DNA from: Candidatus Levyibacteriota bacterium | Lineage (GTDB): Bacteria > Patescibacteriota > Microgenomatia > Levybacterales > UBA12049 | Assembly: GCA_016199085.1 (NCBI GenBank) | Contig: JACQHJ010000001.1 | Location: 72,477 to 136,476, forward strand | Length of the DNA stretch: 64,000 nucleotides | Reading direction: 5' to 3' | Shown: one piece after another, positions 1 through 64,000 of the stretch | Numbering within the stretch: position 1 is the first letter of the stretch | How the letters are laid out: every line of letters begins with the position of its first letter | The notes under the pieces: generated by a model | Seen by the model: the letters and a program-made list of their open reading frames with translations, nothing else | Databases searched by the model: none | Told to the model about the DNA's origin: nothing | Made by a program: the position numbers and the translations under genes

Positions 1-7
1 TTCTGAG

Positions 8-526
8 ATGGAAAAAGACGTATTCAAAGAATTAGTTGCTAAAGGGTATTATATTAAAAATCCAAAAAATCAAAAAGCCTTCCTTATTGTTTTTGGAATA
101 TGGTCTTTATTTACTTTAAATATTTTTCTTGCATTCACGTTCTTTTTCCTTGCTAAGAAATTAAATGGAAGAACGGCTCTTGGTGATGAAATAGATTATA
201 AAATTGACGGTCTTAAACTCTTCTTAAAATCAATGGATAGAAACTATAAATGGCAGGCGGAAAAATTCTATATCGTTGAACAAATGATCCCCTATGCAAT
301 GGCACTTGGCTACATTGATAAGTTTATGGAAGCGTTAAAAATAATAAAACCAGATTATAACCCCTCCTGGTATAGAGGATATAGCGGAAATTTCTATGTA
401 GGTTATGCGGCTTTTTACGCAGCGTCAGCTTCTAATATGACAACATCTGCTCCTTCTTCGTCAAGCGGTTTCTCAGGTGGATCGTCCGGCGGTGGTGGAG
501 GCGGAGGGGGAGGAGGAAGCTGGTGA
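8..526 (+). CDS. C-terminal part of a DUF2207-like membrane protein; probably begins upstream of the window
   Basis: TM segments, a conserved PYAMALG..W block and a terminal run SSGFSGGSSGGGGGGGGGGSW, as in the DUF2207 C-terminus; the ORF abuts the window edge. Confidence 0.5.
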   Translation: MEKDVFKELVAKGYYIKNPKNQKAFLIVFGIWSLFTLNIFLAFTFFFLAKKLNGRTALGDEIDYKIDGLKLFLKSMDRNYKWQAEKFYIVEQMIPYAMALGYIDKFMEALKIIKPDYNPSWYRGYSGNFYVGYAAFYAASASNMTTSAPSSSSGFSGGSSGGGGGGGGGGSW

Positions 527-945
527 AAATTAGAGGTTATAAAAATTCAGATTATTCTTCAGTTAAATTAATACTCAAACAATCAGATCTTTACGACGAG
601 ATTTGGGATAGTGAAGAAAACTTAAAGGGAATGATTGATAAAAATCCAGAGTCTATTTTAGTTACTGAAGATAATACAAAGCTTATTGCAGTTATTTATT
701 TAATTTCATTTGGTTCAAAAGTATCATTTATTTTTAGGTTGGCTGTAAAAAAAGAATATAGGAATAAAGGAATTGCAACCAAGCTTGTCGAGTTTGCTAA
801 AGATGTTTTATCTAAAAAAGGAGTATCTGAGGTCGGTCTTTTCGCTGATGCAAATAACAAACAGCTCTATAGGTTTTATAATAAACGATCATTTCAAACA
901 TCAAATAAGCATTGGATTTATCTTTGGAAAAAATTAAGTCAATAA
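523..945 (+). CDS. GNAT-family N-acetyltransferase
   Basis: Acetyl-CoA-binding-like motif RLAVKKEYRNKGIATKLV, about 140 aa; GTG start overlaps the upstream stop. Confidence 0.5.
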   Translation: MKIRGYKNSDYSSVKLILKQSDLYDEIWDSEENLKGMIDKNPESILVTEDNTKLIAVIYLISFGSKVSFIFRLAVKKEYRNKGIATKLVEFAKDVLSKKGVSEVGLFADANNKQLYRFYNKRSFQTSNKHWIYLWKKLSQ

Positions 946-1154
946 TTTAATTTTTATCATCTCTTGACAGGAAAACTTGACAGTAGTATACAAAGGTTGT
1001 GAAAGGGAATTCTTTAAAAAGAACATATCCACACGGTGGAGGATTATTTTGGCAAAAGGCATATAAAAGAAACGGAAAATTGGTAAAGGCTCATTTTAAA
1101 ACAAAACCGGACAACATAACCTCTAATAACAGAAAGAATATTTTGGGATATTAG

Positions 1155-2249
1155 CTATTTTTCCCAAGGAAAGTGGTCTCTTCCAAAGTGGCCATAAGCA
1201 GAAGTTCTTAAATAAATTGGTCTTTGTAGATTTAATCCTTCAATTATTCCTTCAACAGAGGTATCTAAAAGTTGTTTCATAAAATCCTTTATAACTTTTA
1301 TATTTTTTTTCTCTGTTTGGAAAGTTTCAACATCCTGCATAACGGGTTTTTTAGCTCCGATAAAATAGGCAAGCCTTACTTCTGCTTTGTCTGCAAGTTT
1401 TTCTTTAACAATGTTTTTGGCAAGGTATCTGGCAGCATAAGCCCCACTTCTGTCAACTTTTGTCGGATCTTTTCCGCTAAAAGCTCCTCCCCCAACCCTT
1501 GCATATCCTCCGTATGTGTCAACGATAATTTTCCTTCCAGTCAGTCCTGCGTCTGATGCGGGTCCTGGCATATGCCAAACACCAGTTCCATTTACAATCA
1601 AGTCTTTAATGTTTATCTTAAATCCAAATTCATCCAAAACATACCCTACAACTTCTTTATAAAGGTCTTTTTTAACCTCTTTTATGTCAACATCTTCTCT
1701 GTGGGGAACTGCAATTACAACCTGGAGGATCCTAGAAGGCAGTCCGTTTTTATACTCTATAGTTACCTGAGATTTTCCATCAGGGCGAAGATATTTTAAA
1801 ATCTTTTTCTCTCGGACTTCGTCAATTCTTTGCGTTAATTTATGTGCAATCATTATCGGAAGGGGCATTAATGTTTTTGTTTCCCTGCAGGCAAATCCAA
1901 ACATCATGCCTTGATCTCCTGCGCCTTTTTTCTTTACTCCTTGTGCAATTTCCCTTGATTGTTCGTGGATATATATTTCAATAGGGGATTTGTCGCTAAA
2001 ATTGAAAATATCCTCTGTATATCCTAGGTCTCTTATTCTTTTTCTGGCAACTTTTTCATAGTCTATCTTCGCATTGGCGGTTACTTCTCCCGCAAGAACG
2101 ACTCTGTTAAAGGCAGCCATTGTTTCAACCGCAACTCTTCCATAAGGATCATGTCTTAAGACCTCGTCTAGGATTGCATCCGATATTGAATCACAAATCT
2201 TATCCGGGTGTCCGCTGCAAACTGATTCTGACGTAAAAATATAATCCAT
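1155..2249 (-). CDS. metK: S-adenosylmethionine synthetase
   Basis: GHPDKICDSISDAILDE, GAGDQG and GGGAFSGKDPTKVDRSGAYAARYLAKN signatures. Confidence 0.95.
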   Translation of the reverse strand: MDYIFTSESVCSGHPDKICDSISDAILDEVLRHDPYGRVAVETMAAFNRVVLAGEVTANAKIDYEKVARKRIRDLGYTEDIFNFSDKSPIEIYIHEQSREIAQGVKKKGAGDQGMMFGFACRETKTLMPLPIMIAHKLTQRIDEVREKKILKYLRPDGKSQVTIEYKNGLPSRILQVVIAVPHREDVDIKEVKKDLYKEVVGYVLDEFGFKINIKDLIVNGTGVWHMPGPASDAGLTGRKIIVDTYGGYARVGGGAFSGKDPTKVDRSGAYAARYLAKNIVKEKLADKAEVRLAYFIGAKKPVMQDVETFQTEKKNIKVIKDFMKQLLDTSVEGIIEGLNLQRPIYLRTSAYGHFGRDHFPWEK

Positions 2250-2373
2250 AAAAAAACTCTCAAAAAGAGAGTCAAGATTTTGTCTTTTTAAGACCTCATC
2301 CTCCAGGCACCGTAGTCTTTCTCGGTTGCCGGTCCGCTACTTTGCGGGCTCTCTTGATGAACAATACTTTAAA
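2250..2373 (-). promoter_or_regulatory. SAM-I-family riboswitch-like leader (SAM-I/IV-like, no P4) with an intrinsic terminator, directly upstream of metK
   Basis: Minus-strand RNA UUCAUCAAGAGAGCCCGC..GCGGACCGGCAACC..GGUGCCUGGAGGAUGAGG carries the P1, AAGAG, GCAACC, GGUGCC and GAUGAG core elements. It is followed by CUCUCUUUUUGAGAG plus a U7 tract immediately before the AUG. Confidence 0.55.
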
Positions 2374-3063
2374 TTATTGATTCATTGCATTCTGACATGC
2401 TGCTTTTGCGTCTGCGTCTGTTATTGAATCACAAAGCGATGAATCATAACCTGTTCCCTCATTGTCTTTCATTATTTTTGTCGTTTCTTCCATCATTTTC
2501 GAATAGTCTGTGAATTTAACGTTGGATGGGGGATTAAATTTGGATTGATCAGCTCCCCATGGGTTGCATTTATAATCAAGTTGCTTATTATAGTCAAAAT
2601 ATTTATTTGCCTCATTGGTCTCGGTTTTTAGATCATCTGGGGAAATAGTCATTTTTATCCCGCTTTCCATTTGATCTCCCCAAATATAATTGTCATTGCC
2701 TTTTCTAATCATACTCATATTTGTTACTTTTCCATCTACGGTGGTTTGAAAATCTCCGCGCATATTGCCTGAAGAAACATACACGGTTCCTTTTCCTGAG
2801 AATTCATTATCTGTGCCTGTCATGTCGAAGCTGCAAGTGACATTGGCCCCGCTTGTAATAAGGTTAACCAAGGAATTCATAGCTGAATTTGTGGTTTGCT
2901 CTCCAGAAGTAGTATTTGATGTTTGGTTTTGCTGGGGAGTAGTATTTTTACCAAACATTAAGTATCCGCCAAGCCCAAGCAAAAGAAGAATAATAACTGC
3001 GGCTGCGATAATTAATTGTTTTTGTTTTAACATTAAAAAAGAGTATATAACGCAAATTTTCAA
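2374..3063 (-). CDS. hypothetical secreted or membrane-anchored protein (N-terminal TM, S/T/N-rich, four Cys)
   Basis: Hydrophobic N-terminus AAAVIILLLLGLGGYLMFG followed by a polar domain; no recognisable family. Confidence 0.45.
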   Translation of the reverse strand: MKICVIYSFLMLKQKQLIIAAAVIILLLLGLGGYLMFGKNTTPQQNQTSNTTSGEQTTNSAMNSLVNLITSGANVTCSFDMTGTDNEFSGKGTVYVSSGNMRGDFQTTVDGKVTNMSMIRKGNDNYIWGDQMESGIKMTISPDDLKTETNEANKYFDYNKQLDYKCNPWGADQSKFNPPSNVKFTDYSKMMEETTKIMKDNEGTGYDSSLCDSITDADAKAACQNAMNQ

Positions 3064-3115
3064 TAGTCAATAGTAATTAAAACCCTTGACAAATACATTT
3101 AAAAAAGAGCAATAA

Positions 3116-3304
3116 TTGTATATGGCAAAGAAAGCAGCTAAAAAGACAAAATACGAAAGCTTTAAGCTCTACGGTAAATATGAGAGGGCACAGATTGCAA
3201 TTTTTACAGTAACTGACCTTTTAATAGGTGTAGTTTTGGGATACCTGCTCCAGCCATATATCGCCGCTGCTATTACAGCCTACGCTGCAAATTCCGCCTT
3301 CTAA
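3116..3304 (+). CDS. small hypothetical membrane protein (62 aa)
   Basis: Lys-rich N-terminus and one TM; a TTGACA..AATAAT-like promoter lies just upstream. Confidence 0.3.
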   Translation: MYMAKKAAKKTKYESFKLYGKYERAQIAIFTVTDLLIGVVLGYLLQPYIAAAITAYAANSAF

Positions 3305-4749
3305 ATTCTTGGGAATAGAGATTTTTGTAAGGCTATATCGGTCTTTGTAAATTGGTCGACAATTTTCTTTGCGGTTTGCGGCATAAAAGGCTCAAGTAAA
3401 ATACCAATTTCCACAATCTGATCTACAGCGTGGGCGAGAATTGCCGACAATTCTCTTCCTTTGTGATTGGTTGAGACCTTTAGAAGTTCCCAGGGTTTTT
3501 CCTCATTTATGAATTTATCCAATTTTGTAATTTTTTGAAAAACAAGGCTTAGTGCTTCATTGAACCTAAATTCATCCAATGCTTTTTTATAGTCTTCAAT
3601 AATGTCTATGAAATGGAAATTTTTCTCTCCGGCAAGTGTTTTAAATCCCGAAGTCTCGCATAGCTTACTAACTCTTGCGATTAAATTTCCAAGTCCGTTT
3701 GCCAAATCTGCGTTATAAACTTGCCTAAACTTTTCTTCTGAGAAATCTCCATCACTAAAAGGAGAAAATTTGGAAAGACAGTAATAGCGAAGAGCGTCTG
3801 CTCCGTATTTTTCTATTAAAACACTTGGGTCAATAACGTTTCCTAAACTTTTAGACATTTTCTGTCCGTTAACCGTAAAGTATTCATGGACAAAGATTTT
3901 TTTGGGTAAGAAAAGTCCGGCCGAGATTAAAAATGCAGGCCAATAAACGGCGTGGAATCTGATTATTCCTTTCCCGATAACATGAAGATCTGCTGGCCAC
4001 CATTTTTTATAAAGATTTTCATCGGATCCAAATCCAACCGCTGTTTGGTAAATGTTTAAAGCGTCAAACCAGACATAAACTTTTTGTGTCGGATCGTTAG
4101 GGACCGGAACTCCCCAGTTTTTTGCCCTTTCATTTGATCTTGAAATACTTATATCTTCAAGACCCTTTTTAACAAAGGAGAGCATTTCGTTTCTTCTAAA
4201 GTCAGGAACTATTTCAAGCTCGTTTGATTCAATTAGTTTTAAGATTTTATCAGTATAGTTTGAGAGTTTGAAAAAATAGTTTTCTTCGCTTACTTCTTCA
4301 AGTGGTTTTCCCGGGTGTTCATGGCACTCTCCGTTTTCATCAAGTTCTTCTTTGGTATAAAACTGCTCGCATCCTACGCAATAAAGACCTTTATACGATT
4401 TCTTATAAATATCTTTTTGACAAAGTTGCCAAAGTTTCTGGGAGGATTTGATGTGTTTTTCTTCGCTTCCTTTGACTATGCTGTCAAATTTAATACCAAG
4501 TTTTTCCCAAAGATCCAAAAAAAGCTTTCCGTTTTTATCAACCAGCTCCTGAACGGTTATTCTTTCTTCTTCTGCAGCCTGGACATTTTTTAAAGAGTTT
4601 TCGTCATAGCCACATGACAAAAAAACGTCTTTTCCAAGAGTTTTTTGATACCTTGCAATCGTGTCTGATTGAATAAATTCAAGCGCATGGCCCAGGTGGG
4701 GCCTAAAATTCACGTATGGTATTGCGTTTGTAATATAGTATTTGTTCAT
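3301..4749 (-). CDS. metG: methionyl-tRNA synthetase, compact form
   Basis: HIGH-type motif PHLGHALE near the N-terminus and KMSKSLGNVI; 482 aa with no C-terminal appended domain. Confidence 0.9.
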   Translation of the reverse strand: MNKYYITNAIPYVNFRPHLGHALEFIQSDTIARYQKTLGKDVFLSCGYDENSLKNVQAAEEERITVQELVDKNGKLFLDLWEKLGIKFDSIVKGSEEKHIKSSQKLWQLCQKDIYKKSYKGLYCVGCEQFYTKEELDENGECHEHPGKPLEEVSEENYFFKLSNYTDKILKLIESNELEIVPDFRRNEMLSFVKKGLEDISISRSNERAKNWGVPVPNDPTQKVYVWFDALNIYQTAVGFGSDENLYKKWWPADLHVIGKGIIRFHAVYWPAFLISAGLFLPKKIFVHEYFTVNGQKMSKSLGNVIDPSVLIEKYGADALRYYCLSKFSPFSDGDFSEEKFRQVYNADLANGLGNLIARVSKLCETSGFKTLAGEKNFHFIDIIEDYKKALDEFRFNEALSLVFQKITKLDKFINEEKPWELLKVSTNHKGRELSAILAHAVDQIVEIGILLEPFMPQTAKKIVDQFTKTDIALQKSLFPRI

Positions 4750-4788
4750 CGATTGAATTGTAACAAAGATTGCAAGCTAAGGAAAGAA

Positions 4789-5124
4789 TTAATGTTTTCT
4801 AAAAAAGAAAAGTTCAGTTGCTGCAAATAATATAAAAAGCAAAACCAGGAAGAAGGTTTGGTTAAGATTATTTAATCTAAGAATTAAATAAATCAAAGAA
4901 AAAGTAGCAAGAAGTAACCCTTGGATTTTATTTGCAAAAATAAACCAAACGGTTGTCCAAAGAAAAATAAACAAAAGTAAAAAACCAATAGGTATTGCTG
5001 TTATTTTAAGAGAGGAAAAAGAAACAGTTGTATTGGGTGAAAAGGCAAAGACAAGATAGATTAAGCAAATTAAAGAAATAACAGAAAGAACAGGAAGGAT
5101 TAAAAGTTTCTTTCTTTTTCGCAT
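4789..5124 (-). CDS. hypothetical multi-pass small membrane protein
   Basis: 111 aa, almost entirely hydrophobic helices. Confidence 0.35.
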   Translation of the reverse strand: MRKRKKLLILPVLSVISLICLIYLVFAFSPNTTVSFSSLKITAIPIGFLLLFIFLWTTVWFIFANKIQGLLLATFSLIYLILRLNNLNQTFFLVLLFILFAATELFFFRKH

Positions 5125-5227
5125 ATATAAAAGTTTAGCATAAACAAACTTCTTTCAGGCTTTGGAAGTAGGTTTTGTTAACTGTGTTATTAAATGTGCA
5201 GGAATTAATTGAGGTCCAATTTCCCTC

Positions 5228-5265
5228 TTGACAAGATTTTGGCAGTCGTGATATATTACTGCTAA
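5228..5265 (+). promoter_or_regulatory. hrcA promoter (TTGACA-18-TATATT) overlapped by a CIRCE-like inverted repeat TTGGCAGTC-N9-TACTGCTAA
   Basis: Each arm matches the CIRCE consensus TTAGCACTC-N9-GAGTGCTAA at 7 of 9 positions with a compensatory change; it sits about 75 nt upstream of the hrcA start. Confidence 0.45.
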
Positions 5266-5339
5266 CCTGGATACGACGCATTTTCAGTAAGATATATTTG
5301 TAGATCTATACGGGCGCTTATCTGGGTAAAGGATTTATT

Positions 5340-6071
5340 ATGCACGACTTAACGTCTAGACAAGTCGATATTTTAAAAAGTCTCATCGAAGAATATATAG
5401 AGACTGCGGAAGCGGTCGGCTCTGAGACTTTAGAAAAAAAGCATAATTTGTCTGCAAGCCCTGCAACGATTCGAAACGAAATGGTTCGGCTTACAGAGCT
5501 TGGGTACCTTAAAAAACCGCACATCTCGGCTGGTAGAGTTCCGACTCCCTTGGGGATGAGGTTCTACGTCAAGCAGCTGATGAAAGAAAAAGAGCTCTCG
5601 GTTGCAGAAGAAGTCTCATTAAAGGAAAAAGTTTGGGATTTAAGAGAAAAAGAAAGAGTTTTCTTAAAAGAATTAACCAAAACTTTGGCTGAGCGAACAA
5701 AAGCTTTGGCAATAACAACAACCGATGAAGGAGATCTTTTCTGTGCAGGCTATGCAAATGTTTTGGACAATCCGGAGTTTTTGGATATTGATGTAACCAA
5801 GAATTTATTATCGGCAGTTGACGAATTTGAATATTTCAAGAGCCTGTTTTCAGAACAGGAAGATGATGACGAGATCCATATACTCCTTGGAGAAGATCTT
5901 GGACCAAGATTAAACGGTCCATACGGATTTGTCTATATAAAATACCATACGCCTATGAAGTTAACAGGAAAAGTTGGCGTTTTGGGACCGGCAAGACTTA
6001 ATTATAACTTTGTTGTCCCAACTGTAAGATATTTCGGAGATTTAATAGGAGAGATAGCAAAGGGTTGGTAA
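5340..6071 (+). CDS. hrcA: heat-inducible transcription repressor HrcA
   Basis: N-terminal winged-HTH SRQVDILKSLIEEYIETAEAVGSETL and TIRNEMVRLTELGYL; gene order hrcA-grpE-dnaK. Confidence 0.9.
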   Translation: MHDLTSRQVDILKSLIEEYIETAEAVGSETLEKKHNLSASPATIRNEMVRLTELGYLKKPHISAGRVPTPLGMRFYVKQLMKEKELSVAEEVSLKEKVWDLREKERVFLKELTKTLAERTKALAITTTDEGDLFCAGYANVLDNPEFLDIDVTKNLLSAVDEFEYFKSLFSEQEDDDEIHILLGEDLGPRLNGPYGFVYIKYHTPMKLTGKVGVLGPARLNYNFVVPTVRYFGDLIGEIAKGW

Positions 6072-6072
6072 A

Positions 6073-6501
6073 ATGAAAAAAAATGAAAAGAAAATCGATA
6101 CAAATGAATTTGAGAACCTTGAAAATCAACTAAAAAGGGCATTGGCTGACTATCAAAACTTGGAAAAAAGGATAGCAGGTGAAAAAAGCGAGTGGATTAA
6201 GTTATCTAATAAGGATTTACTGCTTAGACTTTTACCCGGACTTGACAGTTTGCTTTTAGCCGAGAAACATACCCAAGATGATGGAGTTAAAGTTTCAATA
6301 AGACACTTTTTGGATATTTTGGAACAAGAAGGTGTCAAAAAAATTGAAACAGAGGGGAAAGATTTTGACCCTAAAGCAATGGAAGCGGTTTCAACAAGAG
6401 TTGGAGAAGAAGGAAAGGTAGTAGAAGAGTTAAGAGCAGGATATACGCTTTTTGACTTGGTACTTAGACCAGCGCAAGTAATAGTAGGAAGCAAAAGTTA
6501 A
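6073..6501 (+). CDS. grpE: nucleotide exchange factor GrpE (short, 142 aa)
   Basis: LLPGLDSL, FDPKAMEAV and GYTLFDLVLRPAQVIV conserved blocks; operon context. Confidence 0.85.
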   Translation: MKKNEKKIDTNEFENLENQLKRALADYQNLEKRIAGEKSEWIKLSNKDLLLRLLPGLDSLLLAEKHTQDDGVKVSIRHFLDILEQEGVKKIETEGKDFDPKAMEAVSTRVGEEGKVVEELRAGYTLFDLVLRPAQVIVGSKS

Positions 6502-6568
6502 AAGCGAAAAGTTTAGAAATATTTTGAATTTTTCATTTTTAATTTTATAATATAGAAAGAAATAAATT

Positions 6569-8488
6569 ATGGGAAAAATAATTGGAATTGATTTAGGTAC
6601 AACAAACAGCGCTGTTGCGGTAATGGAGGGAGGAACTCCCAAAATTATACATTCTGCTGAAGGGCGTAATGTTATTCCATCGGTAGTTGATCCGATATCT
6701 CATGTCGTGGGAGACGTTGCTAAAAGACAAATTGTCTTAAAGCCTAAAACGACAGTCTTTTCCATAAAGAGACTGATGGGAAGGAAATTTAATGATGATT
6801 CGGTTCAGTTTGATATTAAATGGCTTCCCTATACAATCAAAGCCGGAAGAGACGGAATGGCCGATGTCGAAGTTGACGGAAGAACATTTACTCCTCAGGA
6901 AATTTCCGCAATGATATTGCAAAAGATAAAATCCGATGCAGAGGCGTACCTTGGAAGCAAAGTTACTCAAGCTGTTATCACAGTCCCAGCATATTTTGAT
7001 GACAGTCAAAGACAAGCTACAAAACAGGCTGGTGAAATCGCAGGACTTGAAGTATTAAGAATCATAAACGAACCAACAGCAGCGGCTTTGGCCTATGGCC
7101 TTGATAAGAAAAATGCCCATACAATTGCAGTCTATGATCTAGGCGGCGGAACTTTTGATATCTCAATTTTGGAACTTGGAGAAGGAGTCTACCAGGTAAA
7201 ATCAACAAACGGAGACACCCATCTTGGTGGAGACGATTTTGATCAGACAATAATAGATTATTTGGCCGAAGAATTCAAAAAAGAAAACGGTATTGATCTT
7301 AGGAAAGATCCACAAGCGCTTCAAAGACTTAGAGAATCTGCTGAAAAAGCAAAGATAGAATTGTCTTCATCTCAGGAAGCACAAATTAACCAACCCTTTA
7401 TCACCCAAGGCGAAGGCGGAACGCCACTTCATCTAACAATGACTTTAACCAGAGCAAAGCTTGAGCAAATAGTTGATCCCTTGATTCAAAAAACACTTAA
7501 ACCTGTAGAGCTTGCGTTAAAAGATGCAAAAATTAAAGTTTCGGATATTGACGAAATCGTAATGGTAGGCGGAATGACGAGAATGCCAAAGGTCTTAGAA
7601 ACCGTTACCAAGTTTTTCGGCAAAGAGTCAAACAAATCAGTCAATCCGGACGAAGTAGTTGCAATCGGAGCTGCAATCCAGGGGGGAGTTTTAGGAGGAG
7701 AAGTCAAGGATGTATTACTTTTAGACGTTACTCCTCTAACGCTTGGTATTGAAACCTTGGGTAGTGTATCAACTCCTTTAATTGAGAGAAATACAACTAT
7801 TCCAACTTCCAAATCTCAGGTTTTTTCTACAGCAGCTGACAATCAAACACAGGTAGAAATAAATGTACTGCAGGGGGAGCGACCAATGGCAGCTGATAAT
7901 AAATCCCTTGGAAGGTTTGTTCTAGACGGAATTCCACCTGCTCAAAGGGGTGTTCCTCAAATTGAAGTTGCATTTGATCTTGATGCTTCTGGAATATTAA
8001 ATGTAAAAGCAACCGATAAGGCAACTGGTAAAGAGCAAAGCATTAAAATAACAGGATCAACTGGTTTAACCAAAGAAGAAGTTGAGAAGATGACCAAAGA
8101 GGCTGAAGTTCATGCCGCAGAAGATGCACAGAAACGCGAAAAAATTGAAGCAAGAAACCAAGCAGACAGTCTTATCTTTACTGCCGAGAAATCACTCAAA
8201 GACGCAGGAGACAAAGTAACAGAAGAAGTTAAAAGCCAGGTTGAAGAGAAAGTCTCTGCACTAAAGGGGATTTTAGATTCAGGTTCTAAAGAAGATTTGG
8301 AAGCAAAAACCAAAGAGCTTTCAGATGCATTGCAAAAAGTAGGACAGGCTATGTATCAAAAACCAGGACAACAACCAGATGCTCAGGCTTCAGATGCAGC
8401 CGAGCCTAAGCCGGATGGAGAAGCTTCAAAAGACAGTGGGGAAAGTTCTAAAAAAGAAGAACCTGTTGAAGGAGAAGTAGTTAACTAA
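6569..8488 (+). CDS. dnaK: molecular chaperone DnaK (Hsp70)
   Basis: [21 protein letters not shown] and EKAKIELSS signatures; 639 aa. Confidence 0.97.
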
Positions 8489-8902
8489 ATGAAAAATTTA
8501 AAAACCGAGATTCTAGCACTTGCAAACTATGCAGATTTCTCAAAAGATGGAAAGCTAAGCATTATAGGAATTTTTGATCGTATATTCACTAAGGAAACTC
8601 CAAGCTCGTTTATTAGAGGTTTTTTGGTTTTTAGTATTTCCGGTGGGGAAAATAATTCAAAGCATCTCATTACGGTAATAATTAAAGATAGTTCAGGAAA
8701 AATAATACTTGAGAAAAAAGTAGAGATAGTTATGGGCTCTTCAGGTAAGGGAAATTTTATAGCAGAATTAGTTGGTCTTCCCTTGCCTGTATTTGGAGAA
8801 TATAAGGTTATTTTAAAAACACTTGAAAAGGAAATTGGAAACATAAATTTTTTTGTTACACTTCCTGATCAAGTAGTAAATAATACCCCACCCGTTAATT
8901 AG
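8489..8902 (+). CDS. hypothetical protein translationally coupled to dnaK (TAAATG)
   Basis: Its start overlaps the dnaK stop; 137 aa, no recognisable domain. Confidence 0.5.
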   Translation: MKNLKTEILALANYADFSKDGKLSIIGIFDRIFTKETPSSFIRGFLVFSISGGENNSKHLITVIIKDSSGKIILEKKVEIVMGSSGKGNFIAELVGLPLPVFGEYKVILKTLEKEIGNINFFVTLPDQVVNNTPPVN

Positions 8903-8937
8903 TTATATAGTTTATATTTTACACATAAAAGGGAGAC

Positions 8938-9825
8938 ATGAATTACGAGCGTTATAGAAGCGAAGCTTCAGACATTAATTTTTTTGGGAGATTAGAAGGA
9001 TCTATTGATTCTCCTTTTGTTTCTGCAGAAGTTGTTGATTTATCTAAAAAAAATTGGCAAAAGAGCGATTTTCAGTTAGCAAAATGGCATGTGCATGCAG
9101 AAGATCATGTAACATATCAATCCAATAAAGGTTTAGTTCATTTTAAATCCAGGAATCAGGATGGTATTTATGAGGTTTTATATGAACCCGTTGCTTATGA
9201 ATTGGGTAAAAAGTATCTTGGTCTTGACTATCCTGCGACAACAGCCAGTTATTTTTTTAATAATAATACATTGATTATAGGAACACTTTCTCATGCCTTT
9301 TTTACCCAAACTCTTCATACGGCTTCATCAGTATTTCAATCCGTTTTTTTCAAAAGATTAGATCCTTATTCATTTTTGGGTGAAACAGTTGCTGCGATTT
9401 GGTACAGAAATTGGGATTGGTTAGGAGAAAAATATGATAGTGTAATTTTTGGCCAAAATCTTTCTGGTTCATCGGCCTATTATATTATTGATAGAACTCA
9501 TATATTCAAAGGACCAAGGGGAGATATAAGCCAAGATCAATTAAAGAATTATGAAATTAATAATGTGTGGTGGTGGAATAAAAATAATTCAAAAATTAAA
9601 TTAGAAAATTGTCTCCCTTTTGTTAAAAAGATAGAACGGATTCCCGATGAGGTTATAAAGGCAATATGTCTAAAATGGGCAGATAAGATTGGAGAAATTG
9701 ATAATATTAATAAAAACAGATATCTGCGAATGGCGGAAGATTTAGCAAGCTATTTAATAGGCAATAAATGGCTAGTAAGACAAGAGCTTAGCGCATACTT
9801 TAATCATGGAATTCTCTCAATTTAG
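8938..9825 (+). CDS. hypothetical protein (295 aa) between dnaK and dnaJ
   Basis: Long ORF with no recognisable motif; followed by a terminator. Confidence 0.5.
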   Translation: MNYERYRSEASDINFFGRLEGSIDSPFVSAEVVDLSKKNWQKSDFQLAKWHVHAEDHVTYQSNKGLVHFKSRNQDGIYEVLYEPVAYELGKKYLGLDYPATTASYFFNNNTLIIGTLSHAFFTQTLHTASSVFQSVFFKRLDPYSFLGETVAAIWYRNWDWLGEKYDSVIFGQNLSGSSAYYIIDRTHIFKGPRGDISQDQLKNYEINNVWWWNKNNSKIKLENCLPFVKKIERIPDEVIKAICLKWADKIGEIDNINKNRYLRMAEDLASYLIGNKWLVRQELSAYFNHGILSI

Positions 9826-9854
9826 AAGATTATAATCCCAAAACTAAAAAAGAA

Positions 9855-9876
9855 AGCGCGTAATACGCGCTTTTAT
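9855..9876 (+). terminator. rho-independent terminator (AGCGCG-UAAUA-CGCGCU plus U-tract)
   Basis: Perfect 6-bp GC stem followed by TTTT. Confidence 0.5.
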
Positions 9877-9892
9877 AATATAATAAAAGCCT

Positions 9893-10780
9893 ATGGCAGA
9901 CAAAGATTATTATTCAATTCTTGGTGTTTCAAAATCAGCAAGCGCAGAAGATATTAAAAAAGCATATAGAAAGCTTGCACTTCAGTATCATCCTGATAGA
10001 AATAAAGGGAAAGAGTCTGAGGATAAATTTAAAGAAGTGACTAAAGCTTATGAGGTTTTATCTGATCCTTCAAAGAGACAAACCTACGATCAATTCGGAG
10101 AAGCTGCTTTCCAACAAGGCGGGCCTGGCGCAGGAGGACCTTTTGGAGGAGGATTTCAAGGACAAGGCGGACAATACGGACCCTTTACTTATACATATAC
10201 AACAGGAGGTAATGCGGGTGGTTTTGACTTCGGTGGATTTTCAGACCCCTTTGATATCTTTGAACAGTTCTTTGGAGGAGCAAATCCATTCAGTAGGACT
10301 CAAAGAAGGCCTACTTATGCACTTTCAATTTCCTTTATGGATGCTATAAACGGAGCAACAAAGAAAGTTAATTTAGGAGGAAAAACTCAAACTATTAAAA
10401 TCCCGGCAGGAGTTGATAGTGGATCAAGAATAAGATTTGGAGATTCCGAAGTCATAATTGAAGTAGAGCCTCATAGGAAATTTCAAAGACAGGGATATGA
10501 TATCGTAACCGAGGAAGAAATATCTTTTCCGAAAGCAGCATTAGGAGATGAGCTGGAAGTTGAAACGGTACAGGGAAATGTAAGAATAAAAATTCCTGCA
10601 GGTACTCAGCCGGAAACTGTGATTAGATTAAGAGGAAAAGGAGTAAGAATGTTAAGGGGGTCAGGTCATGGGGATCATTACGTAAGAATAAAGGTAACTG
10701 TCCCCAAAAACCTAACAGGACATCAAAGAGAGATTTTGAAAGAATTTGAAGAAGGTAAGAAAAAATCTAGCTGGTTTTAA
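9893..10780 (+). CDS. dnaJ: DnaJ-family co-chaperone with a J domain and G/F region but no CxxCxGxG zinc finger (type II/CbpA-like)
   Basis: DYYSILGV...YHPDRNKG J-domain, a Gly/Phe-rich linker and a C-terminal beta domain; no Cys repeats. Confidence 0.8.
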
Positions 10781-10794
10781 TTTATAATTAAAAA

Positions 10795-11220
10795 ATGATA
10801 TATATCTTTTTAGGATTAGTTTTTTATACATCGTTGCTTCTTATTGGAACATTTGCTTCTAGAATGGCAAATACAAATTTGGTTTCTGCGATTGTCAGTT
10901 TATTTTCTGCAATTATCCCAACACTTGTTGCAATACCGCTTTTAAATAAGGCAACAATTGAAAATCAAAGAATAGGAGTAATGGCTGCTATAATAGCAGG
11001 TCTTATTGTCGGCCTTTTTACTTTGGTTTTAAATAAAAGTTTAGCTGTAAATAAAGTAGGTATCGTTATTCCAATTATCTTTGGTGGATCAATATTTTTA
11101 TCAACAATACTAAGTTATTTTATTTTTAAAGAAAAAGTAAGTTTAATGCATGGAATTGGCCTTGGTTTTTTAGGGATTGGGATTTTAATCATAACCTACG
11201 TAAAGTTTGTTGAAAAATAA
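10795..11220 (+). CDS. four-TM small membrane protein (EamA/SMR-like half transporter)
   Basis: 141 aa with four hydrophobic helices. Confidence 0.4.
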   Translation: MIYIFLGLVFYTSLLLIGTFASRMANTNLVSAIVSLFSAIIPTLVAIPLLNKATIENQRIGVMAAIIAGLIVGLFTLVLNKSLAVNKVGIVIPIIFGGSIFLSTILSYFIFKEKVSLMHGIGLGFLGIGILIITYVKFVEK

Positions 11221-11241
11221 AAATCAGTCTTTGTTTGTAAT

Positions 11242-11595
11242 TTGTCCTCAATCTTATATACTAAATATATGTACAGACTGCCTTTTGACCTTGTTAAATT
11301 TTGGTATGTAGAAGCGCCTCTTTCTTTAATCAGTTTTTTCGGCATTGTTAATAAGCAATTTTTAACTCTTTTTTCTCTTCCCCTGATGCTTAAGACTTTT
11401 TTCAGGCCCTGGAAGAATGAATACAGGGAAGGCTTGGTGGGATTTTCTATCTTTATGGGAATTGCATTTAAAACTCTCTTTATCCTTATAGATTTGGTTA
11501 TCCTGGCTTTTCTAATAGTATCAGAAGCTATATTATTTGTCTGGTTTTTGGCGTTTCCGGCAGTTATTGTTTATCTATTTTTAATTAAACTATGA
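11242..11595 (+). CDS. hypothetical membrane protein
   Basis: 117 aa, hydrophobic. Confidence 0.35.
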   Translation: MSSILYTKYMYRLPFDLVKFWYVEAPLSLISFFGIVNKQFLTLFSLPLMLKTFFRPWKNEYREGLVGFSIFMGIAFKTLFILIDLVILAFLIVSEAILFVWFLAFPAVIVYLFLIKL

Positions 11596-13961
11596 AATTT
11601 TACGCAAGACTTTATTCTTTCTACAACAGCTTAGTTATTAAGCTTTGTAGGGCTTTCTTACTTATCGCTCTAATTCCTCTTTCCTTTCTTTCCTTAACTG
11701 ACTTACTTTATCCAAACTTTATAATTGCGGTTTTGTCGATTTTTCTAATCTTTGAAATATTTTTTAAGTTTAAGGTTGAAAGACTAATGCCTAGGGTTTT
11801 GGTATCAGAAAACAGCGATGATCCGCTTAATTCATTTACGCTTTTGGCATTAAGCTCATTTTTAACAAGCTCCAATACCCAAAAACTAATTGAAAATCTT
11901 TTAAATAAACCTCAGGTTAAGTTCATTTTGGAAAAAGCAGATATTGAAAGAAAGCAGTTAAAGCTGGTCGATATAGATAAAAATGAGCTTGCCAAAGAAG
12001 CACTTCATGTTGCAAAGCAGGCAAACGGAAAATACGTTACAACCATGGATTTAATCACCTCCCATCTTTTGTTATCTGAATCCCAGACAAAACTTTTGTT
12101 TTCCAAAAAACTAAAGCCTGAGGATCTGGAAGCAATTTTAATCTGGGCCAGAAACAGATATAAAAAAGAGGAAAATCCAAAGCGCACTCATCTTTTCTGG
12201 GGAGAAGGAATTGCCGAAGACTGGGTCTATGGCTGGACAAATGAAACGCAAAAATACATGCTTGATCTAACCTCCCAATTTATCAACAAAAAGAAAAACG
12301 CAATCGGGCGAATAAACGAATATAATCAATTACTCGAAAGTTTATATGCAGGCAAAAGCACTATTCTGGTGGGAGAGTCGGGAAGCGGTAAGACGGCGGT
12401 TGTTGAGCATTTGGCAAGAGAAAGCTTTACTGGTCTTTTATCAAAAAACCTTTTCCACCAAAGAATATTTCAATTAATGGTAGATGCTTTTATGGCAGGA
12501 GCTACAACGCAGGGCGAACTTGAACAAAGGCTTGATAATATTATCCAAGAGGTGTCTCACAGTGGGAACATCATAGTTTTCATTCCAAATATTGATAATA
12601 TCCTTGGGAATTCAAGCTTTAACTTAAATATCTCCGGAGCATTAATTCCTTATATTAAAAACGGCAATATCAGGATTATCGCAACTGCAACCCCAGCTTC
12701 TTTTAAAAAATATGTCGAGGCAAATCCTTCATTTATGGAAAACTTCTCGGTCATTAAGTTTGAGAATCTTGACAGGGCAAAAGTACTTGAAATCCTGTTT
12801 AGAAAAGCATCTTTTATAGAAGAAAAAACCAAAACGGTTTTAACCTATAAGGCAATACTTTCCAGCTTTAACTTTGCCAATTCATATATCAAGGAAAAAG
12901 TTCTTCCCGGAAGCGCAGTCATTCTACTTGAGGATACGGCAAACGCAGTTTCACTCTCCGGAAAGGCAATAGTTGAGGAACAAAATGTTGAGGAACAAAT
13001 AACAAAGAAAGTGCATATGAATGTCGGAGAGCCAAAACAGGTAGAGAAAAATCTTCTCTTAAATCTCGAAAAGCAAATGCATTTAAGAGTAATAGGTCAA
13101 GACGAAGCCGTCTCAACGATATCTGAGGCTATTAGAAGAGTAAGGGCAGGACTTAAAACTTCCCAAAAACCCATCTCATTTTTGTTTTTGGGGCCAACAG
13201 GAGTTGGTAAAACAGAAACGGCAAAAGCTTTGGCGCAGAGTTATTTCGGAGACGATAAAAAAATGATCAGGCTTGATATGAGTGAGTTCTCAGGAATTGA
13301 CGGAGAGAAAAGACTATTGGGAGCTCCTCCTGGTCAGGGAGATGAAAAAGGACAACTAACAGAAAGTATTTATGACAATCCATATTCAATGGTTTTACTT
13401 GATGAGTTTGAAAAAGCAGATCAAAAAATCCTTGATTTGTTTTTACAGGTGTTTGACGATGGAAGACTGACTGATAATAAAGGAAAGACAGTTTCATTTA
13501 TAAACTCTGTTATTATTGCAACTTCAAATGCAGCCTCAGAATATATTAGAGAACAAATTGGTAAAGGAGTAAAAGTAGACGGGAGTTTTTACAGCCAGCT
13601 GTTGGAATATTTACAAACCAAGCAAATATTTAAACCTGAGCTTTTAAACAGATTTGACGCAATTATTGTCTTTAAGCCACTTAATCAGGCTCAAATCCAA
13701 CAAATTGTTAAAATACTTCTAACTGAATTTACAAATAGACTTAAAGAGAAAGACATTGTAGCTTCATTTGATGAAAAGATAGTAGCAAAAATTGCAAATG
13801 AGGGGTTTGATAAGGATTTTGGAGCAAGACCCTTAAGAAGATTTATTCAGGACAACATTGAAGATTTAATTGCCCAGAAAATGTTAAAAGATGAGATTAA
13901 AAGGGGAGATAAGATTTTAATTTCAGTAGACACAAATGGCAATATTGAGATAAACAAATAA
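11592..13961 (+). CDS. Hsp100/Clp-family double AAA+ ATPase with an N-terminal TM anchor, no M-domain and a degenerate D1 Walker B / Arg finger
   Basis: D1 Walker A GESGSGKT; the position of the ClpB Walker B reads IIVFIPNID rather than hhhhDE; D2 has GPTGVGKTETAKALA and LLDEFEKAD. The first ~65 residues are hydrophobic. Confidence 0.85.
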   Translation: MKFYARLYSFYNSLVIKLCRAFLLIALIPLSFLSLTDLLYPNFIIAVLSIFLIFEIFFKFKVERLMPRVLVSENSDDPLNSFTLLALSSFLTSSNTQKLIENLLNKPQVKFILEKADIERKQLKLVDIDKNELAKEALHVAKQANGKYVTTMDLITSHLLLSESQTKLLFSKKLKPEDLEAILIWARNRYKKEENPKRTHLFWGEGIAEDWVYGWTNETQKYMLDLTSQFINKKKNAIGRINEYNQLLESLYAGKSTILVGESGSGKTAVVEHLARESFTGLLSKNLFHQRIFQLMVDAFMAGATTQGELEQRLDNIIQEVSHSGNIIVFIPNIDNILGNSSFNLNISGALIPYIKNGNIRIIATATPASFKKYVEANPSFMENFSVIKFENLDRAKVLEILFRKASFIEEKTKTVLTYKAILSSFNFANSYIKEKVLPGSAVILLEDTANAVSLSGKAIVEEQNVEEQITKKVHMNVGEPKQVEKNLLLNLEKQMHLRVIGQDEAVSTISEAIRRVRAGLKTSQKPISFLFLGPTGVGKTETAKALAQSYFGDDKKMIRLDMSEFSGIDGEKRLLGAPPGQGDEKGQLTESIYDNPYSMVLLDEFEKADQKILDLFLQVFDDGRLTDNKGKTVSFINSVIIATSNAASEYIREQIGKGVKVDGSFYSQLLEYLQTKQIFKPELLNRFDAIIVFKPLNQAQIQQIVKILLTEFTNRLKEKDIVASFDEKIVAKIANEGFDKDFGARPLRRFIQDNIEDLIAQKMLKDEIKRGDKILISVDTNGNIEINK

Positions 13962-14019
13962 ATTTACCCTCTTAATCTTCTTGAAGCAAGGCTCCCAAAA
14001 TGATATACTTGTCTCCATT

Positions 14020-15231
14020 ATGCCAGCAATACAAAGAAGTGAATTTGCTCTTGCTTTAAATCAGGTTTCAAACGAAAGAGGCCTCGATCCGGCTATTGTT
14101 TTGGAAACAGTTCAAAACGCAATTCTTGCAGCATATAGAAAAGATCACCCTGAAGCTGAACTTGAAGAATTTAGAGCTGAACTTAATGCCAATACGGGAG
14201 AGGCTAAAATATTTCATAAAGATGAAGACGTAACTCCTCCCGGCTTTGGAAGAATTGCAGCCCAGACCGCAAAACAGGTAATACTGCAAAAGATAAGAGA
14301 GAAGGAAAAAGAAACAATCATCTCTGACTTTAGACAAAGAATTGGAACAATAGTCAATGGTATGGTCCTAAGATTTGCAGGACCAAATGTGATAGTCGAT
14401 ATCGGAAAAACAGAAGCTATCATGCCTCCAAACGAGCAGATTGTAAATGAAAAATATCATCTAAACCAAAGATTAACCGTCTATATTGTTGAAATTAAAG
14501 AAGGCTTAAGAGGAGAAGAAGTAGTTGTCTCAAGAGCCGCAAACGGACTTTTAGAAGGTTTATTTAAAAGAGAAGTTCCTGAAGTCGCCCAGGGAGCGGT
14601 AGAAATAAAGTCAATTGAAAGAGAACCCGGCAACAGAAGCAAAGTCGCAGTCTACTCAAACCAGTCGGGCATTGATCCTGTCGGAAGCTGTGTCGGACAA
14701 AAAGGAGTCAGAGTTCAGGCTATTATTGCCGAATTTAACGGAATAGAAAAAATCGATATCATCCAATGGCAGGAAGCAATAGAAAAATATGTTCAGGCAG
14801 CACTTTCTCCCGCAAAACAATTAACGGTTAAGATAGATGAAGATGAAAAATTGGCCAAAGTAAAAGTTGCCCCTGAAGAACTTTCTTTGGCAATCGGAAA
14901 AGACGGCCAAAACGTAAGGCTTGCTTCAAAGTTAACAGGCTACAGAATTGAAATTGAAGGAGACGAAAAGCTTTCAGCAATTCCCCAGGAGGAAGCAAAA
15001 CCAAAGGAAGAGGTAGATAAAGAGAAAGCGAGCAAAGAACCAAAGGGAAAAGAAAAAGCAGCTGAAGCAGTGCCCGCTGCAGCTGATGACAAAACTCCTA
15101 CGGTTTCAGAAGAGGTAAAAGCTGAGGAAGAAAGAATTGAAAAAGATATAGAAGGTCAGGCTCAAAGCGAATCAGAAGAGACAATGAACAAGGAAAGCAA
15201 ACCTAGTGAAGATTCCGACAAGTCTAAATAA
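14020..15231 (+). CDS. nusA: transcription termination/antitermination factor NusA with a K/E-rich C-terminal tail (the ORF could extend to a TTG at 13981)
   Basis: MPAIQRSEFALALNQVSNERGLDPAIVLETVQNAILAAYRK N-terminus and KH regions LAIGKDGQNVRLASKLTGYRIEI. Confidence 0.9.
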   Translation: MPAIQRSEFALALNQVSNERGLDPAIVLETVQNAILAAYRKDHPEAELEEFRAELNANTGEAKIFHKDEDVTPPGFGRIAAQTAKQVILQKIREKEKETIISDFRQRIGTIVNGMVLRFAGPNVIVDIGKTEAIMPPNEQIVNEKYHLNQRLTVYIVEIKEGLRGEEVVVSRAANGLLEGLFKREVPEVAQGAVEIKSIEREPGNRSKVAVYSNQSGIDPVGSCVGQKGVRVQAIIAEFNGIEKIDIIQWQEAIEKYVQAALSPAKQLTVKIDEDEKLAKVKVAPEELSLAIGKDGQNVRLASKLTGYRIEIEGDEKLSAIPQEEAKPKEEVDKEKASKEPKGKEKAAEAVPAAADDKTPTVSEEVKAEEERIEKDIEGQAQSESEETMNKESKPSEDSDKSK

Positions 15232-15285
15232 TATGAAAAATTATTTATTAAAAGTAAAATTCTTGTCGATAAAAGAAAATAATTT

Positions 15286-16752
15286 ATGGATAAACCAAGT
15301 AAGTCACAAAATGATAATAAATTCTACCCACCGGTAGTTGCGGTATTGGGCCACGTTGACCACGGAAAAACAACCCTTCTTGACGCAATCAGGAAAACCA
15401 ATGTAGCCTTACGAGAACACGGCGGTATTACCCAAAAAATCGGAGCCTCCCAAATTGAAGTAACACACGAGGGTAAAAAAGAATATATCACCTTTATAGA
15501 TACCCCCGGACACGAAGCTTTTTCCAATATGAGGGGAAGGGGAGTCGCAGCAGCTGATATTGGACTGCTTGTTATATCAAGTGTTGACGGGGTAATGCCG
15601 CAGACTGTTGAGAGCATCAATCTTCTAAAACAATCCAAAGTTCCTTTTATAGTTGTCTTTACAAAATCAGATGATCCTCAAAAATTGGTTGATAAAGCAA
15701 TCCAGCAGCTTTTAAAACAGGAAGTTATGCTTGAAAACTACGGAGGAGATGTGCCTTTTATAGAAGTAAGCGCCAAAGAGAATAAAAATATCGATAAACT
15801 TTTAGATTTAATACTTTTGGTCTATGAAGTCAAAAGACACGCAAACTTCTATCCCTTTTCCGACTCAGGTCCATTTATGGGTATTGTCATTGAATCAAAA
15901 CTTGATCAAAGATCAGGACCAAAAGCGACTGTTATAGTTAAAAACGGAAAGCTTAAATTCAAGGATGAAATCTACGCGGCAAACGCCAAGGGAAAAGTAA
16001 GAAGCCTTGTTACTAGCAACGGAAAGATAGTCACGGAGGCTGGGGTTGGTGAAGGAGTTGAAGTTTTGGGATTTGAAAGCGTTCCACCTGTTGGAGAAGT
16101 AGTCACGACAACGCCAAAAGAAGTAAAGCTTGAGTATAGTCAAGAAATTTCAAACCTGCCAACGTCTCCTTTTACGGAAGAAAACCAAAACATGCTTTCA
16201 GTTGTCTTATGTGCAGATAGCCAGGGGTCTTTGGAGGCTATAGCCAATTCAATGCCTGAGAAAGTAAAGTTTGTCATTAAAAAAACCGGAGACATTGAGG
16301 TCTCAGACATTTTATTTGCCAAATCAACAGGTTCAATAGTCTTAGGCTTTAACGTCAAATTAAAACCTGAGATTCAAACTCTTGCCAAAACTGAAAAAGT
16401 CCTGGTCAAAACCTACACCATTATTTATGAAATGATCGATGAGATAAGCGACTTTGTCCAAGGAAAACTTGAGGCTTTACAGGAAGAAATATTGGGAATT
16501 GGCAAGATCCTTGCCAGTTTCCCCTTTGAAAAAACTAAAGTCTGCGGAATACGAGTTGAAGAAGGAAGAATAGCAAAAGGCGATAAAGTAAGACTGACTA
16601 GAGGTGAGAGCGTAATCGGCGAAACAAGAATCATTTCTGTTAGAAAAGGCAAAGAACAGACCTCAAAAGTAGAACAAGGCCAAGAAGCAGGTATAATCCT
16701 CTCCCCTTTTCTTGACTTTACTATAGGAGATATGGTAATATCCCATAGCTAA
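15286..16752 (+). CDS. infB: translation initiation factor IF-2, minimal form starting at the G domain
   Basis: VVAVLGHVDHGKTTLLD, DTPGHEAF and TKSD GTPase motifs; 488 aa; nusA-infB synteny. Confidence 0.9.
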   Translation: MDKPSKSQNDNKFYPPVVAVLGHVDHGKTTLLDAIRKTNVALREHGGITQKIGASQIEVTHEGKKEYITFIDTPGHEAFSNMRGRGVAAADIGLLVISSVDGVMPQTVESINLLKQSKVPFIVVFTKSDDPQKLVDKAIQQLLKQEVMLENYGGDVPFIEVSAKENKNIDKLLDLILLVYEVKRHANFYPFSDSGPFMGIVIESKLDQRSGPKATVIVKNGKLKFKDEIYAANAKGKVRSLVTSNGKIVTEAGVGEGVEVLGFESVPPVGEVVTTTPKEVKLEYSQEISNLPTSPFTEENQNMLSVVLCADSQGSLEAIANSMPEKVKFVIKKTGDIEVSDILFAKSTGSIVLGFNVKLKPEIQTLAKTEKVLVKTYTIIYEMIDEISDFVQGKLEALQEEILGIGKILASFPFEKTKVCGIRVEEGRIAKGDKVRLTRGESVIGETRIISVRKGKEQTSKVEQGQEAGIILSPFLDFTIGDMVISHS

Positions 16753-16760
16753 ATACTTAA

Positions 16761-17696
16761 ATGGACAATTTAACCTTTACAAAAATTAAAGAAGCAATAG
16801 AAAAATATAATAATATTGCTATTGCAGTCCCAAGTAATCCTTTAATGGATGAGATGGCTGCTGCGCTTTCTTTATATCTTTCAATTTCAACTTTGGGCAA
16901 AAGTGTATCAATTGCATCTCCTACAACTCCTTTGGTTGAAGTTTCAAATCTCGTCGGAATCGACAGAGTTCAAAACACATTAGGCGGTGGAACAGGAGAC
17001 CTGGTCGTTTCTTTCCCATACAGGGAAGGAGAAATCGAAAAAGTTTCCTATACAAGAGATGATAATTTCTTAAACATTGTTGTCAAAGCCGGAGAATTAG
17101 GTCTTAACTTTGATGAAAAAGCTGTCAGGTTTACAAGAGGCGGAGCATCTCCCGAGCTTTTGTTTGTAATTGGCGCTGAAAGAGTAACCGATCTTGGAGC
17201 CCTTTATGACGTTAATAATCTTAAAGATACGGTTTTGGTAAACATTGATAACAAAGCCGGAAATCAAGGATACGGAGATATAGTAATGGTTTCAAACAAA
17301 CTTTCTTCAATCTCTGAAGCTGTTGCAAACTTACTCATTTCCTTAAATTACAAAATTGATATTGATGCGGCAGAAAATTTATTAGACGGAATAACCGCTG
17401 CAACAAATAATTTTCAAAACCCAAATACAAGTTCCTTGGCTTTTGAAATGGTGGGTATATTGATGAGAACTGGTGCTCAAAGAGCAACTCAACAAACTCT
17501 AGATCCAAGACAGGCACCAAGACAAGATAATTTTATTAAACAAACAGAAAGACAGATTAAAACTGAACAAATTGAAAGAAAAGAAAATGTTATTAGTCAG
17601 CAAAGTCCAATTAGTCAAGGAGCTCCGATAAACCAAACACCTCCTCCGGATGATTGGCTGGAGCCCAAAATATATAAAGGCTCAACCAACTTCTAA
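16761..17696 (+). CDS. DHH/DHHA1-family protein (NrnA-like) with a degenerate DHH motif
   Basis: IAIAVPSNPLMDEMAAAL occupies the place of the HxNPDGDAxGS motif; GGG-containing DHHA1-like C-terminal half; position after infB matches actinobacterial/firmicute synteny. Confidence 0.5.
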   Translation: MDNLTFTKIKEAIEKYNNIAIAVPSNPLMDEMAAALSLYLSISTLGKSVSIASPTTPLVEVSNLVGIDRVQNTLGGGTGDLVVSFPYREGEIEKVSYTRDDNFLNIVVKAGELGLNFDEKAVRFTRGGASPELLFVIGAERVTDLGALYDVNNLKDTVLVNIDNKAGNQGYGDIVMVSNKLSSISEAVANLLISLNYKIDIDAAENLLDGITAATNNFQNPNTSSLAFEMVGILMRTGAQRATQQTLDPRQAPRQDNFIKQTERQIKTEQIERKENVISQQSPISQGAPINQTPPPDDWLEPKIYKGSTNF

Positions 17697-17763
17697 GCTA
17701 TTATTATTTATGGATGAAAGACCAGAAAACAGCTTTATTTAACATAGGTGTATTATAAGCTAT

Positions 17764-17937
17764 ATGAAACAAAAGGTTTTAAAATATGATGTGGTCTTTG
17801 AGGAACAGCCCGAAGGCGGTTATACTGCAATTGTGCCTTCTTTGCCAGGTTATATTAGCGAAGGAGACACATTTGAAAAAACAAAAGATAACATTGCCGA
17901 TGCTATCAAACTGTATTTAGAAGATTTGTCTAAGTAA
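17764..17937 (+). CDS. HicB-like (UPF0150) antitoxin-family small protein, 57 aa
   Basis: MKQKVLKYDVVFEEQPEGGYTAIVPSLPGYISEGDTFEKTKDNIADAIKLYLEDLSK matches the HicB/UPF0150 pattern; below the ORF-track size cutoff. Confidence 0.45.
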   Translation: MKQKVLKYDVVFEEQPEGGYTAIVPSLPGYISEGDTFEKTKDNIADAIKLYLEDLSK

Positions 17938-17985
17938 GTAGCGTTTTCCTAAAAACCCATTGTTAATAAGGGTTCTTTTAGCCCA

Positions 17986-18014
17986 TTGCTAATTTTATTC
18001 AAAATTGATATAAT
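17986..18014 (+). promoter_or_regulatory. promoter TTGCTA-17-TGaTATAAT (extended -10) for rpsO-pnp
   Basis: Sequence match about 40 nt upstream of the rpsO start. Confidence 0.45.
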
Positions 18015-18054
18015 ACAAATGATTTTATAAAGATAGAAGGTAAGAATATTTAAT

Positions 18055-18324
18055 ATGCCACTTAGTTCTTCACAGAAAAAAGACATAATTAAAGAATTTC
18101 AAACAGTCAAAGGAGATACGGGAAGTCCCGAAGTTCAGGTTGCGCTTTTAACGCATAGAATTGACAGATTAACAGAACATCTAAAGCTTCACGGACATGA
18201 CAATCACTCAAGACGCGGCCTTTTATCAATGATTGCAAAAAGAAGAAGACTAGTTAACTTTTTGGAGAAAGTGGACAAAAAGAGGTCCTCTGAAATTACA
18301 AAGAGAGTTGGACTAAAAGATTAA
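18055..18324 (+). CDS. rpsO: 30S ribosomal protein S15
   Basis: LTHRIDRLTEHLKLHGHDNHSRRGLLSMIAKRRRLVNFL. Confidence 0.95.
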   Translation: MPLSSSQKKDIIKEFQTVKGDTGSPEVQVALLTHRIDRLTEHLKLHGHDNHSRRGLLSMIAKRRRLVNFLEKVDKKRSSEITKRVGLKD

Positions 18325-18333
18325 GTAGATTTA

Positions 18334-20679
18334 ATGAAAAAAACCTCAGTAAGTACTGAAATCGCAGGAAAGACATTGACACTTGAGACAGGTGAACTAG
18401 CCAAACAAGCTACATCATCGGTTTTGGCCCGTCTTGGAGACACAATGGTTTTGGCAACCGTTGTTGCGGGATCTAAAAACACAGAACTTGATTATTTCCC
18501 ATTATCAGTTGAATACGTTGAAAGACTTTATGCTGGTGGAAGAATAAAAGGATCAAGATGGGTTAAAAGAGAAGGAAGACCAACGGATGATGCAATTTTA
18601 ACAGGAAGACTAATTGATAGATCAATTAGACCCCTTTTCCCAAAAGCATTTAAAAGAGATGTCCAAGTAGTAGTCACTGTTTTATCAGTTGACGGAGAAA
18701 ACGAACCGGATGTACTTTCCATCATTGCAGTATCCGCTGCACTTCACGCATCACCAATCCCATGGGACGGACCAGTTTCTGCAGTTAGAGTTGGACACGT
18801 TAAAGAAAACGGAAACGGAAAGACAGAGTTAATCATTAATCCGGGAAGTGCTGAATCAGATTTCTCAGAACTAGATCTTGTCGCAACCCAGACAAAAGAT
18901 AAAACCTTAATGCTTGAAGCAGGAGCTTTGCAGGTTTTGGAGGAAACAATGGTTGAGGCAATTGCTAAAGCCCACGTTGAAAACAAAAAGATAATTGAAT
19001 TTATCGAAGACTTTGCCAAAAAAGTAGACACTAAAAAAGAAGAAACACCAATTGATGCAGCCTTAAATGAAATGGTTGCAACACTAGATAAAAACTACAA
19101 AGACGAGATATTGGCTTTAATTCCCTCAAGAGCCAGTAAAGAAGGAAACGGCAATGAGGCAGGAGCCTTAATTGACAAAATCTATGAAAGCCAAAAAATG
19201 GCAAACCCTGAAGAAAATATTGACAAGAAAGTAATTGCAACTGCCCTTGAAAAAGTCATGTTTAAAGGAATTAGAGTAGATGTACTAAAAAAGAAAAAAA
19301 GAGCAGACGGAAGAAAAGTCGATGAGATAAGACAAATTGAAGTAAAGGTAGGACTTTTGCCAAGAACACACGGAAGCGCAATTTTCCAAAGGGGAGATAC
19401 ACAGGCTTTGACAGTTGTAACGCTTGGATCTCCCAGAATGGAACAATTGATTGAATCCGCAGAAGGAGAAGAAATTAAAAGATATATTCACCACTATTCA
19501 ATGCCTCCATATTCAATCGGTGAAACAGGCAGAATGGGAACACCATCCAGAAGAGAAATCGGACACGGAGCACTAGCTGAAAGAGCGATTGCAGCCGTTA
19601 TTCCAAGCCAGGATACTTTTCCCTATACGATTAGAGTCGTATCGGAAATCCTTTCTTCTAACGGATCAACATCAATGGCGTCAACCTGCGGATCAACGCT
19701 TGCCTTAATGGATGCAGGAGTTCCAGTTCTAAAACCTGTTGCAGGAATTGCCATTGGTCTTATGACGGGTGAAGATCCCGATAAAGAATATGTTTTATTA
19801 ACAGATATCTTGGGTCTTGAGGATTTCTCGGGAGACATGGATTTCAAAGTTGCAGGAACAGAGAGCGGTATTACGGCAATTCAACTGGATGTAAAAATAA
19901 AAGGGTTAAATATTACCCAGATAAAAGAAACATTTGAGAAAGCAAAGATAGCAAGGCTTGAGATTTTGCAGAAAATGCTTTCAGTAATCCCAACTTCAAG
20001 AGAAGAAGTTAGTGCATTTGCACCAAAGATTGAAATAGTTAAAATCCCGGTTGAAAAAATCGGAGAAGTAATCGGACCCGGAGGAAAAGTAATTAAAAAT
20101 ATTATCGCAACAACAGGAGCCACAGTTGACGTAGAAGATAACGGATCGGTTGCAATTTCAGGAACCTCTGAGGAAGCAGTCCAAAAAGCCGTTGAATGGG
20201 TAAAATCATTAACCAGAGAAATAACAGTCGGAGAAGCTTTTGAAGGTGAAGTAAAAAGAATACTTCCGTTTGGAGCATTCGTAGAATTCTTGCCTGGTAA
20301 AGAAGGAATGGTCCACGTTTCCAAAATGTCTACGGAATTTGTCAACAATCCAAACGACATTGTCCAAATAGGACAAAAAGTTAAAGTAAGAGTTGTTGAG
20401 ATTGACGATCAGGGAAGAATAAATCTTTCGATGCTTTTTGGAGCTGATGCAGAAGCTAAAGAAAAAGCGGGTCCACAAAGAGGTCCGCAAACTGGCGGAT
20501 ATGAACCAAGAGGCTTTACGCCCAGAGGTCCACAAAGAGGAGGACAAAGAAGTTTTGATAGAAGACCACCAATGGGAACAGCCGGACCTTCTTCAGAGCA
20601 TCCTTTGTCAATGCAGTTTAAAAGAGAAAGAAGAGAAAATTGGAGAAAAGATAAATACAGTAAGAAACCACGCTATTAA
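18334..20679 (+). CDS. pnp: polynucleotide phosphorylase with an RG/PQ-rich C-terminal tail
   Basis: Two RNase PH domains, KH (GPGGKVIKNI) and S1 domains, then GPQRGPQTGGYEPRGFTPRGPQRGGQR. Confidence 0.95.
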   Translation: MKKTSVSTEIAGKTLTLETGELAKQATSSVLARLGDTMVLATVVAGSKNTELDYFPLSVEYVERLYAGGRIKGSRWVKREGRPTDDAILTGRLIDRSIRPLFPKAFKRDVQVVVTVLSVDGENEPDVLSIIAVSAALHASPIPWDGPVSAVRVGHVKENGNGKTELIINPGSAESDFSELDLVATQTKDKTLMLEAGALQVLEETMVEAIAKAHVENKKIIEFIEDFAKKVDTKKEETPIDAALNEMVATLDKNYKDEILALIPSRASKEGNGNEAGALIDKIYESQKMANPEENIDKKVIATALEKVMFKGIRVDVLKKKKRADGRKVDEIRQIEVKVGLLPRTHGSAIFQRGDTQALTVVTLGSPRMEQLIESAEGEEIKRYIHHYSMPPYSIGETGRMGTPSRREIGHGALAERAIAAVIPSQDTFPYTIRVVSEILSSNGSTSMASTCGSTLALMDAGVPVLKPVAGIAIGLMTGEDPDKEYVLLTDILGLEDFSGDMDFKVAGTESGITAIQLDVKIKGLNITQIKETFEKAKIARLEILQKMLSVIPTSREEVSAFAPKIEIVKIPVEKIGEVIGPGGKVIKNIIATTGATVDVEDNGSVAISGTSEEAVQKAVEWVKSLTREITVGEAFEGEVKRILPFGAFVEFLPGKEGMVHVSKMSTEFVNNPNDIVQIGQKVKVRVVEIDDQGRINLSMLFGADAEAKEKAGPQRGPQTGGYEPRGFTPRGPQRGGQRSFDRRPPMGTAGPSSEHPLSMQFKRERRENWRKDKYSKKPRY

Positions 20680-20722
20680 AGCCACTAGTAACTTATAGCC
20701 AGTTTTTGTATTATAAAAATGT

Positions 20723-21784
20723 ATGGATTCTGTCCAAAATCTCGATAGTGACATCTTGAAATTAGAAGAAAAGGTAAAAGCCGCAAATCTTCCTTCGGAT
20801 TTAGTTGAAAAAGTAAACACAATGTTATCGATCATAAAAATGAGTTTAAAAACTGGCAACAGCCAGATCTCAAACTTTGAAAATATTCAAAATTATATTA
20901 ATTTAATTTGTTTACTTCCCTTTAACTCTGAAACCAAAGACACAATGGATATTAATTTTGCAAGAGAGGTTTTGGATAAAAACCATTACGGATTAACATC
21001 GGTCAAAAACACTATTTTGGAATATCTGTCAGCTTTGATTTTAAGTATGGAAAAAGCGTCAAGCGCTGAAATAAGAGCACCGATTCTTTGCCTTGTGGGA
21101 CTTGCCGGAACCGGAAAAACAACTCTGGCTTACTCAATCGCAGAGGCTTTGGGAAGAAATTATGAAAGAATTCCTTTTGGAGGAATGGGTGATGCTTTGG
21201 CACTTCGTGGACAATCAAGAAGTTTTGCCGATGCAGAACCTGGTCAGATTATTAAAAAGTTAATTCATGCAAAAAGCAAAAATAGCGTTATACTTCTAGA
21301 CGAACTCGATAGGGTTTCAGACAGTGCCAGGGCAGATATTATGGGAGTATTGGTAGAGCTACTGGATAGTGAACAAAATAAAGCATTTTCCGATCACTAT
21401 GTAGATTATCCTTTTGATTTATCCCATGTATTGTTTGTCGCAACGGCAAATAATACAACCAATATCTCAACAGCTGTACTAGACAGAATGGAGATAATCC
21501 AAATGCCATCATATTCAGATGAAGAAAAAACAGTTATCGGCAAAAATTATTTAATGCCTAAAATAATTAAACAAGCAGGGCTAGTTGAAGGTCAAATTGC
21601 TATTGAGGAAAGCGTCTGGCCGCTAATTATTAGACCCCTTGGTTTTGACAGCGGAACAAGAAGTTTGGAAAGAACATTGGAAACTATTGCAAGAAGAACG
21701 GCAAGATTAATAGTTGAAGGAAAATTAGATAAAAATGGTAGAATGATTGTAACAAACGAAAATATTAAACAATTTATTAGTTAA
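20723..21784 (+). CDS. lon: Lon-type AAA+ ATPase module without the S16 protease domain or the N-terminal substrate domain
   Basis: HYGL, ILEYL, ILCLVGLAGTGKTTLAYSIA, LLDELD, FSDHY, LFVATANN and LLDRMEII match LonA motif for motif. The ORF stops about 5 aa before RNase J begins. Confidence 0.75.
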   Translation: MDSVQNLDSDILKLEEKVKAANLPSDLVEKVNTMLSIIKMSLKTGNSQISNFENIQNYINLICLLPFNSETKDTMDINFAREVLDKNHYGLTSVKNTILEYLSALILSMEKASSAEIRAPILCLVGLAGTGKTTLAYSIAEALGRNYERIPFGGMGDALALRGQSRSFADAEPGQIIKKLIHAKSKNSVILLDELDRVSDSARADIMGVLVELLDSEQNKAFSDHYVDYPFDLSHVLFVATANNTTNISTAVLDRMEIIQMPSYSDEEKTVIGKNYLMPKIIKQAGLVEGQIAIEESVWPLIIRPLGFDSGTRSLERTLETIARRTARLIVEGKLDKNGRMIVTNENIKQFIS

Positions 21785-21786
21785 TT

Positions 21787-23442
21787 ATGGATGATAAAAT
21801 TTCAATAATTCCCCTAGGTGGTGCCTCAGACGTTACCAAAAACATGTATGTCTACGAATATAAAAACGAAATACTTTTGGTTGATTGTGGTCTTGGCTTT
21901 GCCAATGAAACAATGCTTGGAGTAGATCTTCTAATCCCAGATATTTCATATCTAAAAACATCTGGTAAGAAAATTGTCGGAATGGCAATAACCCACGGAC
22001 ATGAAGATCATATGGGAGCTCTTCCCTATATTCTTCCCGAACTTCCATCATTTCCAATTTATGCAACTCCATTAACAGCAGAGTTTGCCAACAGCAAACT
22101 TAATGAATTTGGAGTTACACAACGAGTTCAAAAAGTTGAGTTTAACGGAGGAGAATTAAAAATAGGCAGTTTCACAATCTCTTTTATAAGAATAACCCAT
22201 AGCGTTCCGGATACCTCAAATATCTTTATCAAGACTCCAGTTGGAAACTTCTATCACGGAAGTGATTTCAAATTTGATCTAACTCCCTATGACGGAAAGA
22301 AAACAGAATTTAAAAAAATTTCCCAGGCAGGAGACAGCGGAATTCTTTGTTTACTTTCAGACAGTTTAAGATCTGAAAAGCCTGGAAGGACACCGTCAGA
22401 AAGTAAACTAACTATGGCATTTGAAAAAGCCATGGAAGAAACAGAAGGAAAATTCCTGGTTACAACATATTCTTCTAATATCTCAAGATTAAATCAGGTC
22501 ATCCATGCGGCAGCAAGGTTAAATAGAAAAATCTGTTTTATCGGAAGATCTGTCATTAAATGTAAAGAAATTGCCCAATCAATGGGATATATGAATATTC
22601 CAAAAGGAATGGAGGTCGAAGTCAAAAACCTTCGAAACTTCAAAGATAAAGATTTGGTTTTAGTTGTTGCGGGAAGCCAGGGGCAGGAAAATTCCGCACT
22701 AACCAGAATAGTCAGCGATGAGTTTAAAGAAATAAAGTTAAGACCAGCCGACACTATTGTTTTTTCTGCGGAAGCAATTCCAGGAAATGAAATATCGGTA
22801 AACTCTTTGATAGATGAAATTGCCAAAAAGGGAGCAAGGGCAATTTATTCAGAAGTTTCGGATGAATTTCATGTTTCAGGACACGGCGCATCTGAGGATT
22901 TGATGTTAATGATGAGTCTTACTAGACCCCAAAACGTTATGCCGATAGGAGGCACTTACAGGCATATGGTTGCGTATAAAGCTTTGGCTAAAAGACAGGG
23001 AATTGATGATAAAAACATTTTTGTAGGAGGAAACGGTCAGGAAGTCGTCTTTAGTAAGAACGGCTCCCATTTTGGAAGAAGACTTAACCTAAAGAATGTC
23101 TACGTAGATCAAATATCAGGTGAAGAAGTGGAAAGTTTTGTCTTGATGGATAGGCAAAAAATAGCCAAAGAAGGAGTTGTGGTTGTAATCTGTGAAGTAG
23201 AGCAAGAAACAGGACAGATAGTTGATAATCCAAATATCATTGCCAGAGGATTTCCTTCACAGGATGCTCAGGATCTTTCCAAAAATCTCTCAAGGGAATT
23301 AAGGCTTGCATTATCACGTAAAAAAGAACCTGTCACAAACTGGATTTATATTAGGAGACTAATTGGTGAAGTTTCTGAGAAACACATCTTCAAAGCATTC
23401 AGGAAACACCCCATGGTTTTGCCCATTGTTATAGAAGTTTAA
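21787..23442 (+). CDS. rnj: ribonuclease J (metallo-beta-lactamase / beta-CASP)
   Basis: AITHGHEDHMGALP motif and beta-CASP-like C-terminus. Confidence 0.9.
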   Translation: MDDKISIIPLGGASDVTKNMYVYEYKNEILLVDCGLGFANETMLGVDLLIPDISYLKTSGKKIVGMAITHGHEDHMGALPYILPELPSFPIYATPLTAEFANSKLNEFGVTQRVQKVEFNGGELKIGSFTISFIRITHSVPDTSNIFIKTPVGNFYHGSDFKFDLTPYDGKKTEFKKISQAGDSGILCLLSDSLRSEKPGRTPSESKLTMAFEKAMEETEGKFLVTTYSSNISRLNQVIHAAARLNRKICFIGRSVIKCKEIAQSMGYMNIPKGMEVEVKNLRNFKDKDLVLVVAGSQGQENSALTRIVSDEFKEIKLRPADTIVFSAEAIPGNEISVNSLIDEIAKKGARAIYSEVSDEFHVSGHGASEDLMLMMSLTRPQNVMPIGGTYRHMVAYKALAKRQGIDDKNIFVGGNGQEVVFSKNGSHFGRRLNLKNVYVDQISGEEVESFVLMDRQKIAKEGVVVVICEVEQETGQIVDNPNIIARGFPSQDAQDLSKNLSRELRLALSRKKEPVTNWIYIRRLIGEVSEKHIFKAFRKHPMVLPIVIEV

Positions 23443-23484
23443 TTTAACTTGTAGTTAAGCTTCAAACTTCCTATAATAAAGTGT

Positions 23485-25593
23485 ATGGCAAAAAGAAGAC
23501 ACTACCAAAAACAAAAGTTTAAGATTAAGCTAAAGAAAAATACTGTTTATTCCATTTTTGCCTTTGGAGTAATCCTTTCCGGAATTCTTCTTGGTTCCTC
23601 TTTTGCAAAGACAGGTCCGGCACTAACTACGATTAATGATTATATAAAAGCCTATTTTGGCTTTTTATCATTTTTAGTCCCAATACTTTTAATAATCTTG
23701 GGTTTTTTCTTTTTAAGGCTAAAATTGTTTCTTTCAAGGCCAAACGTAAGTGTTGGATTCTTTATTCTGCTTTTATCCCTTCTTGGCCTTACCAAAGAAG
23801 GAATGATAGGAAACTATCTAAACCAGCTGATCGCCGAAGTCTTAAACGGATTCGGAGCTTTTGCAATTTACCTTGCAGGAGTATTGATAGGTATTATTGT
23901 CTTGTTTGATACTTCTTTAGATGAAGTATTCCAGGTAATATCTGCGGTCTTAGGCTTTATTCCAAAACTATTCCCAGGTAGAATTCTCGCCTTTTTCCAG
24001 AAAAAACAAATTCCTGCATTAGGGAACAAAGAAATGGTCATAAAAGGAATGGAGGACAACAAAAATAAAGATATTAAAATTAACTCAAACGTTGTCAAAA
24101 AAGACGAACCGTTCATTTCGGATAAGTTGGTTATGAATACTCCGGGAAAGCCGGGTGTTTGGAAGCTTCCCCCTTTGGATCTTTTATCCTCTGACAGTTC
24201 TCAAAAAGCAGATAGGGGAGACGTCAAAAAAATTGCGACCTTGATTGAAGATACTTTAAAAAGCTTTGGAATCGGAGCAAGGGTCGTTGAAGTCAACCTT
24301 GGTCCGGCCGTCACCCAGTATGCCTTACAGATTCCTCTTGGAACAAAAGTCTCCAAGATTACAAACCTTGCAAACGATTTGGCATTAAACACAGAAGCTC
24401 CAACAGGACAAATTAGGATTGAAGCGCCGATTCCAGGCAGAAACTTGGTTGGCGTTGAAATTCCGAATAAGTCTTTGGAAGTAGTCTCGTTAAGAACAAT
24501 GTTGTCTTCCGAGCCAATGAGAAAGAGCAAGTCAAAACTTGCGGTATCCCTTGGTCTTGATGTATCAGGAAATCCTTTGCTTGCCGATATTGGGAAAATG
24601 CCCCACGTTTTAATTGCTGGAACTACAGGCAGCGGAAAATCGGTTATGATAAACAGTTTCATAGCTTCACTTTTGTTTAGGGCAACACCCGATGAGATAA
24701 GGATAATTATGATTGATCCTAAAAGAGTTGAACTTACGGGTTATAACGGCATTCCTCATCTAATGACACCAGTCATTGTTGAGGTAGATAAGATTTTGGC
24801 TTCTTTAAAGTGGGCAATGAGTGAGATGGACAGAAGATACAAGACTTTTGCAGAACATGGAGTCAGAAACATTGATTCATATAATGAGCTGGCGGGGTTC
24901 CAAAGACTTCCTTATATTGTTATTTTCATTGACGAACTTGCAGATTTAATGGCTTATGCTCCTGTCGAGGTTGAAGATGCTATTGCAAGGCTTGCCCAGA
25001 TGGCAAGAGCCACAGGAATCCATTTAGTAGTCTCAACGCAGCGTCCATCTGTTGACGTTATCACAGGTCTTATCAAGGCAAATATTCCCTGCCGTATTGC
25101 CTTTAACGTTTCCTCCATGATTGACTCCCGTGTCATCATCGATATGCCCGGTGCTGAAAAACTCTTAGGTCGTGGGGACATGTTGTATATCCCTCCTGAT
25201 CAGGCAAAACCATCGCGCATCCAGGGAGCATTTGTTTCGGAAAAAGAAGTAAGAGGATTGGTTGATTTTCTCAAAAATGAAAATCCACCTGTACAATACA
25301 CAGAAGAAGTATTGGCAGAACCTCTTATTGCCGCCAAAAAAGGCATGGCTTCAATGGGGGGGGACGGAAAAGATGCGCTTTTTGATGAGTCCGTCAGAAT
25401 TATCTGCCAGCACGATAAAGCATCGGCATCGCTACTGCAAAGAAGACTATCAATTGGTTATTCAAGGGCGGCCAGAATACTAGACCAGCTTGAAGCAGTA
25501 GGAGCTGTAGGAAGACAAGAAGGAAGTAAACCAAGGGACGTTTTAATTACGAACGCTGATGAATTCATCGCAAATGTAAGTCAAAATCAGTAA
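23485..25593 (+). CDS. ftsK: DNA translocase FtsK/SpoIIIE
   Basis: N-terminal TM helices, Walker A GTTGSGKSV and a C-terminal gamma wHTH LLQRRLSIGYSRAARILDQLE. Confidence 0.9.
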   Translation: MAKRRHYQKQKFKIKLKKNTVYSIFAFGVILSGILLGSSFAKTGPALTTINDYIKAYFGFLSFLVPILLIILGFFFLRLKLFLSRPNVSVGFFILLLSLLGLTKEGMIGNYLNQLIAEVLNGFGAFAIYLAGVLIGIIVLFDTSLDEVFQVISAVLGFIPKLFPGRILAFFQKKQIPALGNKEMVIKGMEDNKNKDIKINSNVVKKDEPFISDKLVMNTPGKPGVWKLPPLDLLSSDSSQKADRGDVKKIATLIEDTLKSFGIGARVVEVNLGPAVTQYALQIPLGTKVSKITNLANDLALNTEAPTGQIRIEAPIPGRNLVGVEIPNKSLEVVSLRTMLSSEPMRKSKSKLAVSLGLDVSGNPLLADIGKMPHVLIAGTTGSGKSVMINSFIASLLFRATPDEIRIIMIDPKRVELTGYNGIPHLMTPVIVEVDKILASLKWAMSEMDRRYKTFAEHGVRNIDSYNELAGFQRLPYIVIFIDELADLMAYAPVEVEDAIARLAQMARATGIHLVVSTQRPSVDVITGLIKANIPCRIAFNVSSMIDSRVIIDMPGAEKLLGRGDMLYIPPDQAKPSRIQGAFVSEKEVRGLVDFLKNENPPVQYTEEVLAEPLIAAKKGMASMGGDGKDALFDESVRIICQHDKASASLLQRRLSIGYSRAARILDQLEAVGAVGRQEGSKPRDVLITNADEFIANVSQNQ

Positions 25594-25605
25594 GTATTCT
25601 TCCAT

Positions 25606-26247
25606 ATGGTTAAAGCAAGTGAGAGGCTTAGAGAAGAAAGAGCAGAAAAAGGCTTAAGTCTTGAAGAAGTATCACAAAGCACGAAGATAAAGGTCGTTTA
25701 TCTTGAATACATTGAAAAGGGGGAGTATGAAAAACTTCCTTCTGTTTCTCATGCATCCGGATTTGTCAGAAACTACGCCAAATTCCTTGGCCTTAACGAC
25801 GAAGAAGTACTGGGGCTTTTTAGGCGTGAATTTGATACAAATACCGCTTACAGGGTTTTGCCGAAAGGTTTTGAGGAAAAAGAAGAATTTCCCCTAAGAA
25901 GAATCAAGATACGACAAGCTTTTTTTGTAATAGGCTTTATTTTTCTTTTGCTTACTGGCTATATTCTTTTCCAGTACAGATACGCTTTTATCGATCCCCC
26001 CTTGGATCTAAATTCTCCTAAGGAAGAAGAAGTTGTTGCAGCAACTCAGATTACGGTCTCAGGGACCACAGATGCCGATTCAACGGTTTATGTAAATAAA
26101 AATGTAGTAACGGTTGGTAAAGACGGAAGTTTTGAAAAAAGACTAAGTGTATTCCCCGGTAAATTTACAATTGAGGTAAAAGCGGTTAATAAATTTGGTA
26201 AAACGGCTGAGATTAAAAGAGTAATAGAAATTAAACCTGCCTATTGA
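25606..26247 (+). CDS. RodZ-like HTH membrane protein
   Basis: N-terminal XRE-type HTH (LSLEEVSQSTKIKVVYLEYIE, SGFVRNYAKFLGL), a single TM and a C-terminal extracytoplasmic domain. Confidence 0.55.
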   Translation: MVKASERLREERAEKGLSLEEVSQSTKIKVVYLEYIEKGEYEKLPSVSHASGFVRNYAKFLGLNDEEVLGLFRREFDTNTAYRVLPKGFEEKEEFPLRRIKIRQAFFVIGFIFLLLTGYILFQYRYAFIDPPLDLNSPKEEEVVAATQITVSGTTDADSTVYVNKNVVTVGKDGSFEKRLSVFPGKFTIEVKAVNKFGKTAEIKRVIEIKPAY

Positions 26248-26278
26248 CCTTTTGCTGTTTTTAAGCTAATTTATTGAT

Positions 26279-26548
26279 ATGACAGATCCTGCCCAAGCGG
26301 CTTTATTTTTAGTAATTATCATCCTCACGGTACTTCTTGTAGTACTTGGAATTCAGGTCTATTTTATACTTAGGGAGCTTCGAAAAACAATTGATAAGGT
26401 CAATAAAGTACTAGACGATGCAAGCCTAATAACCGAAAGCGTAAGTAAGCCTATTTCTTCTTTATCTACCCTTGCAATGGGACTTAAAACTGGAGCAACC
26501 ATTGCAAAAATATTCCAGGGTAAAAAACACGACAAAAAAGATGAATAA
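26279..26548 (+). CDS. small membrane protein (DUF948-like)
   Basis: N-terminal TM followed by a helical region; 89 aa. Confidence 0.35.
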   Translation: MTDPAQAALFLVIIILTVLLVVLGIQVYFILRELRKTIDKVNKVLDDASLITESVSKPISSLSTLAMGLKTGATIAKIFQGKKHDKKDE

Positions 26549-26876
26549 CCAAAATCAGTCTAGCAGATTCTTTGACGGATTTTTGCTTGGCGTCATAGTA
26601 GGCGCTTTAGGCATATTTTTATTTGGTACAAAATCAGGCAAAAATTTAGTCAAAATTATCTCCGAACAGGGTCTTGAGGGTATTTCAAAATTAATGGAGG
26701 AATATAACTTAATGGATATTGAAGAGTTTGACGAAGAGCCGAAAGTCAAAAAAGAAGCTTCCCATAAACCCAAACATCATCAAGAAGAGACTAACGAAGA
26801 GGTAAAAGAGACGGTTGGTGAAGAAGTGGTTGAAAAAGCTCCTAAGAAAAGATTCTTCAAAAGGTTAAGTAATTAG
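26541..26876 (+). CDS. YtxH-like membrane protein (start reassigned to the ATG overlapping the upstream stop, ATGAATAA)
   Basis: FFDGFLLGVIVGALGIFLFGTKSGKNL resembles the YtxH family N-terminus. Confidence 0.45.
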   Translation: MNNQNQSSRFFDGFLLGVIVGALGIFLFGTKSGKNLVKIISEQGLEGISKLMEEYNLMDIEEFDEEPKVKKEASHKPKHHQEETNEEVKETVGEEVVEKAPKKRFFKRLSN

Positions 26877-27832
26877 AGGCCGAATTCCTCAATGTTGCCG
26901 TTATGTTCCTGAAGGGTTTTTGCATATCTGTTTTTACCGGATGAATCGGTAATGTAATAAAGATAGTCGGTCTCGGCAGGATTTAATGCTGCTTTGATGC
27001 TAGACAAGCCCGGATTTGAAATAGGAGCAGGCGGAAGGCCCGGATTTGTATATGTATTATATGGGGAATTTAGTCTCTTATCTTCATTGGTGAGGGATTT
27101 TTTCCACCATCTTTTTTCATCTTCCTGAAAACCTAGGGCATATTGCAAGGTTGCATCAATATCAAGCTTCATTCCAATTCCTAGCCTGTTGTAGATCACA
27201 GAGGCAACCAAGGGCCTATCTTCTTCAAGTCTTGCTTCTCTTTCAATAAGGGAGGCAAGAACTAAGGTTTGGGTATCTGACAGGTTATTTGTTTTAAGAC
27301 TTTTGACGCTATCGTATTTGGTCTGGAAATTGCTTTTAAAAATGGAAATTATCATATCTATGTCAGCGTCTCTTGGGATTAGATATGTATCGGGGAAGAG
27401 ATAGCCTTCGTTTTGGTCCAAAGTCAGTCTCCAGCTCTCATCATAATTTGGGATTTTTTCCTCTAAAATGTCGGCTATTTCTTCTGCCCTGTAGCCTTCT
27501 GGTATTGTTATCCAGATGTCCAAGGTTCCATGAGTCAGGCTTTCAGCTACCTCATAGGCACTCATCGAAGGATTGAGCCTGAAATCTCCGGCTTGGATCT
27601 TTTTATCAAGACCGTCTTTTTTGGTGATTAAGAAAAAGACAACAGGGTCTCTGATTAGCTTTTCATCTTTTAGGTTGTTGGCAATTTCCCGCACTCCTTG
27701 TCCGTTTTTGACCACGAAGATTTTAGGTGTTGTGTCTTGTGAGTTTACAGGCAGGACTCCGTTTTGCCACCAAAATATTGAAACTACTGCAAATACCAAA
27801 ACTAAGATGACTACTACTATTAGTCTTTTCAT
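26873..27832 (-). CDS. mltG: endolytic murein transglycosylase MltG (YceG family)
   Basis: N-terminal TM and LIEREARLEEDRPLVASVIYNRL..MKLDIDATLQY. Confidence 0.8.
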   Translation of the reverse strand: MKRLIVVVILVLVFAVVSIFWWQNGVLPVNSQDTTPKIFVVKNGQGVREIANNLKDEKLIRDPVVFFLITKKDGLDKKIQAGDFRLNPSMSAYEVAESLTHGTLDIWITIPEGYRAEEIADILEEKIPNYDESWRLTLDQNEGYLFPDTYLIPRDADIDMIISIFKSNFQTKYDSVKSLKTNNLSDTQTLVLASLIEREARLEEDRPLVASVIYNRLGIGMKLDIDATLQYALGFQEDEKRWWKKSLTNEDKRLNSPYNTYTNPGLPPAPISNPGLSSIKAALNPAETDYLYYITDSSGKNRYAKTLQEHNGNIEEFGL

Positions 27833-29097
27833 TCAAAACTAAGTATAGGAAAGTTTTTTAAAGAGTCCTTTCCTTCCTTAAGATTATACACTTTTTCGCT
27901 AAAAAGTGTATATAAAACCTCGCCAACCTCAACACTTTCTCCAATCTTTTTATTTAAATATATTCCGGATCCTTTCATTTCCGGAGCACCCAGGATTTTG
28001 GCAATATGGGTTATGTTTTTAATATTTAATTCATTAACGATTCCGGCTTTGGTGGCTTTTTCTTCATATACGTTTTTTGCCGGTTTTAGTCTCTCAGAAG
28101 TGATATTGGGATTTCCTCCCTGGGCTTTTATTATTTGCTTGAATTTTTCTAAAGCTATGCCTTTTTGAAGTATTGTTAGTGCAAGATTATATGTGTTTCC
28201 GAAATCTTTTAGCATTTTCTCCTTGTTTGGACTATCCTCAAAGCAAAGCTCCAAAAGTGCAGTTGCAATAGTTAAGCTTCTGACTTCCAAATCAATCGGC
28301 CTATCCTTATCTTGCTCCAAAACTTTTAAAGAGTCTCTTATCTCAAGTACGGGTCCGACGCCGCGTCCTGCAGGCTCATCGGTTTTGTAGATTAAAACAT
28401 TTATTTTCATCTTAAACCTTTTTGCCAGATATTTAAATTTCTCACTTATTAACTTTGCATCTTTTAAGGTGTGGACTTTGACGTGTTTTCCGTATGGTAA
28501 ATCAATGACAATATGTGTTGCTCCAAAAGCGACTTTTTTTGCCATTATCGAGATTACGACTTTATCATAGGATTCAAATAAAAGGGGTTTTTCAACCTGG
28601 ATAATAATGTCATCGGCAGGTGCTATGTGAAAGCTTCCTCCCCAGACAATGCAGCCGTTTGTCTTTTTAACTACTTCCATAATCTTTTGTTTGGAAAGTT
28701 TAACCGGCGCCAATACTTCCATGTCATCGGCTGTTCCGTCAGGGCTCGTTATTGCCCTAGACGAGCTTTTGGGGATTTTAAATCCTGCTGCTGCAACTAT
28801 GGCGACTATTATAGGAGTGGTTCTGGTTGCAGGTACTCCTCCTATTGAATGTTTGTCGGCAACGATGCCTTCAAACTCGAGTTTTTCTCCTGTTTCAACC
28901 ATTGCCTTGGTTAAATAATAGAGTTCTTGTTCACTAAATCCTTTGGAATAGCCTGAGGCTGCAAAATATGTAGTTAAAATATCACCAAATCTTTTTTTAG
29001 AGATCTCATCCATGATGGCGTAGATTTCCTCATAGGAAAGGCCTTTCCCTAAAAGTTTTTTTCTTACGGCATTTATTGCCAAGTGTTTTTCATCCAT
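27829..29097 (-). CDS. thymidine/AMP phosphorylase-family enzyme (glycosyl transferase family 3)
   Basis: HSIGGVPATRTTPIIVAIVAAAG and SRAITSPDGTADDMEVL motifs. Confidence 0.8.
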   Translation of the reverse strand: MDEKHLAINAVRKKLLGKGLSYEEIYAIMDEISKKRFGDILTTYFAASGYSKGFSEQELYYLTKAMVETGEKLEFEGIVADKHSIGGVPATRTTPIIVAIVAAAGFKIPKSSSRAITSPDGTADDMEVLAPVKLSKQKIMEVVKKTNGCIVWGGSFHIAPADDIIIQVEKPLLFESYDKVVISIMAKKVAFGATHIVIDLPYGKHVKVHTLKDAKLISEKFKYLAKRFKMKINVLIYKTDEPAGRGVGPVLEIRDSLKVLEQDKDRPIDLEVRSLTIATALLELCFEDSPNKEKMLKDFGNTYNLALTILQKGIALEKFKQIIKAQGGNPNITSERLKPAKNVYEEKATKAGIVNELNIKNITHIAKILGAPEMKGSGIYLNKKIGESVEVGEVLYTLFSEKVYNLKEGKDSLKNFPILSFE

Positions 29098-29242
29098 AAA
29101 TTTACGGCCTTATCTGGCGCATTGCAATATGTGCTGCCTGTTTTAAAACTCTTAAAAGAAATGAAAACCAGTTGTTGATTGTGCGATATATACTTGGCCA
29201 GATGTTTTTTAGGAAAATATAAATTCTGCTTTGGTTCATGAT

Positions 29243-29974
29243 TTAGGTTTTAACCAGTCTTGCTTTAATAGCGAGTCTTTTCCAGATTGTCCCAGGAGGC
29301 GTACAGGTAATTAAAGTAATGTAGCTATCATCAAAGCTTTGCTCCAAAACTGATGTGTTATCAGGGTCAACAACCAATATACTTTCAATCCTGTATTTGT
29401 AGGTTACATTTCCGGCACTGACTATTATTTCATCTCCTATGGTTAATTTGTAAAGAAAGGTAAAGATTGTTTTATAGTTTCCTTCCTGGTAAAGCTGGGG
29501 AAGAGTTGAATGGCCAAAAATTACTGCATTTCCGTTATCAGGCGGTACAGCGGTTCCTCCGTAATTTACCAAATGTTTAAGTAAATCTGTATCAACTGCC
29601 GAAACTTCTGCGTCTTTTATGTCAATTTTGGGAATGGATATCTTATAAAAGGCGGTTTTAATATTTTCCGATTTATCATACTTGTAACTTGGAAACCAGT
29701 TCTGGGCATTTGTATAATCAACTCCGGAAAGAGTCTGAGAAGCACCTGTTAAAAGAGAGTTGATCGAGCTTTGGGTTACGAGTGTACTTTTAGGAATCGG
29801 TGAGTTGATTTCGGAATTGGCAAAAACAGGTGCAAAGTATAATTGCCAGGAAATCAAAGGGAAAAAGACGTAGCCTGCTACTAAAATTCCCATAGCAATG
29901 ATAAAAAGGCTAACCAGCTTTAAGAATTTTTTCCTCCCTATTGTTGCTCGTCTTTTTTTATATACCTTTACCAT
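29243..29974 (-). CDS. sortase-family transpeptidase
   Basis: N-terminal TM anchor, FGHS and TLITC motifs. Confidence 0.65.
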   Translation of the reverse strand: MVKVYKKRRATIGRKKFLKLVSLFIIAMGILVAGYVFFPLISWQLYFAPVFANSEINSPIPKSTLVTQSSINSLLTGASQTLSGVDYTNAQNWFPSYKYDKSENIKTAFYKISIPKIDIKDAEVSAVDTDLLKHLVNYGGTAVPPDNGNAVIFGHSTLPQLYQEGNYKTIFTFLYKLTIGDEIIVSAGNVTYKYRIESILVVDPDNTSVLEQSFDDSYITLITCTPPGTIWKRLAIKARLVKT

Positions 29975-32302
29975 TTAATTAGAAGAGATATTAATAGTTA
30001 TATTATTGGGATTTTTAGGAAGCGTTGATGAGACAAAGGGCAGATTGGGTGTTACCCTTATATCAACTTCTTTAACATTTGTCAGATTTGAAAGCATGTT
30101 CTTTGTCTTCACTACATCTGTCCCTGCAATCTGTTTAATAAGGTCTTGGGTATTTATGTTTGGGAAGAGCTTTGCAGAAACCACCAAGTCTGCGGTTATA
30201 TCTTCATTTTTTTGTAATTTTATGTTTTTGGCATTAACGCTAAACTCACTTTTATCAATGGAAAAGGCAGAGTTGTCAAACATTTTCTCAGACAGTTTCT
30301 TTACGTCTTTATTGTCATATGAGAGAAAATCAAAAGAAACAGTTGCGGAAAGACTAACCTTATCTGCCTGGTCGTCCTCTTTTTTATCAAACTTTTCTTT
30401 GGTTAACGTTGTATCAACAAACTGGGGAAGAATTGTTCTTCCATCCTTTACTTTAGATGCAATGTCGCCTTTTGCTTTATCAGACAAGGTTTTAGGAAGT
30501 TCAGATCGAAGTTTTGCCAGATCATTATCTGAAACTACGGTTACATTTTTCTTTGTTCCGCCAGAGAATGCATTGTCATTTTTTCCGGCAACTGTTTTAC
30601 TTGTGCCGACTGTGAATTTGGCGCCACTTGGAAGATTTGATTCTGTTCCTATTTCCTCAGCTGTTACGTTTACGTTTGTAGTTCCGGGTTTTGTCCCTGA
30701 GAAGACGTCTCCTGAGGCAGAAGCTACTTTAATAGAAGAGTCTAAGACAAATTTAAGTCCGGTTGAAGAGGTAATTACGGTTCCTGAGTTTAAACTTACA
30801 GAGTCTGTATCGTTATTAAAGATTGTTACCGTTCCTTTGGCTTTTGTACCGATATCTTTCTTTCCGCTTGCATTAACAGTCGTTGATCCCTCTTCATCAA
30901 CTGGGATAAGTTCTGCTCCTAAGGTGTTGTCGTCAATATTGGTTTGTCCGTTTGGAGTAAAAGTTATACTTTGGGTTTTTTCATCTGTTTTTGGATCAAC
31001 GATTAACGTTACCTTGGCACTTGTTTGGAAAATGAAGGTAAAGAAGATAAAAAGAGCCAAAATTAAACCTCCAAGGGCAAAAGCAATAAATTTAATGTCT
31101 TTTACGCTTCGAACTTTAATTAGAGGAAGAATTAGAATAAAATACTTTTTAAGTAACCCCATTACGTCAATTGAGACAGTTTTAGCTTTGGTTGCAGTTT
31201 CAACCGCAAGTTCCGGTGTTCCATAGCTTTCTTCTTCAAGCTTTACGTCTTGGGGGATCTCGGCGGATCTAAATTCAAGTTCTTCTTTGGGAAGATCGGC
31301 TAGAGGTTCTTTGGCAGATGCTACCTTTGCTACAGGAGGAGCCTGCTTGACAACGTCGCCACTACTAAAGCCGAAAAACTCCAAAGACGAGTCTTTGCCC
31401 ACATAGTCTAATTTTCCCTCACTCTTTTCCTCTTCGAATGGTTTTGGCTTTGCTTCTTCCATTGATTCATCGTCGGTTTTTATCACTTCCGGCTCTTCAT
31501 CCTCTTTTTTGGCAAATTCTTTAGAAAGAGTTTGGTTATGGTCAAAGATAAGAGCCGTTCCCATCTGAGTTGCGGCACCCAGTAGCACTGCTTTTATATC
31601 TGCGTCCTGGGGAAGACTCATAATTTGGGGGATATGTAAAAAGGGAAGTGATTTACTCCACTTGTGGTTTATAAATTCCTGGGTTAGTTCGTCTTCTTCG
31701 CTATCTAAGACAATAATTCTTGCGGGCATTACTTCGGGGATTTGGAAGTGTTTTAAGACGGTATCAACTGTGTGAGTAACTGATTCGTGTATCTCGGATG
31801 ATCTTACCTCCATTATCTTTCCCGCTCTTATTAAAGAAACGGAGAGGTATTTCTTGCCAACGTCGACAAGGATGGCTGTAACCGGCGCTCCTTCATCTTT
31901 GTGGATTAGATTAACAACGCTTTCTGTAAAGACCAAAAAGCCGATTGGATCAAGGGATAATTCTTCTCCTGCTTTTTTAAGTTTCTCCAGATACTCTTTT
32001 TTAATCTTATTGTCTTCAACCCAGGATTCTTTTAAACCAAAAATAGTTTTGTGGGTTTCGATATCCTTAGGGAGTACTTCTTCGGCAGCGGTTATTGCCT
32101 TATCAAGTACGTTTAGGAATTCTTCGGTTGAGGCGTCCTCAATCGTATTGGTGAATTCTTCTTCGGAGTCGTTTAGGTATTTGATTGTGGTACCAATTTT
32201 CTCAAATACCACAGCCTTAACTTTTTCGTTTCTTAAAATAAGAGATAAGAAATATTCGGATTTTTCTTTTTTATCAAGAAAGGGCAGTGTCGAAATATTC
32301 AT
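29975..32302 (-). CDS. PilM-like actin-fold N-terminal domain fused through one TM to a large S/T/N-rich extracellular beta-rich domain
   Basis: KVKAVVFEKIG and AILVDVGKKYLSVSLIRAGKI resemble PilM/FtsA; a mid-protein TM; C-terminal half rich in T/S/N/V/K. Confidence 0.4.
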   Translation of the reverse strand: MNISTLPFLDKKEKSEYFLSLILRNEKVKAVVFEKIGTTIKYLNDSEEEFTNTIEDASTEEFLNVLDKAITAAEEVLPKDIETHKTIFGLKESWVEDNKIKKEYLEKLKKAGEELSLDPIGFLVFTESVVNLIHKDEGAPVTAILVDVGKKYLSVSLIRAGKIMEVRSSEIHESVTHTVDTVLKHFQIPEVMPARIIVLDSEEDELTQEFINHKWSKSLPFLHIPQIMSLPQDADIKAVLLGAATQMGTALIFDHNQTLSKEFAKKEDEEPEVIKTDDESMEEAKPKPFEEEKSEGKLDYVGKDSSLEFFGFSSGDVVKQAPPVAKVASAKEPLADLPKEELEFRSAEIPQDVKLEEESYGTPELAVETATKAKTVSIDVMGLLKKYFILILPLIKVRSVKDIKFIAFALGGLILALFIFFTFIFQTSAKVTLIVDPKTDEKTQSITFTPNGQTNIDDNTLGAELIPVDEEGSTTVNASGKKDIGTKAKGTVTIFNNDTDSVSLNSGTVITSSTGLKFVLDSSIKVASASGDVFSGTKPGTTNVNVTAEEIGTESNLPSGAKFTVGTSKTVAGKNDNAFSGGTKKNVTVVSDNDLAKLRSELPKTLSDKAKGDIASKVKDGRTILPQFVDTTLTKEKFDKKEDDQADKVSLSATVSFDFLSYDNKDVKKLSEKMFDNSAFSIDKSEFSVNAKNIKLQKNEDITADLVVSAKLFPNINTQDLIKQIAGTDVVKTKNMLSNLTNVKEVDIRVTPNLPFVSSTLPKNPNNITINISSN

Positions 32303-32310
32303 ATATACTT

Positions 32311-34107
32311 TTAATCTACTTTGGCATAGATTCTTTTATATCCTTTACCTAAATTCTCTTGCTTTATTATTCTAAAACTTTTAATCGCTCCTGTAAACTC
32401 AACGTGCGGCCCTCCGCAAAATTCCCTGGAATAATCTCCTATAAAATACACCTTTACATTATCAGAATACTTTTCATCAAACAGTCCTATGGCTCCAAGC
32501 TCCTTAGCCTTGGCAAGAGGCATAATTTCAAAGTGGACAGGGAGGTTGTCTTTAATTTTACCTCTTACTATTTCTTCAACCTTTCGAAGTTCTCCTTCGG
32601 AGAGCATTTTGTCGTGGTTAAAGTCAAAGCGGAGACGCTCTGAGGTTATATTACTTCCAGATTGGTGGAGTTTATCTCCAAAGATGTCTCTTAATGCCTG
32701 GTGTAAAAGATGTGTTGCAGTGTGTCCTTTGATTGTTAGCTCGGAAGTATCAGCAAGGCCACCTTTAAACATGCCTGAAGAGGCTGTTTTGGATAATTCT
32801 TTGTGTTTTTCCATTGAATCAGCAAATTCTTGATCGTTAAAGGTGTAACCCATGCTTTTTATCTGTGTTGGGGAAAGTCCATATGATGTATAGAGATTAA
32901 AGGCAGTTTCTGCAGAAATGATCTTAAATCCTTTAAGCTCATCTCCTACTTCGATTTCATCTTTAACATTAATCTCTAAAAATTTCTTTGCCTCACTCAG
33001 AGCCTTTTTATATTTTTGGCCTTCTTCTAATATGGAATTTTTAATGAGTTCAAAGTTTGCTTTAAGGCTTTCGTCTGTTTTAGAGCATTCTTCTACAATT
33101 GCAGTGAGAATAGAGGAGAGTTGATCTTGGTTTACCTCTCCCAGGTTATCGATGGCTCTTCTTATCAGTCTTCGAAGGATATATCCTCTTTCTTTATTAG
33201 ACGGTTCTACTTTTGCATCAAGAAGGTAAGCTGAGGCACGAAGGTGGTCTGCAATGATTCTAAACTCTCTTTGGTTTTCTTTGTAGGATTTAGAAGTTGC
33301 GGATTCAATAGCGTCAATGATTGGTTTAAAAAGAGAAGTTTGGAAAATATCAGACTTATTTTCTACTGCAGCCAATAATCTTTCAACTCCTCCTCCAAAA
33401 TCAACGTTTTTGTTAGGTAATTCTTTAAACCCGTCTTCTGTTTTTATGTATTGCATAAAGACAGAATTGGCAATTTCTGAAAATTTACCACATTCACATT
33501 TAACAGGATTATCGCCTTCACATTTATCAGTATGTTCAATATCGTCGAATCTAAAATATACTTCTGTATCCGGTCCTCCAGGTTCACCGATTGGCATTTT
33601 GTCAGGGGTTCCACTTCTTGACCACCAGTTAGTATCATCTGCAAAAATTCTATCTTCAAGTCCTTCTTTTACTAGTACATCTTTCCAGATCTTTTCTGCT
33701 TCAGTGTCATAGCCAATATTTTCATATCCATTAAAAACAGATATATATAGTTTTTCTTTAGGTAACCTTAGCTCTTTGGTTAGAAATTCCCAAAGCCAGG
33801 GGATTTCTTCGGATTTGAAATAATCTCCCAAGGACCAGTTGCCTAGCATTCTGAAAAATGTTGTATGCCTATTATCTCCAACTTCTTCAATATCAACTGC
33901 TCTGAAGCAATTTTGTACGTCAACAAGCCTGTTTCCAGAAGGGTGAGGTTCGCCTAAAAGATATGGAACCAGTGGCTGCATGCCGGAAGAGGTGAAAAGA
34001 GTTGTTGGATCATTCTCTGGAACCAAAGGAGAGTTGGTAATTTGTTTATGTTTTCTTTTTTCAAAAAAAGAAATATAAACGTCTATTATTTGCTTAGTAC
34101 TTAACAT
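32311..34107 (-). CDS. alaS: alanyl-tRNA synthetase, compact (no C-Ala domain)
   Basis: FTSSGMQP and FFRMLGNWSLGDYFK class II motifs; editing-domain motifs HTATHLLHQAL and CGGPHV. Confidence 0.85.
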   Translation of the reverse strand: MLSTKQIIDVYISFFEKRKHKQITNSPLVPENDPTTLFTSSGMQPLVPYLLGEPHPSGNRLVDVQNCFRAVDIEEVGDNRHTTFFRMLGNWSLGDYFKSEEIPWLWEFLTKELRLPKEKLYISVFNGYENIGYDTEAEKIWKDVLVKEGLEDRIFADDTNWWSRSGTPDKMPIGEPGGPDTEVYFRFDDIEHTDKCEGDNPVKCECGKFSEIANSVFMQYIKTEDGFKELPNKNVDFGGGVERLLAAVENKSDIFQTSLFKPIIDAIESATSKSYKENQREFRIIADHLRASAYLLDAKVEPSNKERGYILRRLIRRAIDNLGEVNQDQLSSILTAIVEECSKTDESLKANFELIKNSILEEGQKYKKALSEAKKFLEINVKDEIEVGDELKGFKIISAETAFNLYTSYGLSPTQIKSMGYTFNDQEFADSMEKHKELSKTASSGMFKGGLADTSELTIKGHTATHLLHQALRDIFGDKLHQSGSNITSERLRFDFNHDKMLSEGELRKVEEIVRGKIKDNLPVHFEIMPLAKAKELGAIGLFDEKYSDNVKVYFIGDYSREFCGGPHVEFTGAIKSFRIIKQENLGKGYKRIYAKVD

Positions 34108-34222
34108 GCATATATTATATCAGGCTATAGTTCGGTTTGAAATGTATCCTTACATGAAAGAAGAACCTCTGAAAATAAGTTTCTGGCTCGATTTAAATAC
34201 AGAAAAGATATAGAATAATATT

Positions 34223-37200
34223 ATGAATTTAACTAATTTTGTTAAGTATTGCCTTGGATATGTTAAGTTAACGAAACAAAGATCCTTTTTCTCCCAACAA
34301 AAAAATAGCCTAGAGCTTGATAAGGACCAACTAAATCTTGAAGGTTTGCTAAATGGAGAAGCAGATGGTCAATTAGCGGAGATAATAAATTTAAAGACGT
34401 TTTATTCAAATGATCCTAAAAATATAAGTGGGGAAGAAGAAGAGCAGTATCTGAAAGAAAAAAATTTAGCCAACAAAATTCAAGAAATTTACAATAAGTT
34501 TAGAAACGATCAGTTCACCAAAGAAATCGCAATAAACTTTGGATATTTTGAAATAGAATTAACCTTGGATAATGTTAACGAAGAAGATCAAGATGTGGAG
34601 ATTCAAGAAAAAGAAGTCAAGATAAGTAAATATCCTCTTTTTTCTCTTCCAGTAAAAATCGAAACACAAATAGAAAATGGAATCTACAAGTATTATCTTT
34701 ATTATTCGGACCAAGAGATTAAAGTAAATCTTAATGTATTAGAGAAATTATTTGATGAAAATAATAAAGCAGATACTTTTTATCAATTGATAGAAAAGAT
34801 TGGGGAGGAAGAGATCCAGGGCAAATTTTCTTTACCCATAATTGAGCATGACATACTTTATGAGACTTGGGATAAAGTAAGAGCATTATTAAAACTCACA
34901 GATGCAAAATTTGAGGATGAATCCTTCAATTTAGAAGAAAGTACTCTGTCTTTAAATTCAAAAAGTAATTATTTTTTAGCTGAAGATCTTTTAAAATTGT
35001 CTAAAATAGAAGCAGAAGAACTTAAGGGAACAGCGCTAGAGAGTTGGGTAAGTGATGCGGAAACAAATCTGGAAAGCGAAGTACCCAGTGAGGAGCAATT
35101 ATATTTCCCATTTCCATACGATAGATTTCAGCTTAAGTCACTTTCATTATTGGGTAATCAAGCATCCATAATTCAGGGACCTCCGGGAACAGGAAAATCA
35201 GAAACTATTGCTAATATCTTGTGTCATTTGGCTGCTAATGGAAAAAAAGTTTTGTTTATAAGTCAAAAATCCCAAGCATTGAAAGTGGTTAAAGATAAAT
35301 TAAAAAAAACTGGAATTAATTATATGTTTGGTTATGTTCCCAATCCAGCCTCCGCAAGCGTTACCGAAGAAGATGAAACGGATGGAATTGCCCCACAGCT
35401 TACTGCCTTAAATACTTTTATACAGAAGATGACTTATAAATTAAACTATTGGAATGAGAGAAAGGAGACATTAGGGACAATCTCTCAAAGAATAGGAGGA
35501 TTAAAAAAAAGTTTTAACTCAGTTATAGAAGATGAAAGAAATTATTTTACTCTTCATGAAGAACTAAATGAGCTCTTAAGATATAAAAGTGAAATCGGTA
35601 ATAATAAGGACTTTTTTGAAAATGCTGATTCTGAAAAATGGGAGAAGATTAAAGAATTGATTAATCAATTCCAGGCAGTTGATCTTGAATTATTAAAATA
35701 TAAAAAAAATAATAACGATTTCTCAAATAGATTCCCAATAGAACTTTTCCAAAACGAACAATATTCAATTAAGATTAATGAAATATTGAGTAATGTTTCT
35801 AAAACAGGTTATGATAGAAATTCAAAATTTTTTAGATGGTTGAATAATACTAAAAGAAACATAATATTAAGAAATGTAAGATCCGCCCTTCCCTCCGAAG
35901 TTATTAATGAAATCGACAAAATACTAAATAGTGAAATAAGTAAACATGAATCCAGTAGGCAATTAACTGAGTTAAATGAATTTATCATATTTAGAGAAAA
36001 TACTGTCTTAAAGCAGAAGATTAATGAAGAAATTAAAAAAGGTCTAGAGGTAATCGGTCTAAACATAGACCAATATAAAAATATAGAAAAAATAATAAAA
36101 CAGACTGGCATTGATTTCAAAATCTACAAGGATAAGATTGAAAAGATTAACGAGCTAGAAATACAATTGAAAGATTTAGCAAAAAATTATGATCTTTCAG
36201 AATTGAGAAAAAGCATTAACTCTTCTAAAATTAGTAGATCAAATGTTATAAGCTCCTATATTCAAAATATAATTAACAAAAGAATTATGGACAAGTGGAT
36301 GCTTCAAAATATAAAAAGAGTAGTTCTTAGATTAGCAAAAGCATTTGGTAAGTCGAAGAAAGCATACAAAACCTTCGATGAGCTTAGGAGAGATCCGGAA
36401 AATTTCAATTCTATTATTGACTTAGTGCCTGTATGGATTATGGAGCTTGACGATGCGAGTAGAATTATTCCATTAATGCCCAGAATGTTTGATTATGCAA
36501 TTCTAGACGAAGCTTCTCAATGCAATGTAGCCTATACGCTTCCAGTAATGTTCAGAGCTAAAAAAATTGTCTTTGTGGGTGATCCAGAGCAAATGAGAGA
36601 TAGCACGATTCGATTTAAAGCAAACAGGGATTTTGATGAGCTTGCTAAAAAATATAGTATTCCAGGTGATTTGCAAATAAAATCCACTGGAAATGCAGTC
36701 CAGTCAGTACTAGACATAGCCTTACTTAGAGGATTTAATTCTAATAATCTTCAGTATCATTACAGGTCACCAAAGGAACTTATCGGATTTAGTAATCAAT
36801 ATTTTTACAAACCCAAGGGTAAAGAATTAATCGCATTGAACAACAACTATCTTACATATAGAGATACCAACAGGATAATGTTAGTTCACGAAGTTGAGAA
36901 TAAAAAAAATAATAACGAAGAGATAGCAGATAATATTAATATTGCTGAAGCTAAAGCTATATTAAGTTTTTTTAAGGAATTAAGAGAAAATCCTAATACT
37001 AAAGATAAATCTATAGGTATTTTAACCTTCTTTAATGGACAAGCAACTTATATAAGAGAATTATTTGAGCAAGAAGGATTTAAGGAAGAAGACGATAACT
37101 ACATAGTTAGTATTATTGAAGGTATTCAAGGAGACGAAAAAGATATTATTTTGTATTCTTTTGTAATTAGAGAACTCGATCAAAAAAGAAAATATGGAGC

Positions 37201-38026
37201 ATTAACTGGAGAAGGAGGAGATATTTTAGGTGATATAAATAAGGGAAGGGTAAATGTTGCTTTTACTCGAGCTAGATTACAGGTTCATTGCTTTGTTAGT
37301 ATGGACCCACTTCCTGATAGAATTTGGATTAAAAAATTTATAGACTATATTAAAGAAAATGGAGAAATTAATTTCTATTCGAGCGAATTAAATGATTTTG
37401 ATTCTTTTTTTGAAAAAGAATTTTACGCATATGTAAAAGACTCACTCTCAAAGGAGTATCTTATCCAAAACCAGGTAGAAAGTTGTGGTTTTAAGATTGA
37501 TTTTGTAATCTCCTATAAGCAAACAGGTAAAAGACTCGCAATTGAATGTGATGGCCCAACACATTTCGAAAATGAAGTTGATCAAGAGCTCGGTATTTAT
37601 GTTGAAAGCGATGAAGAAAGACAAACTGTTCTGGAGGCGGCAGGTTGGAGTTTCTATAGAATTAAATATTCAGACTGGATAGATAAGAACAAAGTTAAGG
37701 ATGTATTTATAAATGAAATTAAAAATTATTTCAAAATTTCTTCTGAGAGAGAAACTATTATAGCAAAACCCAAAATAAGTAAGTATGAAGGTATAAAGAT
37801 AGATTTCGATTTAAATCCATATTTGAATAACAAAGAAGTTTGGTTCCTGTTGTCGGTTTGGGGTAAAAAGAGTGGTCAATTTATTGGATTTCAAAATAAA
37901 TTTTGTTATTCTCTAGGTAGATATCTTTCTAGGAAACCTGAGTTAACAGTTAAACAAGCAAACTATGGAAGATATCTTCTTAATACAGCAATTAAAAAAG
38001 GATTTTCCCTAGATGGAATTAAATGA
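34223..38026 (+). CDS. DUF4011 + SF1 (Upf1-like) helicase + C-terminal DUF559 / Vsr-like PD-(D/E)xK nuclease fusion
   Basis: Walker A GPPGTGKSE; LDEASQ; VGDPEQM; NYRSPKELIGFSNQYFY; VAFTRAR; C-terminal FKIDFVISYK...LAIECDGPTHF...AGWSFYRI. Confidence 0.8.
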   Translation: MNLTNFVKYCLGYVKLTKQRSFFSQQKNSLELDKDQLNLEGLLNGEADGQLAEIINLKTFYSNDPKNISGEEEEQYLKEKNLANKIQEIYNKFRNDQFTKEIAINFGYFEIELTLDNVNEEDQDVEIQEKEVKISKYPLFSLPVKIETQIENGIYKYYLYYSDQEIKVNLNVLEKLFDENNKADTFYQLIEKIGEEEIQGKFSLPIIEHDILYETWDKVRALLKLTDAKFEDESFNLEESTLSLNSKSNYFLAEDLLKLSKIEAEELKGTALESWVSDAETNLESEVPSEEQLYFPFPYDRFQLKSLSLLGNQASIIQGPPGTGKSETIANILCHLAANGKKVLFISQKSQALKVVKDKLKKTGINYMFGYVPNPASASVTEEDETDGIAPQLTALNTFIQKMTYKLNYWNERKETLGTISQRIGGLKKSFNSVIEDERNYFTLHEELNELLRYKSEIGNNKDFFENADSEKWEKIKELINQFQAVDLELLKYKKNNNDFSNRFPIELFQNEQYSIKINEILSNVSKTGYDRNSKFFRWLNNTKRNIILRNVRSALPSEVINEIDKILNSEISKHESSRQLTELNEFIIFRENTVLKQKINEEIKKGLEVIGLNIDQYKNIEKIIKQTGIDFKIYKDKIEKINELEIQLKDLAKNYDLSELRKSINSSKISRSNVISSYIQNIINKRIMDKWMLQNIKRVVLRLAKAFGKSKKAYKTFDELRRDPENFNSIIDLVPVWIMELDDASRIIPLMPRMFDYAILDEASQCNVAYTLPVMFRAKKIVFVGDPEQMRDSTIRFKANRDFDELAKKYSIPGDLQIKSTGNAVQSVLDIALLRGFNSNNLQYHYRSPKELIGFSNQYFYKPKGKELIALNNNYLTYRDTNRIMLVHEVENKKNNNEEIADNINIAEAKAILSFFKELRENPNTKDKSIGILTFFNGQATYIRELFEQEGFKEEDDNYIVSIIEGIQGDEKDIILYSFVIRELDQKRKYGALTGEGGDILGDINKGRVNVAFTRARLQVHCFVSMDPLPDRIWIKKFIDYIKENGEINFYSSELNDFDSFFEKEFYAYVKDSLSKEYLIQNQVESCGFKIDFVISYKQTGKRLAIECDGPTHFENEVDQELGIYVESDEERQTVLEAAGWSFYRIKYSDWIDKNKVKDVFINEIKNYFKISSERETIIAKPKISKYEGIKIDFDLNPYLNNKEVWFLLSVWGKKSGQFIGFQNKFCYSLGRYLSRKPELTVKQANYGRYLLNTAIKKGFSLDGIK

Positions 38027-38110
38027 AGTTAGCATTATGTTGCCATTTTATTATTTCTTCTTACCTTTGTTTTAATCCTCTACGCCTTTCTCATAGCATA
38101 AATAAACCGA

Positions 38111-38788
38111 TTACGAATGGCGGATGCCATACCAGCACATACACCAAGCGTAGTCTTTTTGTTCAATCCTGCTTGTGCAATCCTTGATAGGAAGTATTGG
38201 ATTATTCTTCAATTCATCAGCTGTATATTTTTTGCCCTGATACTTACTGCATTCTTCACAGCAATCCTGCGTTTCAACTTCAAAATAAGTGGGTAAAATA
38301 CCACCGATAGTGCCTAATTGAATTTCATAGTTATGAACGGATTTTAAGTAACTATAAGGGTCATGTCCTCTACGCAATTGATAAAGTGCCTGTGCAAAAG
38401 CTATCATTTTTGCATGGTGTAAAATACTTGATCTCTTGTCATAATCATTCTCAATTTCAGGCGGATGTCCCACCAATCTATTAGAGACTCCCCATACTAT
38501 GTCGTAGGATTTTGGTTTTGTTCCCCATTTTTTGGATAATTCAGCCTCAATTTTTAAATAATCATTAACAGTAGCTCCTAAATATTGGAGTTCTTTAAAA
38601 AAATCTGCCGCTAGGGCATCCTCCTGCGTTAAAATATCTGAATTAAATATGGTTTGTGTGGTTCTAATGAAACATTCTTCACCACATTTTTCGCATTTAG
38701 TCTTTCTCTTAGGTAGTTTCTCAAAAATAGCTCCGCAATATGGGCATTTATTGCGGTTTCTATCATCTTTTTTTTCGAATAGTCCCAT
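38111..38788 (-). CDS. hypothetical protein with an N-terminal Zn-ribbon (CPYCG..CEKCG) and a Cys-rich C-terminus
   Basis: CxxC pairs at both ends; no recognisable family. Confidence 0.4.
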   Translation of the reverse strand: MGLFEKKDDRNRNKCPYCGAIFEKLPKRKTKCEKCGEECFIRTTQTIFNSDILTQEDALAADFFKELQYLGATVNDYLKIEAELSKKWGTKPKSYDIVWGVSNRLVGHPPEIENDYDKRSSILHHAKMIAFAQALYQLRRGHDPYSYLKSVHNYEIQLGTIGGILPTYFEVETQDCCEECSKYQGKKYTADELKNNPILPIKDCTSRIEQKDYAWCMCWYGIRHS

Positions 38789-38848
38789 AGAGTCGATTAT
38801 ATATCATATTTGTGTATAATAAATTCTAATATCGCCCATTTAGGAGAA

Positions 38849-39412
38849 TTAAAACTCTGCATTTACTTCTAGCATTTCCATTCCTTCCTTATCTTCCAAT
38901 GTCAGTGTCTGTCCGCAGCTATCAAAATTTCCAGTTGCAATAACATATTGATCTAAATACTTACTAAAATCTAGATTTCTAACATACGGAAGCCTAACTA
39001 CATCTCCATCATTTTTAATAAGAACTGTTCTTTTATAAGTTTGTCTTGGTGCAAAATAATCTAGGAATGGATCAAGAAGAGGAATCTGCGAAGGAATATT
39101 GTCTTCTATATTTAATACTCTTATTTCTCCAATCTGGGATTGGGATCCTTTATCACAAAGTATTTTTCCTCCTCCGAATATTCCAAATACTGATAAAGCA
39201 AGGAATACTCCCATAATTCCAAGACTTCCTTTTAAAGTAAAGGAAAATGCTTTTTGTTTCTTTATATCTTCCAAAAGCTCAACGATCCTATATAAGGGGT
39301 TTCCTACATGGATATCTATTAAATCATCCTTTGTTTTTGAATAATGCGTATTTTCCTTAAAAAACTTTGAGATAGGATCTTTTGCCATCAATATAATTGT
39401 TACGCCTAACAA
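38849..39412 (-). CDS. hypothetical single-pass membrane protein
   Basis: Central TM GIMGVFLALSVFGIFGGG. Confidence 0.4.
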   Translation of the reverse strand: MLGVTIILMAKDPISKFFKENTHYSKTKDDLIDIHVGNPLYRIVELLEDIKKQKAFSFTLKGSLGIMGVFLALSVFGIFGGGKILCDKGSQSQIGEIRVLNIEDNIPSQIPLLDPFLDYFAPRQTYKRTVLIKNDGDVVRLPYVRNLDFSKYLDQYVIATGNFDSCGQTLTLEDKEGMEMLEVNAEF

Positions 39413-39720
39413 TAATAAATTGCAAGTAGAAATGTAACTTAAATTACCACAATTAAAATATGACTCTTATGTAGTTTGGGCAGGTAAAAATAGTAAAAGA
39501 GACTTATAGGAAATTGCTATAGTTAGGTTAACTTTTGTTTTAGTTTGAAATAGTTATTTGAGGCTATAAAGTATTCAAATATTCGTTTGACAAACCAAGC
39601 GACTTGGATAATTATACATATGTATAAGTAATTTCTTCATATCTTGAAGAAATTTACACAGGGTGTTATAATTGCAGTCCTTTGTACTGCCCCTAAGTAC
39701 ATTAAAATTGAATTTATCAC

Positions 39721-39794
39721 AAAGCCGACGAGATTCGAACTCGTAACCTTCCCGTTAGTAGCAGGTTGCTCTGTCCAGTTGAGCTACGGCTTTG
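39721..39794 (-). tRNA. tRNA gene with a short variable loop, no encoded CCA, and a hand-folded anticodon loop CU-ACU-AA
   Basis: Minus-strand AAAGCCG-UA-GCUC-AACUGGACA-GAGC-A-ACCUG-CUACUAA-CGGGA-AGGUU-ACGAG-UUCGAAU-CUCGU-CGGCUUU-G. Acceptor, D and T arms are canonical; the anticodon stem has an A-A mismatch. Confidence 0.6.
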
Positions 39795-40457
39795 ATAGTT
39801 AAAACTTACTAAAGTGGCCCGTCTAATTAACTAATTAGCCCATACGATTAGAAGTCGTTAGGAACTAAAAGACCATTAGGTAGAGTTTTCCAGAGCTTCC
39901 CATCTACCAAGATGTACGGAAGCTCTGTTGGTATTTCTACCCCGAACTTATCGTCCGTATTCATGATTAACCACCTCTATCTGGCATCGGTTCAAAGAAC
40001 TTAAGCCTGCCCGACTTCTCTTTGTCGTGCATACCAGAGAATAGTCTTTCGACGGACCACTTATAATAACTTTTAAAGTACTTTCCCTTTTTTTACTATT
40101 TAATAATTATTTTTACTTCATGTTAAATAGCAAAAAATAGCTCGACTTGTAAAACCTACAAGGCGAGCGTGTTCCAAGTCGCACCAATGATCAATTGTTT
40201 TAGAAACTTACCTCACCTTGAGGCTTCGTAGGGTCTCATGTCGTTAACTCGACCCTAGCCCTACTAGCCCGTTTCTAAGGCGTTCTACTAGAGCCGAGTA
40301 AACGATATGAAACTCAACTATATATGGTATATCATTTAGCACTCGAAAAATCAACTGCCAACTTACAGTTTCGTGTCTGCCATTACTTGCTCAAACTACA
40401 TAAGTGCCTAAAATATCTCTTGACTTTAAAATTTAAAAATTTTATAGTCCACCTTAT

Positions 40458-40784
40458 ATGGAAATTGAGCCTCCAATACAGCAACTTTTAGATTTTTGTA
40501 GACAAGGAAGAACTTTGGTAACAGGCTTTACAAATAAAACATACAATTTGCCAACCGGCGAACAAAAAACAAGCTACTCTTTTGTTTTAGAAAGACGTAA
40601 CTTAAGAAGTCAGCTCCCGACAACCTTAGATGTATTCAATCAAGCAAGAGTTGTTGTTTCTCACTGCGCCTGGAAACTAAGCGAAACTCCACAAGGAAGA
40701 AGATTGGTAGAAAATATTACTGCGATTGGTAGAGTCAGACCTAACCCAGATCAACCAACAACCATTTTTGGTCTTAGACGCTAG
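40458..40784 (+). CDS. hypothetical protein (108 aa)
   Basis: ORF only; preceded by TTGACT-17-TTATAG. Confidence 0.3.
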   Translation: MEIEPPIQQLLDFCRQGRTLVTGFTNKTYNLPTGEQKTSYSFVLERRNLRSQLPTTLDVFNQARVVVSHCAWKLSETPQGRRLVENITAIGRVRPNPDQPTTIFGLRR

Positions 40785-40804
40785 CCTTTTTATCTAACCA
40801 TCCC

Positions 40805-41143
40805 TTGTTGTATAATTCAAAAATGATTCCGCGTACAGAATTACAACTTGAACATGTAGGTATGGAAGTAGATACATATCAGACGATTGCTGTTTTTAAG
40901 TCTGATTGGGCGAGAAATCCTCAGGATGTAATAACGGCAAAAGACAAATTAAAAAGGGATTTTCATCCCTCAACCTTAAGAATAAGGCAAGATGCCGAAG
41001 TTACAGAAACACCAGATGAGATAGTTTTCCATCCCATACTTGTTTGGACGGCAACCTGGATACATGGGTATACTCCCATAGTGCCTAATCTTGTAGATCT
41101 GCATGAAGATTATCTGTTTCATTACAACCTTCCTGCGTTATAG
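40805..41143 (+). CDS. hypothetical protein (112 aa)
   Basis: ORF only. Confidence 0.3.
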   Translation: MLYNSKMIPRTELQLEHVGMEVDTYQTIAVFKSDWARNPQDVITAKDKLKRDFHPSTLRIRQDAEVTETPDEIVFHPILVWTATWIHGYTPIVPNLVDLHEDYLFHYNLPAL

Positions 41144-41147
41144 ATAT

Positions 41148-41900
41148 ATGTCAAGAAAACTTGAAGCAAGAGAAAACGCCAAAAAAGGAATCAGAGACCA
41201 GGACCCCCGCGTAGAAGTCCCACGCTTTATCCCTCCAATGTTGGTTGGGGAATTAGGAACCAGGAATCTGTCTTTGCTTGACAGGCAGAAACGCTTCTAT
41301 GAGGTTAAGGCAGACGGGTACAGAACCATAGTAACCATTAGGCATGGCGAGGATGGCCCAATAGTCAGGCTATTATCAAAAAACGGAAAAGATATAACCC
41401 AAAGATTTCCTTTGGTTACAACTCAACTTGCAGACATAAAAGATGAAGTCGTATTAGACGGAGAAATGGAAGCTTTAAGACCAAGGCCAGATGCACTGGG
41501 AATAACAACCCAAGAAGAAAACGCCCTTTTTGAGATGTATGGAGGTTTGGTTCCTGACAGGAATTTACTTTCTCTTTCAGCCATTCATTTAAGACACGTA
41601 GATTACAGACTTAGGTTATTTGATATCCTGTTTTTAAACGGAAGGCATTTGACTACAAAGCCTCTTTCGGAAAGAAAGCTTTATTTAAATGAAGTTGTTC
41701 CGGATGAGTTAAGCGCAGTTTCGACTGTTCCATATTTTGAATATACCTCCGATGCAGCACTGCTTAGGCTTTTAAAAGCAGTTGATAAATTCGGTCTTGA
41801 AGGAATGGTAGCTAAAAGAACAGACAGCGTTTATACGCCGGGTAGAAGAAGCGACAGATGGCTAAAGATAAAAAGAACACCGCAACAACCAATCCACTAG
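41148..41900 (+). CDS. ATP-dependent DNA ligase, nucleotidyltransferase domain only (no OB domain)
   Basis: PPML start, motif I YEVKADGYR, motif III DGEME, motif IV EGMVAK and motif V GRRSDRWLKIK; the ORF ends right after motif V. Confidence 0.7.
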   Translation: MSRKLEARENAKKGIRDQDPRVEVPRFIPPMLVGELGTRNLSLLDRQKRFYEVKADGYRTIVTIRHGEDGPIVRLLSKNGKDITQRFPLVTTQLADIKDEVVLDGEMEALRPRPDALGITTQEENALFEMYGGLVPDRNLLSLSAIHLRHVDYRLRLFDILFLNGRHLTTKPLSERKLYLNEVVPDELSAVSTVPYFEYTSDAALLRLLKAVDKFGLEGMVAKRTDSVYTPGRRSDRWLKIKRTPQQPIH

Positions 41901-41954
41901 CTCTTGCCCTATAGTTTGCCTTTTAGAAACATTTTCTGTATAATCCCATCTGGC

Positions 41955-43451
41955 ATGGCAGTAAGAAATGAAGCAATAGAGCAATCCGCACAAGCAATCT
42001 CTTTTCCTTTCGCACACGGTACAAGGCCTGAAACAGCTCGTATGTTAATTGACGCACGGGAATCAGGAGTCTTAGAAGGGCTAAGACCGGCAGTACGCGA
42101 ACTAATTGATAGATATTACGGAACAGATGCAAGCCTAAAAGATCTTGGCGTTGCTGCAGGAATGAGCACAAGTCACATCGGCGTAAGACTTAGACAGGGA
42201 CTGGAAGAAATAAGAGAACTTTTGGGAGACGAAGTTACGGAAAAATACCCAAAAGAAGCAACTCTACTTAAGTTAGCCATGCCAAGACCACCAAGAGATT
42301 TAGATCAGGTTCAAGCGCCTTTTCCGATTTCTGTAAGACTTGACACACCTCAAAAAGAAACAAGACACAAAGAGGCAATGCAAAGAGTTTTTGAAAGACC
42401 CCCTGTCTATTTTAAGTCTTCAGAATATTTGCTCAGAAGATATGTTCCTCCTAAAATGCCTGACCAAGAACCCCATGGAGAATTAATGCCTATGACCCAA
42501 AGGGTATTAACTTTAATAGGAAGGGGACTTACCTACGCTGAAATTGCTCCGATAGTCGGAATGTCAACGAAAATGGTTGGGTTCGTAATAGGAAGAAAAG
42601 TTATCCGTCCGGTCATGCAAGTTTCTAACCCGCATGAAGCATTGGTAGTAAGTTTAACAAAGGGTCTTGTTAGTCTTCGCGAAGCCTCGAAAGGGTTAAA
42701 TTTATCAGACGAAAATGTTGACAGTCTATCAATTCGGGCAGTAGAAGTATTAATTGCTGATACAGTTGATAATCTTGGAATGACCAGAAAGCAGATAGGA
42801 GAAAGAATAGGTAATACAGAAAGTGCAATCGAAGACCTCAGGACAAGAATATATCAAAAACTTGGAGTATTAAGTAAAGCTCAGGCCACTGTATTTGTTA
42901 TGGCATATGTTAAGAAAGCTATGTATGAGAGAAGATATCCTATAAAAGATACGATTGAAGGTGGGGGATCTTTTGAGGATTATCATGCACCTGAAGCTCC
43001 TGATATTCAATACACTATTGATTATTTAAAAAATGTTGGAATTAGTGAGCGTGATAAGCAGGCATTTCTTATTCATTTCCTTTGGTCTGAAGGTAGGGGT
43101 ACATACGCTTTGATTAGAAGACATTTACGGTTAGAAGACAGACCAATAATAGAAGTTTTGCTTAATAGAGTAATCGATGCAGAAGTGGATCCGAGATATT
43201 CAATTCCTGTTTTGGATATCTATCACAATATTTTTGCTCCCATCGAACTTGCAAGAGTTATTTTTTTCAACAATAAAGGAGAAAGGACTTATGAAAGATT
43301 TAGGGCGTTGGTAGATATCTGTAGGAAAAGAATAAGAGAAGAGCATATAACAGGCTATAAGCCTTCTACGAGAACAGAGCTTAATATTGAGGCACAAAGA
43401 CTTCTTGATCAGAGAAAAGCGGCAAGGCAGGAGGTTGTAGTTTTTGACTAA
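41955..43451 (+). CDS. regulator with three tandem sigma70-r4 / LuxR-type HTH units and an unknown C-terminal domain
   Basis: LKDLGVAAGMSTSHIGVRLRQGLEEIR, LTYAEIAPIVGMSTKMVGFVIGRKV and RKQIGERIGNTESAIEDLRTRIYQKLGV. Confidence 0.5.
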   Translation: MAVRNEAIEQSAQAISFPFAHGTRPETARMLIDARESGVLEGLRPAVRELIDRYYGTDASLKDLGVAAGMSTSHIGVRLRQGLEEIRELLGDEVTEKYPKEATLLKLAMPRPPRDLDQVQAPFPISVRLDTPQKETRHKEAMQRVFERPPVYFKSSEYLLRRYVPPKMPDQEPHGELMPMTQRVLTLIGRGLTYAEIAPIVGMSTKMVGFVIGRKVIRPVMQVSNPHEALVVSLTKGLVSLREASKGLNLSDENVDSLSIRAVEVLIADTVDNLGMTRKQIGERIGNTESAIEDLRTRIYQKLGVLSKAQATVFVMAYVKKAMYERRYPIKDTIEGGGSFEDYHAPEAPDIQYTIDYLKNVGISERDKQAFLIHFLWSEGRGTYALIRRHLRLEDRPIIEVLLNRVIDAEVDPRYSIPVLDIYHNIFAPIELARVIFFNNKGERTYERFRALVDICRKRIREEHITGYKPSTRTELNIEAQRLLDQRKAARQEVVVFD

Positions 43452-43474
43452 ACCTCAAGTGATATAATTAAAAA

Positions 43475-44356
43475 ATGAAAATCCTCTTCGATACAGATAT
43501 CGGTTCAGACATAGATGATGCCTTATGCCTTGCCTATTTATTGGCTAATCCCAGCTGTGATTTATTGGGTGTTACTACGGTAACCGGAGAGGCTGAGAAA
43601 AGAGCGATGATTATTAGCGCCTTGTGTCAAAACGCGGGAAAGAATATACCTATTTTTCCAGGAGCAGAGACTCCTCTTTTGATTTCTCAAAAGCAAATCC
43701 AAGCTCCTCAGGCTTTAGCTTTGGATAAATGGCCGCACAAAAAGTCTTTTCCTAAAAGGGAAGCAGTACGTTTTCTGCAAGAGACTATTCGTAACAATCC
43801 TCACGAGATAACTCTGTTGGCAACAGGACCATTAACTAATATTGCACAGCTTTTTAAAATTGATGAAGAAATACCTTCACTTTTAAAAGGTTTGGTGCTT
43901 ATGTGCGGGGCGTTTAATGATAAGGCTGCTAACTTGGGTACTTGTGATTCTGTTGAGTGGAATGCTCTTGTCGATCCACATGCTGCAGATATAGTTTATA
44001 AATCAGCTGTTAAATCCCATAAATCGGTGGGGTTAAATGTTACATGTAAGGTAAAATTAAAGAAAGAGGTTTTAAAAAAACGATTAAGTGTTAGTCATTT
44101 ACTTACTCCTATAGCTGACTTTGCTGAGATTTGGTTTCAAGAAGAAGGCGAGGCTACTTTCCACGATCCACTGGCAGCCATCACAATTTTTAACCAAGAT
44201 GTATGTGTTTTTGAAAACGGAAAAGTAGAAGTTGAATTAATAAGTGAAGAACTCAAAGGAATGACCTATTTCACCCCTGGAGAGGGTCAAAATCAAGTTG
44301 CTTTACACGTTAATATAGATAAGTTTTTCGACAGTTATTTTGCAGTGTTTAAGTAA
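43475..44356 (+). CDS. inosine-uridine preferring nucleoside hydrolase family
   Basis: N-terminal DTDIGSDIDDA (DxDxxxDD) motif. Confidence 0.85.
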   Translation: MKILFDTDIGSDIDDALCLAYLLANPSCDLLGVTTVTGEAEKRAMIISALCQNAGKNIPIFPGAETPLLISQKQIQAPQALALDKWPHKKSFPKREAVRFLQETIRNNPHEITLLATGPLTNIAQLFKIDEEIPSLLKGLVLMCGAFNDKAANLGTCDSVEWNALVDPHAADIVYKSAVKSHKSVGLNVTCKVKLKKEVLKKRLSVSHLLTPIADFAEIWFQEEGEATFHDPLAAITIFNQDVCVFENGKVEVELISEELKGMTYFTPGEGQNQVALHVNIDKFFDSYFAVFK

Positions 44357-44416
44357 TAACTATATGCGGTTATTATATAGAGGATTGTTGAATACATAAC
44401 TACCTCATAGTAATTA

Positions 44417-44445
44417 TTGACATCTGTTACATTTTTTGCTACAAT
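44417..44445 (+). promoter_or_regulatory. strong sigma70-type promoter TTGACA-17-TACAAT
   Basis: Near-consensus hexamers about 300 nt upstream of the 44745 ORF. Confidence 0.5.
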
Positions 44446-44616
44446 TTACCCAACAATTAAAGAGTGCGTTTAAAGAAGAAGAGTAAGTTTAATATTAGAT
44501 TTTAGCAAGTGATGACAGCTGAAAGCATCATAATCGAAAATTAACTGAAAAGAGCTTCTTAGCACAGAACCGAAGAAAGCATTTGCAAGTAGGTTTATAA
44601 ATGAGCTATCTATAGA

Positions 44617-44733
44617 CTCTGTCAAGGTTGACACAGAGCTTTTTTAGTACAAAATAGATAGGAATAAAGGTGGTACCACGGGAATTCCCGTCCTTGTTTC
44701 GAAAGTAATTTCGAAATGAAGACGGGTTTTTTT
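44617..44733 (+). promoter_or_regulatory. structured 5' leader with two intrinsic-terminator-like hairpins and a competing antiterminator palindrome
   Basis: Hairpin 1 is CUCUGUCAAGGUUGACACAGAG plus U6. Hairpin 2 is CCCGUCC...GACGGG plus U7. The ACGGGAAUUCCCGU palindrome shares the CCCGUC strand with hairpin 2. Confidence 0.45.
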
Positions 44734-44744
44734 ATGGAGAAAAT

Positions 44745-45875
44745 ATGAAAGAATTTGGGCAACATTTTTATATTCCGGAAGGAATTTTAGTTCAAGGACC
44801 AAGCATAGCTAACGGTTCTGGCTCTTTTGTGGCAGAAGCGCATAGTGATGAGGTATTAACGCCAGGTGCAATTAATTGTTTGAGAGATCAATTCGCGATA
44901 GACATGGAACTAGTTGCAGCTGATCTTAAAAGCGATGGATTAGCAAGGCAATATGCTGGCTCGTTATTTAAAAAACTAGTAGGTAATGGAGCAAATACAC
45001 TTGAACAGCTAGTAATAGCTGGATCACAGGAGTTTTACCATGTTGGTAAATATGTTTTAGGGCCATTGGCAGTAAGTGTTGTAGATACTGTTTTAAAAGG
45101 GTGTAATGGAAAAGCCATCTTTCCTGCAAGGGATGCAACTCCCTTTTTCCATATCGCTAAAACTCTCAAGAAGCTTAATCCAGATGCTTATCCAGTAGCC
45201 ATGGATGATATTGTAAATCCTGATTTTAATAGAACGCTATGGGGAGTAGAAGATGAAGAAGATCAAGATCCAGAAGGTGAAGTAATGTCAGTTTCCCACC
45301 CATTAGTACAAAAACTTTTATCTCAAATGGGATTTTTCTCTGATCAGCCTAAAACTTTTATAGAAGTAGGTTGCTGGGGTTCAATGGTAGATGAGTTAAA
45401 TAAAGCAATGAAGAAAGGTGATATACCCACAGAAGAATATTCTGTTTATTTCCTATATACACATTTGCCAAATAATATTTATGGCTTTACCAATATTGTT
45501 GGAGAAAATATACCCGAAGACGTACTTGAGACAATAGCAGATACATGGGAAGCATTCCCTAAATTTTACAAAAAGGTAAAAAAATTAGTCGAAGAAGACG
45601 GCATAGTAAAAGGTTCACGAGTGTTTGTCAACTCACCTTTTTTGCAACCTTGGACAGAAGCTGCTTTACAGGGTGTTGAAGATGCAGCAAGTGATTTCAT
45701 TTGTCAAGGACAAGTTATAAATCCTCAAGATGAGTTGTTAAAACTTTGGCGATTATCTATTCAAGCGCAGTCTGGCCAATTTACTGGAGTATTACCTGGA
45801 CATACAAAAACATGGTCTAAAGGAGAAGAATGGAAAGCTAATTGGAAATGGGGGAGGGTTCCGCCATTAAAGTAA
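44745..45875 (+). CDS. hypothetical protein (376 aa), first gene of the leader-controlled operon
   Basis: ORF only; GC noticeably above the local background. Confidence 0.4.
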   Translation: MKEFGQHFYIPEGILVQGPSIANGSGSFVAEAHSDEVLTPGAINCLRDQFAIDMELVAADLKSDGLARQYAGSLFKKLVGNGANTLEQLVIAGSQEFYHVGKYVLGPLAVSVVDTVLKGCNGKAIFPARDATPFFHIAKTLKKLNPDAYPVAMDDIVNPDFNRTLWGVEDEEDQDPEGEVMSVSHPLVQKLLSQMGFFSDQPKTFIEVGCWGSMVDELNKAMKKGDIPTEEYSVYFLYTHLPNNIYGFTNIVGENIPEDVLETIADTWEAFPKFYKKVKKLVEEDGIVKGSRVFVNSPFLQPWTEAALQGVEDAASDFICQGQVINPQDELLKLWRLSIQAQSGQFTGVLPGHTKTWSKGEEWKANWKWGRVPPLK

Positions 45876-45887
45876 AAGGAGCAAAGT

Positions 45888-46673
45888 ATGTTTAATAAGT
45901 TATTCAAAAATAATAAGCCAATGATTGGAATGATCCATTTACCACCCTTACCGGGGTATATAAAACATCCCGGAATGGATGCAGTGATAAAAAAAGCCCT
46001 AATAGATTTGAATACATTGCAAAAAGCAGGTTTTGACGGGGTGTTAATTGAGAATGACAATGATCAGCCACATCAAATTGGAGTTTCAAAAAGTATTACT
46101 GCATCGTTTACTAAAGTAATGAAACAGGTCTGTAAAGAAGCAAAAATACCTGTTGGAATGGAGATAATTTATGATATGCCACAAACTATCAAAACCGCTC
46201 ATAAAGTGGGAGCAGATTTTGTACGCCTTGATGTTTTCGTAGATACTGTTTTGACAAAATGGGGAAAAATACCATCCCAAGCTAAAGAGCTGGTTGTCTT
46301 AAAAGAGAAAATAGGTGCAAAAGAATTAGTCATGTTAACTGATATTCAAGTTAAGCATGCGCAAATGTTAGATAAAAAGACTTTAGAACAATCAGCTAAA
46401 GAAGCAGCTCAATATATTTCTAATGCGCTGATAGTTACAGGAGATTGGACAGGTCATCCTCCTTTTATTAATGATTGCAAGAAAGTAAAAAAAGCTGCAA
46501 AAGCAACACCTCTCCTTATTGGTAGCGGTTTGGATAGTAAGAATATTAAGAAGTTATTTAAATATGCAGACGGTGCAATTGTGGGAACTTCAATTAAAAC
46601 AGGAGATTATATTGATCTTGTCAAAGCAACAAATCTTATAAATGTTGTTAAAAAAATAAGGAGTAAGATATGA
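45888..46673 (+). CDS. BtpA/SgcQ-family TIM-barrel protein
   Basis: MIGMIHLPPLPGY...GFDGVLIEN N-terminal signature. Confidence 0.7.
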   Translation: MFNKLFKNNKPMIGMIHLPPLPGYIKHPGMDAVIKKALIDLNTLQKAGFDGVLIENDNDQPHQIGVSKSITASFTKVMKQVCKEAKIPVGMEIIYDMPQTIKTAHKVGADFVRLDVFVDTVLTKWGKIPSQAKELVVLKEKIGAKELVMLTDIQVKHAQMLDKKTLEQSAKEAAQYISNALIVTGDWTGHPPFINDCKKVKKAAKATPLLIGSGLDSKNIKKLFKYADGAIVGTSIKTGDYIDLVKATNLINVVKKIRSKI

Positions 46674-47491
46674 AAATTATTAGCGTTGGCGACATAGGTA
46701 TTGATGAATATGTAGATCTCGGTATTAAAAAACCAGGAGGAATTGCTTTTAACTTTGCTGTTAATGTTATTAAAAACAATACTGATTGTTCTTTGCTAAG
46801 TGTAATAGGGAAAGATCAAGAAGGAAAACAGCTAAAAAACCTATTGCACAGTTTAAATATTGATATATCTCATCTTCAGAAAGTAAATGGGAAAACAGCT
46901 AAGCAGAATATTGCGCTTAAAGAAAATGGAGAGAGAAAATTTGTTGGATACAATGCTGGAGTTTTTAATAAATGGCATCTAAGTAAAAAGGATATTAACT
47001 TTATTTTAAAACATAATGTTGTTTTTGTTTCCCTATCTGATGGGCTGGAAGACATAGTTCATGCAATAGCTAATTTACAAGGAAATATAACAAAAATAAT
47101 TGACTTTTCTCAGGATTATAAATTTGCTGATTTTGAATCTGAGGATAACTTAATCGCAAAACATTGTATTAATTTCGACATTATTTTCATAGGAGGAAAT
47201 GAAAAATTGATAAAGCGAGTTAAAACACTCGGTGCTAAATTTTCTGAGAAGTTATTTATTCTTACTCTTGGCAACCAAGGAAGTCTAGCGTTTCAAAACG
47301 ACAGATCTTATTTTCAAAAGGCAAAGAAAATAAAGAAGATTATTGATACAACTGGATGCGGTGATGCATTCCAAGCAGGTTTTGTTACTGCTTATTTAAA
47401 CAATAAAGATATTCAACAAGCTTTAAACTCTGGAGCAAAACAAGCAGAGTCTGTAATAACTCATATTGGCTCTACGGAATTAAATTTATAA
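46670..47491 (+). CDS. PfkB-family carbohydrate/nucleoside kinase
   Basis: DTTGCGDAFQAGFV PfkB signature 2 and an N-terminal GG-containing sugar-binding region. Confidence 0.8.
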   Translation: MKIISVGDIGIDEYVDLGIKKPGGIAFNFAVNVIKNNTDCSLLSVIGKDQEGKQLKNLLHSLNIDISHLQKVNGKTAKQNIALKENGERKFVGYNAGVFNKWHLSKKDINFILKHNVVFVSLSDGLEDIVHAIANLQGNITKIIDFSQDYKFADFESEDNLIAKHCINFDIIFIGGNEKLIKRVKTLGAKFSEKLFILTLGNQGSLAFQNDRSYFQKAKKIKKIIDTTGCGDAFQAGFVTAYLNNKDIQQALNSGAKQAESVITHIGSTELNL

Positions 47492-47493
47492 AT

Positions 47494-48369
47494 ATGGAAA
47501 CTATTAAACCAGTACCAGTAGAAATAGCTAAGGAAAATAAAGGTATCCTAAAAGTCAAAGAAACTCTTAAGAATGGAGGATGGGCATTCTTTGATGTTGA
47601 CGGAACACTTGAAGATACAAATGGAATTCCAATTGATCTTAATACGTACTTACAGTTACTAATATCTAATGGTGTTGAGTTAGGCATTTCTACCGGAAGA
47701 TGCCAAACAGACTTAATCAGGTTTTTTAGCAAAGTAGGTGATTCATATAGGCAGTTATTTAAGGGGTGGTTATTTTTGGAAGATTCACACGTAACTGTTG
47801 AGCCAGGCAATTCCATAAATGAAGCAGCAATATTGACTGACCCTAAGACTTTACAAGAAATGGAAATGTTTGAGAAGTTATTTACTTCTAGTTGGTTACC
47901 TTCGGAGGCTTTACCTGGTTGGGGTTTCTTGAAAAACTTACCTGCTCCTCCAGTTAAATTACCACAATATCCTCACTATGGAACAGTAGCTATTTGGGAG
48001 AAAGGACCTTATGAAAGTCCTGAATATGGATTAATGATGGTGTGGGCGTTAAATGCAGCAAGACAGTTAGGTATAGAGACTATAGAATTTTTAGAAACAG
48101 GTGACGGATCTCTAAGGCTACTACAAAAAGGAATTAATAAGGGAACAGGATTAAAAACATTGGTAGAAAGAGGAATAATAGATTTAAGTAGAACTGTTTA
48201 TTTTGGAGATGCAAATAATGATATTTCAGCAGCAGAGATAGTATCAAATGGCGGTGGAGCAGTAGTAGCGCTTGCAAATGCCACAAGAGGTTTCAAAAAT
48301 GTCTCAACACACGTAACATCACATCCAGCAGGATTGGGTGTTATAGAGGTTGTAAAACAACTGTATTAA
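47494..48369 (+). CDS. HAD-superfamily (IIB/Cof-like) phosphatase
   Basis: FFDVDGTL motif I and GDANNDISAAE motif IV. Confidence 0.7.
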   Translation: METIKPVPVEIAKENKGILKVKETLKNGGWAFFDVDGTLEDTNGIPIDLNTYLQLLISNGVELGISTGRCQTDLIRFFSKVGDSYRQLFKGWLFLEDSHVTVEPGNSINEAAILTDPKTLQEMEMFEKLFTSSWLPSEALPGWGFLKNLPAPPVKLPQYPHYGTVAIWEKGPYESPEYGLMMVWALNAARQLGIETIEFLETGDGSLRLLQKGINKGTGLKTLVERGIIDLSRTVYFGDANNDISAAEIVSNGGGAVVALANATRGFKNVSTHVTSHPAGLGVIEVVKQLY

Positions 48370-48439
48370 ATTCAACCTTACAGATCTGCAAATACAATAA
48401 TTTCTTCCTAAGTTCGGTGGGCCATGTTATAATTTCTTG

Positions 48440-48786
48440 ATGCAAGTTATTAAATCTAAAGACAAAAGCTGGGAAGAAAACCAGGGCACAGTAAAAAGAT
48501 TTTAATTGATGATATAGATAAAAATAATGTTGTAGTTCAAGAAGTTAAAATAAAGCCGCAAGAAAGTGCTAGGACACATTTCCATAAAATCCAAACAGAA
48601 GTATTTTATTTTCTCACCCATAACGGGTACTGGGTTATGAATGGAGAAAAAAGGGAATTTGGAATTGGAGATATCCTAATCATAGGACCAATGGATGAAC
48701 ATTGTGTGGTAAATAGAACAAATAAAGATTACTTATATCTTGCTTTTAAATATAACTACGATTCTAAAGATATCTACTGGAAATAA
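48440..48786 (+). pseudogene. cupin-domain gene split by a frameshift in an A5/T4 homopolymer near 48495-48505
   Basis: Frame 1 gives MQVIKSKDKSWEENQGTVKRF then a stop. The shifted frame continues LIDDIDKNNVVVQEVKIKPQESARTHFHKIQTEVFYFLTHNGYWVMNGEKREFGIGDILIIGPMDEHCVVN, a cupin beta-barrel pattern. Confidence 0.5.
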
Positions 48787-48806
48787 AATGATATAATTTT
48801 TGGGCA

Positions 48807-49157
48807 ATGGATGATAAGAAATTTAAACAGTTAATTTCAGAAGCTTTGGATTCACTTCCTAAAGAATTTGCCCAAAAGTTAAATAATATCGGAGTTGTCG
48901 TCGAAGATACTCCAACTCCGCATCAACTTAAAAAAGTAGGTCTTCCTCCCTGGGCTTTGTTATTTGGTCTTTATGAGGGTATTCCTCAGACAAAAAGAGG
49001 AGTATATTACAGCCATATTCCTGATAAGATTACTATTTTTAAAAATTCAATAGAAAGGGTTGCAAGAACAGAAGAAGAAATTAGGGCCCAGGTTAGGGCA
49101 ACCGTAATTCATGAAATAGGACACCACTTTGGATTATCAGATGAACAGCTAAAGTAG
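48807..49157 (+). CDS. small HExxH zinc-metallopeptidase-like protein (DUF1025-like)
   Basis: VIHEIGHHFGLSDEQ. Confidence 0.5.
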   Translation: MDDKKFKQLISEALDSLPKEFAQKLNNIGVVVEDTPTPHQLKKVGLPPWALLFGLYEGIPQTKRGVYYSHIPDKITIFKNSIERVARTEEEIRAQVRATVIHEIGHHFGLSDEQLK

Positions 49158-49181
49158 TTAGCGGATGGTATAATTACCTTA

Positions 49182-49520
49182 ATGATAATTACTAAATCTA
49201 CCCCATTTACAAAAGACGAAATAGAAAAACTAAAAGAATTGTTTGATATTTATATTAAAACAGTTATAGATATTAAGAAAAAAGTTTGCTCAGCTGGTTG
49301 TGATAGGCATTTTGATTCGGAAAAGATTTTGCTTTCCGAAGGCTCCAATCAATCTAATCTCTGGGGCGGAGGAATTGATCTTGAGACAAAAATTATTGAC
49401 TGCAATTCTTTCATAAATGTAAGACCGACGGATAAAAACACAAGCAATGAAATTCAGGATCCAAAGATAAGAGAAGAGTTTGAAGATTTAACTAAATATT
49501 TTTTTGGAGAAGTCTTATGA
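49182..49520 (+). CDS. hypothetical protein (112 aa)
   Basis: ORF only. Confidence 0.3.
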   Translation: MIITKSTPFTKDEIEKLKELFDIYIKTVIDIKKKVCSAGCDRHFDSEKILLSEGSNQSNLWGGGIDLETKIIDCNSFINVRPTDKNTSNEIQDPKIREEFEDLTKYFFGEVL

Positions 49521-49777
49521 AAAATAAAGCAATACTGGGAGCACTTTCAATGGATTTAAAAAGAGTAGCTTTGGGATACCATAGAGGGTCTAATTTAATG
49601 GCTGAAAGATTTTTTGAAGAAGCTTTAAAAAGAAGAGACGAAATTGATTTAACCGATTTAAAACCATATTTATTAAAATGTCTTAAAAAGATTGAGAATA
49701 TTAAAAATCAGCAAAATGACAAGGCGGCAGATGACGCTCTTTTATACAGCACTATTTTTCAGAACGCGGCAGTGTAA
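49517..49777 (+). CDS. hypothetical protein (86 aa), ATGA-coupled to the upstream ORF
   Basis: ORF only. Confidence 0.3.
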   Translation: MKNKAILGALSMDLKRVALGYHRGSNLMAERFFEEALKRRDEIDLTDLKPYLLKCLKKIENIKNQQNDKAADDALLYSTIFQNAAV

Positions 49778-49788
49778 TAACTTCCCTC

Positions 49789-49818
49789 TTGACAGCCTAT
49801 AAAGTTATGTGGTATAAA
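49789..49818 (+). promoter_or_regulatory. promoter TTGACA-18-TATAAA upstream of rpoB
   Basis: CCCTCTTGACA extended -35 context, as upstream of hrcA. Confidence 0.4.
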
Positions 49819-49922
49819 AATAATCACTCTATAGGGAATACAAATGGAAAAGGTTAGAGACCTTTGCCATTTTTTTGGCGTTATTACCTAAGTCCTATAA
49901 GAAACTAAAACTTAATTATCTG

Positions 49923-52900
49923 ATGGCTAAAAAGGGCAACACAAAAGACAATAAGGACAAAATTTTAGGCAGGATCAATTGGGGAAGAGAGTTCGAACTA
50001 CTCCCTAAGCTTGATCTTCTTACCATCCAAAGGCAGTCTTATAATTGGTTTCTAAGTGAAGGAATTAAACAAGTCCTTGCGGAGATTTCTCCAATCGATG
50101 ACTTTACAGAAAAAAACTGGACACTTGAACTTAAGGATTACAGACTTGGAAAGGTCTCAACAACTCCAGAGATCGCTCTTTCCAAAGGAGTAACCTACGA
50201 CGCACCTCTCTATGTAAACGCAACCCTCACCAATAAAAAAACAGAAGCAAAATACAACCAGGAAGTTTTTTTAGGCGATATTCCCCAAATGACAGTCAGA
50301 GGCACATTTGTCATTAACGGAATCGAAAGAGCAGTCGTAAACCAGCTGGTAAGATCACCTGGAGTCTTCTTTACAGCAACAGCAGATAATGTTACCGGAA
50401 AAACTCTTTATACAGCAGAGATAAGACCGGTTCACGGTTCATGGCTTGAGTTTACAACGACAAGACATGAAACAATCATGGTAAAGATTGACAGAAGAAG
50501 AAAGTTTTTGGCAACAGCTTTCTTAAGGGCTCTTGGTATTTCCTCAAACGAAGACCTCAAAAACAAATTCAAAGACTTGGAAAGTGATGGAAAAACCTCA
50601 TTTATTGAAAACACTTTGCTTAAAGACGAATCCCAAGACAGTAATGAAGCTGTAATTGAGATTTTCAAGAAAATGCATCCAGGAGAACCGGTAGTTTTGG
50701 ATAAAGTCAGAGAAAATTTCCTGGGAATGTTTTTCAATAACAGAAGATATGATCTTGGAACCGTTGGAAGATACAAGATGAATAAAAAACTTGCAACGGT
50801 TAACGGATTTAACGCTCCGGCTGAAGATACAAAGATTTTAACAACAGAGGATATTATCGGAACAATCGCCCACCTTATTCAGCTTGCCAGAAACGGTGAG
50901 GGAGTAGACGATATTGATAACTTGGCAAATAGACGCGTCAGATGTGTTGGAGAATTGGTTCAGACAACCGCTTTTAGAATAGGAGCCCTAAGACTTGAAA
51001 GAAGTGTTAAAGAGCGAATGAGTTTAATCCAGGCAGATCAGCCTATTTCAATTGCGGGACTTATTAATGCAAGACCTATTATGGCCTCCATTAATGAATT
51101 CTTCAGAACCTCACAGCTATCCACAATACTTGATCAAACAAACCCACTCTCAGAAATAGACAACTTAAACAGGCTTACGGTTATGGGAACAGGCGGAATC
51201 TCAAGAGAACGTGCAGCCTTTTCAATTAGAGACATTAACGCTTCCCAATACTCAAGAATCTGTCCTATCAGAAGCCCTGAAGGACCAAATATCGGGTTAG
51301 TTACATATCTTGCCCTTTATGCAAAAGTAAATAAATTTGGATTCCTGGAAGCACCCTACAGAAAAGTTACCCATGAAAAAGGAGCAGCCAAGGCAACCAA
51401 TGAGATTGTTTATATGGACGCAGATGATGAGAAAAACCACTATATTACCCATTTAGGAGTAGTTGGTGAAAACGCAAAAATAACAGATGAAAGAATCCCT
51501 GCAAGATACAAGGGAGAATTTATCGAAACAGACAGAGCAAACATCGAATTTGTCGATATTGTTCCAAGACAGGTTGTTGGATCTGCAGCTTCTTTAATTC
51601 CGTTTGTATCACATGATGAAGCAAATAGAGCTCTTATGGGAACTCACATGCAGTGCCAGGCAGTGCCTCTTCTAAAACCTCAAAGCCCGATTATAGGAAC
51701 TGGAATGGAAAAAACAGTTTCTGAAATGATGGGAAGAGTAATCTATGCTCCGTTTGACGGTAAGATTGAATACGCTGATGCAGATAAAGTCATGCTTAAA
51801 GGAAAAGGATCAAAAGAAGAAGTAACATACTTTGTTAACTCATTCCAGAGAACTTCCCAGGCAACGGCTTATACCCAAAAAACAGTTGTTAATACAGGAG
51901 ACAGGGTTAAAAAAGGAGATCTTTTAATTGACGGCCCATCATCTGAAAATGGGGAACTCGCTTTAGGCCAAAATCTTTTGATTGCCTATATGGCATTTGA
52001 CGGTTTAGGCTATGAAGACGGTATCGTTATCTCAGACAGACTTGTCAAAGAAGATGCGCTTTCCTCAATTCATATTGAAAAATACGAAGCAGCAGTTGTT
52101 GAAACCAAACTTGGTCCTGAGGAAACAACCAGAGACATTCCCAATGTCTCAGAAGAAGATTTGGCAAACCTTGATGAAGACGGAATCGTAGTAGTAGGAT
52201 CTGAAGTTGAACCGGGAGATATTTTGGTTGGAAAAATCGCTCCAAAAGGTGAAACAGAGCTTTCTGCTGAGGAAAGACTGCTTCGGGCAATATTCGGAGA
52301 ACAGGCAAGAGAAGTAAGAGACACTTCCCTTCGAATTCCACACGGAGAAAGAGGAACTGTCATAAGTGTAGCAATACTTGATAGAAAAAAGGGAGACGAG
52401 CTGGAGCCTGGAACAATCAGAAAGATAATTGTAGAAGTAGCCCAACTTCGACACGTTGTTATAGGAGATAAACTTGCAGGTAGGCACGGAAACAAAGGTG
52501 TTATCTCAAAAATCTTACCTGAAGTTGACATGCCACATCTTTCCGATGGAACACCTGTTGATATTATCATTTCTCCAATCTCGGTTCTTGCCAGAATGAA
52601 CCTTGGACAGCTTTTAGAAGCTCATTTAGGCTGGGCTGCAAGGCAGTTAAATCAAAAAATAGCCATGCCTGTATTTGAAGAAGTTGATGAGCAAAATATT
52701 GAAGAAGAACTCAAAAAAGCAGGACTCCCTGTTAACGGAAAAGCAATACTTTATGATGGAAGAACAGGCCATCCATATGAAAACCCGGTAGTTGTAGGGA
52801 TTGAATACGTTATGAAGCTTATCCACATGGTTGAAGACAAAACCCATGCAAGAAGTACAGGTCCATATTCCCTGGTTACCCAACAGCCTTTGGGAGGAAA

Positions 52901-53360
52901 AGCCCAAATGGGAGGACAGAGGTTGGGAGAAATGGAAGTCTGGGCGCTGGAGGCACACAGGGCAAGATATACGCTGCAGGAAATGTTAACAACCAAATCA
53001 GATGACGTAGTAGGTAGAGCCAAAGCCTTTGAAGCTATTGTTAAAGGAACGGATATTCCAACACCTAAAGTTCCGGAAAGTTTTAAAGTACTTATTAAGG
53101 AATTAAACGCACTAGGTTTATCAGTTGTTCCGGTTGGTGCAACCATAATTGACAAACCTCTTGACGAGCCAATCGAATCAATCGAAGAAGTTAAAAAAGC
53201 AACCGAAGAAGAAGCGGTTGAGGGTGAAGCAAAGGAGCTTGCAGCAGAACTCGGCGGACAAGAGGTAATTGACGATGCAACAGATTCAGCTGCATCTTCG
53301 GGTGTTGACGTTGCCCAGGCCGGAGCAGAAACCGTAGAAGGAGAAAAAGTAAATGAATAA
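49923..53360 (+). CDS. rpoB: DNA-directed RNA polymerase beta subunit (ATG at 49923 preferred over the upstream TTG at 49875)
   Basis: Conserved RpoB blocks throughout, e.g. GDKLAGRHGNKGVISKI and NLGQLLEAHLGWAA. Confidence 0.95.
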   Translation: MAKKGNTKDNKDKILGRINWGREFELLPKLDLLTIQRQSYNWFLSEGIKQVLAEISPIDDFTEKNWTLELKDYRLGKVSTTPEIALSKGVTYDAPLYVNATLTNKKTEAKYNQEVFLGDIPQMTVRGTFVINGIERAVVNQLVRSPGVFFTATADNVTGKTLYTAEIRPVHGSWLEFTTTRHETIMVKIDRRRKFLATAFLRALGISSNEDLKNKFKDLESDGKTSFIENTLLKDESQDSNEAVIEIFKKMHPGEPVVLDKVRENFLGMFFNNRRYDLGTVGRYKMNKKLATVNGFNAPAEDTKILTTEDIIGTIAHLIQLARNGEGVDDIDNLANRRVRCVGELVQTTAFRIGALRLERSVKERMSLIQADQPISIAGLINARPIMASINEFFRTSQLSTILDQTNPLSEIDNLNRLTVMGTGGISRERAAFSIRDINASQYSRICPIRSPEGPNIGLVTYLALYAKVNKFGFLEAPYRKVTHEKGAAKATNEIVYMDADDEKNHYITHLGVVGENAKITDERIPARYKGEFIETDRANIEFVDIVPRQVVGSAASLIPFVSHDEANRALMGTHMQCQAVPLLKPQSPIIGTGMEKTVSEMMGRVIYAPFDGKIEYADADKVMLKGKGSKEEVTYFVNSFQRTSQATAYTQKTVVNTGDRVKKGDLLIDGPSSENGELALGQNLLIAYMAFDGLGYEDGIVISDRLVKEDALSSIHIEKYEAAVVETKLGPEETTRDIPNVSEEDLANLDEDGIVVVGSEVEPGDILVGKIAPKGETELSAEERLLRAIFGEQAREVRDTSLRIPHGERGTVISVAILDRKKGDELEPGTIRKIIVEVAQLRHVVIGDKLAGRHGNKGVISKILPEVDMPHLSDGTPVDIIISPISVLARMNLGQLLEAHLGWAARQLNQKIAMPVFEEVDEQNIEEELKKAGLPVNGKAILYDGRTGHPYENPVVVGIEYVMKLIHMVEDKTHARSTGPYSLVTQQPLGGKAQMGGQRLGEMEVWALEAHRARYTLQEMLTTKSDDVVGRAKAFEAIVKGTDIPTPKVPESFKVLIKELNALGLSVVPVGATIIDKPLDEPIESIEEVKKATEEEAVEGEAKELAAELGGQEVIDDATDSAASSGVDVAQAGAETVEGEKVNE

Positions 53361-56300
53361 CAATATGGATAAGAAAAATAAAGACATAACAATTTTGGAT
53401 TTCAAATCCCTAAAACTTTTACTTGCCTCAAAAGAGGATATTATGAACTGGTCATACGGTGAGGTAACCAAGCCTGAAACGATCAATTACAGAACACTAC
53501 GTCCTGAAAAAGACGGTCTTTTTGACGAGCGAATATTTGGTCCTACGAAAGACTGGGAATGTTATTGTGGAAAATACAAAAGAATCAGAAACAGAGGCAT
53601 AATCTGTGATAAATGCGGAGTCGAAGTAACTTTATCTCGTGTTAGAAGAGAGAGAATGGGACACATAGCACTTGCTTGTCCGGTTTCACACGTTTGGTTT
53701 TTCAAAGGATCCTCATCTCCTCTTTCATTAATCTTGGATATGTCTCAAAAAGCACTTGAAGGAGTAATCTATTATGCTTCATATTTGGTAACCGATCTTG
53801 ACGATGAAAAGAAAAAGCAGGCTCTTAAAGATCTTTCAAAGACAATTGAAAAAAGAAAACAAGATATTCAAAAAGATATTGAGTTAGAAGAAAAAAATCT
53901 TGCCAAAGAAATGGAAGCAAAGAAAAAAGAAACTTCCAAATCAAAAGGCGAGCAAAAACAACTGATTGAGCAGGAAATTGAGCTTTCCAAAAGACAAAAA
54001 ATTGCAAGACTTGAGGAAAGAGCAGCAGCAGAAAGCAAAAAAATCGATGAAATCGAAGAAGCTTTGTCAAAACTTTTAAGAAGCCTTAAAGTAGGAAGCG
54101 TTTTATCAGAAGACGAATACTTTAAGATTTTGGAATACGATATTCCTATCTTTTTCACCATCAAAACAGGAGCTGAAGGACTTGCGGAATTAATCGACAA
54201 GATCGGAATTGCACAATTAATAGTTGATCTAAGGGAAGAGACTGCAAAAGCCAAAGGACAAAAATACTTTAAATTAATCAAAAGATTAAGACTTTTGGAA
54301 GCAATGAGAAAAGCAGGAGTTGAGCCAAAATCAATGGTTTTTGGAGTATTGCCCGTAATCCCGCCGGATCTAAGACCTATGGTACAGCTTGCCGGAGGAA
54401 GATTTGCAACTTCAGACTTAAATGATTTGTACAGACGTGTTATTAACAGAAATAACAGACTAAAGCATTTAATGGCATTAGGAGCTCCAGAAATAATCTT
54501 AAGAAATGAAAAAAGAATGCTTCAGGAATCAGTCGATTCATTAATTGACGCAAGTCAGCGAACCAATCAGGTCGTTGCCTCACCTTTAAGAAGCCTTTCA
54601 GATATGCTACGTGGAAAACAGGGAAGATTTAGACAAAACCTTTTGGGTAAAAGAGTTGATTATTCAGGACGCAGTGTTATCGTCGTTGGCCCTGAGCTTG
54701 AACTCTCACAGTGCGGACTTCCAAAAGAAATGGCTTTGGAAATGTTTAAACCGTTTGTTTTAAGAGAGGTAATTGTCAGAGGATATGCTCCAAACATTAA
54801 AAGCGCAAAAAGATTTATCGAAAAAAGAAGTCCAGAAGTCTTTGATATTTTGGAAGAAATAACCAAAGGACATCCGGTTTTACTTAACCGTGCACCAACG
54901 CTTCATAAACTTGGTATCCAGGCATTTTATCCTGTTCTAATTGAAGGATCTGCTATTTCACTTCATCCTTGTGTCTGTTCCGGTTACAACGCAGACTTTG
55001 ACGGAGATCAAATGGCAGTTCATATTCCATTATCTGCCAAAGCCCAGGAAGAAGCGGCAACTCTTATGATGCCAAAACATAACCTTCTAAAGCCTGCAGA
55101 CGGTGCTCCGATTACTTTGCCAAACAAAGAAATGGCTCTTGGAATTTTCTACTTAACTTCTGTTGATGAATCGTTGAGAAAAGAAGATCCAAAAAGCTTT
55201 TCAGATATAAACGAAGCATTTTTATCTCATGCAATGGGAAGAATAATGCTTCGAGAACCAATTCTTGTAAAGCTCGACAGAGTCTCGGTTGAAACAACCC
55301 TTGGTAGACTAATGTTAAACGAAAGGCTTCCTAAAGACGTTGGTTTTATCAACGATTCGATTAAAGCAAGCGGAATTAAAAAGATTATTACAAATGCGAT
55401 TAAAACACTTACTGCAGATGAAGTAGAAGCTTTGATTGATAATATTAAATCTCTAGGCTTCTACGGATCAACAGTATCCGGAATTTCAGTCTCAGTCTTT
55501 GACAATGAAATGGTTGAAGGAAAGAAAAAGTTTATCGATGAAGCAGAGAAAAAAGTCGCCGCAATTGAAGACGATTATCTGGCAGGTCTTATCACAAACG
55601 ACGAGAAAAAACGTCTTTCAAACCAAGTCTGGCTTGAAACAACTGAAACAATCGCAGATTTAACCTGGGATAACCTAAAAACTGGAAACGTTATAAGAAC
55701 AATTATCGATTCTGAAGGAGCAAGAGCCGGAAAAGAACAGTTAAAACAGTTGTCTGCTATGAGAGGATTAATTTTGGATCCATTAGGAAGAATCGTTGAA
55801 CTTCCTATTAAATCTAACTTTAGAGAAGGTCTTTCAATCTTTGAATACGTATCTTCCGCCAGAGGTTCAAGAAAAGGTTTAACAGATTCGGCTTTGAAAA
55901 CCGCAAACGCAGGATATTTGACAAGAAGATTGGTTGACGTATCCCATGATGTAATCGTTCGAGCCGATGACTGCCAAACAACTGAGGGAATTCTGGTAGT
56001 TGATAACGAACCGGGTAGAACTGCGGCTTTTGGTGACAGAATCTTAGGCAGAACTGCAGCTTCTAAGGTTGTTTCACCAAAAACAAAAAAAGAAATAGTC
56101 AAACAAAATGAAGAAATCACCGAAGACAAAGCCAAAGACATAGTCAAAGAGGGTGTAACAGAAATTTATATTAAAAGCCCTATTACTTGTAAACTGGAAT
56201 ACGGAATCTGTGCCACCTGTTATGGATGGGATTTCTCAACCAAGAGAAAAGTTGATCTTGGCGTTCCTGTTGGAGTAATCGCAGCCCAGTCTATCGGAGA

Positions 56301-57066
56301 ACCCGGAACCCAGTTAACAATGAAAGTCAAACATTTCGGAGGTATCGTAATGAGTGACGTTACACAAGGGTTACCAAGAGTTGAAGAGCTTTTTGAAATG
56401 AGAACTCCAAAAAGTCTTTCACCAATCTCTGAGATAACAGGAAGAGTAAGCATTGAAACGGGTGAAGACGGATATATCTTAAGAGTTAAAAGCGCAAAAG
56501 CAAAACCCGTTGAAGAAAAAGAATATTTTGTTCCTCTTGCTTCAAACTTAACGGTTGAAGACGGAACAGATATTTTGGCAGGAACACAGCTTGCAACAGG
56601 CTATTTGGATCCAAAAGAGGTCATAAAGATTAAAGGACTTATCGACGCACAAAGATATATTATAACCGAAGCCCAAAAAGTATACGAATCACAGGGAATC
56701 GGAATAAACGACAAGCATTTTGAAACAATTCTTCGAAAAATGTCTGATAAGGTTATTGTCGAAACAGTCGGAGATACGGCCCTTATTCCCGGTGATTTTA
56801 TTACCAAAACCAGATTTGAACAGATAAACGCAGAGGTCTTGTCCCAAGGAGGAGAACCGGCAACAGCCAGACAGACAATTTTAGGTATTACAAAGTCGTC
56901 ACTTTTCTCTGATTCATGGCTTTCCGCATCATCGTTTCAGGAAACAACCAAAGTCTTAACTGAGGCAGCCTTAGAGGGCGCAGAGGATAAGCTTGTTGGC
57001 TTAAAGGAAAATGTAATCATCGGAAGACTCATCCCGGTTGAAGGAACAACCCCTGATACGGTATAA
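53353..57066 (+). CDS. rpoC: DNA-directed RNA polymerase beta' subunit
   Basis: Zn-finger CYCGKYKRIRNRGIICDKCGVEV, NADFDGDQMAVH catalytic motif, trigger loop; overlaps the rpoB stop. Confidence 0.95.
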   Translation: MNNNMDKKNKDITILDFKSLKLLLASKEDIMNWSYGEVTKPETINYRTLRPEKDGLFDERIFGPTKDWECYCGKYKRIRNRGIICDKCGVEVTLSRVRRERMGHIALACPVSHVWFFKGSSSPLSLILDMSQKALEGVIYYASYLVTDLDDEKKKQALKDLSKTIEKRKQDIQKDIELEEKNLAKEMEAKKKETSKSKGEQKQLIEQEIELSKRQKIARLEERAAAESKKIDEIEEALSKLLRSLKVGSVLSEDEYFKILEYDIPIFFTIKTGAEGLAELIDKIGIAQLIVDLREETAKAKGQKYFKLIKRLRLLEAMRKAGVEPKSMVFGVLPVIPPDLRPMVQLAGGRFATSDLNDLYRRVINRNNRLKHLMALGAPEIILRNEKRMLQESVDSLIDASQRTNQVVASPLRSLSDMLRGKQGRFRQNLLGKRVDYSGRSVIVVGPELELSQCGLPKEMALEMFKPFVLREVIVRGYAPNIKSAKRFIEKRSPEVFDILEEITKGHPVLLNRAPTLHKLGIQAFYPVLIEGSAISLHPCVCSGYNADFDGDQMAVHIPLSAKAQEEAATLMMPKHNLLKPADGAPITLPNKEMALGIFYLTSVDESLRKEDPKSFSDINEAFLSHAMGRIMLREPILVKLDRVSVETTLGRLMLNERLPKDVGFINDSIKASGIKKIITNAIKTLTADEVEALIDNIKSLGFYGSTVSGISVSVFDNEMVEGKKKFIDEAEKKVAAIEDDYLAGLITNDEKKRLSNQVWLETTETIADLTWDNLKTGNVIRTIIDSEGARAGKEQLKQLSAMRGLILDPLGRIVELPIKSNFREGLSIFEYVSSARGSRKGLTDSALKTANAGYLTRRLVDVSHDVIVRADDCQTTEGILVVDNEPGRTAAFGDRILGRTAASKVVSPKTKKEIVKQNEEITEDKAKDIVKEGVTEIYIKSPITCKLEYGICATCYGWDFSTKRKVDLGVPVGVIAAQSIGEPGTQLTMKVKHFGGIVMSDVTQGLPRVEELFEMRTPKSLSPISEITGRVSIETGEDGYILRVKSAKAKPVEEKEYFVPLASNLTVEDGTDILAGTQLATGYLDPKEVIKIKGLIDAQRYIITEAQKVYESQGIGINDKHFETILRKMSDKVIVETVGDTALIPGDFITKTRFEQINAEVLSQGGEPATARQTILGITKSSLFSDSWLSASSFQETTKVLTEAALEGAEDKLVGLKENVIIGRLIPVEGTTPDTV

Positions 57067-57078
57067 TACATTACTTTT

Positions 57079-57564
57079 ATGCCAACACTTAGTCAATTAT
57101 CTAGAAGAGGAAGAAACAGAAAAGTAAAAAAAGTTAAAGCAACCGCTTTAAGAAGGATCTTTAATGCAAGGGAAAGAAGATATAAAGCTATTGAAGGACC
57201 TCAAAAAAGAGGAGTAGTTACTTTGGTTAAAACTATGACTCCTAAGAAACCAAATTCGGCTCTTCGAAAAGTAGCCAGAGTTAAGCTTTCCAACAGAATG
57301 GAAGTAACAGCCTATATCCAGGGAGTTGGACACTCTCTTTCCGAGCACGGAATAGTACTTGTAAGAGGCGGAAGAGTAAAGGATTTACCTGGCGTAAAAT
57401 ATCATATAGTCAGAGGTAAATTTGATTTACAGGGTGTTGAAGGAAGAAGATCATCTAGAAGCAAATATGGAGCAAAAGCAGGCGGAGGACCGGTTAGAGT
57501 TGCAGGAACTGCACCAGCTCCGGCACCAGCGGCGCCGGCACCTGAAGCTCCAGTTGCAGCCTAA
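57079..57564 (+). CDS. rpsL: 30S ribosomal protein S12 with a ~27-aa Ala/Pro-rich C-terminal extension
   Basis: [18 protein letters not shown] and YHIVRG; after the usual SKYGAK end it continues [28 protein letters not shown]. Confidence 0.9.
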
Positions 57565-57574
57565 ATATTAAAAT

Positions 57575-58048
57575 ATGAGACACAAAAAAGTTGAAAAAAG
57601 ACAAATTGGACAAGACAAAGTATACAACAATCTTTTAGTAGCCAAGTTTATAAACCGCATTATGAAAGACGGTAAAAAGTCTGCTGCGCAAAAATCTTTC
57701 TATGGCGCACTAGAAGAACTTAAAAAGAGCGGATCAGATCCTCTTTCTCTTTTTGAATCCGCAATTGAAAATGTAGGACCAAAAGTTGAAGTTAAAGCAA
57801 GAAGAGTCGGAGGAGCATCATATCAAGTACCTTTAGAGGTAAGGGGAGATAGAAAAAATGCGCTTGCAATCAGATGGATTGTTGAAGCGGCAAGGGCAAG
57901 ATCAAACAGTGAATTTCATAGTTTCTCTCAAAAATTAGCTGCAGAAATCTTAGAAGCAGCCAAAAATGAAGGTGCAGCTATTAAAAAGCGAGATACAGTT
58001 CACAGAATGGCTGAAGCAAACAGAGCATTCTCCCACTTCAGATTCTAA
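57575..58048 (+). CDS. rpsG: 30S ribosomal protein S7
   Basis: Conserved S7 blocks; str-operon order. Confidence 0.95.
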   Translation: MRHKKVEKRQIGQDKVYNNLLVAKFINRIMKDGKKSAAQKSFYGALEELKKSGSDPLSLFESAIENVGPKVEVKARRVGGASYQVPLEVRGDRKNALAIRWIVEAARARSNSEFHSFSQKLAAEILEAAKNEGAAIKKRDTVHRMAEANRAFSHFRF

Positions 58049-58054
58049 AATGGT

Positions 58055-58255
58055 TTATGAAATTTGAGTAGATGTCCCAGAGGGATTAAATGCGTCAATA
58101 TTTTTACTGGCATCCAAAATTTCAATTCCCAAAACTTTTCCATTTTTATCTTCATCCACTAAAATAGCATCAGAGATTTTACGAGTACTCTCGTATTTTC
58201 CCTTTCCTAACTCAATATAAACTGCATCAATTTTTTTATCGTATTTAGTTCTCAT
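58055..58255 (-). CDS. DUF2283-family small protein on the opposite strand between rpsG and fusA
   Basis: MRTKYDKKIDAVYIEL..GKVLGIEILDAS matches the DUF2283 pattern. Confidence 0.45.
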   Translation of the reverse strand: MRTKYDKKIDAVYIELGKGKYESTRKISDAILVDEDKNGKVLGIEILDASKNIDAFNPSGTSTQIS

Positions 58256-58351
58256 AGGTATAATTTATTTTAACAAAGTTATGGAATGATTGCTTAACTT
58301 GTGCTATACTTACGTAGCTTCCAACTGTGGGAGTTTTTTTGAGTAAAATTT

Positions 58352-60451
58352 ATGGCTGAAGACAGGCTAAAAACATTAGATAAAGTAAGAAACATTGGCA
58401 TTATTGCCCATATTGACGCGGGTAAAACGACAACTACGGAGCGTATCCTTTTCTATACGGGAAAGACATATAAAATAGGAGATATTGACGAAGGAACGAC
58501 CCAGATGGACTGGATGGAACAGGAAAAGGAAAGAGGAATCACGATTGTTTCAGCAGCCACAACCGCATTTTGGAATGGTTACAGAATAAATATCATCGAC
58601 ACTCCCGGCCACGTTGATTTTACAGCCGAGGTTGAAAGATCTTTAAGAGTCTTAGACGGTGGCATTACGGTTTTAGATGCAGAAGAGGGAGTTCAATCCC
58701 AGTCAGAAACAGTCTGGAGACAGGCTGATAAATATAATGTTCCAAGACTTTGTTTTGTAAATAAAATGGATAAACTTGGTGCAGATTTTCTGGCAACAGT
58801 TAAATCAATTGAAGATAGGCTTGGTGCAAATCCACTTATTATGGTTTTACCAATCGGTGCAGAACACACATTTAAAGGAATTGTTCATTTAATGGAAATG
58901 AAAGCCTATATCTGGGGATCAGACGAGCTTGGTGCAAAATTTGAGGTAGCAGATATACCGGAAGAGATGAAGCAACAGGTAGAAGAGTATAGACATAAGC
59001 TTATTGAAAAAATTGCCGAAACAGATGAAGCATTAACAGATAAATATCTTCACGGAGAGGATATCACAAACGATGAATTAAAGACAGCGTTAAGACGAGC
59101 TGTCATTTCCTACAAACTTGTTCCAATTTTTGCAGGTTCATCTCTAAGAAACAAAGGAGTTCAGCCTCTTTTAGATGCAGTCGTTGATTATCTTCCATCT
59201 CCTTTGGATGTCGGAGTAACAAAAGGACACGATCCAAAAACCGATGAAATAGTTGAAAGAAAACCGCAAGCTTCAGAACCTTTGGCTGGACTTGCTTTCA
59301 AAATCCAGATTGATCCACACGTTGGAAAATTAACCTACTTTAGAGTCTATTCAGGAACAATCACGGCCGGTTCATATATCTACAACAGCACAAAAAACGA
59401 GACGGAAAGAGTCGGAAGAATTCTTTTAATGCACGCAAACCACAGGGAAGAAATAAAAGAAGCATATGCCGGAGAAATCGTAGCTTTGGTCGGACTTAAA
59501 GAAACAATTACGGGAGACACTTTGTGTGATGAAAAAGCACCAATAGTACTTGAAAAAATCACTTTCCCGGAACCGGTTATCTCTCTTGCCATTGAGCCAA
59601 AAACAAAAGCAGATCAGGAAAAACTAGGTCTTGCCCTAAAAAGGCTTTCCGAAGAAGATCCAACCTTTTCTATTAAAACAAACCATGAGACAAATCAGAC
59701 AATAATTTCAGGCATGGGAGAACTTCAGCTTGAAGTCATGGTTGATCGAATGAAAAGAGAATTCGGAGTTTTGGCAAATGTCGGAGCGCCTCAGGTTGCC
59801 TACAAGGAAACAATCAAAAGTGAAGCAAATGGAGAAGGAAAGTATATCCGCCAATCCGGAGGAAGAGGTCAATACGGTCACTGTTGGTTAAAGGTTGTTC
59901 CAAAGCCCCGTGGAGAAGGATTTGAATTTGTCGATGCAATTAAAGGTGGAGCAATTCCAGCAGAATTTATTAAAGCTATAGAAAAAGGTGTTAATGAAAC
60001 CTTGGCAAACGGAATTTTACTTGGTTATCCAGTTGTTGATTTGGAAGTAACTGTCTATGACGGAAGCTATCATGACGTTGATTCTTCAGAAGTAGCGTTT
60101 AAGATTGCCGCATCCCAGGCATTACAGGCAGCTTCTAGAAAAGCAGATATGGTACTTTTGGAGCCAATCATGAAAGTTGAAGTAACAACCCCATCTGAAT
60201 TTATGGGAGACGTAATCGGAGACCTTTCTTCAAAAAGAGCTCAGATTATGGGAACACAGGAGCATGGAAAGGCAACTGTAATTCTTGCGATGGTGCCCTT
60301 GGCAGAGCTTTCAGGCTATGCAACGACAATTAGATCAATGTCTCAAGGAAGAGCCTCATATTATATGGAACCTTCGCATTACGAAGAAGTTCCCCAAAAT
60401 ATTGTCCAACAGATGTTGGTAAAATCCACATTCACGGGAAGAGTTGAGTAA
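58352..60451 (+). CDS. fusA: elongation factor G
   Basis: [28 protein letters not shown] and NKMDK. Confidence 0.97.
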
Positions 60452-60518
60452 AAACTCTTCTTGACATTCTTTTTAAGAAACTGTATTTTCATTCCAATGC
60501 CCTGACAGGGTATTTTTT

Positions 60519-61523
60519 ATGCCAAAACCACAAGGATCAGAAACCAGAGCTACTACTCAAAGTCAAATTGAGAAAAGAGGCGGAATTAAAATTGACGCAT
60601 GGACAGGTGGCCCAAGAGGAAACGAAATTACAACTTATGTCGATCCAATTTCCCGTGCTTTAAGCGTCGTTTATGATATAACCTCATTAAGAAGTCCACG
60701 CGAAAATCCAAGAGCGAATTTGGGAAAGTATCGCAGACCAAGCACTTATCCCATAGCTGCCGATGTACCAGAACATGGCGCAGGAGAGTTAACTGAGGAA
60801 CAAAGACGAAGAATGGTAATAGGAAGTGAGATTACGCATGTTTTATGGAATTTATTGGTAGCCAGTAAAGCCGAAGGAGAGATAGTCGGAATTAGCAGGG
60901 AGGATTATAGTAGGTGGATTAATTTAAGAATCGGAAGTTATAGACAAGAATTTTTATTTATTGGTCCTCAAGATCCGCCCCTGCCAGATGTCAGGGCAGT
61001 AGAATACGAAGGTCAAAGCATCTATTTTCCCACACCAGAGCTTCTTGATGCATATGGAGTAGAAAAAAGAGCAGAACAGCCAAAGCATTTAATTGATGCT
61101 AAAAAACCATTTGAACCAGGGCTTTTGGGTATTAGAGGCAAGGGAAAGATTAAGGTTTCGGTAAATTCGGAACAAGGTTCAGATCGAATTAGTATAGCAG
61201 CTCTGGCGCATTTTACAGGCGTAAATGTCGAATATTTCCATGATGGAATATTGGAGATTGTTACACCGCAGCAGGCGTTAGATTTTATACCAGAGGATGA
61301 AATAAAAGCAAGAATGGAAAGTATCGAGCATAGTATTGGTTCGCTTGAGCATGATCGAAGAGAACCAGATGCTTCTGATCGAGAAATAGACATAAAAATT
61401 GCCCGACTTCATGCAGACCTTGCTGTCTATAAAGCCTTAGAACAAAGACTTTTTAACAATCCTTATGCCGCCGCAGATAAAGGAGCAACAGGTTCCGAAG
61501 ACGATAAAGATGGCCAAATCTGA
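60519..61523 (+). CDS. hypothetical protein (334 aa), higher GC than the flanks
   Basis: ORF only; composition shifts relative to fusA. Confidence 0.35.
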   Translation: MPKPQGSETRATTQSQIEKRGGIKIDAWTGGPRGNEITTYVDPISRALSVVYDITSLRSPRENPRANLGKYRRPSTYPIAADVPEHGAGELTEEQRRRMVIGSEITHVLWNLLVASKAEGEIVGISREDYSRWINLRIGSYRQEFLFIGPQDPPLPDVRAVEYEGQSIYFPTPELLDAYGVEKRAEQPKHLIDAKKPFEPGLLGIRGKGKIKVSVNSEQGSDRISIAALAHFTGVNVEYFHDGILEIVTPQQALDFIPEDEIKARMESIEHSIGSLEHDRREPDASDREIDIKIARLHADLAVYKALEQRLFNNPYAAADKGATGSEDDKDGQI

Positions 61524-62176
61524 ATTTGATCAGGATTTGGTATTTCGGGAACAGCTTCTGTAGGCTTTGGGGGAGCAAGATCCAACCACAATCTCTCAAG
61601 TTGAGGATAAAAACTATCATTTAGAATTTCTTGTGGGGTCTTTTCTTTATAATCTTCCTCGCCTCCGTTTATTAAAATAATCCTATCTTGGGTAAGCCGT
61701 TTTGAGATCGCGGCTTCTTTTTGTTTATCACTGAGCCTGTTCCATTCAACTCTTGCCAGTTTTCTTGTCCAGAGACCTATTAATTGACCACTACTTTCTT
61801 CTTTAAACATTTTATCTCTAAGTTGTTGTTTGTATCTTCTTTTTCCATCCGTGCTTGATTTTACCTCTACTTTTACTTCTCTTACCCTAAAACCCGGAAC
61901 AAATACTATGGTTAAATCGCTCCCTTCTGCATATTGCGCATTTAGAGTTACATTTTCAACGATTTGAGTTTGAGATTCAATTATGCGTTTCGTCCTAACT
62001 TCAACAGCCGCCCCCCTGGCATTCCAGAGATTTGGTGGAACAGTCCCTTCCTCAGATCGTATTGCCATTAATGTACCTCTCCAAAGATAGAAAGGAAGTT
62101 GTGGCAAGTTTGGATGATGAGGCTGCGGGCGTAAGCCTCGAAGATTTACGGTAGCTGGTGGTACTTCAACTGCCAT
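61463..62176 (-). CDS. hypothetical protein with a possible PD-(D/E)xK-like D...EVK motif (start may be the internal Met at 62068)
   Basis: GSDLTIVFVPGFRVREVKVEVK; 3' end overlaps the 60519 ORF by about 60 nt. Confidence 0.3.
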   Translation of the reverse strand: MAVEVPPATVNLRGLRPQPHHPNLPQLPFYLWRGTLMAIRSEEGTVPPNLWNARGAAVEVRTKRIIESQTQIVENVTLNAQYAEGSDLTIVFVPGFRVREVKVEVKSSTDGKRRYKQQLRDKMFKEESSGQLIGLWTRKLARVEWNRLSDKQKEAAISKRLTQDRIILINGGEEDYKEKTPQEILNDSFYPQLERLWLDLAPPKPTEAVPEIPNPDQIQIWPSLSSSEPVAPLSAAA

Positions 62177-62266
62177 CTAATTCATTGTTGAAGTATTTAA
62201 AGTTTTTTGTCAATGACTAATGTATTAATTGACTTATTTCTTGATCGTTAATATAATCCGTAAATT

Positions 62267-62605
62267 ATGCCAAACGGTCTTGAGCTTGAAGTGTATCTAT
62301 TATCAGGTTGGAAAACTTATGATCGTGTTCCAAGTACCGAAAGGCAATTTTTCCTTAGGCAACCAGAGCATGCTGGAATTAGAGAAAAAATTGTCTTTAT
62401 CCAAGAAACCAAACCAAGGCCATTCACTTTTGTTACCAGAACTGTATCAAGTCTTGGGTTAGGGGATGTAGAGGCTGGAACTACAATTAGGGAATTACTC
62501 ACAGTTTTAACCTGGGGAGAATCTTTTTATTTTGCGGAAACATACATAGACGCCGATAAAGGCTCAAAAGATTACCCCCCAGTTCATAGAATAACTCAGC
62601 GATAA
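62267..62605 (+). CDS. hypothetical protein (112 aa)
   Basis: ORF only. Confidence 0.3.
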   Translation: MPNGLELEVYLLSGWKTYDRVPSTERQFFLRQPEHAGIREKIVFIQETKPRPFTFVTRTVSSLGLGDVEAGTTIRELLTVLTWGESFYFAETYIDADKGSKDYPPVHRITQR

Positions 62606-62611
62606 GGCTAA

Positions 62612-62839
62612 TTATTTCTTGCTCATTTTGGCATACCAATCATAGAGAGCCCAAACGCCAGCTATACCAACCAATACATATACGAGATTAGCAAGACCAG
62701 GCCATGTACCAAACAGTAAGCCTACGACATTCCAATCTTGTCCTCCCATGTATGCACCAAGTCCAATGAGGCCCCAATTTAAAGCTCCTACAATTATTAA
62801 TACCATTGCTGCTGTCGGAACGTATTTCAAATTAATCAC
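62612..62839 (-). CDS. DUF378-family small membrane protein
   Basis: VGALNWGLIGLG...DWNVVGLLFG...ANLVYVLVGIAGV. Confidence 0.5.
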   Translation of the reverse strand: MINLKYVPTAAMVLIIVGALNWGLIGLGAYMGGQDWNVVGLLFGTWPGLANLVYVLVGIAGVWALYDWYAKMSKK

Positions 62840-62882
62840 CCCCCTTTTTGTATAAACTAAACCTAATTAAATCATTAGCCTT

Positions 62883-63521
62883 TTGGTGACAATTGTCAAG
62901 CCTTATAAAACTATAGACAAATTAAAGCCTAAACTATATACTCCGGTTGTAATGATAAGACGAGAAGTTTGGTCTTTTACAACTCCTGTCCATATGCGCC
63001 TCGCAGAAGAAGGTCCAAGATTTGATCTTAACTTTGGCCAAAGAATTAGACAATCTGGAATAAAAGATAGCGTGCAAAGAAAAATCTTTTCCCACGAGAT
63101 TTTATCTAAATTGCCTTTGGAAAAAGCGCCTTCTCAGCCTGCACCGGCTGAGCTGGACATAAGTGAAGAGGAAATGCTTGCACGCGGTTGGGATCTCTTG
63201 CCTCATGCTCCAAGGTTACATTATAGGTCAATAGTTAGAGGAGGGTATATTTTTACTCTTCATCAAATTTTATCAGGAGTACTGCAATTTCAGACAGCAA
63301 GGATAGAAAGACCGGATATTATTGATTTAGTAACTGTTACAAATGATCTTTTGGAAATACAGACAAGGCAAATTGACTTCGATAACCCGCAAAACTCTAG
63401 AGTGTTACGCCATCGTGCTAATGATGAGAGTGTGATTGACGATATAGAAAGGAAAGTTCAAGAGCTTATCTCCCCAAACCCTGTTCAGTTGGAATTTGCA
63501 GGCAACATTTTTAGTGTATAA
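62883..63521 (+). CDS. hypothetical protein (212 aa)
   Basis: ORF only. Confidence 0.3.
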   Translation: MVTIVKPYKTIDKLKPKLYTPVVMIRREVWSFTTPVHMRLAEEGPRFDLNFGQRIRQSGIKDSVQRKIFSHEILSKLPLEKAPSQPAPAELDISEEEMLARGWDLLPHAPRLHYRSIVRGGYIFTLHQILSGVLQFQTARIERPDIIDLVTVTNDLLEIQTRQIDFDNPQNSRVLRHRANDESVIDDIERKVQELISPNPVQLEFAGNIFSV

Positions 63522-63530
63522 TCTATTTCT

Positions 63531-63860
63531 ATGGCAAAAAAAAGTCCTTCTCCGTTTGGTTTTTATTTTTCCTATCTGGATAAAGTAGATAAAGGCGTAA
63601 AAGATACAGAAGAATTCGGCTCAATGCTAATTTTGGGTATGGTTGAGGAACTTGGAGAAATGAGTAGAGCCTATCTAGCAAAGCACGGAAGAAAACCAAG
63701 AAACATTGCGGCTCAACAAGACGAGGCATATGAGAGGGAGCTAGGCGATATTTTAGTGTCCATACTTCGCCTTGCCAGAATTAAGGATATTAATCTGCAT
63801 GAGGCTTTAATGTATTCTTTGCAAAAAATCGAAAGAAGAAAGAATAACCCCAAAAAGTAG
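63531..63860 (+). CDS. MazG-like nucleotide pyrophosphohydrolase (small all-alpha NTP-PPase)
   Basis: GMVEELGEMSRAY and ELGDILVSILRLA (EExxE...ExxD) motifs. Confidence 0.5.
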   Translation: MAKKSPSPFGFYFSYLDKVDKGVKDTEEFGSMLILGMVEELGEMSRAYLAKHGRKPRNIAAQQDEAYERELGDILVSILRLARIKDINLHEALMYSLQKIERRKNNPKK

Positions 63861-63913
63861 CCTTTGAAACAAAACCTCAGCCTTCCCGTTATATATCTAA
63901 CAAAGTTATTATT

Positions 63914-64000
63914 ATGAAAGCATTATTGCCGTTTAGTCTTTTGGTTAATATTGTTTTTTCTATCGTAGAATTCTTTTTAGGCATAAGAATTCTTTTGAGG
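63914..64000 (+). CDS. 5' end of a small membrane protein running off the window (possibly YggT-like)
   Basis: MKALLPFSLLVNIVFSIVEFFLGIRILLR. Confidence 0.25.
   Translation, partial: MKALLPFSLLVNIVFSIVEFFLGIRILLR

Follow-up and report, generated by a model that had tools for sequence, protein, structure and literature searches.

A compact helicase-nuclease, probably related to the one-gene defence protein Hhe, in a variable slot beside alaS of Candidatus Levybacteria

Hhe (HheA; PDLC02194, NF042953) is an anti-phage protein in which a DUF4011 region, a helicase and a nuclease are joined in the product of a single gene, and the system considered here is likewise a one-gene system. Hhe has been assigned to SF1_Upf1 (PMC10925250), and its mode of action has been stated as not known (10.1101/2024.10.10.617714). 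In P. aeruginosa a DUF4011 gene belongs to the core genome and does no more than flank the defence hotspot cDHS1 (PMC10250203). We analysed a 64,000-nucleotide stretch of a Candidatus Levybacteria (CPR) chromosome, hereafter the window, in which the slot between alaS and the rpoBC region holds a single ORF (34223..38026, + strand) for a helicase-nuclease of 1267 aa. Because known anti-virus systems occupy the same slot in close relatives, the most likely reading is that this protein is a compact relative of the one-gene defence protein Hhe and spreads horizontally.

The ORF list bears out the large single polypeptide of the initial annotation, and the whole gene is 100% identical to P0001 (NCBI HY344_00565, Candidatus Levybacteria bacterium). 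Its product begins with an alpha/beta domain (aa ~30-260; 34310..35002, +) that is divergent, DUF4011-like and without a Pfam model. The first part of helicase domain 1A (35135..35347, +; Pfam AAA_11, AAA_19, AAA_30) contains the Walker A motif GPPGTGKS (aa 319-326, nt 35177-35200), invariant in the family alignment. According to the AF2 model, the helicase is then split by an all-helical insertion of ~355 aa between motifs Ia and II (aa ~380-735; 35360..36427, +), where DSSP finds helices nearly continuously from residue 389 to 732; no Pfam family matches this insertion above its cut-off. The rest of domain 1A and domain 2A follow (aa 736-1025; 36428..37297, +) with LDEASQ (761-766), VGDPEQ (785-790), YHYRS (845-849) and FSN (856-858) forming YHYRS..FSN, QGDEKD, and VAFTRAR (1012-1018). 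The best Foldseek matches in the PDB are Senataxin, Aquarius, IGHMBP2, Upf1, ZNFX1 and Dna2, and PDB sequence matches agree. The protein sequence shows the motifs expected of an intact Upf1-like SF1B ATPase/helicase core; the proposal of a complete SF1 core stands, with Pfam AAA_11 (1.2e-12) and AAA_12 (1.5e-23) matched and all motifs read from the translation.

A Vsr-like PD-(D/E)XK nuclease of the MTES_1575/DUF559 type occupies aa 1055-1160 (37385..37702, +). The proposed Vsr/DUF559-type nuclease is borne out by the Pfam MTES_1575 REase match (8.9e-16, residues 1063-1157, above its cut-off), though the DUF559 model itself scores sub-threshold (20.0 bits vs a cut-off of 20.6). Its motifs KIDFV (1091-1095) and ECDGPTH (1108-1114) include D1093, E1108, D1110 and H1114, all invariant across the family alignment. 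The C-terminal extension defined by alignment of C-termini (aa 1161-1267; 37703..38023, +) has a conserved core of ~85 aa found only in five Levybacteria-clade proteins, and residues 1150-1267 have no Pfam match above its cut-off.

The DUF4011-like N-terminus that had been proposed holds in part: it is collinear with Hhe in targeted comparisons, but Pfam DUF4011 (PF13195) is not matched, even at E<=10 on residues 1-310. No Pfam model matches the N-terminal 300 aa, and PF13195 is also missing from the seven most distant full-length members tested of the N-terminus family. A profile-profile comparison of the N-terminus with PF13195-bearing proteins gave E = 0.086, and a database-wide search with the N-terminus profile returned only 68 clusters. 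In search spaces of three sequences, the N-terminus without Walker A matched the Hhe N-terminus by BLASTP (E = 1.4e-6) and the N-terminus matched Hhe by hmmsearch (2.3e-5); full-length BLASTP to NCBI-annotated Hhe was collinear over 138-489 and 730-1177. These comparisons suggest a conserved domain that is collinear with the Hhe DUF4011 region and divergent from it. It could be a sensor domain of the family's own, without a Pfam model or solved structural relative.

Searches with named defence models returned PDC-S37 (4e-70, 235 bits), Hhe (1.7e-35), MkoA (4e-23) and MkoC (4e-22) from PADLOC, whose models were used without a curated cut-off, and ProA (NF058533, named 'anti-phage protein ProA') and Hhe (NF042953) from NCBIfam. 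The NCBIfam scores lie far from the curated values: 157 bits vs an equivalog cut-off of 2000 for Hhe, matched over residues ~729-1157 and short stretches, and 241 bits vs 1500 for ProA, matched at model positions 1279-1696 of 1903. The best stretch for PDC-S37 pairs residues 755-1158 with model positions 937-1329 of 1550, and the Hhe and ProA models cover just the C-terminal half and the Walker A segment of the protein. The defence-type reading of the initial annotation gains support from the PADLOC and NCBIfam matches and from the defence systems in the sibling slot.

That slot has one stable edge. The alaS gene (32311..34107, -; identified by Pfam), included here for context, is its conserved flank, with synteny over ~20 Levybacteria-like loci: the side with alaS, p775, sortase, pynp and yceG is conserved, and on the opposite side of alaS gene content differs in every close relative. 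In L009 and L010, siblings with core genes 81-94% identical, the alaS-proximal slot holds Septu PtuA (9e-165) and PtuB (3e-65) with type I MTase/S genes, and a type I MTase (3e-187) with S and PD-T7-4 (5e-89), respectively. This makes the slot a defence hotspot. None of the three closest siblings (L009, L010, L023) has the helicase-nuclease there, as judged within 10 kb around alaS, so that a copy elsewhere in those genomes is possible. The distance from alaS to the rpoB-side gene o112b is ~0.4 kb in L014, and that to rpoB itself is ~3.6-3.7 kb in L013 and L015. A block conserved in synteny, which the initial annotation had set against its own proposal, was found in part: the helicase stands beside alaS in the more distant relative L001, followed there by Cas4-like and SngA-like genes, but is missing from this position in closer relatives.

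The comparison with L001 bears on whether this is instead a housekeeping protein of CPR genome maintenance, a Dna2- or AddAB-like enzyme of end processing or repair whose place next to a variable region would be incidental. The helicase protein of the window is 83% identical to that of L001, a higher value than those of rpoB (79-80%) and alaS (67%), and synonymous sites are equally saturated; this indicates very strong purifying selection. Such RNA-polymerase-like conservation is atypical of fast-turnover defence genes and compatible with long vertical residence. The mean column identity of 63% over 36 aligned family members, the presence of Dna2 among the structural matches, the core status of the P. 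aeruginosa DUF4011 gene (PMC10250203) and a Cas4/AddB-like PDDEXK_1 or DUF2779 nuclease gene near 21 of 87 family loci also favour a maintenance role. Against it, the slot lacks the gene in the three siblings, two of which hold defence systems there instead, and family members in L002, L003 and L005-L008 stand in unrelated contexts. Neighbours are highly variable: the directly downstream gene, found within 500 nt at 62 of 71 evaluable loci, falls into 41 clusters. Identities are also incongruent with taxonomy, the Gottesmanbacteria protein being 72% identical to that of Buchananbacteria and only 54% to that of Levybacteria, even though the latter share a class with Gottesmanbacteria. Serine recombinases near 20% of the loci point the same way, and we consider a housekeeping role rather improbable.

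The family is tight, compact (~1150-1450 aa) and has been seen almost solely in CPR, and it bears marks of horizontal spread within this group. Members from different CPR classes are 66-80% identical, vs 42-47% for alaS across those classes, and such high identity across classes implies mobility. Within flanks of at most 7-10 kb, 17 of the 87 loci have a large serine recombinase, and the family could travel between CPR classes on serine-recombinase elements, keeping its 66-80% identity. The protein might instead be cargo working for a mobile element itself, for example in its replication, its transfer or in counter-defence, and the copy in the window would be the remnant of a decayed element. 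Besides the recombinases, Prim-Pol, Replic_Relax and TraG-like genes at some loci fit this reading, as does the likewise variable adjoining segment 39413-43474 (a tRNA, an ATP-dependent ligase and a sigma-like protein). However, mobility genes, recombinases included, are lacking from the block in the window. IMG/VR viral contigs yielded no relatives, GenBank phages gave only one weak match to the helicase-nuclease, and the nearest named relatives are annotated as defence proteins. Since defence genes commonly ride mobile elements too, a mobile context does not discriminate between cargo and defence, and we give the cargo reading a low probability.

Two genes converge on the helicase-nuclease gene, as had been described: one for a 225-aa Zn-ribbon protein (38111..38788, -) with CPYC, CEKC and CEEC motifs, and one for a 187-aa single-pass membrane protein (38849..39412, -) with one hydrophobic helix at residues 64-82. 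Neither has a match in Pfam, PADLOC, NCBIfam or PHROGs. Beyond them lies a tRNA (39720-39793, -) whose 3' end faces the block. From this arrangement the three genes had been proposed to form an island integrated site-specifically at the tRNA 3' end, and their physical adjacency, the orientation of the tRNA, the lower GC of the helicase gene and a Zn-ribbon homologue in L077 that is 2.5 kb away from a canonical DUF4011 helicase are in its favour. A homologue of the membrane protein, 86% identical, adjoins the nucleoside hydrolase gene in L010, where there is no helicase near alaS; the membrane-protein gene is a lineage-conserved flank gene outside the helicase module. The Zn-ribbon protein has only 13 homologue clusters. 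By tblastn and neighbour clustering its homologue occurs at none of the 87 helicase loci, and a helicase-MTES_1575 gene is nearby in two of four contexts of the Zn-ribbon gene (the window and three other loci), and two of the three outside the window lack a helicase. It is an orphan gene of the variable region and no conserved partner of the helicase, and the three-gene module does not hold.

Integration at the tRNA fares no better. No word of at least 14 nt from the tRNA region 39641-39800 recurs in the window, and none lies near 34.1 kb; the longest word shared with the tRNA is 12 nt, and neither an att-like repeat nor a tRNA-derived repeat family was found in the window. No integrase or recombinase gene lies between 34108 and 39718. 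The tRNA is absent at this locus from all nine sibling or relative loci compared (L001, L002, L009-L011, L013-L015, L029), and so is itself variable cargo. The GC of the helicase-nuclease gene (0.30 vs ~0.37 in the rest of the window) falls short mostly at codon positions 1 and 2 and therefore reflects amino-acid composition; homologues have a GC below that of their flanks in seven of eight loci, which makes low GC a trait of the family and no proof of recent import. The integrated island is thus already contradicted, and we regard it as extremely improbable.

The tRNA is of class I with anticodon ACU, an anticodon that is near-unheard-of. A candidate structured RNA of ~520 nt in the neighbouring module, very stable and without annotation, may together with the tRNA represent an undescribed RNA element.

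From homology and context we infer that the helicase-nuclease is probably a stand-alone Hhe-type defence enzyme against phages or mobile elements, placed in the alaS-rpoBC hotspot. By analogy with SF1B helicases and Hhe, the protein would load on single-stranded nucleic acid arising from replication or entry of foreign DNA and translocate 5'->3' with ATP; sensing or regulation may fall to the N-terminal domain and the helical insert, and the C-terminal nuclease would finally cut DNA. It would work without an obligatory partner. No obligatory partner emerges among the loci, and the Cas4-like PDDEXK_1/DUF2779 nuclease, absent in the window, is a frequent but optional companion elsewhere. Patescibacteria are reported to carry few known defence systems. 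A broader proposal, which seems unlikely to us, is that the CPR helicase-nucleases give Patescibacteria a single-gene immune system that is distinct and dominant and that, separately, the ACU tRNA and the structured RNA form an element. If the immune-system reading is true, the optional Cas4-like/DUF2779 companion would make a two-gene variant.

As at P. aeruginosa cDHS1, a large DUF4011-type helicase gene borders a defence hotspot of the chromosome; unlike there, where the gene is in every isolate and marks the hotspot, it is missing here from the slot of the closest siblings. Upf1, IGHMBP2, Senataxin/Sen1, Aquarius, ZNFX1 and Dna2 have the helicase core fold and motifs in common with the protein, and Dna2 likewise joins a nuclease to an SF1B motor; however, these eukaryotic and other SF1B helicases have other insertions and neither the Vsr-type C-terminal nuclease nor the DUF4011-like N-terminus, so that the likeness is one of the motor only. 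Mokosh MkoA and MkoC have the Upf1-like helicase module in common with it, and the match is confined to this module, the Mokosh effector domains and architecture being absent here. ProA and the PADLOC candidate PDC-S37, for which we found no descriptive paper in the literature, are the best-scoring named models, matched over motif II, domain 2A and the nuclease (residues ~731-1159), or about a third of models of 1550-1903 positions. From Hhe the protein differs in length (1267 aa vs ~1800-1900 aa, at ~25-27% identity), in an N-terminal domain that Pfam DUF4011 does not recognise, in a clade-specific C-terminal extension (conserved core ~85 aa) in place of the DUF3320 tail, and in its occurrence in CPR bacteria; the canonical long forms L077 and L161 have the C-terminal DUF3320 match in Pfam that is lacking here. 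Like Hhe, it combines an Upf1-like SF1 helicase (AAA_11/AAA_12) with a C-terminal MTES_1575/DUF559 nuclease, and the order of the parts is collinear in the two proteins, including the region N-terminal to Walker A.

The window is bacterial chromosome. It contains rpoB, rpoC, rpsL, rpsG, fusA, pnp, the RNase J gene rnj, ftsK and yceG, on which ground we rejected a megaphage origin (prompted by a weak Baseplate_J match, alaS and a tRNA), and a sortase gene is also present. Because the 1267-aa product of ORF 34223-38026 (+), hereafter the helicase-nuclease, matches a hypothetical protein from a Candidatus Levybacteria MAG at 100% identity, the organism is a CPR (Patescibacteria) bacterium. The alaS gene (32311-34107, -) is short (598 aa) and stops at the tRNA_SAD domain; directly downstream of it is the gene for a 775-aa protein (p775; 29975-32302, -), with the sortase gene next. 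Synteny of p775 with alaS is kept across Levybacteria, and its product is fast-evolving (75-79% identity in the closest siblings, 25-53% in more distant relatives), its sole match being the weak Baseplate_J-like one. A SAM-I/IV riboswitch (2266-2365, -; 55.6 bits, above the gathering score) lies upstream of a 364-aa ORF (1155-2249, -).

The ORF of the helicase-nuclease and every motif named in the initial annotation were found in the translation, from which we read Walker A GPPGTGKS (aa 319-326), LDEASQ (aa 761-766), VGDPEQ (aa 785-790), YHYRS..FSN (aa 845-858) and VAFTRAR (aa 1012-1018), as well as the nuclease motifs KIDFV (aa 1091-1095) and ECDGPTH (aa 1108-1114). The helicase and DUF559 domains claimed there were borne out by Pfam for AAA_11, AAA_12 and the MTES_1575 restriction-endonuclease-like domain, all above threshold, but DUF559 itself scored slightly under its cut-off. 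A PDB sequence search and Foldseek of an AlphaFold2 model both assigned the motor to the Upf1-like SF1B group, with Senataxin, Aquarius, IGHMBP2, Upf1, ZNFX1 and Dna2 as neighbors. In the model, helicase domain 1A is interrupted by a nearly all-helical insertion of ~355 residues (aa ~380-735); the full-length model is only moderate (pLDDT 66.8), so domain packing is not read from it. The C-terminal extension (aa 1161-1267) has a conserved core of ~85 aa that is restricted to five Levybacteria-clade proteins.

A profile of the N-terminal domain matched only 68 clusters among 1.84 billion cluster representatives, apparently all of the same family. DUF4011 (PF13195) was not found in the seven most distant full-length members scanned from these matches, and an alignment of PF13195-bearing proteins gave no significant result in profile-profile comparison (E = 0.086). 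Pairwise BLASTP against an NCBI-annotated Hhe, a named anti-phage protein, from a Klebsiella plasmid gave a collinear alignment (residues 138-489 with Hhe 264-607, and 730-1177 with Hhe 1347-1783), and a Rhizobium DUF3320 protein was likewise collinear. Even without the Walker A region, the N-terminus matched the Hhe N-terminus by BLASTP (40% identity over 42 aa, E = 1.4e-6) and by hmmsearch (2.3e-5), each in a search space of three sequences, and the match was centered on the motif PLFSLPVKIE...YYLYYSDQEIKVNLNVLEKL. Because of these matches we label the domain, on targeted evidence only, as a putative divergent DUF4011-like domain.

The 3′ end of the tRNA at 39720-39793 (-) points toward the helicase block, and an island integrated at this end had been proposed. 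However, no word of at least 14 nt from the tRNA region is repeated anywhere in the window, with nothing near 34.1 kb; no integrase was found in the helicase block; none of nine related loci had any tRNA at this position; and an 86% identical homologue of the 187-aa membrane protein encoded between helicase and tRNA occurs in the sibling locus L010, where it directly adjoins a nucleoside hydrolase gene and no helicase lies near alaS. Integration at the tRNA was rejected on these four counts, and the tRNA is therefore considered part of a second variable segment (39413-43474) and not a conserved attachment site. The proposed three-gene module of helicase, Zn-ribbon protein and membrane protein was abandoned as well, given the membrane protein without helicase in L010 and the absence of the Zn-ribbon protein from all 87 helicase loci. 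The Zn-ribbon family is tiny (13 clusters); in locus L077, a homologue and a canonical 1588-aa DUF4011 helicase-nuclease are 2.5 kb apart, and two other genomes with a homologue have no helicase nearby. With so few clusters in such mixed contexts, we rejected this protein as a helicase partner and treated its gene as an unrelated orphan of variable regions.

The second variable segment is absent from L010. It contains the tRNA, a structured region, two small ORFs (108 and 112 aa), an ATP-dependent DNA ligase (265 aa, adenylation domain only) and an HTH protein (515 aa, three sigma70_r4/LuxR-type HTH regions). The tRNA, the only one in the window, is class-I (74-76 nt, 5-nt variable loop) with anticodon ACU; ARAGORN called it Ser, and it is without the long variable arm of Ser tRNAs and without an encoded CCA. 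Because no sibling locus has it, we regard it as variable cargo and not as a housekeeping tRNA. Directly upstream, in the same orientation and inside an ORF-free stretch (39795-40457), is a structured RNA candidate (39800-40320, -), whose minus strand folds at -178.4 kcal/mol (z = -8.8; plus strand z = -6.95). It had no Rfam match at E ≤ 10 and no homologue among viral contigs or the ~160 loci fetched, and possibly represents a large structured RNA not described before. A 22-nt inverted repeat (39466-39487 and 40383-40404; 91% complementary, arms 895 nt apart) flanks the tRNA and structured region on both sides, with the 8-nt TAAAATAT 4 nt outside each arm; it could be a small non-autonomous element, or chance in AT-rich DNA.

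The surroundings of alaS homologues in species-representative genomes (68 loci) were compared with the window by mapping its proteins onto them. The closest siblings, L009, L010 and L023 (alaS 81-84% and ftsK 90-94% identical to the window), keep the side with alaS, p775, sortase, pynp, yceG and ftsK. On the opposite side, no helicase was found within 10 kb of alaS in L009 and L010 (L023 starts inside alaS, so that this side is uncovered), and the gene might lie elsewhere in these two genomes, which were inspected over 10 kb around alaS. In L009 the slot is filled by an HTH protein and RadC, by a type I methyltransferase with its specificity subunit, and by a HEPN protein and a full Septu pair (PtuA 9e-165, PtuB 3e-65), the Septu pair and the type I RM system with its embedded HEPN gene spanning L009 2851-8420. 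The L010 slot holds a LexA-like protein and PD-T7-4 (5e-89), the methyltransferase (3e-187) and specificity subunit of a type I system, and a DpnI-like protein and SNase, with the type I RM system, PD-T7-4 and the LexA-like repressor at L010 4355-9590. The gap between alaS and the rpoB region, 15.7 kb in the window, is short in more distant relatives (~0.4 kb to the rpoB-side gene o112b in L014, and ~3.6-3.7 kb to rpoB in L013 and L015). Since sibling slots are filled with Septu, type I RM and PD-T7-4 and the gap is variable, the alaS-proximal slot is a bona fide defence hotspot, which adds contextual support to the defence reading of the initial annotation. The hotspot may also yield genes of unknown type, among them L009 5802-6269 and L010 3197-3865, neither with a Pfam match. 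For the block annotated as a candidate integrated module, synteny in relatives was mixed: the helicase lies beside alaS in the same position and orientation in the more distant L001 (alaS 67% identical), followed by a Cas4-like nuclease and a SngA-like TerB_N protein, but not within 10 kb in the closer L009 and L010.

The helicase of the window shares 83% identity with that of L001, compared with 79-80% for rpoB, 78% for rpoC and 67% for alaS, and purifying selection on the helicase protein is as strong as on RNA polymerase. Identity at four-fold degenerate sites was 0.48 for the helicase vs 0.41-0.43 for rpoB and rpoC, near saturation in every gene tested, so there is no sign of recent transfer between the two genomes. 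The helicase gene is low in GC (0.30 vs 0.37). Because the deficit lies mostly at codon positions 1 and 2 and low GC recurs in 7 of 8 homologous loci, we rejected it as proof of recent import; it is a family trait.

The family comprises >1200 clusters at 90% identity (E ≤ 1e-5), with a mean column identity of 63% over 36 members, and every named source belongs to a Patescibacteria lineage. Proteins labelled Gottesmanbacteria, Buchananbacteria, Magasanikbacteria, Paceibacterota and Moraniibacteriota share 66-80% identity, whereas alaS is 42-47% identical over the same taxonomic span, and the Gottesmanbacteria protein is closer to the Buchananbacteria one (72%) than to the Levybacteria ones of its own class (54%). 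This pattern is the mark of horizontal spread within CPR. No relative was found in IMG/VR; GenBank phages (INPHARED) gave one weak match, and plasmid matches were all <30% identical, to annotated Hhe or DUF3320 proteins. The canonical DUF4011-AAA_11-AAA_12-MTES_1575-DUF3320 protein of L077 (692-5458, 1588 aa), a Microgenomates contig, lies beside a serine recombinase, PDDEXK_1, DUF2779, the Zn-ribbon homologue and Replic_Relax/TraG-like conjugation genes, so that long and compact forms both circulate on mobile elements in CPR.

A census of the 87 helicase loci (71 evaluable for the downstream gene, 59 for an upstream HTH gene) returned no obligatory partner. The next downstream gene, present within 500 nt in 62 of 71 loci, belonged to 41 different clusters. 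A Cas4-like PDDEXK_1 or DUF2779 nuclease was near the helicase in 21/87 loci (immediately downstream in 13/71), and the pair may be an optional two-gene variant. In most cases this companion (L001, L003/L004, L006, L007, L077 and 15 further loci of L080-L159) directly follows the helicase gene on its strand, and it is sometimes fused and sometimes has an RNase_H_2 domain; in L077 it accompanies the canonical long form. Less frequent neighbors were a large serine recombinase (17/87), Fic (8/87) and a small HTH gene directly upstream on the same strand (5/59).

Having no conserved partner, the helicase-nuclease is a stand-alone enzyme. From its family membership and intact motifs, the SF1B motor is predicted to bind single-stranded nucleic acid and translocate 5′→3′ on ATP. 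The DUF4011-like domain and helical insert, by their conservation and position, may sense or gate, and the Vsr-type nuclease, with D1093, E1108, D1110 and H1114 invariant, would cut the DNA of either the invader or the infected cell. Homology to Hhe, ProA and PDC-S37 (a PADLOC candidate), together with the hotspot context, suggests a role in defence against phages or other mobile DNA. CPR bacteria are tiny-genome episymbionts, reported with few known defence systems; if the proposal is true, a one-gene, horizontally circulating helicase-nuclease would help explain their resistance to phages and plasmids. The alaS-adjacent hotspot in Levybacteria, now defined, can be used for mining further defence systems. 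Small size and very strong conservation would make the enzyme a convenient minimal model for Hhe-type mechanism, that is, for what the DUF4011-like domain senses and how the SF1B motor gates the Vsr-type nuclease.

PADLOC matched the helicase-nuclease to PDC-S37 (4e-70), Hhe (1.7e-35) and the Mokosh components MkoA/MkoC, and NCBIfam scores were 241 bits for ProA (cut-off 1500) and 157 bits for Hhe (cut-off 2000). Because the matches are confined to motif II, domain 2A, the nuclease and the Walker A segment, it is a relative of these families and, by their own cut-offs, not a member. Hhe, a single-gene system combining helicase and nuclease, belongs to the SF1_Upf1 class (PMC10925250), and has T7 DNA-metabolism genes as apparent triggers and a mechanism described as unresolved (10.1101/2024.10.10.617714); our literature search found no paper on ProA or PDC-S37. 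The gene most likely encodes a new, compact form of the Hhe-type helicase-nuclease, found almost only in CPR bacteria. Its product is two-thirds the size of Hhe, and in place of the DUF3320 tail that characterizes the long forms it has the C-terminal extension at aa 1161-1267.

Follow-up and report, generated by a model that had tools for sequence, protein, structure and literature searches.

A tRNA-linked, strongly folded non-coding segment in a Candidatus Levyibacteriota genome as the candidate body of a non-autonomous transposable cassette

The DNA analysed here (the window) is a stretch of 64,000 nucleotides (64 kb) from Candidatus Levyibacteriota bacterium (GCA_016199085.1 JACQHJ010000001.1:72477-136476), which carries the ordinary chromosomal genes metK, metG, the dnaK operon, nusA-infB, pnp, ftsK, alaS, rpoBC and fusA. 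The segment under study, positions 39795-40457, lies directly beside a tRNA gene, as a preliminary description of this DNA had stated, and ends at a 108-aa gene on the plus strand (40458-40784). The product of the latter is identical to HY344_00585 from a Candidatus Levybacteria MAG (CPR); it is a singleton in a word-indexed search, and a 36%-identical partial homologue is present in the locus L072. Exact-protein look-ups with the proteins of the window retrieved two short Logan contigs only, both from one and the same study. Most genes in this genome have a TATAAT box 6-9 nt ahead of their ATG. The features of the locus are as follows.

39454-39461, unstranded: left copy of the 8-bp direct repeat TAAAATAT (putative target-site duplication), abutting the left inverted repeat
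39462-39487, unstranded: left terminal inverted repeat GACTCTTATGTAGTTTGGGCAGGTAA, matching the right end at 22/26 positions (core 20/22)
39488-39718, unstranded: AT-rich arm, GC ~0.27
39587-39615 and 39644-39672, plus strand: promoter-like sites in the AT-rich arm, the second of them TTGAAG-17-TATAAT with TG
39599-39608 with 40173-40182: perfect 10-nt complement between the AT-rich arm and the domain A side
39719-39794, minus strand: tRNA of class-I shape with anticodon ACU and no encoded CCA (ARAGORN; Rfam 58.3 bits)
39795-40076, minus strand: structured domain B, a predicted rod of ~35 bp (40076-40040 with 39877-39799) around a multi-branch core
40077-40139, minus strand: AT-rich spacer, GC 0.17
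40133-40106, minus strand: promoter-like TTGCTA-16-AATAAT in the AT-rich spacer, a weak match and the only promoter-like one on this strand
40137-40123 with 40103-40089, minus strand: 15-bp A/U hairpin in the AT-rich spacer
within the AT-rich spacer, after the terminator-like hairpin, minus strand: U-tract UAUUUUUUG
40140-40168, minus strand: terminator-like hairpin GCUCGCCUUGUA-GGUUU-UACAAGUCGAGC, -14.6 kcal/mol, with a U-run behind it on the minus strand only
40169-40382, minus strand: core of structured domain A, a predicted four-way junction (40372-40203) holding an 81-nt hairpin (40233-40313)
40383-40408, unstranded: right terminal inverted repeat, reverse complement GGCACTTATGTAGTTTGAGCAAGTAA
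40409-40416, unstranded: right copy of the direct repeat TAAAATAT, 3 nt upstream of the -35 box of the 108-aa gene
40420-40448, plus strand: leaderless-type promoter of the 108-aa gene

The preliminary description had noted that the segment contains no ORF of 60 aa or more and that stop codons are scattered through it, and a six-frame check bears this out. The longest start-to-stop ORFs overlapping 39795-40457 comprise 55 aa (40324-40491, plus strand) and 52 aa (39644-39802, plus strand), stop codons are spread evenly through the six frames, and the longest stop-free run is 64 codons. Recoding of any single stop codon, as in alternative genetic codes, yielded no convincing ORF in the segment. 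Moreover, neither Pfam nor PHROGs returned a match to its stop-to-stop pieces or six-frame translations, and its small ORFs are absent from the protein collection searched. As far as such sequence comparisons reach, a recognisable decayed gene in the segment is excluded. One 38-aa ORF on the minus strand (39848-39964), which is preceded by a GAGGUGG box, was discounted, as only 8 of 53 local genes use a Shine-Dalgarno sequence and the ORF has no homologue.

The overall GC content of the segment is 0.379, close to the mean of the 64-kb window (0.369), and it is indeed GC-richer than the surrounding intergenic DNA, as had been proposed, given a value of 0.276 on the other side of the tRNA. The segment is, however, really composed of two GC-richer blocks, namely domain B (39795-40075, GC 0.406) and domain A (40140-40410, GC 0.432), which are separated by a 64-nt spacer with a GC content of 0.172. 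Its two strands differ in composition: the minus strand contains 150 G versus 101 C, and the plus strand is consequently the C-richer one. All four sequence strings that had been quoted as hairpins or as RNase P-like were found in the segment, at 40140-40168, 40211-40223, 40231-40255 and 39939-39963.

The tRNA adjoining the segment aligns uninterrupted and end to end with the Rfam model and keeps the conserved tertiary positions. The bacterial identity set for arginine consists of A20, C35, U/G36 and A/G73 (PMC9976931 Table 1), and the tRNA holds A20, C35, U36 and G73. In line with these elements, its best sequence matches are tRNA-Arg genes. Its anticodon ACU is, however, not among the standard arginine anticodons (ACG/ICG, CCG, UCG, UCU, CCU) and complements the serine codon AGU. 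Its anticodon arm, used as an exact pattern, had 0 matches in 185,579 GTDB species genomes.

The dense hairpin potential that had been ascribed to the segment proved to be pronounced. When compared with shuffled sequences, the whole segment folds with z = -8.9 on the minus strand and z = -7.9 on the plus strand. Taken separately, the domain B half has an MFE of -100 (z = -6.5), and none of 200 shuffles was equally stable; for the domain A half (z = -5.1) none of 100 shuffles reached the stability of the native sequence. For both halves the MFE and centroid structures are almost identical. The core of domain B includes a perfect 10+5-bp hairpin (39891-39927), and the 3' strand of its predicted rod stops ~5 nt short of the 5' end of the tRNA. 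To place these values in the context of the region, 228 tiles of 280 nt across the 64-kb window were folded on each strand and compared with shuffles. The two tiles over the segment rank 1 and 2 of 228 on either strand, and they are most extreme on the minus strand, which is that of the tRNA; there, their MFE exceeds that of the shuffles by -31.1 and -24.1 kcal/mol, as compared to a background mean of -1.5 (sd 5.7).

The fold excess of the whole segment is alike on both strands (about -45 to -49 kcal/mol), which indicates that most helices are formed by Watson-Crick pairs. Individual hairpins nevertheless differ between the strands: the 81-nt hairpin 40233-40313 has a predicted stability of -38.4 kcal/mol on the minus strand vs -26.6 kcal/mol on the plus strand, and for another hairpin the values are -10.5 and -0.9 kcal/mol, respectively. 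When the minus strand was folded with G.U pairs forbidden, and hence in a strand-neutral manner, the resulting helices were interrupted or flanked by 21 G.U as opposed to 2 A.C juxtapositions. This difference was reached by 2 of 200 shuffles, and the genomic background spans -20 to +16, so that the segment stands at its edge. The asymmetry suggests selection at the level of RNA, for which we regard it as supportive, not conclusive.

The terminator-like hairpin between the two domains is likewise oriented. Its stem comprises 11 of 12 possible pairs, and the single C.U mismatch explains why it was missed by a consensus terminator scan. As predicted from sequence, domain A thus ends as an intrinsic terminator would, in a GC-rich hairpin with an immediate U-run. 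Taken together, the strand of the tRNA, the excess of G over C, the orientation of the U-tract, the stability of the hairpins and the G.U/A.C asymmetry make the minus strand the more likely RNA strand. On the basis of these folding models it is plausible, though unproven, that the segment specifies a structured non-coding RNA; no homologue was found in the collections searched.

The preliminary description had considered RNase P RNA, a divergent tmRNA or an intron-like element as possible identities and had proposed a covariance-model search for these and for 6S and SRP RNA. We therefore employed cmscan with the 4227 families of Rfam 15, at the gathering score over the window and, with permissive filters, at E<=10 over 39300-40600 and each half of the segment. 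At the gathering score, the 64-kb window contains the tRNA and an unrelated SAM riboswitch only. At E<=10, the tRNA and chance matches were obtained on both strands of 39300-40600 and of the halves, and none of the matches at the segment was to RNase P RNA, tmRNA, group I or II introns, 6S RNA, SRP RNA, ROOL or GOLLD. ARAGORN reported one tRNA and zero tmRNA. Hence, neither threshold returned a match to an RNase P RNA model on either strand, a divergent tmRNA was found neither by ARAGORN nor by Rfam, and the intron-like alternative is opposed by the lack of a group I/II match and by the uninterrupted tRNA.

As to relatives, an AlaS scan of GTDB species genomes gave at least 68 related loci, and the comparison set comprised 76 related loci (1.17 Mb). 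The alignment to related genomes that had been suggested as a check recovered no similar sequence in these 76 loci, with region 39400-40500 as query in blastn, nhmmer and tblastx. In the closest relative among the loci listed, L002 (84-92% protein identity), the counterparts of the 179-aa gene (window 38849-39388) and of the nucleoside hydrolase gene (43475-44356) are divergent and ~77 bp apart. The counterpart in the window measures ~4 kb and, besides the tRNA and the folded segment, comprises the AT-rich arm, the 108-aa gene and a 106-aa gene, a LigD-type ligase without OB domain, for which no close relative was found, and a 498-aa protein with several helix-turn-helix units. As the whole ~4-kb block including the 108-aa gene is missing from L002, an empty site is not visible there. 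A housekeeping RNA is an unlikely identity for the segment, given that the closest relative has ~77 bp in place of ~4 kb.

More distant relatives have alaS immediately next to the DUF5674-rpoB cluster, which marks the stretch between alaS and rpoB, from 34 to 49 kb of the window, as a variable hotspot. Other relatives encode the 498-aa protein together with a 108-aa-like protein next to Zincin_1-rpoB; each contig with this pair either stops short of the position of the segment or departs from the window upstream of it. The same holds for all five contigs with homologues of a 515-aa protein. Several residents of the hotspot are odd or decayed, namely the ACU tRNA, the OB-less ligase and a low-GC defence-like helicase. 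Beyond these relatives, blastn with 50,697 records of phages and 72,556 of plasmids as database matched the tRNA alone, exact-pattern scans of IMG/VR with the tRNA arm, the cores of domains A and B and the terminal repeat gave 0 matches, and no further copy of the segment exists in the 64-kb window. The absence from relatives argues that the folded segment is accessory DNA and not a housekeeping RNA gene.

Inspection of the flanks revealed a unit of 947 bp (39462-40408) that encloses the segment up to position 40408, the tRNA and the AT-rich arm. The tRNA and the folded segment are bracketed by a 22-nt inverted repeat core (39466-39487 and 40383-40404) with 20/22 matches, which has this single partner in the 64-kb window (E = 0.002). 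The inverted repeats extend to 26 bp with 22/26 matching positions at the termini, and in one shuffle test their alignment score was equalled by 1 of 200 shuffles. Just outside both ends, at equal offset, stands the 8-bp direct repeat TAAAATAT; as judged from shuffled flanks, the chance probability of an 8-mer direct repeat at a symmetric offset of 0-10 is 0.0013. Terminal inverted repeats together with a target-site duplication are the signature of insertion by a DDE transposase. Excision of 39462-40416 in silico restores a divergent intergenic region of 114 bp, which is normal for this compact genome and compares with the ~77 bp of L002, and the reconstructed empty site reads ...CCACAATTAAAATATCTCTTGACTTT...

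The unit contains neither a transposase nor a remnant of one, as judged by the lack of an ORF, of Pfam matches and of any trace in the six-frame translation, and Pfam detected no transposase gene in the 64-kb window. A second copy or an autonomous parent was found neither in the window nor in the 76 related loci (1.17 Mb) nor by the exact-pattern scans of IMG/VR, and an extended inverted duplication between the two arms of the unit was not found. When the termini are compared with GGCTCTT, the left end reads GACTCTT and the right end GGCACTT, which corresponds to 6/7 matches each over the 7 nt compared. Published ISL3 elements and an ISL3-derived MITE possess GGCTCTTCG ends and 8-bp repeats (PMC6305408 Table 3; PMC11448079). 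The ends of the unit thus resemble the GGCTCTT (ISL3) type, and the 8-bp duplication agrees with ISL3. The IS6 family likewise generates 8-bp duplications, with IS26 ending in GGCACTGTTGCAAA, and IS6-type ends match those of the unit about as well as ISL3 does, so that the transposon family is left open.

With these features in hand, we lean towards a non-autonomous transposable cassette of 947 bp, of the MITE or mobile-insertion-cassette (MIC) type, that has RNA genes as its cargo and the segment as its body. The possibility of an integrated element, which had been raised in the form of a decayed att region, thus holds in one respect: the segment appears to be the interior of a cassette with terminal inverted repeats and a target-site duplication. 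It does not hold with regard to att, since the segment lies 5' of the tRNA, an integrase is lacking and the 3' end of the tRNA is not repeated.

The cassette encodes no protein, and its recognisable cargo is all RNA. In the mechanism that we propose, a DDE transposase acting in trans (ISL3-like or IS6-like, with GGCTCT-type ends and 8-bp duplications) would have inserted the cassette at the target TAAAATAT, where the 179-aa gene (minus strand, start codon at 39388) and the 108-aa gene (start codon at 40458) diverge from a short promoter region. The minus strand would carry the cargo, in which the Arg-type ACU tRNA is preceded by two domains of ~280 nt each that fold independently. Domain A may constitute an sRNA-like unit of ~270 nt that stops at the hairpin and U-tract 40168-40131, and domain B together with the tRNA may form a second transcription unit that starts in the AT-rich spacer. 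Cleavage by RNase P at the 5' end of the tRNA would then free domain B as a ~300-nt RNA closed by the ~35-bp rod, which in turn would be a potential substrate for RNase III. That the cassette is mobile, which strand is transcribed, how the RNAs are processed and whether the folded domains have a function are matters of inference in this model. An extended version of this reading, which we put forward as a tentative and rather unlikely possibility, is an RNA-only transposon that is moved in trans and carries an AGU-reading Arg-type tRNA and two large RNAs of an undescribed family; it would be a CPR counterpart of ROOL and GOLLD on an IS-type vehicle instead of a prophage.

Several other explanations have to be weighed against the cassette. 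The inverted repeat can alternatively be viewed as a long-range RNA helix. In this case, the locus would be a resident, non-mobile and lineage-specific ncRNA locus that is transcribed from the minus strand as one precursor from ~40410 to 39460 with domains A, B and the tRNA; its ends would be paired by the 22-nt complement, similar to a processing stem of rRNA or tRNA cut by RNase III, and the TAAAATAT repeat would be a coincidence in AT-rich DNA. In support of this notion, the minus-strand MFE structure of 39460-40410 pairs the ends and nests 40173-40182 with 39599-39608 within them, the structure is strong throughout, and the tRNA is co-oriented. However, the end helix contains two A.C mismatches on the minus strand, a transcript of this length would be halted by the internal terminator-like hairpin and U-tract, the 8-bp direct repeat at symmetric positions is poorly accounted for by chance (p ~0.001), and the locus is missing from the closest relative. 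We consider a resident locus of this kind unlikely.

Rather unlikely, too, is an inert relic, that is, decaying foreign or rearranged DNA in a hotspot, the folding of which would be left from an earlier role or reflect a property of the element DNA. The segment is unique and without homologue in any collection searched, and it shares the hotspot with other odd or decayed items (the ACU tRNA, the OB-less ligase and the low-GC defence-like helicase), as would be expected for a relic. Neutral decay erodes helices, yet the segment provides the two most stable tiles in 64 kb with well-defined ensembles. Likewise, the G.U versus A.C asymmetry suggesting selection at the RNA level, the retention of every conserved tertiary position in the tRNA and the absence of any protein remnant in Pfam and PHROGs speak against mere decay.

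A function of the plus strand appears improbable. Here, a structured leader or antisense RNA would start at the promoter 39644-39672 and run antisense through the tRNA into the operon of the 108-aa gene. The best promoter match of the area, TTGAAG-17-TATAAT with TG, lies on the plus strand and points into the segment, the plus-strand fold is strong in its own right (z = -7.9), and the end helix is perfect on this strand, as its two mismatches become G.U pairs. The 108-aa gene, however, is served by a leaderless-type promoter of its own (40420-40448), the order of hairpin and U-tract suits the minus strand, several helices are much weaker on the plus strand, and C exceeds G there.

We regard as highly improbable that the segment acts at the level of DNA, as a folded single strand in a replication or single-strand origin or in an att or packaging site of a former plasmid or phage. 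The similar fold excess on both strands (about -45 to -49 kcal/mol) would suit such a site, whereas Rep, integrase and phage genes are lacking nearby, PHROGs returned no matches, the 3' end of the tRNA is not repeated and the segment lies on its 5' side, and blastn revealed no similarity of the segment to phage or plasmid records.

Finally, a divergent RNase P RNA, tmRNA or group I/II intron is effectively refuted. The strings 39939-39963 and 40007-40022 recall the P4 region, so that the resemblance pointed out in the preliminary description stands as a short one for 39939-39963, and the pairing partner that P4 would call for does not, as no complementary sequence was found. The second string has the same sense as the first and cannot pair with it, and the MFE structure pairs both elsewhere. 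In addition, Rfam was silent for these families at E<=10 on both strands and with the halves alone, ARAGORN returned no tmRNA, the domains are merely ~280 nt each, the locus is missing in the nearest relative, and the tRNA is intact.

Little is known about the mobile elements and the non-coding RNAs of CPR bacteria. MITEs and MICs on the one hand and large tRNA-linked RNAs on the other have been described before; what would be new is their combination in a CPR genome, as a transposon-type cassette that holds a tRNA and ~0.6 kb of structured orphan RNA. If the preferred reading of a transposable cassette is true, IS-type vehicles carry pure RNA cargo, that is, a tRNA and large folded RNAs, in compact CPR genomes; the folded domains would represent a new family of large structured RNAs and a further instance of the association, so far unexplained, of large ornate RNAs with tRNA genes. 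Unless it is inactive, a tRNA with arginine identity and an ACU anticodon would misread the serine codon AGU. If the locus holds only a single decaying insertion, it would still be a well-explained oddity, which accounts for the long non-coding gap in a compact genome.

With regard to known systems, the cassette resembles ISL3- and IS6-type MITEs and MICs in its short imperfect terminal inverted repeats, its 8-bp duplication and the lack of a transposase gene, which implies dependence on a transposase in trans, as well as in its location in an AT-rich intergenic promoter region. Its ends resemble those of ISArsp7, of a Microcystis ISL3 element and of the MITE of that element. In contrast to these systems, it is with 947 bp at the large end of the range of MITEs, its cargo is a tRNA and ~600 nt of structured non-coding sequence instead of a protein gene or a collapsed IS, and it is known as a single copy for which no parent IS was found.

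ROOL and GOLLD are large ornate bacterial RNAs that are often found beside tRNA genes and in prophages, an association that is unexplained (PMC5737381). The likeness of the segment to these RNAs is one of context, as it offers ~0.6 kb of ORF-free sequence with a predicted multi-junction structure beside a co-oriented tRNA in accessory DNA. It differs from them in that it matches neither Rfam model at E<=10, consists of two domains split by an AT-rich spacer and a terminator-like hairpin, and resides in a CPR host. With homology being undetectable, the association of ROOL and GOLLD with tRNA genes would be the nearest analogy for the folded domains.

The resemblance to RNase P RNA is confined to the GAAGUCGGGC and AAGUUCGGGG strings, which recall CR-I/P4, and to a long closing helix; the segment is too small, has no P4 partner and no covariance-model match, and is missing in the sister genome. 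With bacterial tRNA-Arg, the tRNA of the cassette shares A20, C35, U36 and G73 and its best matches, and it departs from them in its ACU anticodon. Lastly, the arrangement is reminiscent of tRNA-linked precursors that are matured by RNase P: domain B ends ~5 nt before the tRNA, and cleavage at this position would set its 3' end.

The stretch between alaS and DUF5674-rpoB (34108-49181) is a variable hotspot. In the related loci L006 and L007 the two flanks adjoin directly, and the gene sets located between them differ in L001 and in the closest relative, L002. Many of the GTDB records among L001-L013 (binchicken and SRP co-assemblies) are titled 'uncultured Gammaproteobacteria'. The records carrying this title are syntenic with the Levybacteria window, with a protein identity of 57-92%, and are evidently CPR genomes under a wrong label. 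The following features of the hotspot are considered here:

34223-38026, plus strand: SF1 helicase fused to a REase_MTES_1575/DUF559 nuclease domain, 1267 aa
39719-39794, minus strand: tRNA gene, well formed (58.3 bits)
39848-39964, minus strand: 38-aa ORF within the structured block termed domain B, with a GAGGUGG box 6 nt upstream of the ATG
41148-41900, plus strand: LigD-type ATP-dependent ligase, adenylation domain only
41955-43451, plus strand: 498-aa protein with three sigma-70 region 4/GerE helix-turn-helix units

The tRNA comprises the complete bacterial Arg identity set, namely A20, C35, U36 and G73. Its anticodon ACU complements AGU, a Ser codon, and the 'Ser' label assigned by ARAGORN derives from the anticodon alone; despite this label, the tRNA lacks a long variable arm. 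Possible explanations are that the tRNA mistranslates or recodes, that it arose from tRNA-Arg(UCU) through a U34-to-A mutation, or that the assembly is wrong at this point. The 38-aa ORF has no homologue and is absent from the protein collection searched, and it is probably fortuitous.

The ligase lacks the OB domain, which is present in all its homologues, and the nearest of these is only 36% identical. The helix-turn-helix protein is kept at approximately 54% identity in a few relatives (L069-L074), where its homologue is located directly upstream of Zincin_1-rpoB-rpoC and follows a cupin gene and a gene resembling the 108-aa neighbour of the folded segment. In L069, ARAGORN also reports a 92-nt tRNA-Trp(CCA) (11056-11147) whose extra region is unusually long. 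This tRNA is positioned downstream of rpsG and DUF5343 and may contain an insertion or intron.

Throughout the window, most genes harbor a TATAAT box 6-9 nt upstream of the start codon, as exemplified by the following sites:

40443-40457, 40808-40822 and 43460-43474: segments with a TATAAT box preceding a start codon

Given that, in addition, a Shine-Dalgarno-like motif is found in only 8 of the 53 genes, this arrangement suggests that leaderless mRNAs are widespread in this Levybacteria genome. The metK gene (1155-2249, minus strand) is immediately preceded by a riboswitch, an ordinary arrangement:

2266-2365, minus strand: SAM-I/IV riboswitch (55.6 bits)

The helicase-nuclease gene, which sits in a block of low GC content (0.30), is probably a defence gene gained horizontally. 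Its product is similar to Hhe, ProA and PDC-S37, which are anti-phage proteins, but its scores are under the cut-offs of all three.

Follow-up and report, generated by a model that had tools for sequence, protein, structure and literature searches.

A 64,000-nucleotide stretch (the window) of a Candidatus Levybacteria (CPR) MAG carries four co-directional ORFs beside a tRNA gene: 40458-40784 (108 aa), 40805/40823-41143 (112/106 aa), 41148-41900 (250 aa) and 41955-43451 (498 aa), annotated at NCBI as HY344_00585 to HY344_00600. Their arrangement raises the question of whether they belong together. The original prediction described a cluster outside chromosomal housekeeping, either a phage or mobile-element remnant or a small nucleic-acid-processing module, and all the sequence features it listed were present where it had placed them. 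We found that the four ORFs are genuine genes, yet not one system. The cluster is probably a set of unrelated pieces, with no functional module among them, gathered in a strain-variable island that extends from alaS to a nucleoside-hydrolase gene.

The island is best seen against locus L009, which comes from a close relative (86% protein identity in orf187 and 91% nucleotide identity in the nucleoside-hydrolase region). The orf187 gene lies on the minus strand (38849-39391), and blastn homology to L009 ends at 39391. Beside it, a conserved divergent intergenic sequence (39392-39452) forms the left edge of the variable segment; it aligns with the upstream region of locus L006 (TTACGCCTAA.AAT.ATAAATTGCAAGT) and partly with the L009 intergenic region. 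The right edge is the nucleoside-hydrolase promoter and gene (43460-44356, plus strand; PF01156), where synteny with L009 resumes and L009 positions 9986-12003 match window positions 43460-45514 at 91%. In L009 only 67 nt join orf187 to the nucleoside hydrolase, and the 4.07-kb tRNA-to-HTH segment is missing entirely, bearing out the claim that the cluster is not chromosomal housekeeping. Between alaS and orf187, L009 has a GIY-YIG gene, a LexA-like gene and a type I R-M system, and the window has a helicase-nuclease. The alaS-to-nucleoside-hydrolase stretch of this close relative holds entirely different genes.

The 250-aa ORF (41148-41900, plus strand; HY344_00595) encodes the NTase domain of an ATP-dependent ligase, with no internal stop or frameshift across its 250 codons. 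It matched PF01068 with E=2.3e-30 over profile positions 18-204 of 204, and alignment with the best full-length homologues showed that the invariant NTase residues of motifs I-V are all kept (K54/D56/G57/R59, D104-G105-E106, F158-D159, E218-G219...K223 and W238/K240/K242). The stop lies 8 residues past motif V, and a Pfam search of the ORF found no PF04679, the OB domain with motif VI. The best HMM was TIGR02779 (E=1.5e-32), with 113 bits, below the cut-off of 227.75, and with profile positions 15-190 of 302 alone matched; the best PDB match was 1vs0. The best full-length homologues, which are metagenomic and LigD-like, are 36% identical and nearly all contain PF04679; the ORF itself is a singleton in the protein database. 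No Ku domain was seen among the 19 neighbouring proteins scanned.

An HMM made from 44 ligase OB domains, searched with maximum sensitivity through all six reading frames of the window, detected no OB domain in any of them, the best hit (E=0.44) lying at an unrelated position. A frameshifted OB domain, or one supplied by another gene, is thus ruled out for the 64 kb; together with the PF01068 match and the alignment, this result confirms the predicted NTase-only ligase with motifs I, III, IV and V. Homology to ligases runs as far as motif V (K242, nt 41873), whereas homology to the HTH unit starts at 41904, the position at which blastn of locus L002 against the window begins. The breakpoint interval is therefore 41874-41903, and ligase homology stops within 30 nt of the start of the conserved HTH-gene promoter. 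These comparisons show that the 250-aa ORF is a fragment, truncated on its 3' side, at a breakpoint. Judged from its sequence, it most likely represents the 5' ~70% of a LigD-ligase-domain/LigC-type gene that has lost its OB domain, which would have been removed by a rearrangement that set the ligase against the HTH-gene promoter, either through insertion of the fragment upstream of the HTH gene or through arrival of the HTH gene itself. The original prediction called a stand-alone NTase atypical; the NTase-only state is real, but it is best read as a breakpoint truncation and not as a designed minimal enzyme.

The 250-aa ORF shares the NTase fold and motifs I, III, IIIa, IV and V with LigD ligase domains and LigC-type enzymes (M. 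tuberculosis Rv0938 LigDom, PDB 1VS0; TIGR02779), but lacks the OB domain with motif VI and the POL and PE domains, and is a singleton in a CPR genome. Like the minimal ligases (Chlorella virus ligase; bacterial Lig E, PMC4220977), it is small and has no accessory DNA-binding domains; those enzymes, however, retain NTase plus OB, whereas this ORF has the NTase alone, which published work describes as insufficient for step 1 (PMC1807946). The OB domain is required for this step, self-adenylylation, in ATP-dependent DNA ligases (PMC1807946), and the truncated protein is probably unable to self-adenylylate. Because of this requirement, we infer that its product is most likely an inactive or barely active relic, young enough to have kept an open frame. 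Speaking against a relic are the unbroken frame with every catalytic residue kept and the polymorphisms seen, in the L003 variant only (4 synonymous and 2 conservative changes, with variant positions clustered in codons 219-228), which hint that selection is purifying or that a functional copy has recombined with the gene. Partial activity is also retained by the NTase domains of some ligases when isolated.

Upstream of the ligase lie two small genes. ORF108 (40458-40784, plus strand; HY344_00585) has a promoter-like TTGACT-17-TATAGT (40420-40448, plus strand; promoter scan) 9 nt upstream of its ATG. ORF106 (40823-41143, plus strand; HY344_00590), with a TATAAT at 40811-40816, reads as 112 aa from a TTG at 40805 and as 106 aa from the ATG at 40823, the NCBI-annotated form. 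The 112-aa protein originally predicted here corresponds to a real ORF, but it is probably shorter, the start most likely being the ATG at 40823. First genes in this genome usually have a short leader or none, and no Shine-Dalgarno motif. The codon-usage score of ORF108 (0.126) exceeds the 99th percentile of off-frame pieces (0.069) and lies at the 5th percentile among real genes; that of ORF106 is 0.16-0.18. Neither protein matched Pfam, NCBIfam, PHROG, PADLOC or the PDB. Exact database look-up placed both in singleton clusters at 90% identity, as they are annotated, and they show no internal or mutual homology. AF2 single-sequence models were of low confidence for both (pLDDT 60 for ORF108 and 47 for ORF106), and a Foldseek search of the PDB with the better model returned nothing at E<=0.001. 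The two are probably orphan genes restricted to this lineage, with codon usage like that of the host and short-leader promoters in the host style.

We considered whether ORF106 and/or ORF108 might take the place of the OB domain, contributing its nucleic-acid binding or its positioning of the leaving group, so that a functional split or minimal ligase module would serve in repair or nucleic-acid processing on a small scale. The motifs of the unbroken NTase ORF are complete, its polymorphism is mostly synonymous, and its start codon lies 4 nt past the ORF106 stop, an operon-like spacing. The 112-aa form of ORF106 is predicted to be beta-rich (AF2 model, pLDDT 47) and contains a weak motif-VI-like stretch, FHPSTLRIRQDAEV. 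Kinetoplastid REL1 has its OB supplied in trans. T4 Rnl2 1-249 and DraRnl, with its N-terminal OB-like module, are ligases with a separate or non-canonical accessory module, and DraRnl-type ligases have OB modules N-terminal to the NTase or otherwise non-canonical (PMC1807946). Rnl2, DraRnl and REL1 thus provide precedents for an NTase core acting with a module other than a C-terminal OB, or alone for partial reactions, but here no partner module was detected by sequence or model, and the truncation falls at a rearrangement breakpoint.

The small proteins themselves offered little to this reading. The C-terminal strings 'IFGLRR' and 'FHPSTLRIRQD' had led us to ask whether either protein is a diverged OB domain of a ligase, but hhalign comparison with such domains returned probabilities of 0.2% (ORF108) and 4% (ORF106), and HMM scores were ~1 bit; the weak models and the empty fold search give no help either. 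Close relatives lack the ORF108-ORF106-NTase trio, all three genes are singletons, and the ligase truncation coincides with the synteny breakpoint. P0002 and P0004, the nearest full-length ligases examined, lie in unrelated genome contexts that have no small-gene neighbourhood in common when neighbours are compared by Pfam annotation alone. What ties ORF108 and ORF106 to the ligase is adjacency, and we regard a functional split ligase as unlikely.

The fourth gene (41955-43451, plus strand; HY344_00600) encodes a multi-HTH protein consisting of Sigma70_r4 (42.9 bits; cut-off 24.1), a weak r4_2-like HTH, GerE/LuxR (26.9 bits, above the gathering score of 23.5) and a family-specific C-terminal domain. 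Of the three HTH units originally predicted, Sigma70_r4 and one GerE thus exceed their cut-offs, whereas the middle unit, at 22.8 bits, stays under its cut-off of 25.7. The protein has region 4 only, with no sigma region 2 (PF04542), and against TIGR02937 it scored 38.7, under the cut-off of 42.9, with only the C-terminal end of the profile matched. A PDB match, 8vd6 'CAP repeat', is a de novo designed protein and irrelevant. Full-length relatives are few: only ~4 (40-54% identity) among 1.84 billion representatives, all on short metagenomic contigs, and a GTDB genome scan with the HTH profile found no relative. GerE scores 48.5 bits in one homologue (P0098), and more distant relatives have 3-6 GerE repeats. 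Tandem Sigma70_r4/GerE units are shared with the multi-HTH LuxR/GerE and sigma-70 region 4 repeat proteins; unlike these, the HTH protein is without sigma region 2, receiver or ligand domain and has a ~160-aa family-specific C-terminal domain. It is probably a regulator of a very small, fast-diverging CPR family.

Its gene carries its own promoter, as predicted: a promoter scan found TTGCCT-17-TATAAT at 41916-41944, within a block (41904-41944, plus strand; TTGCCCTATAGTTTG ... TATAAT) that is conserved in the homologous loci L002, L005 and L007. Gene order around the homologues varies. In L006 the HTH homologue directly follows the orf187 intergenic region, L005 and L002 have the order cupin-HTH-Zincin_1, and L007 has rhodanese-HTH. 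In the window itself the cupin and Zincin_1 genes adjoin, the site between them being empty, and nearby HAD and Zincin_1 show 84-85% protein identity. In other contigs, then, HTH homologues adjoin cupin, rhodanese or orf187, never a ligase. This, together with the conserved promoter, argues against the original view of the four genes as one nucleic-acid-processing module. The 498-aa protein would instead be a stand-alone DNA-binding regulator whose gene occupies differing chromosomal sites in related genomes.

The tRNA gene belongs to a further piece. A MITE-like insertion that encodes no protein occupies 39454-40416: 947 bp lie between 8-bp target duplications (TAAAATAT; 39454-39461 and 40409-40416) and are bounded by 26-nt TIRs at 39462-39487 and 40383-40408 (CTTATGTAGTTTGRGCARGTAA). 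This is the sole inverted-repeat pair of such quality in the window; 150 simulated windows gave 8 comparable pairs, 0 of them with a flanking 8-bp repeat. The tRNA gene (39719-39794, minus strand; ARAGORN, Rfam tRNA 58.3 bits) is labelled Ser solely from its ACU anticodon; it has a short variable arm, the long one being absent, and resembles tRNA-Arg. Next to it lies an ORF-free, strongly folding sequence (39795-40382, minus strand), with minus-strand fold z-scores of -6.5 (39795-40075) and -5.2 (40125-40420) and plus-strand values of -5.1 and -4.3 for the same segments. Rfam has no family for 39795-40382. A decayed transposase or pseudogene was also considered there, and the stop-free segments of the insertion had no Pfam match.

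Bacterial MITEs and small non-autonomous IS derivatives share with this insertion the 26-nt TIRs, the 8-bp TSD, a size below 1 kb and the lack of a transposase; its cargo, a tRNA gene plus ~600 nt of strongly folding sequence, sets it apart from them. One copy was seen, no second copy of the TIR element being found in the 64 kb, 15 further loci or IMG/VR. Because the tRNA lies within an insertion with TIRs and a target duplication, it is cargo and not an attachment site. The tRNA and the ORF-free RNA-like segment would thus belong to a transposon-like unit of 947 bp inserted between orf187 and ORF108, and they would have no connection with the arrival of the cluster.

The position of the tRNA bears directly on the suggestion that the cluster is the remnant of a prophage or integrative element inserted at a tRNA gene, for which we see little likelihood. 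Such an origin would be consistent with the absence of the tRNA-to-HTH segment from L009, its slightly higher GC (0.41 against a background of ~0.37), the ligase match to phrog_114 and the occurrence of the neighbouring orf225 on contigs with a large serine recombinase. However, no integrase or recombinase was present in 34-47 kb or among the ORFs between 26.8 and 49.5 kb, and there were no tRNA-derived direct repeats, a search for att-like copies of the tRNA 3' end in 33.5-47 kb being negative. The cluster also lies on the 5' side of the tRNA, whereas tRNA-targeted elements insert at the 3' end, and its genes carry the host promoter style. IMG/VR scans with the ligase, ORF108, ORF106, the HTH protein, the tRNA arm, two RNA segments and the TIR were negative, as was PADLOC for the cluster. 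In blastn against phages (INPHARED, 2.5-kb segment) and plasmids the tRNA was the sole match, the phage hits being annotated tRNA-Arg only. A GTDB scan with the tRNA anticodon arm gave a single gammaproteobacterial match, a chance hit that is not a tRNA. In all, these searches gave no phage signal: an integrase and att repeats are lacking in the intervals scanned, and what PHROG, PADLOC and IMG/VR offer does not go past generic ligase or HTH matches. The phage or mobile-element remnant of the original prediction is therefore unsupported.

MAG contigs can be chimeric and a stop codon lies close behind motif V, and the ligase could on these grounds be an artefact, either a sequencing or assembly frameshift in a full-length gene or a chimeric join. 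But the same ligase-HTH junction occurs in Logan contigs of SRR12113384 (100% identity) and SRR12113383 (99.6%), no OB-like coding sequence follows the ligase in any frame, and its stop is directly followed by the conserved HTH promoter. The junction in two independent assemblies and the lack of an OB domain in any frame therefore make a frameshift or assembly artefact highly improbable. We give equally little credence to a ligase-HTH fusion made by read-through of a TAG, since, even though 41148 and 41904 share a frame in which the sole stop before the ATG at 41955 is that at 41898-41900, the DNA between the genes is a promoter conserved at the nucleotide level, third codon positions included, the same single-stop layout recurs in L005, there with an unrelated cupin gene, but not in L007, long ORFs in the window end normally with no sign of TAG recoding, and such a layout is expected by chance at ~0.1.

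The locus would be weightier if the NTase-only protein proved active, because self-adenylylation depends on the OB domain in every ATP-dependent DNA ligase characterized. A stand-alone ligase nucleotidyltransferase kept in a CPR bacterium, working with one of the two small orphans as a non-homologous partner in trans that replaces the OB domain, on pre-adenylylated ends only, or as an AMP-transferase, is a long shot; if true, it would represent, in a bacterium, the 'undifferentiated stand-alone adenylyltransferase' that has been proposed as a stage in the evolution of ligases. The TIR/TSD element that bears the tRNA, with its long structured non-coding stretch, is a more unusual object than the ligase cluster. 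The combination is fairly ordinary: within 4 kb lie a truncated gene, two orphans, a regulator that changes sites and a small transposon-like insertion, an illustration of foreign DNA being gathered and worn down at a hot spot in a small CPR genome.

The four genes come from a Candidatus Levybacteria MAG (CPR/Patescibacteria), where their contig is 143 kb long, and all were found where the original prediction had placed them. On the + strand they run ORF108 (HY344_00585, 108 aa, 40458-40784), ORF106 (HY344_00590, 106 aa, 40823-41143, start ATG 40823), the ligase ORF (HY344_00595, 250 aa, 41148-41900) and the gene of a helix-turn-helix (HTH) protein (HY344_00600, 498 aa, 41955-43451). We compared this locus with L009, a 27.8-kb contig from a close relative. 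To the left of the segment, the minus-strand gene orf187 (38849-39391) is 86% identical between the two; to the right, the nucleoside hydrolase shows at least 90% identity, and across 43460-45514 the DNA matches at 91%. Only 67 nt separate orf187 and the nucleoside hydrolase gene in L009, where window positions 39392-43459, with the tRNA, the ORF-free segment, ORF108, ORF106, the ligase ORF and the HTH gene, have no counterpart. The cluster is therefore not conserved as a core locus, and the whole segment is an indel in a hypervariable island.

Gene content also differs between alaS and orf187. In this interval L009 has genes for a GIY-YIG and a LexA-like protein, a type I R-M system, YunG and SNase, whereas the window has a low-GC, 1267-aa helicase-nuclease and orf225. 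The helicase-nuclease (34223-38026, +; GC 0.30), an SF1 helicase with a C-terminal MTES_1575/DUF559 nuclease domain, sits at the position of the type I R-M system in L009; in PADLOC it matched the candidate defence protein PDC-S37 best (E=4e-70), and Hhe as well. The zinc-ribbon-like hypothetical protein orf225 (38111-38788, -) has copies at least 90% identical on two 10-kb contigs from other metagenomes, L010 and L011, with different neighbours lacking Pfam matches; the last gene of L011 encodes a large serine recombinase (PF00239/PF07508). The differing content relative to L009 and the contexts of orf225 therefore mark the alaS-nucleoside hydrolase locus as a hot spot of gene turnover. Between alaS and a glycosyl-transferase-3-like protein the window also encodes, within 29243-32302 (-), a 775-aa protein that has a weak Baseplate_J-like match and adjoins a sortase gene; L009 has a 771-aa gene without a recorded Pfam match in the corresponding position beside alaS.

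Within the segment, a MITE-like insertion (39454-40416; 947 bp) contains the tRNA and no protein-coding gene. Its terminal inverted repeats of 26 nt (39462-39487 and 40383-40408; 22/26 complementary) abut a perfect 8-bp direct repeat, TAAAATAT, on their outer sides. No other inverted-repeat pair of equal quality was found in the window; 150 simulated windows yielded eight such pairs, none with a flanking direct repeat, and random positions in the real window had such an 8-bp flanking repeat in 0.2% of cases. Inverted repeats and direct repeat together are the mark that transposition leaves. With the insertion and one of the repeat copies taken out, orf187 and ORF108 are separated by a divergent intergenic region of 111 nt. 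The right repeat at its outer end (GGCACT...), like the duplication of 8 bp, is reminiscent of IS6/IS26-family ends. The tRNA (39719-39794, -; Rfam 58 bits; anticodon ACU) has a 5-nt variable loop, an A1-U72 pair and G73. ARAGORN labelled it 'Ser', yet its variable arm is short and its sequence Arg-like, and its blastn database matches were phage tRNA-Arg genes only. Our reading is an Arg(UCU)-like tRNA that carries A at position 34; since such an A34 anticodon is unusual, this may be a variant tRNA or an inactive copy. The tRNA lies within a repeat-bounded insertion, which makes it the cargo of a small non-autonomous element and not an attachment site; a search over 33.5-47 kb for att-like repeats of its 3' end found no tRNA-derived repeats. 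Beside it, between the terminal repeats, lie about 600 nt of ORF-free, strongly folding sequence: on the tRNA strand (-), 39795-40075 and 40125-40420 gave fold z-scores of -6.5 and -5.2 against shuffled controls, and neither stretch had an Rfam match or detectable relatives.

ORF108 and ORF106 each form a singleton cluster without a match in Pfam, NCBIfam, PHROGs, PADLOC, PDB or IMG/VR, and their AF2 models were unreliable. We discounted a word-index homologue search with the concatenated proteins because it missed both, though they are present in the database. Their codon-usage scores (0.126 for ORF108, 0.16-0.18 for ORF106) are higher than those of 99% of off-frame pieces (99th percentile 0.069) and lie at the low end for real genes (5th percentile 0.119). 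In both, as in the HTH gene and most first-in-operon genes here, a TATAAT-like box lies 6-10 nt 5' of the ATG, and a Shine-Dalgarno sequence is absent. Codon scores and promoter style suggest expressed, host-adapted genes. Either ORF as a displaced OB domain was tested against ligase OB domains and rejected. Window-wide, a TATAAT box lies 5-12 nt 5' of the ATG in many first-in-operon genes, without a Shine-Dalgarno sequence, and AAGGAG is present at internal operon genes, which suggests that leaderless or short-leader mRNAs are widespread in this Levybacteria genome. A SAM-I/IV riboswitch (2266-2365, -; 55.6 bits) lies upstream of a 364-aa ORF at 1155-2249.

The HTH protein had been described as a triple-HTH regulator; the Sigma70_r4 and one GerE unit exceed Pfam thresholds, and the third HTH falls slightly below. 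A promoter scan recovered the TTGCCT-17-TATAAT promoter proposed 5' of its gene. Lacking region 2, the protein is no sigma factor; it falls into the broad class of multi-HTH LuxR/sigma-r4 proteins. A word-index search returned one relative (54% identical), and a complete HMMER pass over 1.84 billion representatives about four full-length ones. Their settings vary: two loci, L005 and L002, share the order HAD, cupin, HTH, Zincin_1; in L007 the HTH gene comes after a rhodanese gene; in L006 it directly follows the orf187 intergenic region. The window has all three neighbours, HAD at 85% protein identity to L005, Zincin_1 at 84% and a frameshifted cupin, with the cupin and Zincin_1 genes directly adjacent. 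This junction (48787-48806), filled by the HTH gene in L005 (1804-3400) and L002, is an empty site. In L005 the cupin gene encodes an intact 115-aa protein; its window copy (48441-48786, +) has a frameshift near codon 17-20 and is either a pseudogene or a sequencing error. Nucleotide homology to the other HTH loci starts exactly at 41904 (-35 region), 3 nt past the ligase stop, and ends at the HTH stop codon; together with the varied contexts, these limits define an autonomous promoter-plus-gene unit, which occupies different places in related genomes. Because the HTH proteins are 40-54% identical against about 85% for flanking proteins, the family relocates and diverges quickly.

The ligase ORF matched PF01068 over nearly the full profile (E=2.3e-30) and nothing else. 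Its best curated model, TIGR02779 (NHEJ ligase domain), scored 113 bits, short of the 227.75 cut-off, as the ORF extends only over the first 190 of the 302 profile positions. Aligned with the nearest full-length homologues (36% identity; no closer relative among 5.8 billion proteins), it keeps every invariant NTase residue. It descends from the LigD-LigDom/LigC ligases and by sequence would act like them, but differs from them in two defining features, the OB domain and the curated score. Nearly all nearest full-length homologues carry the OB domain PF04679, whereas this ORF ends 8 residues past motif V. An HMM built from 44 OB domains of these homologues, run with all filters off against all stop-free segments of a six-frame translation of the 64 kb, found no match in any frame. 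The predicted NTase-only architecture thus held by both Pfam and this HMM. Logan contigs of two other sequencing runs reproduced the ligase-HTH junction at 100% and 99.6% identity; with no OB match in six frames, the ORF is therefore not a frameshifted full-length ligase gene.

Unambiguous ligase homology stops at motif V (nt 41873) and that of the HTH unit begins at 41904, which places the breakpoint within 30 nt. The ORF thereby appears to be a truncated fragment, its OB domain wholly missing. Self-adenylylation, the first step of ligation, depends on that domain in ATP-dependent DNA ligases (PMC1807946); the simplest reading is a gene fragment that would be unable to charge itself, and we consider it probably a relic. 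That it functions with a partner is improbable, although the frame is open across 250 codons with all motifs intact, its start codon lies 4 nt past the ORF106 stop, and its codon-usage score is host-like (0.22; mean of real genes 0.27). The sole variation seen also fits function: in L003, a contig of another run that is otherwise 99.9% identical to the window, positions 54-81 (window 41804-41831, motif IV region) hold seven substitutions within 28 nt, with four synonymous and two conservative changes (M220V and T225R). This patch may reflect recombination from a second ligase allele. We estimate that under neutrality an AT-rich 750-nt frame stays open only up to roughly 2% divergence; the open frame is compatible with a recent event, as the closest relative found (about 9% diverged) is without the segment. 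The ligase and HTH ORFs share a reading frame, with a single TAG and no other stop before the HTH ATG (41898-41954), which is probably coincidence.

The cluster had been proposed as a mobile-element or phage remnant, or a small nucleic-acid-processing module. No prophage feature was found, and the singleton small ORFs, the ligase without a close relative and the differing HTH contexts speak against one module. The finding itself is real, but ordinary flux and decay of genes within a genomic island of a CPR bacterium explain it best; what it adds is confined to one more, truncated ligase of a known family and a very small new family of HTH proteins.

What the first reader, a model, noticed from the sequence alone, without database searches (positions are those of the whole stretch)
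44417..44744. Long leader with tandem terminator hairpins and a mutually exclusive antiterminator ahead of an unknown-BtpA-PfkB-HAD operon
A near-consensus promoter (TTGACA-17-TACAAT) is followed by a ~290-nt untranslated leader that ends in two hairpin-plus-U-tract terminators (44617-44646 and 44687-44733). The second terminator's 5' strand (CCCGUC) is also the 3' half of a perfect palindrome, ACGGGAAUUCCCGU, giving a textbook terminator/antiterminator alternative. This is the architecture of a riboswitch or protein-mediated attenuator. The operon it controls (unknown 376-aa protein, BtpA-family TIM barrel, PfkB kinase, HAD phosphatase, downstream of a nucleoside hydrolase) points to a nucleoside or sugar-phosphate ligand, but the aptamer does not match any class I can recognise by eye.
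Basis: seen in the sequence. Interest (0 to 1): 0.55.

Follow-up and report, generated by a model that had tools for sequence, protein, structure and literature searches.

The report
Arginine tRNA-sensing T-box leader in CPR
The long leader is a T-box riboswitch that most likely senses uncharged arginine tRNA, found in an ultrasmall Candidate Phyla Radiation bacterium, and it switches on an operon of unknown function that relatives control with a second, unrelated arginine sensor.

Summary
The aptamer is not unknown. The leader (44460-44698) matches the Rfam T-box model end to end (83.7 bits, E 9e-19), just under the curated cutoff of 93, so the default scan missed it. The palindrome is antiterminator helix A2 next to the UGGUACC bulge. 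The "first terminator" is the tip of an extended stem III. The ligand is a tRNA, not a nucleoside or sugar phosphate. The specifier is AGA (Arg, 44551-44553). Relatives support Arg: 13 loci carry homologous T-boxes before the same gene, with AGA in a side bulge or CGC in an apical loop. One has tRNA-Arg(UCU) after the T-box, one has ArgRS in the operon, and four use an Arg-codon leader-peptide attenuator instead of or besides the T-box. The host is a Ca. Levybacteria MAG. The first gene has the fold of PRPP-dependent ribofuranosyltransferases (CriT of Bcs3) and is always paired with a BtpA barrel. What this module does for arginine is unknown. The RNA is a new member of a known class. The arginine-wired operon is the novel lead.

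The parts
44417..44445 (+). Sigma-70-type promoter: TTGACA, 17-nt spacer, TACAAT with an extended -10 TG. Transcription probably starts near 44452.
   Evidence: 11 of 12 matches, the best site in the region. TTGACA promoters sit at the same relative place in the L004, L008, L017, L019, L022, L025, L026 and L027 leaders (sequences).
44460..44698 (+). T-box leader, the full extent of the RF00230 match.
   Evidence: 83.7 bits, E 8.6e-19, model positions 1-219 of 219. E 1.2e-16 window-wide. The curated gathering score is 93.
44466..44563 (+). Stem I (long type). It has a GC base with a K-turn region, helix GAAG 44475-44478 / CUUC 44555-44558, a specifier loop (5' AAGAGUA 44479-44485, 3' GAAAAGAG 44547-44554), an AG bulge AGCAA 44504-44508, and a distal loop 44515-44525 containing UGAAA.
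   Evidence: searches (alignment to the model and minimum-energy fold; compensatory changes against L004), and the motif definitions in PMC7583486.
44551..44553 (+). Specifier codon AGA (Arg), followed by the stacking purine G44554.
   Evidence: The TBDB rule places the specifier at positions 2-4 from the 3' end of the bulge (PMC7778990). AGA-G is conserved in L004 while the preceding base differs.
44567..44596 (+). Stem II (GAACC / GGUUU) with GAAG...AGUA S-turn-like motifs.
44606..44661 (+). Extended stem III: outer helix CUAUCUAU 44606-44613 / AUAGAUAG 44654-44661 enclosing the embedded hairpin.
   Evidence: The outer helix changes with compensation in L004.
44617..44645 (+). Embedded stem III hairpin (CUCUGU/ACAGAG) plus U6.
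   Evidence: A GC hairpin followed by U5-7 occupies the same place in L004, L008, L017, L022, L025, L026 and L027. Pauses in a T-box leader act as kinetic checkpoints (PMC13001445).
44667..44695 (+). Antiterminator (discriminator core): helix A1 AAGG 44667-44670 / CCUU 44692-44695, T-box bulge UGGUACC 44671-44677, helix A2 ACGGG 44678-44682 / CCCGU 44687-44691.
   Evidence: -8.9 kcal/mol; A2 covaries across 12 leaders and the bulge is conserved.
44687..44733 (+). Intrinsic terminator (-21.9 kcal/mol) plus U7. Its 5' strand overlaps the 3' strands of A2 and A1.
44745..45875 (+). Gene 1: 376-aa protein with the fold of CriT-type PRPP-dependent ribofuranosyl-5-phosphate transferases. RBS GGAG at 44736-44739.
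45888..46673 (+). Gene 2: BtpA/SgcQ-family phosphate-binding TIM barrel, always paired with gene 1.
46670..47491 (+). Gene 3: PfkB-family kinase. Its closest NCBIfam model is fructoselysine 6-kinase, below the cutoff.
47494..48369 (+). Gene 4: HAD-IIB (Cof-type) phosphatase, the expected partner of a CriT-type transferase.
   Evidence: It is fused to the gene-1 family in P0041 and P0217.

Best explanation
The leader is a transcriptional T-box riboswitch. After initiation at the 44417-44445 promoter, stem I presents the codon AGA (44551-44553) in its specifier loop to the anticodon of tRNA-Arg(UCU). The distal loop and AG bulge contact the tRNA elbow. If the tRNA is uncharged, its 3' NCCA end pairs with UGGU in the bulge (44671-44674). 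This stabilises the weak antiterminator (44667-44695, -8.9 kcal/mol), so the much stronger terminator (44687-44733, -21.9 kcal/mol) cannot form, and RNA polymerase reads on into the four-gene operon. Charged Arg-tRNA cannot stabilise the antiterminator, and transcription stops at the U7 tract. Its hairpin+U6 most likely makes the polymerase pause just before the T-box sequence is made, which gives the tRNA time to dock. What is shown here: membership of the T-box family, the alternative structures, and conservation with covariation in relatives. What is inferred: the Arg specificity (strongly supported by context), the pause role, and the actual switching. The operon is thus induced by arginine or Arg-tRNA shortage. 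Its core, a CriT-like PRPP-type transferase plus a BtpA barrel, probably supplies or salvages arginine or otherwise serves tRNA-Arg charging, through chemistry not yet known.
For: T-box identity. RF00230 matches over the full model at 83.7 bits, E 8.6e-19, and it is the only such hit in 64 kb. All the hallmark parts are present: the K-turn base, the AGUA/GAA specifier loop, UGAAA in the distal loop, stem II, stem III, AAGGUGGUACC, and an overlapping terminator.

Conservation. Homologous T-box leaders precede the same gene family in 13 loci, with protein identity as low as 36-37%. Leave-one-out nhmmer profiles recover L026, L025, L028 and L013 at E 3.5e-34 to 1.7e-12, and also hit the window discriminator at E 6e-13 to 3e-8. 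Helix A2 covaries and the UGGNACC bulge is conserved. Stem I and stem III show compensatory changes against L004.

Arg specificity.
(a) AGA followed by a purine sits at the canonical position in the window, L002, L016 and L004, while the base before it varies (and the rule).
(b) The short-stem-I relatives carry an apical hairpin with an invariant CGC followed by a purine. 44 of 45 stem cells are paired, with 2-5 pair types at four of the five pairs. An apical specifier is the known design for short stem I.
(c) In L004 a tRNA-Arg(UCU) gene lies between the T-box terminator and the gene, and its discriminator G matches that leader's UGGC bulge.
(d) In L026 ArgRS is the third gene of the operon.
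(e) L020, L024, L014 and L026 have homologous leader peptides with RRR/RR clusters. Their alternative hairpins behave as an Arg attenuator when a stalled ribosome is simulated.

Pause reading. A hairpin followed by U5-7 recurs inside stem III with unrelated sequences. Programmed pauses before the decision point are functional in the B. subtilis glyQS T-box (PMC13001445).
Against: The Rfam score is below the curated gathering cutoff (83.7 against 93). The AG bulge reads AGCAA rather than the AGAGA consensus. The purine after the specifier is G, where A is usual. The frames AAG (Lys, -1) and GAG (Glu, +1) cannot be excluded from the window sequence alone. The cognate tRNA-Arg(UCU) of this genome is not in the window, so the UGGU/discriminator match is untested here. 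The embedded hairpin is weak in the window (-6.1 kcal/mol; whole stem III z = -1.7) and is absent from L013, L019 and L028, so its role is uncertain. The target genes are not known amino-acid genes, which is unusual for a T-box. One close relative (L009, 93% protein identity) lacks the T-box. There is no expression or biochemical data.
Confidence: 0.85

Rival explanations
1. It is a T-box, but it reads a different tRNA: tRNA-Lys through the overlapping AAG (44550-44552), or tRNA-Glu through GAG (44552-44554). It might also read two tRNAs.
For: The 8-nt 3' side of the specifier loop, GAAAAGAG, contains AAG followed by A, the more usual purine. The best NCBIfam match of the PfkB kinase is fructoseLYSine 6-kinase. 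TBDB notes that -1 and +1 frames and multi-tRNA specificity are possible. GAG is also conserved in L004.
Against: In L004 the -1 frame reads CAG (Gln), not Lys. Nothing in any locus points to Lys or Glu. In contrast, tRNA-Arg(UCU), ArgRS, the CGC apical specifiers and the Arg-rich leader peptides all point to Arg.
Confidence: 0.06
2. The first hairpin+U6 (44617-44645) is a genuine, separately regulated terminator. The leader would then have two decision points, the first answering to another signal such as a protein, a second RNA contact or NusA/NusG.
For: A GC hairpin followed by U5-7 is kept at this position in 8 of 11 distinct leaders, with different sequences. The hairpin sequence is nearly identical between the window and L004 even though the flanks have diverged, which hints at sequence-specific recognition.
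Against: It is nested inside stem III, a required T-box element. No competing upstream antiterminator pairing is apparent. In several relatives the U-run simply pairs with a purine-rich 5' strand to lengthen stem III. In the window the hairpin is weak (-6.1 kcal/mol). It is missing in three leaders that otherwise look functional.
Confidence: 0.1
3. It is a small-molecule riboswitch or protein-mediated attenuator responding to a nucleoside, PRPP or a sugar phosphate.
For: The operon encodes sugar-phosphate enzymes, and a nucleoside hydrolase lies upstream.
Against: The whole leader is accounted for by the T-box model at E 8.6e-19. No other Rfam family matches meaningfully. The nucleoside hydrolase lies upstream of the promoter and outside the regulated unit.
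Confidence: 0.01
4. It is a decaying or non-functional T-box relic left in front of genes unrelated to amino acids.
For: The score is below the gathering cutoff, the target genes are non-canonical, and a close relative (L009) has lost the T-box.
Against: All functional motifs are intact. The same association is conserved across 13 loci down to 36-37% protein identity, with covariation. Independent Arg attenuators on the same genes show selection for this regulation.
Confidence: 0.03

Closest known systems
Arg-specific transcriptional T-box leaders of Firmicutes (RF00230; for example upstream of argS, as catalogued in TBDB)
   Same: Same parts and logic: a long stem I with K-turn, a specifier loop with the codon followed by a purine, stem II, stem III, the UGGN bulge in an antiterminator that competes with a terminator, and an Arg codon ending in A, one of the two endings reported as preferred for Arg T-boxes.
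   Different: The host is a Ca. Levybacteria (CPR) MAG, and my literature searches found no paper linking T-boxes to CPR. The regulated genes are a CriT-like transferase, a BtpA barrel, a PfkB kinase and a HAD phosphatase, not an aaRS, transporter or known biosynthetic gene. Stem III is extended and carries a hairpin+U-run. There is no clear IIA/B pseudoknot. The score is under the curated cutoff.
Short (ultrashort) stem I T-boxes of Actinobacteria (ileS of Mycobacterium and Nocardia)
   Same: The relatives L008, L013, L017, L019, L022 and L025-L028 have a K-turn, a short stem I with the specifier in the apical loop followed by a purine, an S-turn stem II, and an F-box/IIA-B element, as described in PMC7583486.
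   Different: These CPR versions end in intrinsic terminators, so they act on transcription, whereas the actinobacterial ones are translational. They read CGC (Arg) rather than AUC (Ile). The window's own leader is of the long type.
Programmed pauses of the B. subtilis glyQS T-box (positions 138, 178, 207)
   Same: A polymerase pause placed after the tRNA-decoding domain and before the antiterminator decision acts as a kinetic checkpoint (PMC13001445). The stem III hairpin+U-run here is in the equivalent position.
   Different: Here the element has the full shape of an intrinsic terminator embedded in stem III. Pausing has not been measured.
Leader-peptide transcription attenuators (trp, his, leu type)
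   Same: In relatives (L020, L024, L014, L026) a short ORF with clustered codons for one amino acid overlaps 1:2, 2:3 and 3:4 alternative hairpins that end in a terminator.
   Different: The regulatory codons are Arg. The hosts are CPR bacteria. In L026 the attenuator follows a T-box in tandem. No attenuator is present in the window itself.
CriT/CrpP module of H. influenzae Bcs3 and the T. composti ribofuranosyltransferase (PDB 8a0c, 7shg)
   Different: There is no detectable sequence similarity to the solved enzymes. The protein is stand-alone at 376 aa, with no polymerase or export context. It is always paired with a BtpA barrel and is regulated by Arg-tRNA status. The donor and acceptor are unknown.

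Membership tests
T-box leader (RF00230) | Significant full-length match to the family covariance model | tested here: met
   83.7 bits, E 8.6e-19, model positions 1-219 of 219. E 1.2e-16 across the whole window.
T-box leader (RF00230) | Score at or above Rfam's curated gathering threshold (93 bits) | tested here: not met
   83.7 against 93. The close relatives L002 and L016 score 81.8 and 78.4. This cutoff is a curation threshold, not a structural feature.
T-box leader (RF00230) | Stem I with a K-turn base and a specifier loop (AGUA / GAA S-turn) presenting a codon followed by a purine | tested here: met
   AAGAGUA 44479-44485; GAA 44547-44549; AGA 44551-44553; G44554; helix GAAG/CUUC.
T-box leader (RF00230) | Distal stem I double T-loop motifs (AGAGA bulge and UGxRA loop) for the tRNA elbow | tested here: inconclusive
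   The loop has UGAAA (44520-44524), which fits UGxRA. The bulge reads AGCAA (44504-44508) instead of AGAGA. Both are conserved in L004. The consensus comes from PMC7583486.
T-box leader (RF00230) | T-box sequence forming an antiterminator with a 7-nt UGGNACC bulge between helices A1 and A2 | tested here: met
   AAGG-UGGUACC-ACGGG...CCCGU-CCUU at 44667-44695. A2 covaries in 12 leaders.
T-box leader (RF00230) | A mutually exclusive, more stable terminator with a U-tract that overlaps the 3' strands of the antiterminator | tested here: met
   44687-44733: -21.9 against -8.9 kcal/mol.
T-box leader (RF00230) | A cognate tRNA in the host whose anticodon matches the specifier and whose discriminator base pairs with N of UGGN | tested here: inconclusive
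   No tRNA-Arg gene lies in the window. In the relative L004 the adjacent tRNA-Arg(UCU) matches AGA, and its discriminator G matches UGGC.
T-box leader (RF00230) | Readthrough dependent on uncharged tRNA | not testable with these tools
   Needs in vitro transcription or reporter assays.
CriT-type PRPP-dependent ribofuranosyl-5-phosphate transferases | PRTase-like alpha/beta catalytic core flanked by helical bundles (fold) | tested here: met
CriT-type PRPP-dependent ribofuranosyl-5-phosphate transferases | Catalytic Asp (loop 1, S-R-D) and Glu (loop 3) plus the 5-phosphate-binding loop | tested here: inconclusive
   Invariant A128-R129-D130 follows strand 123-125, and near-invariant E207 followed by GxWGS ends strand 203-207. 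These positions resemble R679/D680 and E818 as described in PMC10299916. No residue-level superposition was available.
CriT-type PRPP-dependent ribofuranosyl-5-phosphate transferases | A partner HAD-like phosphatase that removes the 5-phosphate | tested here: met
   A HAD-IIB gene is in the operon. Fusions occur in P0041 and P0217. Many loci, however, have only the CriT-like gene plus BtpA.
CriT-type PRPP-dependent ribofuranosyl-5-phosphate transferases | Detectable sequence homology to characterised members | tested here: not met
   No PDB sequence hit even at E 10 with a profile, nor through remote intermediates. No Pfam or NCBIfam family matches.
CriT-type PRPP-dependent ribofuranosyl-5-phosphate transferases | Use of PRPP as donor onto a hydroxyl acceptor | not testable with these tools
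   Needs enzymology.
Leader-peptide attenuators (in relatives only) | A short translated ORF with clustered regulatory codons overlapping alternative 1:2, 2:3 and 3:4 hairpins that end in a terminator | tested here: met
   L026, L024, L020 and L014 peptides with RRR/RR clusters. Masking a stalled ribosome switches the fold from terminator to antiterminator in L024, L026 and L014; L020 is unclear.

The most novel reading that the evidence does not exclude
The CriT-like transferase and its obligate BtpA-barrel partner (with the PfkB kinase and HAD phosphatase as accessories) form a previously unrecognised arginine-linked pathway of CPR bacteria and DPANN archaea. It would be a PRPP/ribose-phosphate-based route to obtain or salvage arginine, or to service tRNA-Arg charging. 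Evolution has wired it to Arg-tRNA availability at least twice: through T-boxes that read AGA or CGC, and through RRR leader peptides. This would give the long-uncharacterised BtpA/SgcQ family its first biochemical context. It would also show T-box control, including of a cognate tRNA gene in L004, in the Candidate Phyla Radiation.
Probability: 0.45. Interest if true: 0.8.

Novelty: new member of a known kind. Interest (0 to 1): 0.6.

Why it matters
What it controls and where it occurs make it useful.

First, it places T-box regulation in a Candidate Phyla Radiation lineage. Very little is known about gene regulation in these organisms, and they depend on external amino acids.

Second, the regulatory evidence amounts to a functional annotation for proteins that have none. 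Two mechanistically unrelated sensors of Arg-tRNA control the same gene pair. ArgRS, tRNA-Arg(UCU) and an aminoacyl-tRNA editing domain are recruited to that pair in different genomes. Together these say that a PRPP-transferase-fold protein and a BtpA/SgcQ barrel act in arginine or tRNA-Arg homeostasis. BtpA/SgcQ proteins are widespread and have no established enzymatic function to my knowledge, and this gives a concrete, testable handle on them.

Third, the family shows long and short stem I designs with different Arg codons on orthologous operons, and a terminator-shaped element inside stem III. Both are of interest for T-box evolution and for co-transcriptional kinetics.

Tried and rejected
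- The default Rfam scan at gathering thresholds missed the element. Only the E-value scan found it.
- Lys specificity looked attractive because of AAG+A and the FrlD-like kinase. I rejected it because L004 reads CAG in that frame and all context evidence points to Arg.
- A fructosamine (Amadori) deglycation pathway for fructosyl-lysine or fructosyl-arginine could not be supported. The PfkB match to FrlD is below the cutoff and PfkB is not part of the conserved core.
- Sequence searches for gene 1 against PDB found nothing, and nothing through the remote multidomain relatives either.
- The AlphaFold database fold library was unavailable.
- Literature searches for a BtpA/SgcQ function returned only unrelated 'BtpA' usages. 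Searches for T-boxes in CPR or Patescibacteria returned nothing.
- The Rfam T-box model performs poorly on the short-stem-I relatives: 15-44 bits, and L025 and L026 were missed in a larger scan. I replaced it with leave-one-out nhmmer profiles.
- MAFFT could not keep the small apical hairpins in register, so I counted pairs directly.
- My automatic parse of the L013 antiterminator picked the terminator pairing. By eye it is GCC/GGC followed by CCUUG.
- I could not find the genome's own tRNA-Arg.
Full report
OBSERVATION.
- A near-consensus promoter, TTGACA-17-TACAAT with an extended -10 TG, lies at 44417-44445. It is the best promoter-like site in the surrounding 5.6 kb.
- It is followed by a ~290-nt leader with no credible ORF.
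- Hairpin 1 is CUCUGU 44617-44622 / ACAGAG 44632-44637 followed by U6 at 44640-44645.
- Hairpin 2 is the long stem 44687-44726 followed by U7 at 44727-44733.
- The palindrome ACGGGAAUUCCCGU at 44678-44691 shares CCCGU with the 5' strand of the second hairpin.
- The downstream ORFs are a 376-aa protein with no Pfam or NCBIfam match, a BtpA/SgcQ barrel, a PfkB kinase and a HAD-IIB phosphatase. An inosine-uridine nucleoside hydrolase ends at 44356, upstream of the promoter.

WHAT THE LEADER IS. The default Rfam scan reported nothing here. A sensitive scan of 44350-44800 matched the T-box leader family RF00230 over the whole model (positions 1-219) at 83.7 bits, E 8.6e-19. Over the entire window the E-value is 1.2e-16. 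The curated cutoff is 93 bits, which explains the miss. Every part of a transcriptional T-box can be placed:
- Stem I, 44466-44563. It has a K-turn region at its base, the helix GAAG/CUUC, a specifier loop with AAGAGUA on the 5' side and GAAAAGAG on the 3' side, an AG bulge (AGCAA), and a distal loop containing UGAAA.
- Stem II, 44567-44596.
- An extended stem III, 44606-44661.
- The T-box sequence AAGG-UGGUACC-ACGGG...CCCGU-CCUU, 44667-44695.
- The overlapping terminator, 44687-44733.

The antiterminator is weak (-8.9 kcal/mol) and the terminator strong (-21.9 kcal/mol). That is the usual T-box arrangement, in which the off state is the default and uncharged tRNA is needed to hold the on state (mechanism as reviewed in PMC7583486).

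HOST. Gene 1 is 100% identical to a hypothetical protein from a Candidatus Levybacteria MAG on a 143-kb contig. All 42 word-index homologues are unannotated metagenomic proteins, several labelled Levybacteria or Patescibacteria. Three literature searches found no paper that mentions T-box riboswitches together with CPR or Patescibacteria. That is absence within the searchable library, not proof of novelty.

RELATIVES AND CONSERVATION. I collected loci encoding the gene-1 family from genome and metagenome collections and from Logan/ENA assemblies. A T-box leader with a TTGACA promoter, a UGGNACC bulge and a terminator lies directly upstream of the gene in 13 loci: the window, L002, L016, L004, L008/L010, L017/L018, L019, L013, L022, L025, L026, L027 and L028. 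Protein identity to the window goes down to 36-37%. There are two designs.
- Long stem I: the window, L002, L016 and L004.
- Short stem I: the rest. These have a K-turn and a 4-5-bp stem I capped by a 6-7-nt loop, followed by an S-turn stem II and an F-box/IIA-B element. L025 and L027 carry insertions.

The Rfam model scores the short type poorly, at 15-44 bits. I therefore ran leave-one-out nhmmer profiles. The left-out leaders were recovered over their full length: L026 at E 3.5e-34, L025 at 2e-29, L028 at 5.9e-23 and L013 at 1.7e-12. The same profiles hit the window's discriminator domain, 44657-44733, at E 6e-13 to 3e-8, and nothing else in the window. Helix A2 covaries (ACGGG/CCCGU, GUCC/GGGC, GCCU/AGGC, GUCA/UGGC, GUGGG/CUCGU), while the bulge and A1 are conserved. 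Stem I and the outer helix of stem III show compensatory changes between the window and L004.

WHICH tRNA. TBDB places the specifier at positions 2-4 from the 3' end of the stem I bulge (PMC7778990). By that rule the window's specifier is AGA (44551-44553), with G44554 as the stacking purine. The window alone cannot exclude the neighbouring frames AAG (Lys) or GAG (Glu). Five independent observations settle it for Arg.
1. L004 reads GAA-C-AGA-G where the window reads GAA-A-AGA-G, so the -1 frame changes (CAG against AAG) while AGA stays.
2. All nine short-type leaders carry an apical hairpin whose loop is Y-CGC-R(-R). CGC is invariant, the closing pair is always A-U, and 44 of 45 stem cells are paired, with 2-5 pair types at four positions. 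In short stem I T-boxes the specifier sits in the apical loop followed by a purine, and C is preferred at the third position (PMC7583486).
3. In L004 a tRNA-Arg gene with anticodon UCU, which reads AGA, lies 19 nt after the T-box terminator and 18 nt before gene 1. Its discriminator G pairs with the C of that leader's UGGC bulge.
4. In L026 the operon is CriT-like, then BtpA, then arginyl-tRNA synthetase. ArgRS is confirmed by Arg_tRNA_synt_N, tRNA-synt_1d and DALR_1.
5. Bacterial loci without a T-box (L020, L024, L014), and L026 in tandem after its T-box, have a short ORF with a Shine-Dalgarno sequence and clustered Arg codons. The peptides are MSLLTFVSQFDNRRCARTTGGCS, MKTFNFRTVEFRRRSYRITGGCS, MKTTFFVSVEVRRRNSRISGSCPCMC and MLSYNFTVIRSSISLRRSCI. 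The ORFs overlap 1:2, 2:3 and 3:4 hairpins. Folding with the region covered by a ribosome stalled at the Arg cluster replaces the terminator with the 2:3 antiterminator in L024, L026 and L014. A free leader, or a ribosome at the stop codon, gives the terminator. L020 is less clear.

So the same genes are controlled by two unrelated sensors of Arg-tRNA availability. I put the Arg assignment at roughly 0.85-0.9.

THE STEM III HAIRPIN. In the window it is a weak hairpin (-6.1 kcal/mol) with U6. The whole of stem III folds only modestly better than shuffles (z = -1.7). However, a GC-rich hairpin followed by U5-7, with unrelated sequence, occupies the same place inside stem III in L004, L008, L017, L022, L025, L026 and L027 (z = -3 to -7 in most). 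It is absent in L013, L019 and L028. Between the window and L004 the hairpin is almost identical in sequence although the flanks differ. Pauses in the B. subtilis glyQS leader at positions 138, 178 and 207 act as kinetic checkpoints for tRNA capture (PMC13001445). I therefore read this element as a programmed pause placed just before the T-box sequence is transcribed. That is an inference. A partial or separately regulated terminator cannot be excluded.

- A BtpA of this subfamily is fused to a YbaK-type aminoacyl-tRNA editing domain in L028, again behind a CGC T-box.
- EamA transporters are adjacent in L014, L019 and L023.
- An AdoMet_dc-family decarboxylase, a DDAH-like protein and a ureidoglycolate-lyase-like protein lie near L019.
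- In two archaeal-labelled MAGs (L003, L006) the pair has no T-box and lies divergent to an ACT-domain protein.

I could not derive the chemistry. The regulatory logic says the products help when Arg-tRNA is scarce. That could mean arginine supply or salvage through a phosphoribosyl intermediate, or a function in tRNA-Arg charging.

COMPARISON AND NOVELTY. The RNA works like, and is, a T-box. All the structural defining features were tested and met, apart from the curated bit-score cutoff and an imperfect AG bulge. Arg-specific T-boxes are known. The leader itself is therefore a new member of a known kind. Four things are new:
- the phylum;
- the non-canonical target genes;
- the coexistence of long-AGA and short-CGC designs on orthologous operons;
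- the terminator-shaped insertion in stem III.

More important is the inference that a CriT-fold protein plus BtpA belongs to arginine or tRNA-Arg homeostasis, supported by a second, independent regulatory mechanism.

VERDICT. Confidence is about 0.97 that this is a T-box and 0.85 for the stated mechanism including Arg specificity. The operon's biochemical role remains open. Interest is 0.6, because of the operon lead rather than the RNA class.

Noticed in passing
L026 2668-2800; L024 2096-2225; L020 5848-5985; L014 4740-4860: Homologous Arg-rich leader peptides (RRR/RR clusters) with 1:2, 2:3 and 3:4 alternative hairpins and a terminator lie upstream of the same gene family. This looks like a ribosome-mediated arginine attenuator in CPR bacteria. 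There is no Rfam match. In L026 it follows a T-box in tandem.
   Followed up: partly
L004 4993-5064: A tRNA-Arg(UCU) gene lies between the T-box terminator (which ends at 4974) and the CriT-like gene (which starts about 5083), with no obvious promoter of its own. A T-box may therefore control transcription of its own cognate tRNA.
   Followed up: partly
L028 1924-3153 (P0095): A BtpA of this subfamily is fused to a YbaK/ProX-type aminoacyl-tRNA editing domain (PF04073, E 2.8e-16), downstream of a CGC-specifier T-box and a CriT-like gene.
   Followed up: partly
L026 4781-6460: Arginyl-tRNA synthetase is the third gene of the CriT-like/BtpA operon in this relative.
   Followed up: yes
L009 4790-5000: In a relative whose gene-1 protein is 93% identical to the window's, the T-box is replaced by a different leader with its own promoter and terminator (GACCUCGCC-AAG-GGCGGGGU-U7). 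It has no T-box motif and no Arg-rich ORF. The last ~25 nt before the start codon are identical to the window.
   Followed up: no
L003 5273-5881(-) and L006 1475-2083(-): In two MAGs labelled Micrarchaeota or Micrarchaeaceae, the CriT-like/BtpA pair has no RNA leader. It lies divergent to a conserved ACT-domain + DUF7523 protein, a possible amino-acid-binding regulator.
   Followed up: no
window 2266-2365 (-): A SAM-I/IV riboswitch aptamer (RF01725, 55.6 bits, above its gathering score) lies upstream of the minus-strand ORF 1155-2249.
   Followed up: no
window 39719-39794 (-): ARAGORN calls this tRNA gene tRNA-Ser with anticodon ACT. An unmodified A at position 34 is unusual for a serine tRNA.
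   Followed up: no
window 41103-43451 (+): An ATP-dependent DNA ligase domain protein (265 aa) is followed immediately by a 515-aa protein with several sigma-70 region 4 / LuxR-type HTH segments. This is an odd pairing just upstream of the nucleoside hydrolase.
   Followed up: no
L001, L002 (record titles): Contigs that encode proteins 90-93% identical to the Levybacteria protein, with an almost identical T-box, are filed in MAGs labelled Melainabacteria and Gammaproteobacteria. These are probably binning errors in public MAGs.
   Followed up: no
L014 8658-9869; L014 3758-4666; L019 and L023 upstream: A radical SAM gene follows BtpA in L014. EamA-family transporters flank the operon in L014, L019 and L023. 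In L019 and L023 an AdoMet_dc-family decarboxylase also lies divergently upstream.
   Followed up: no
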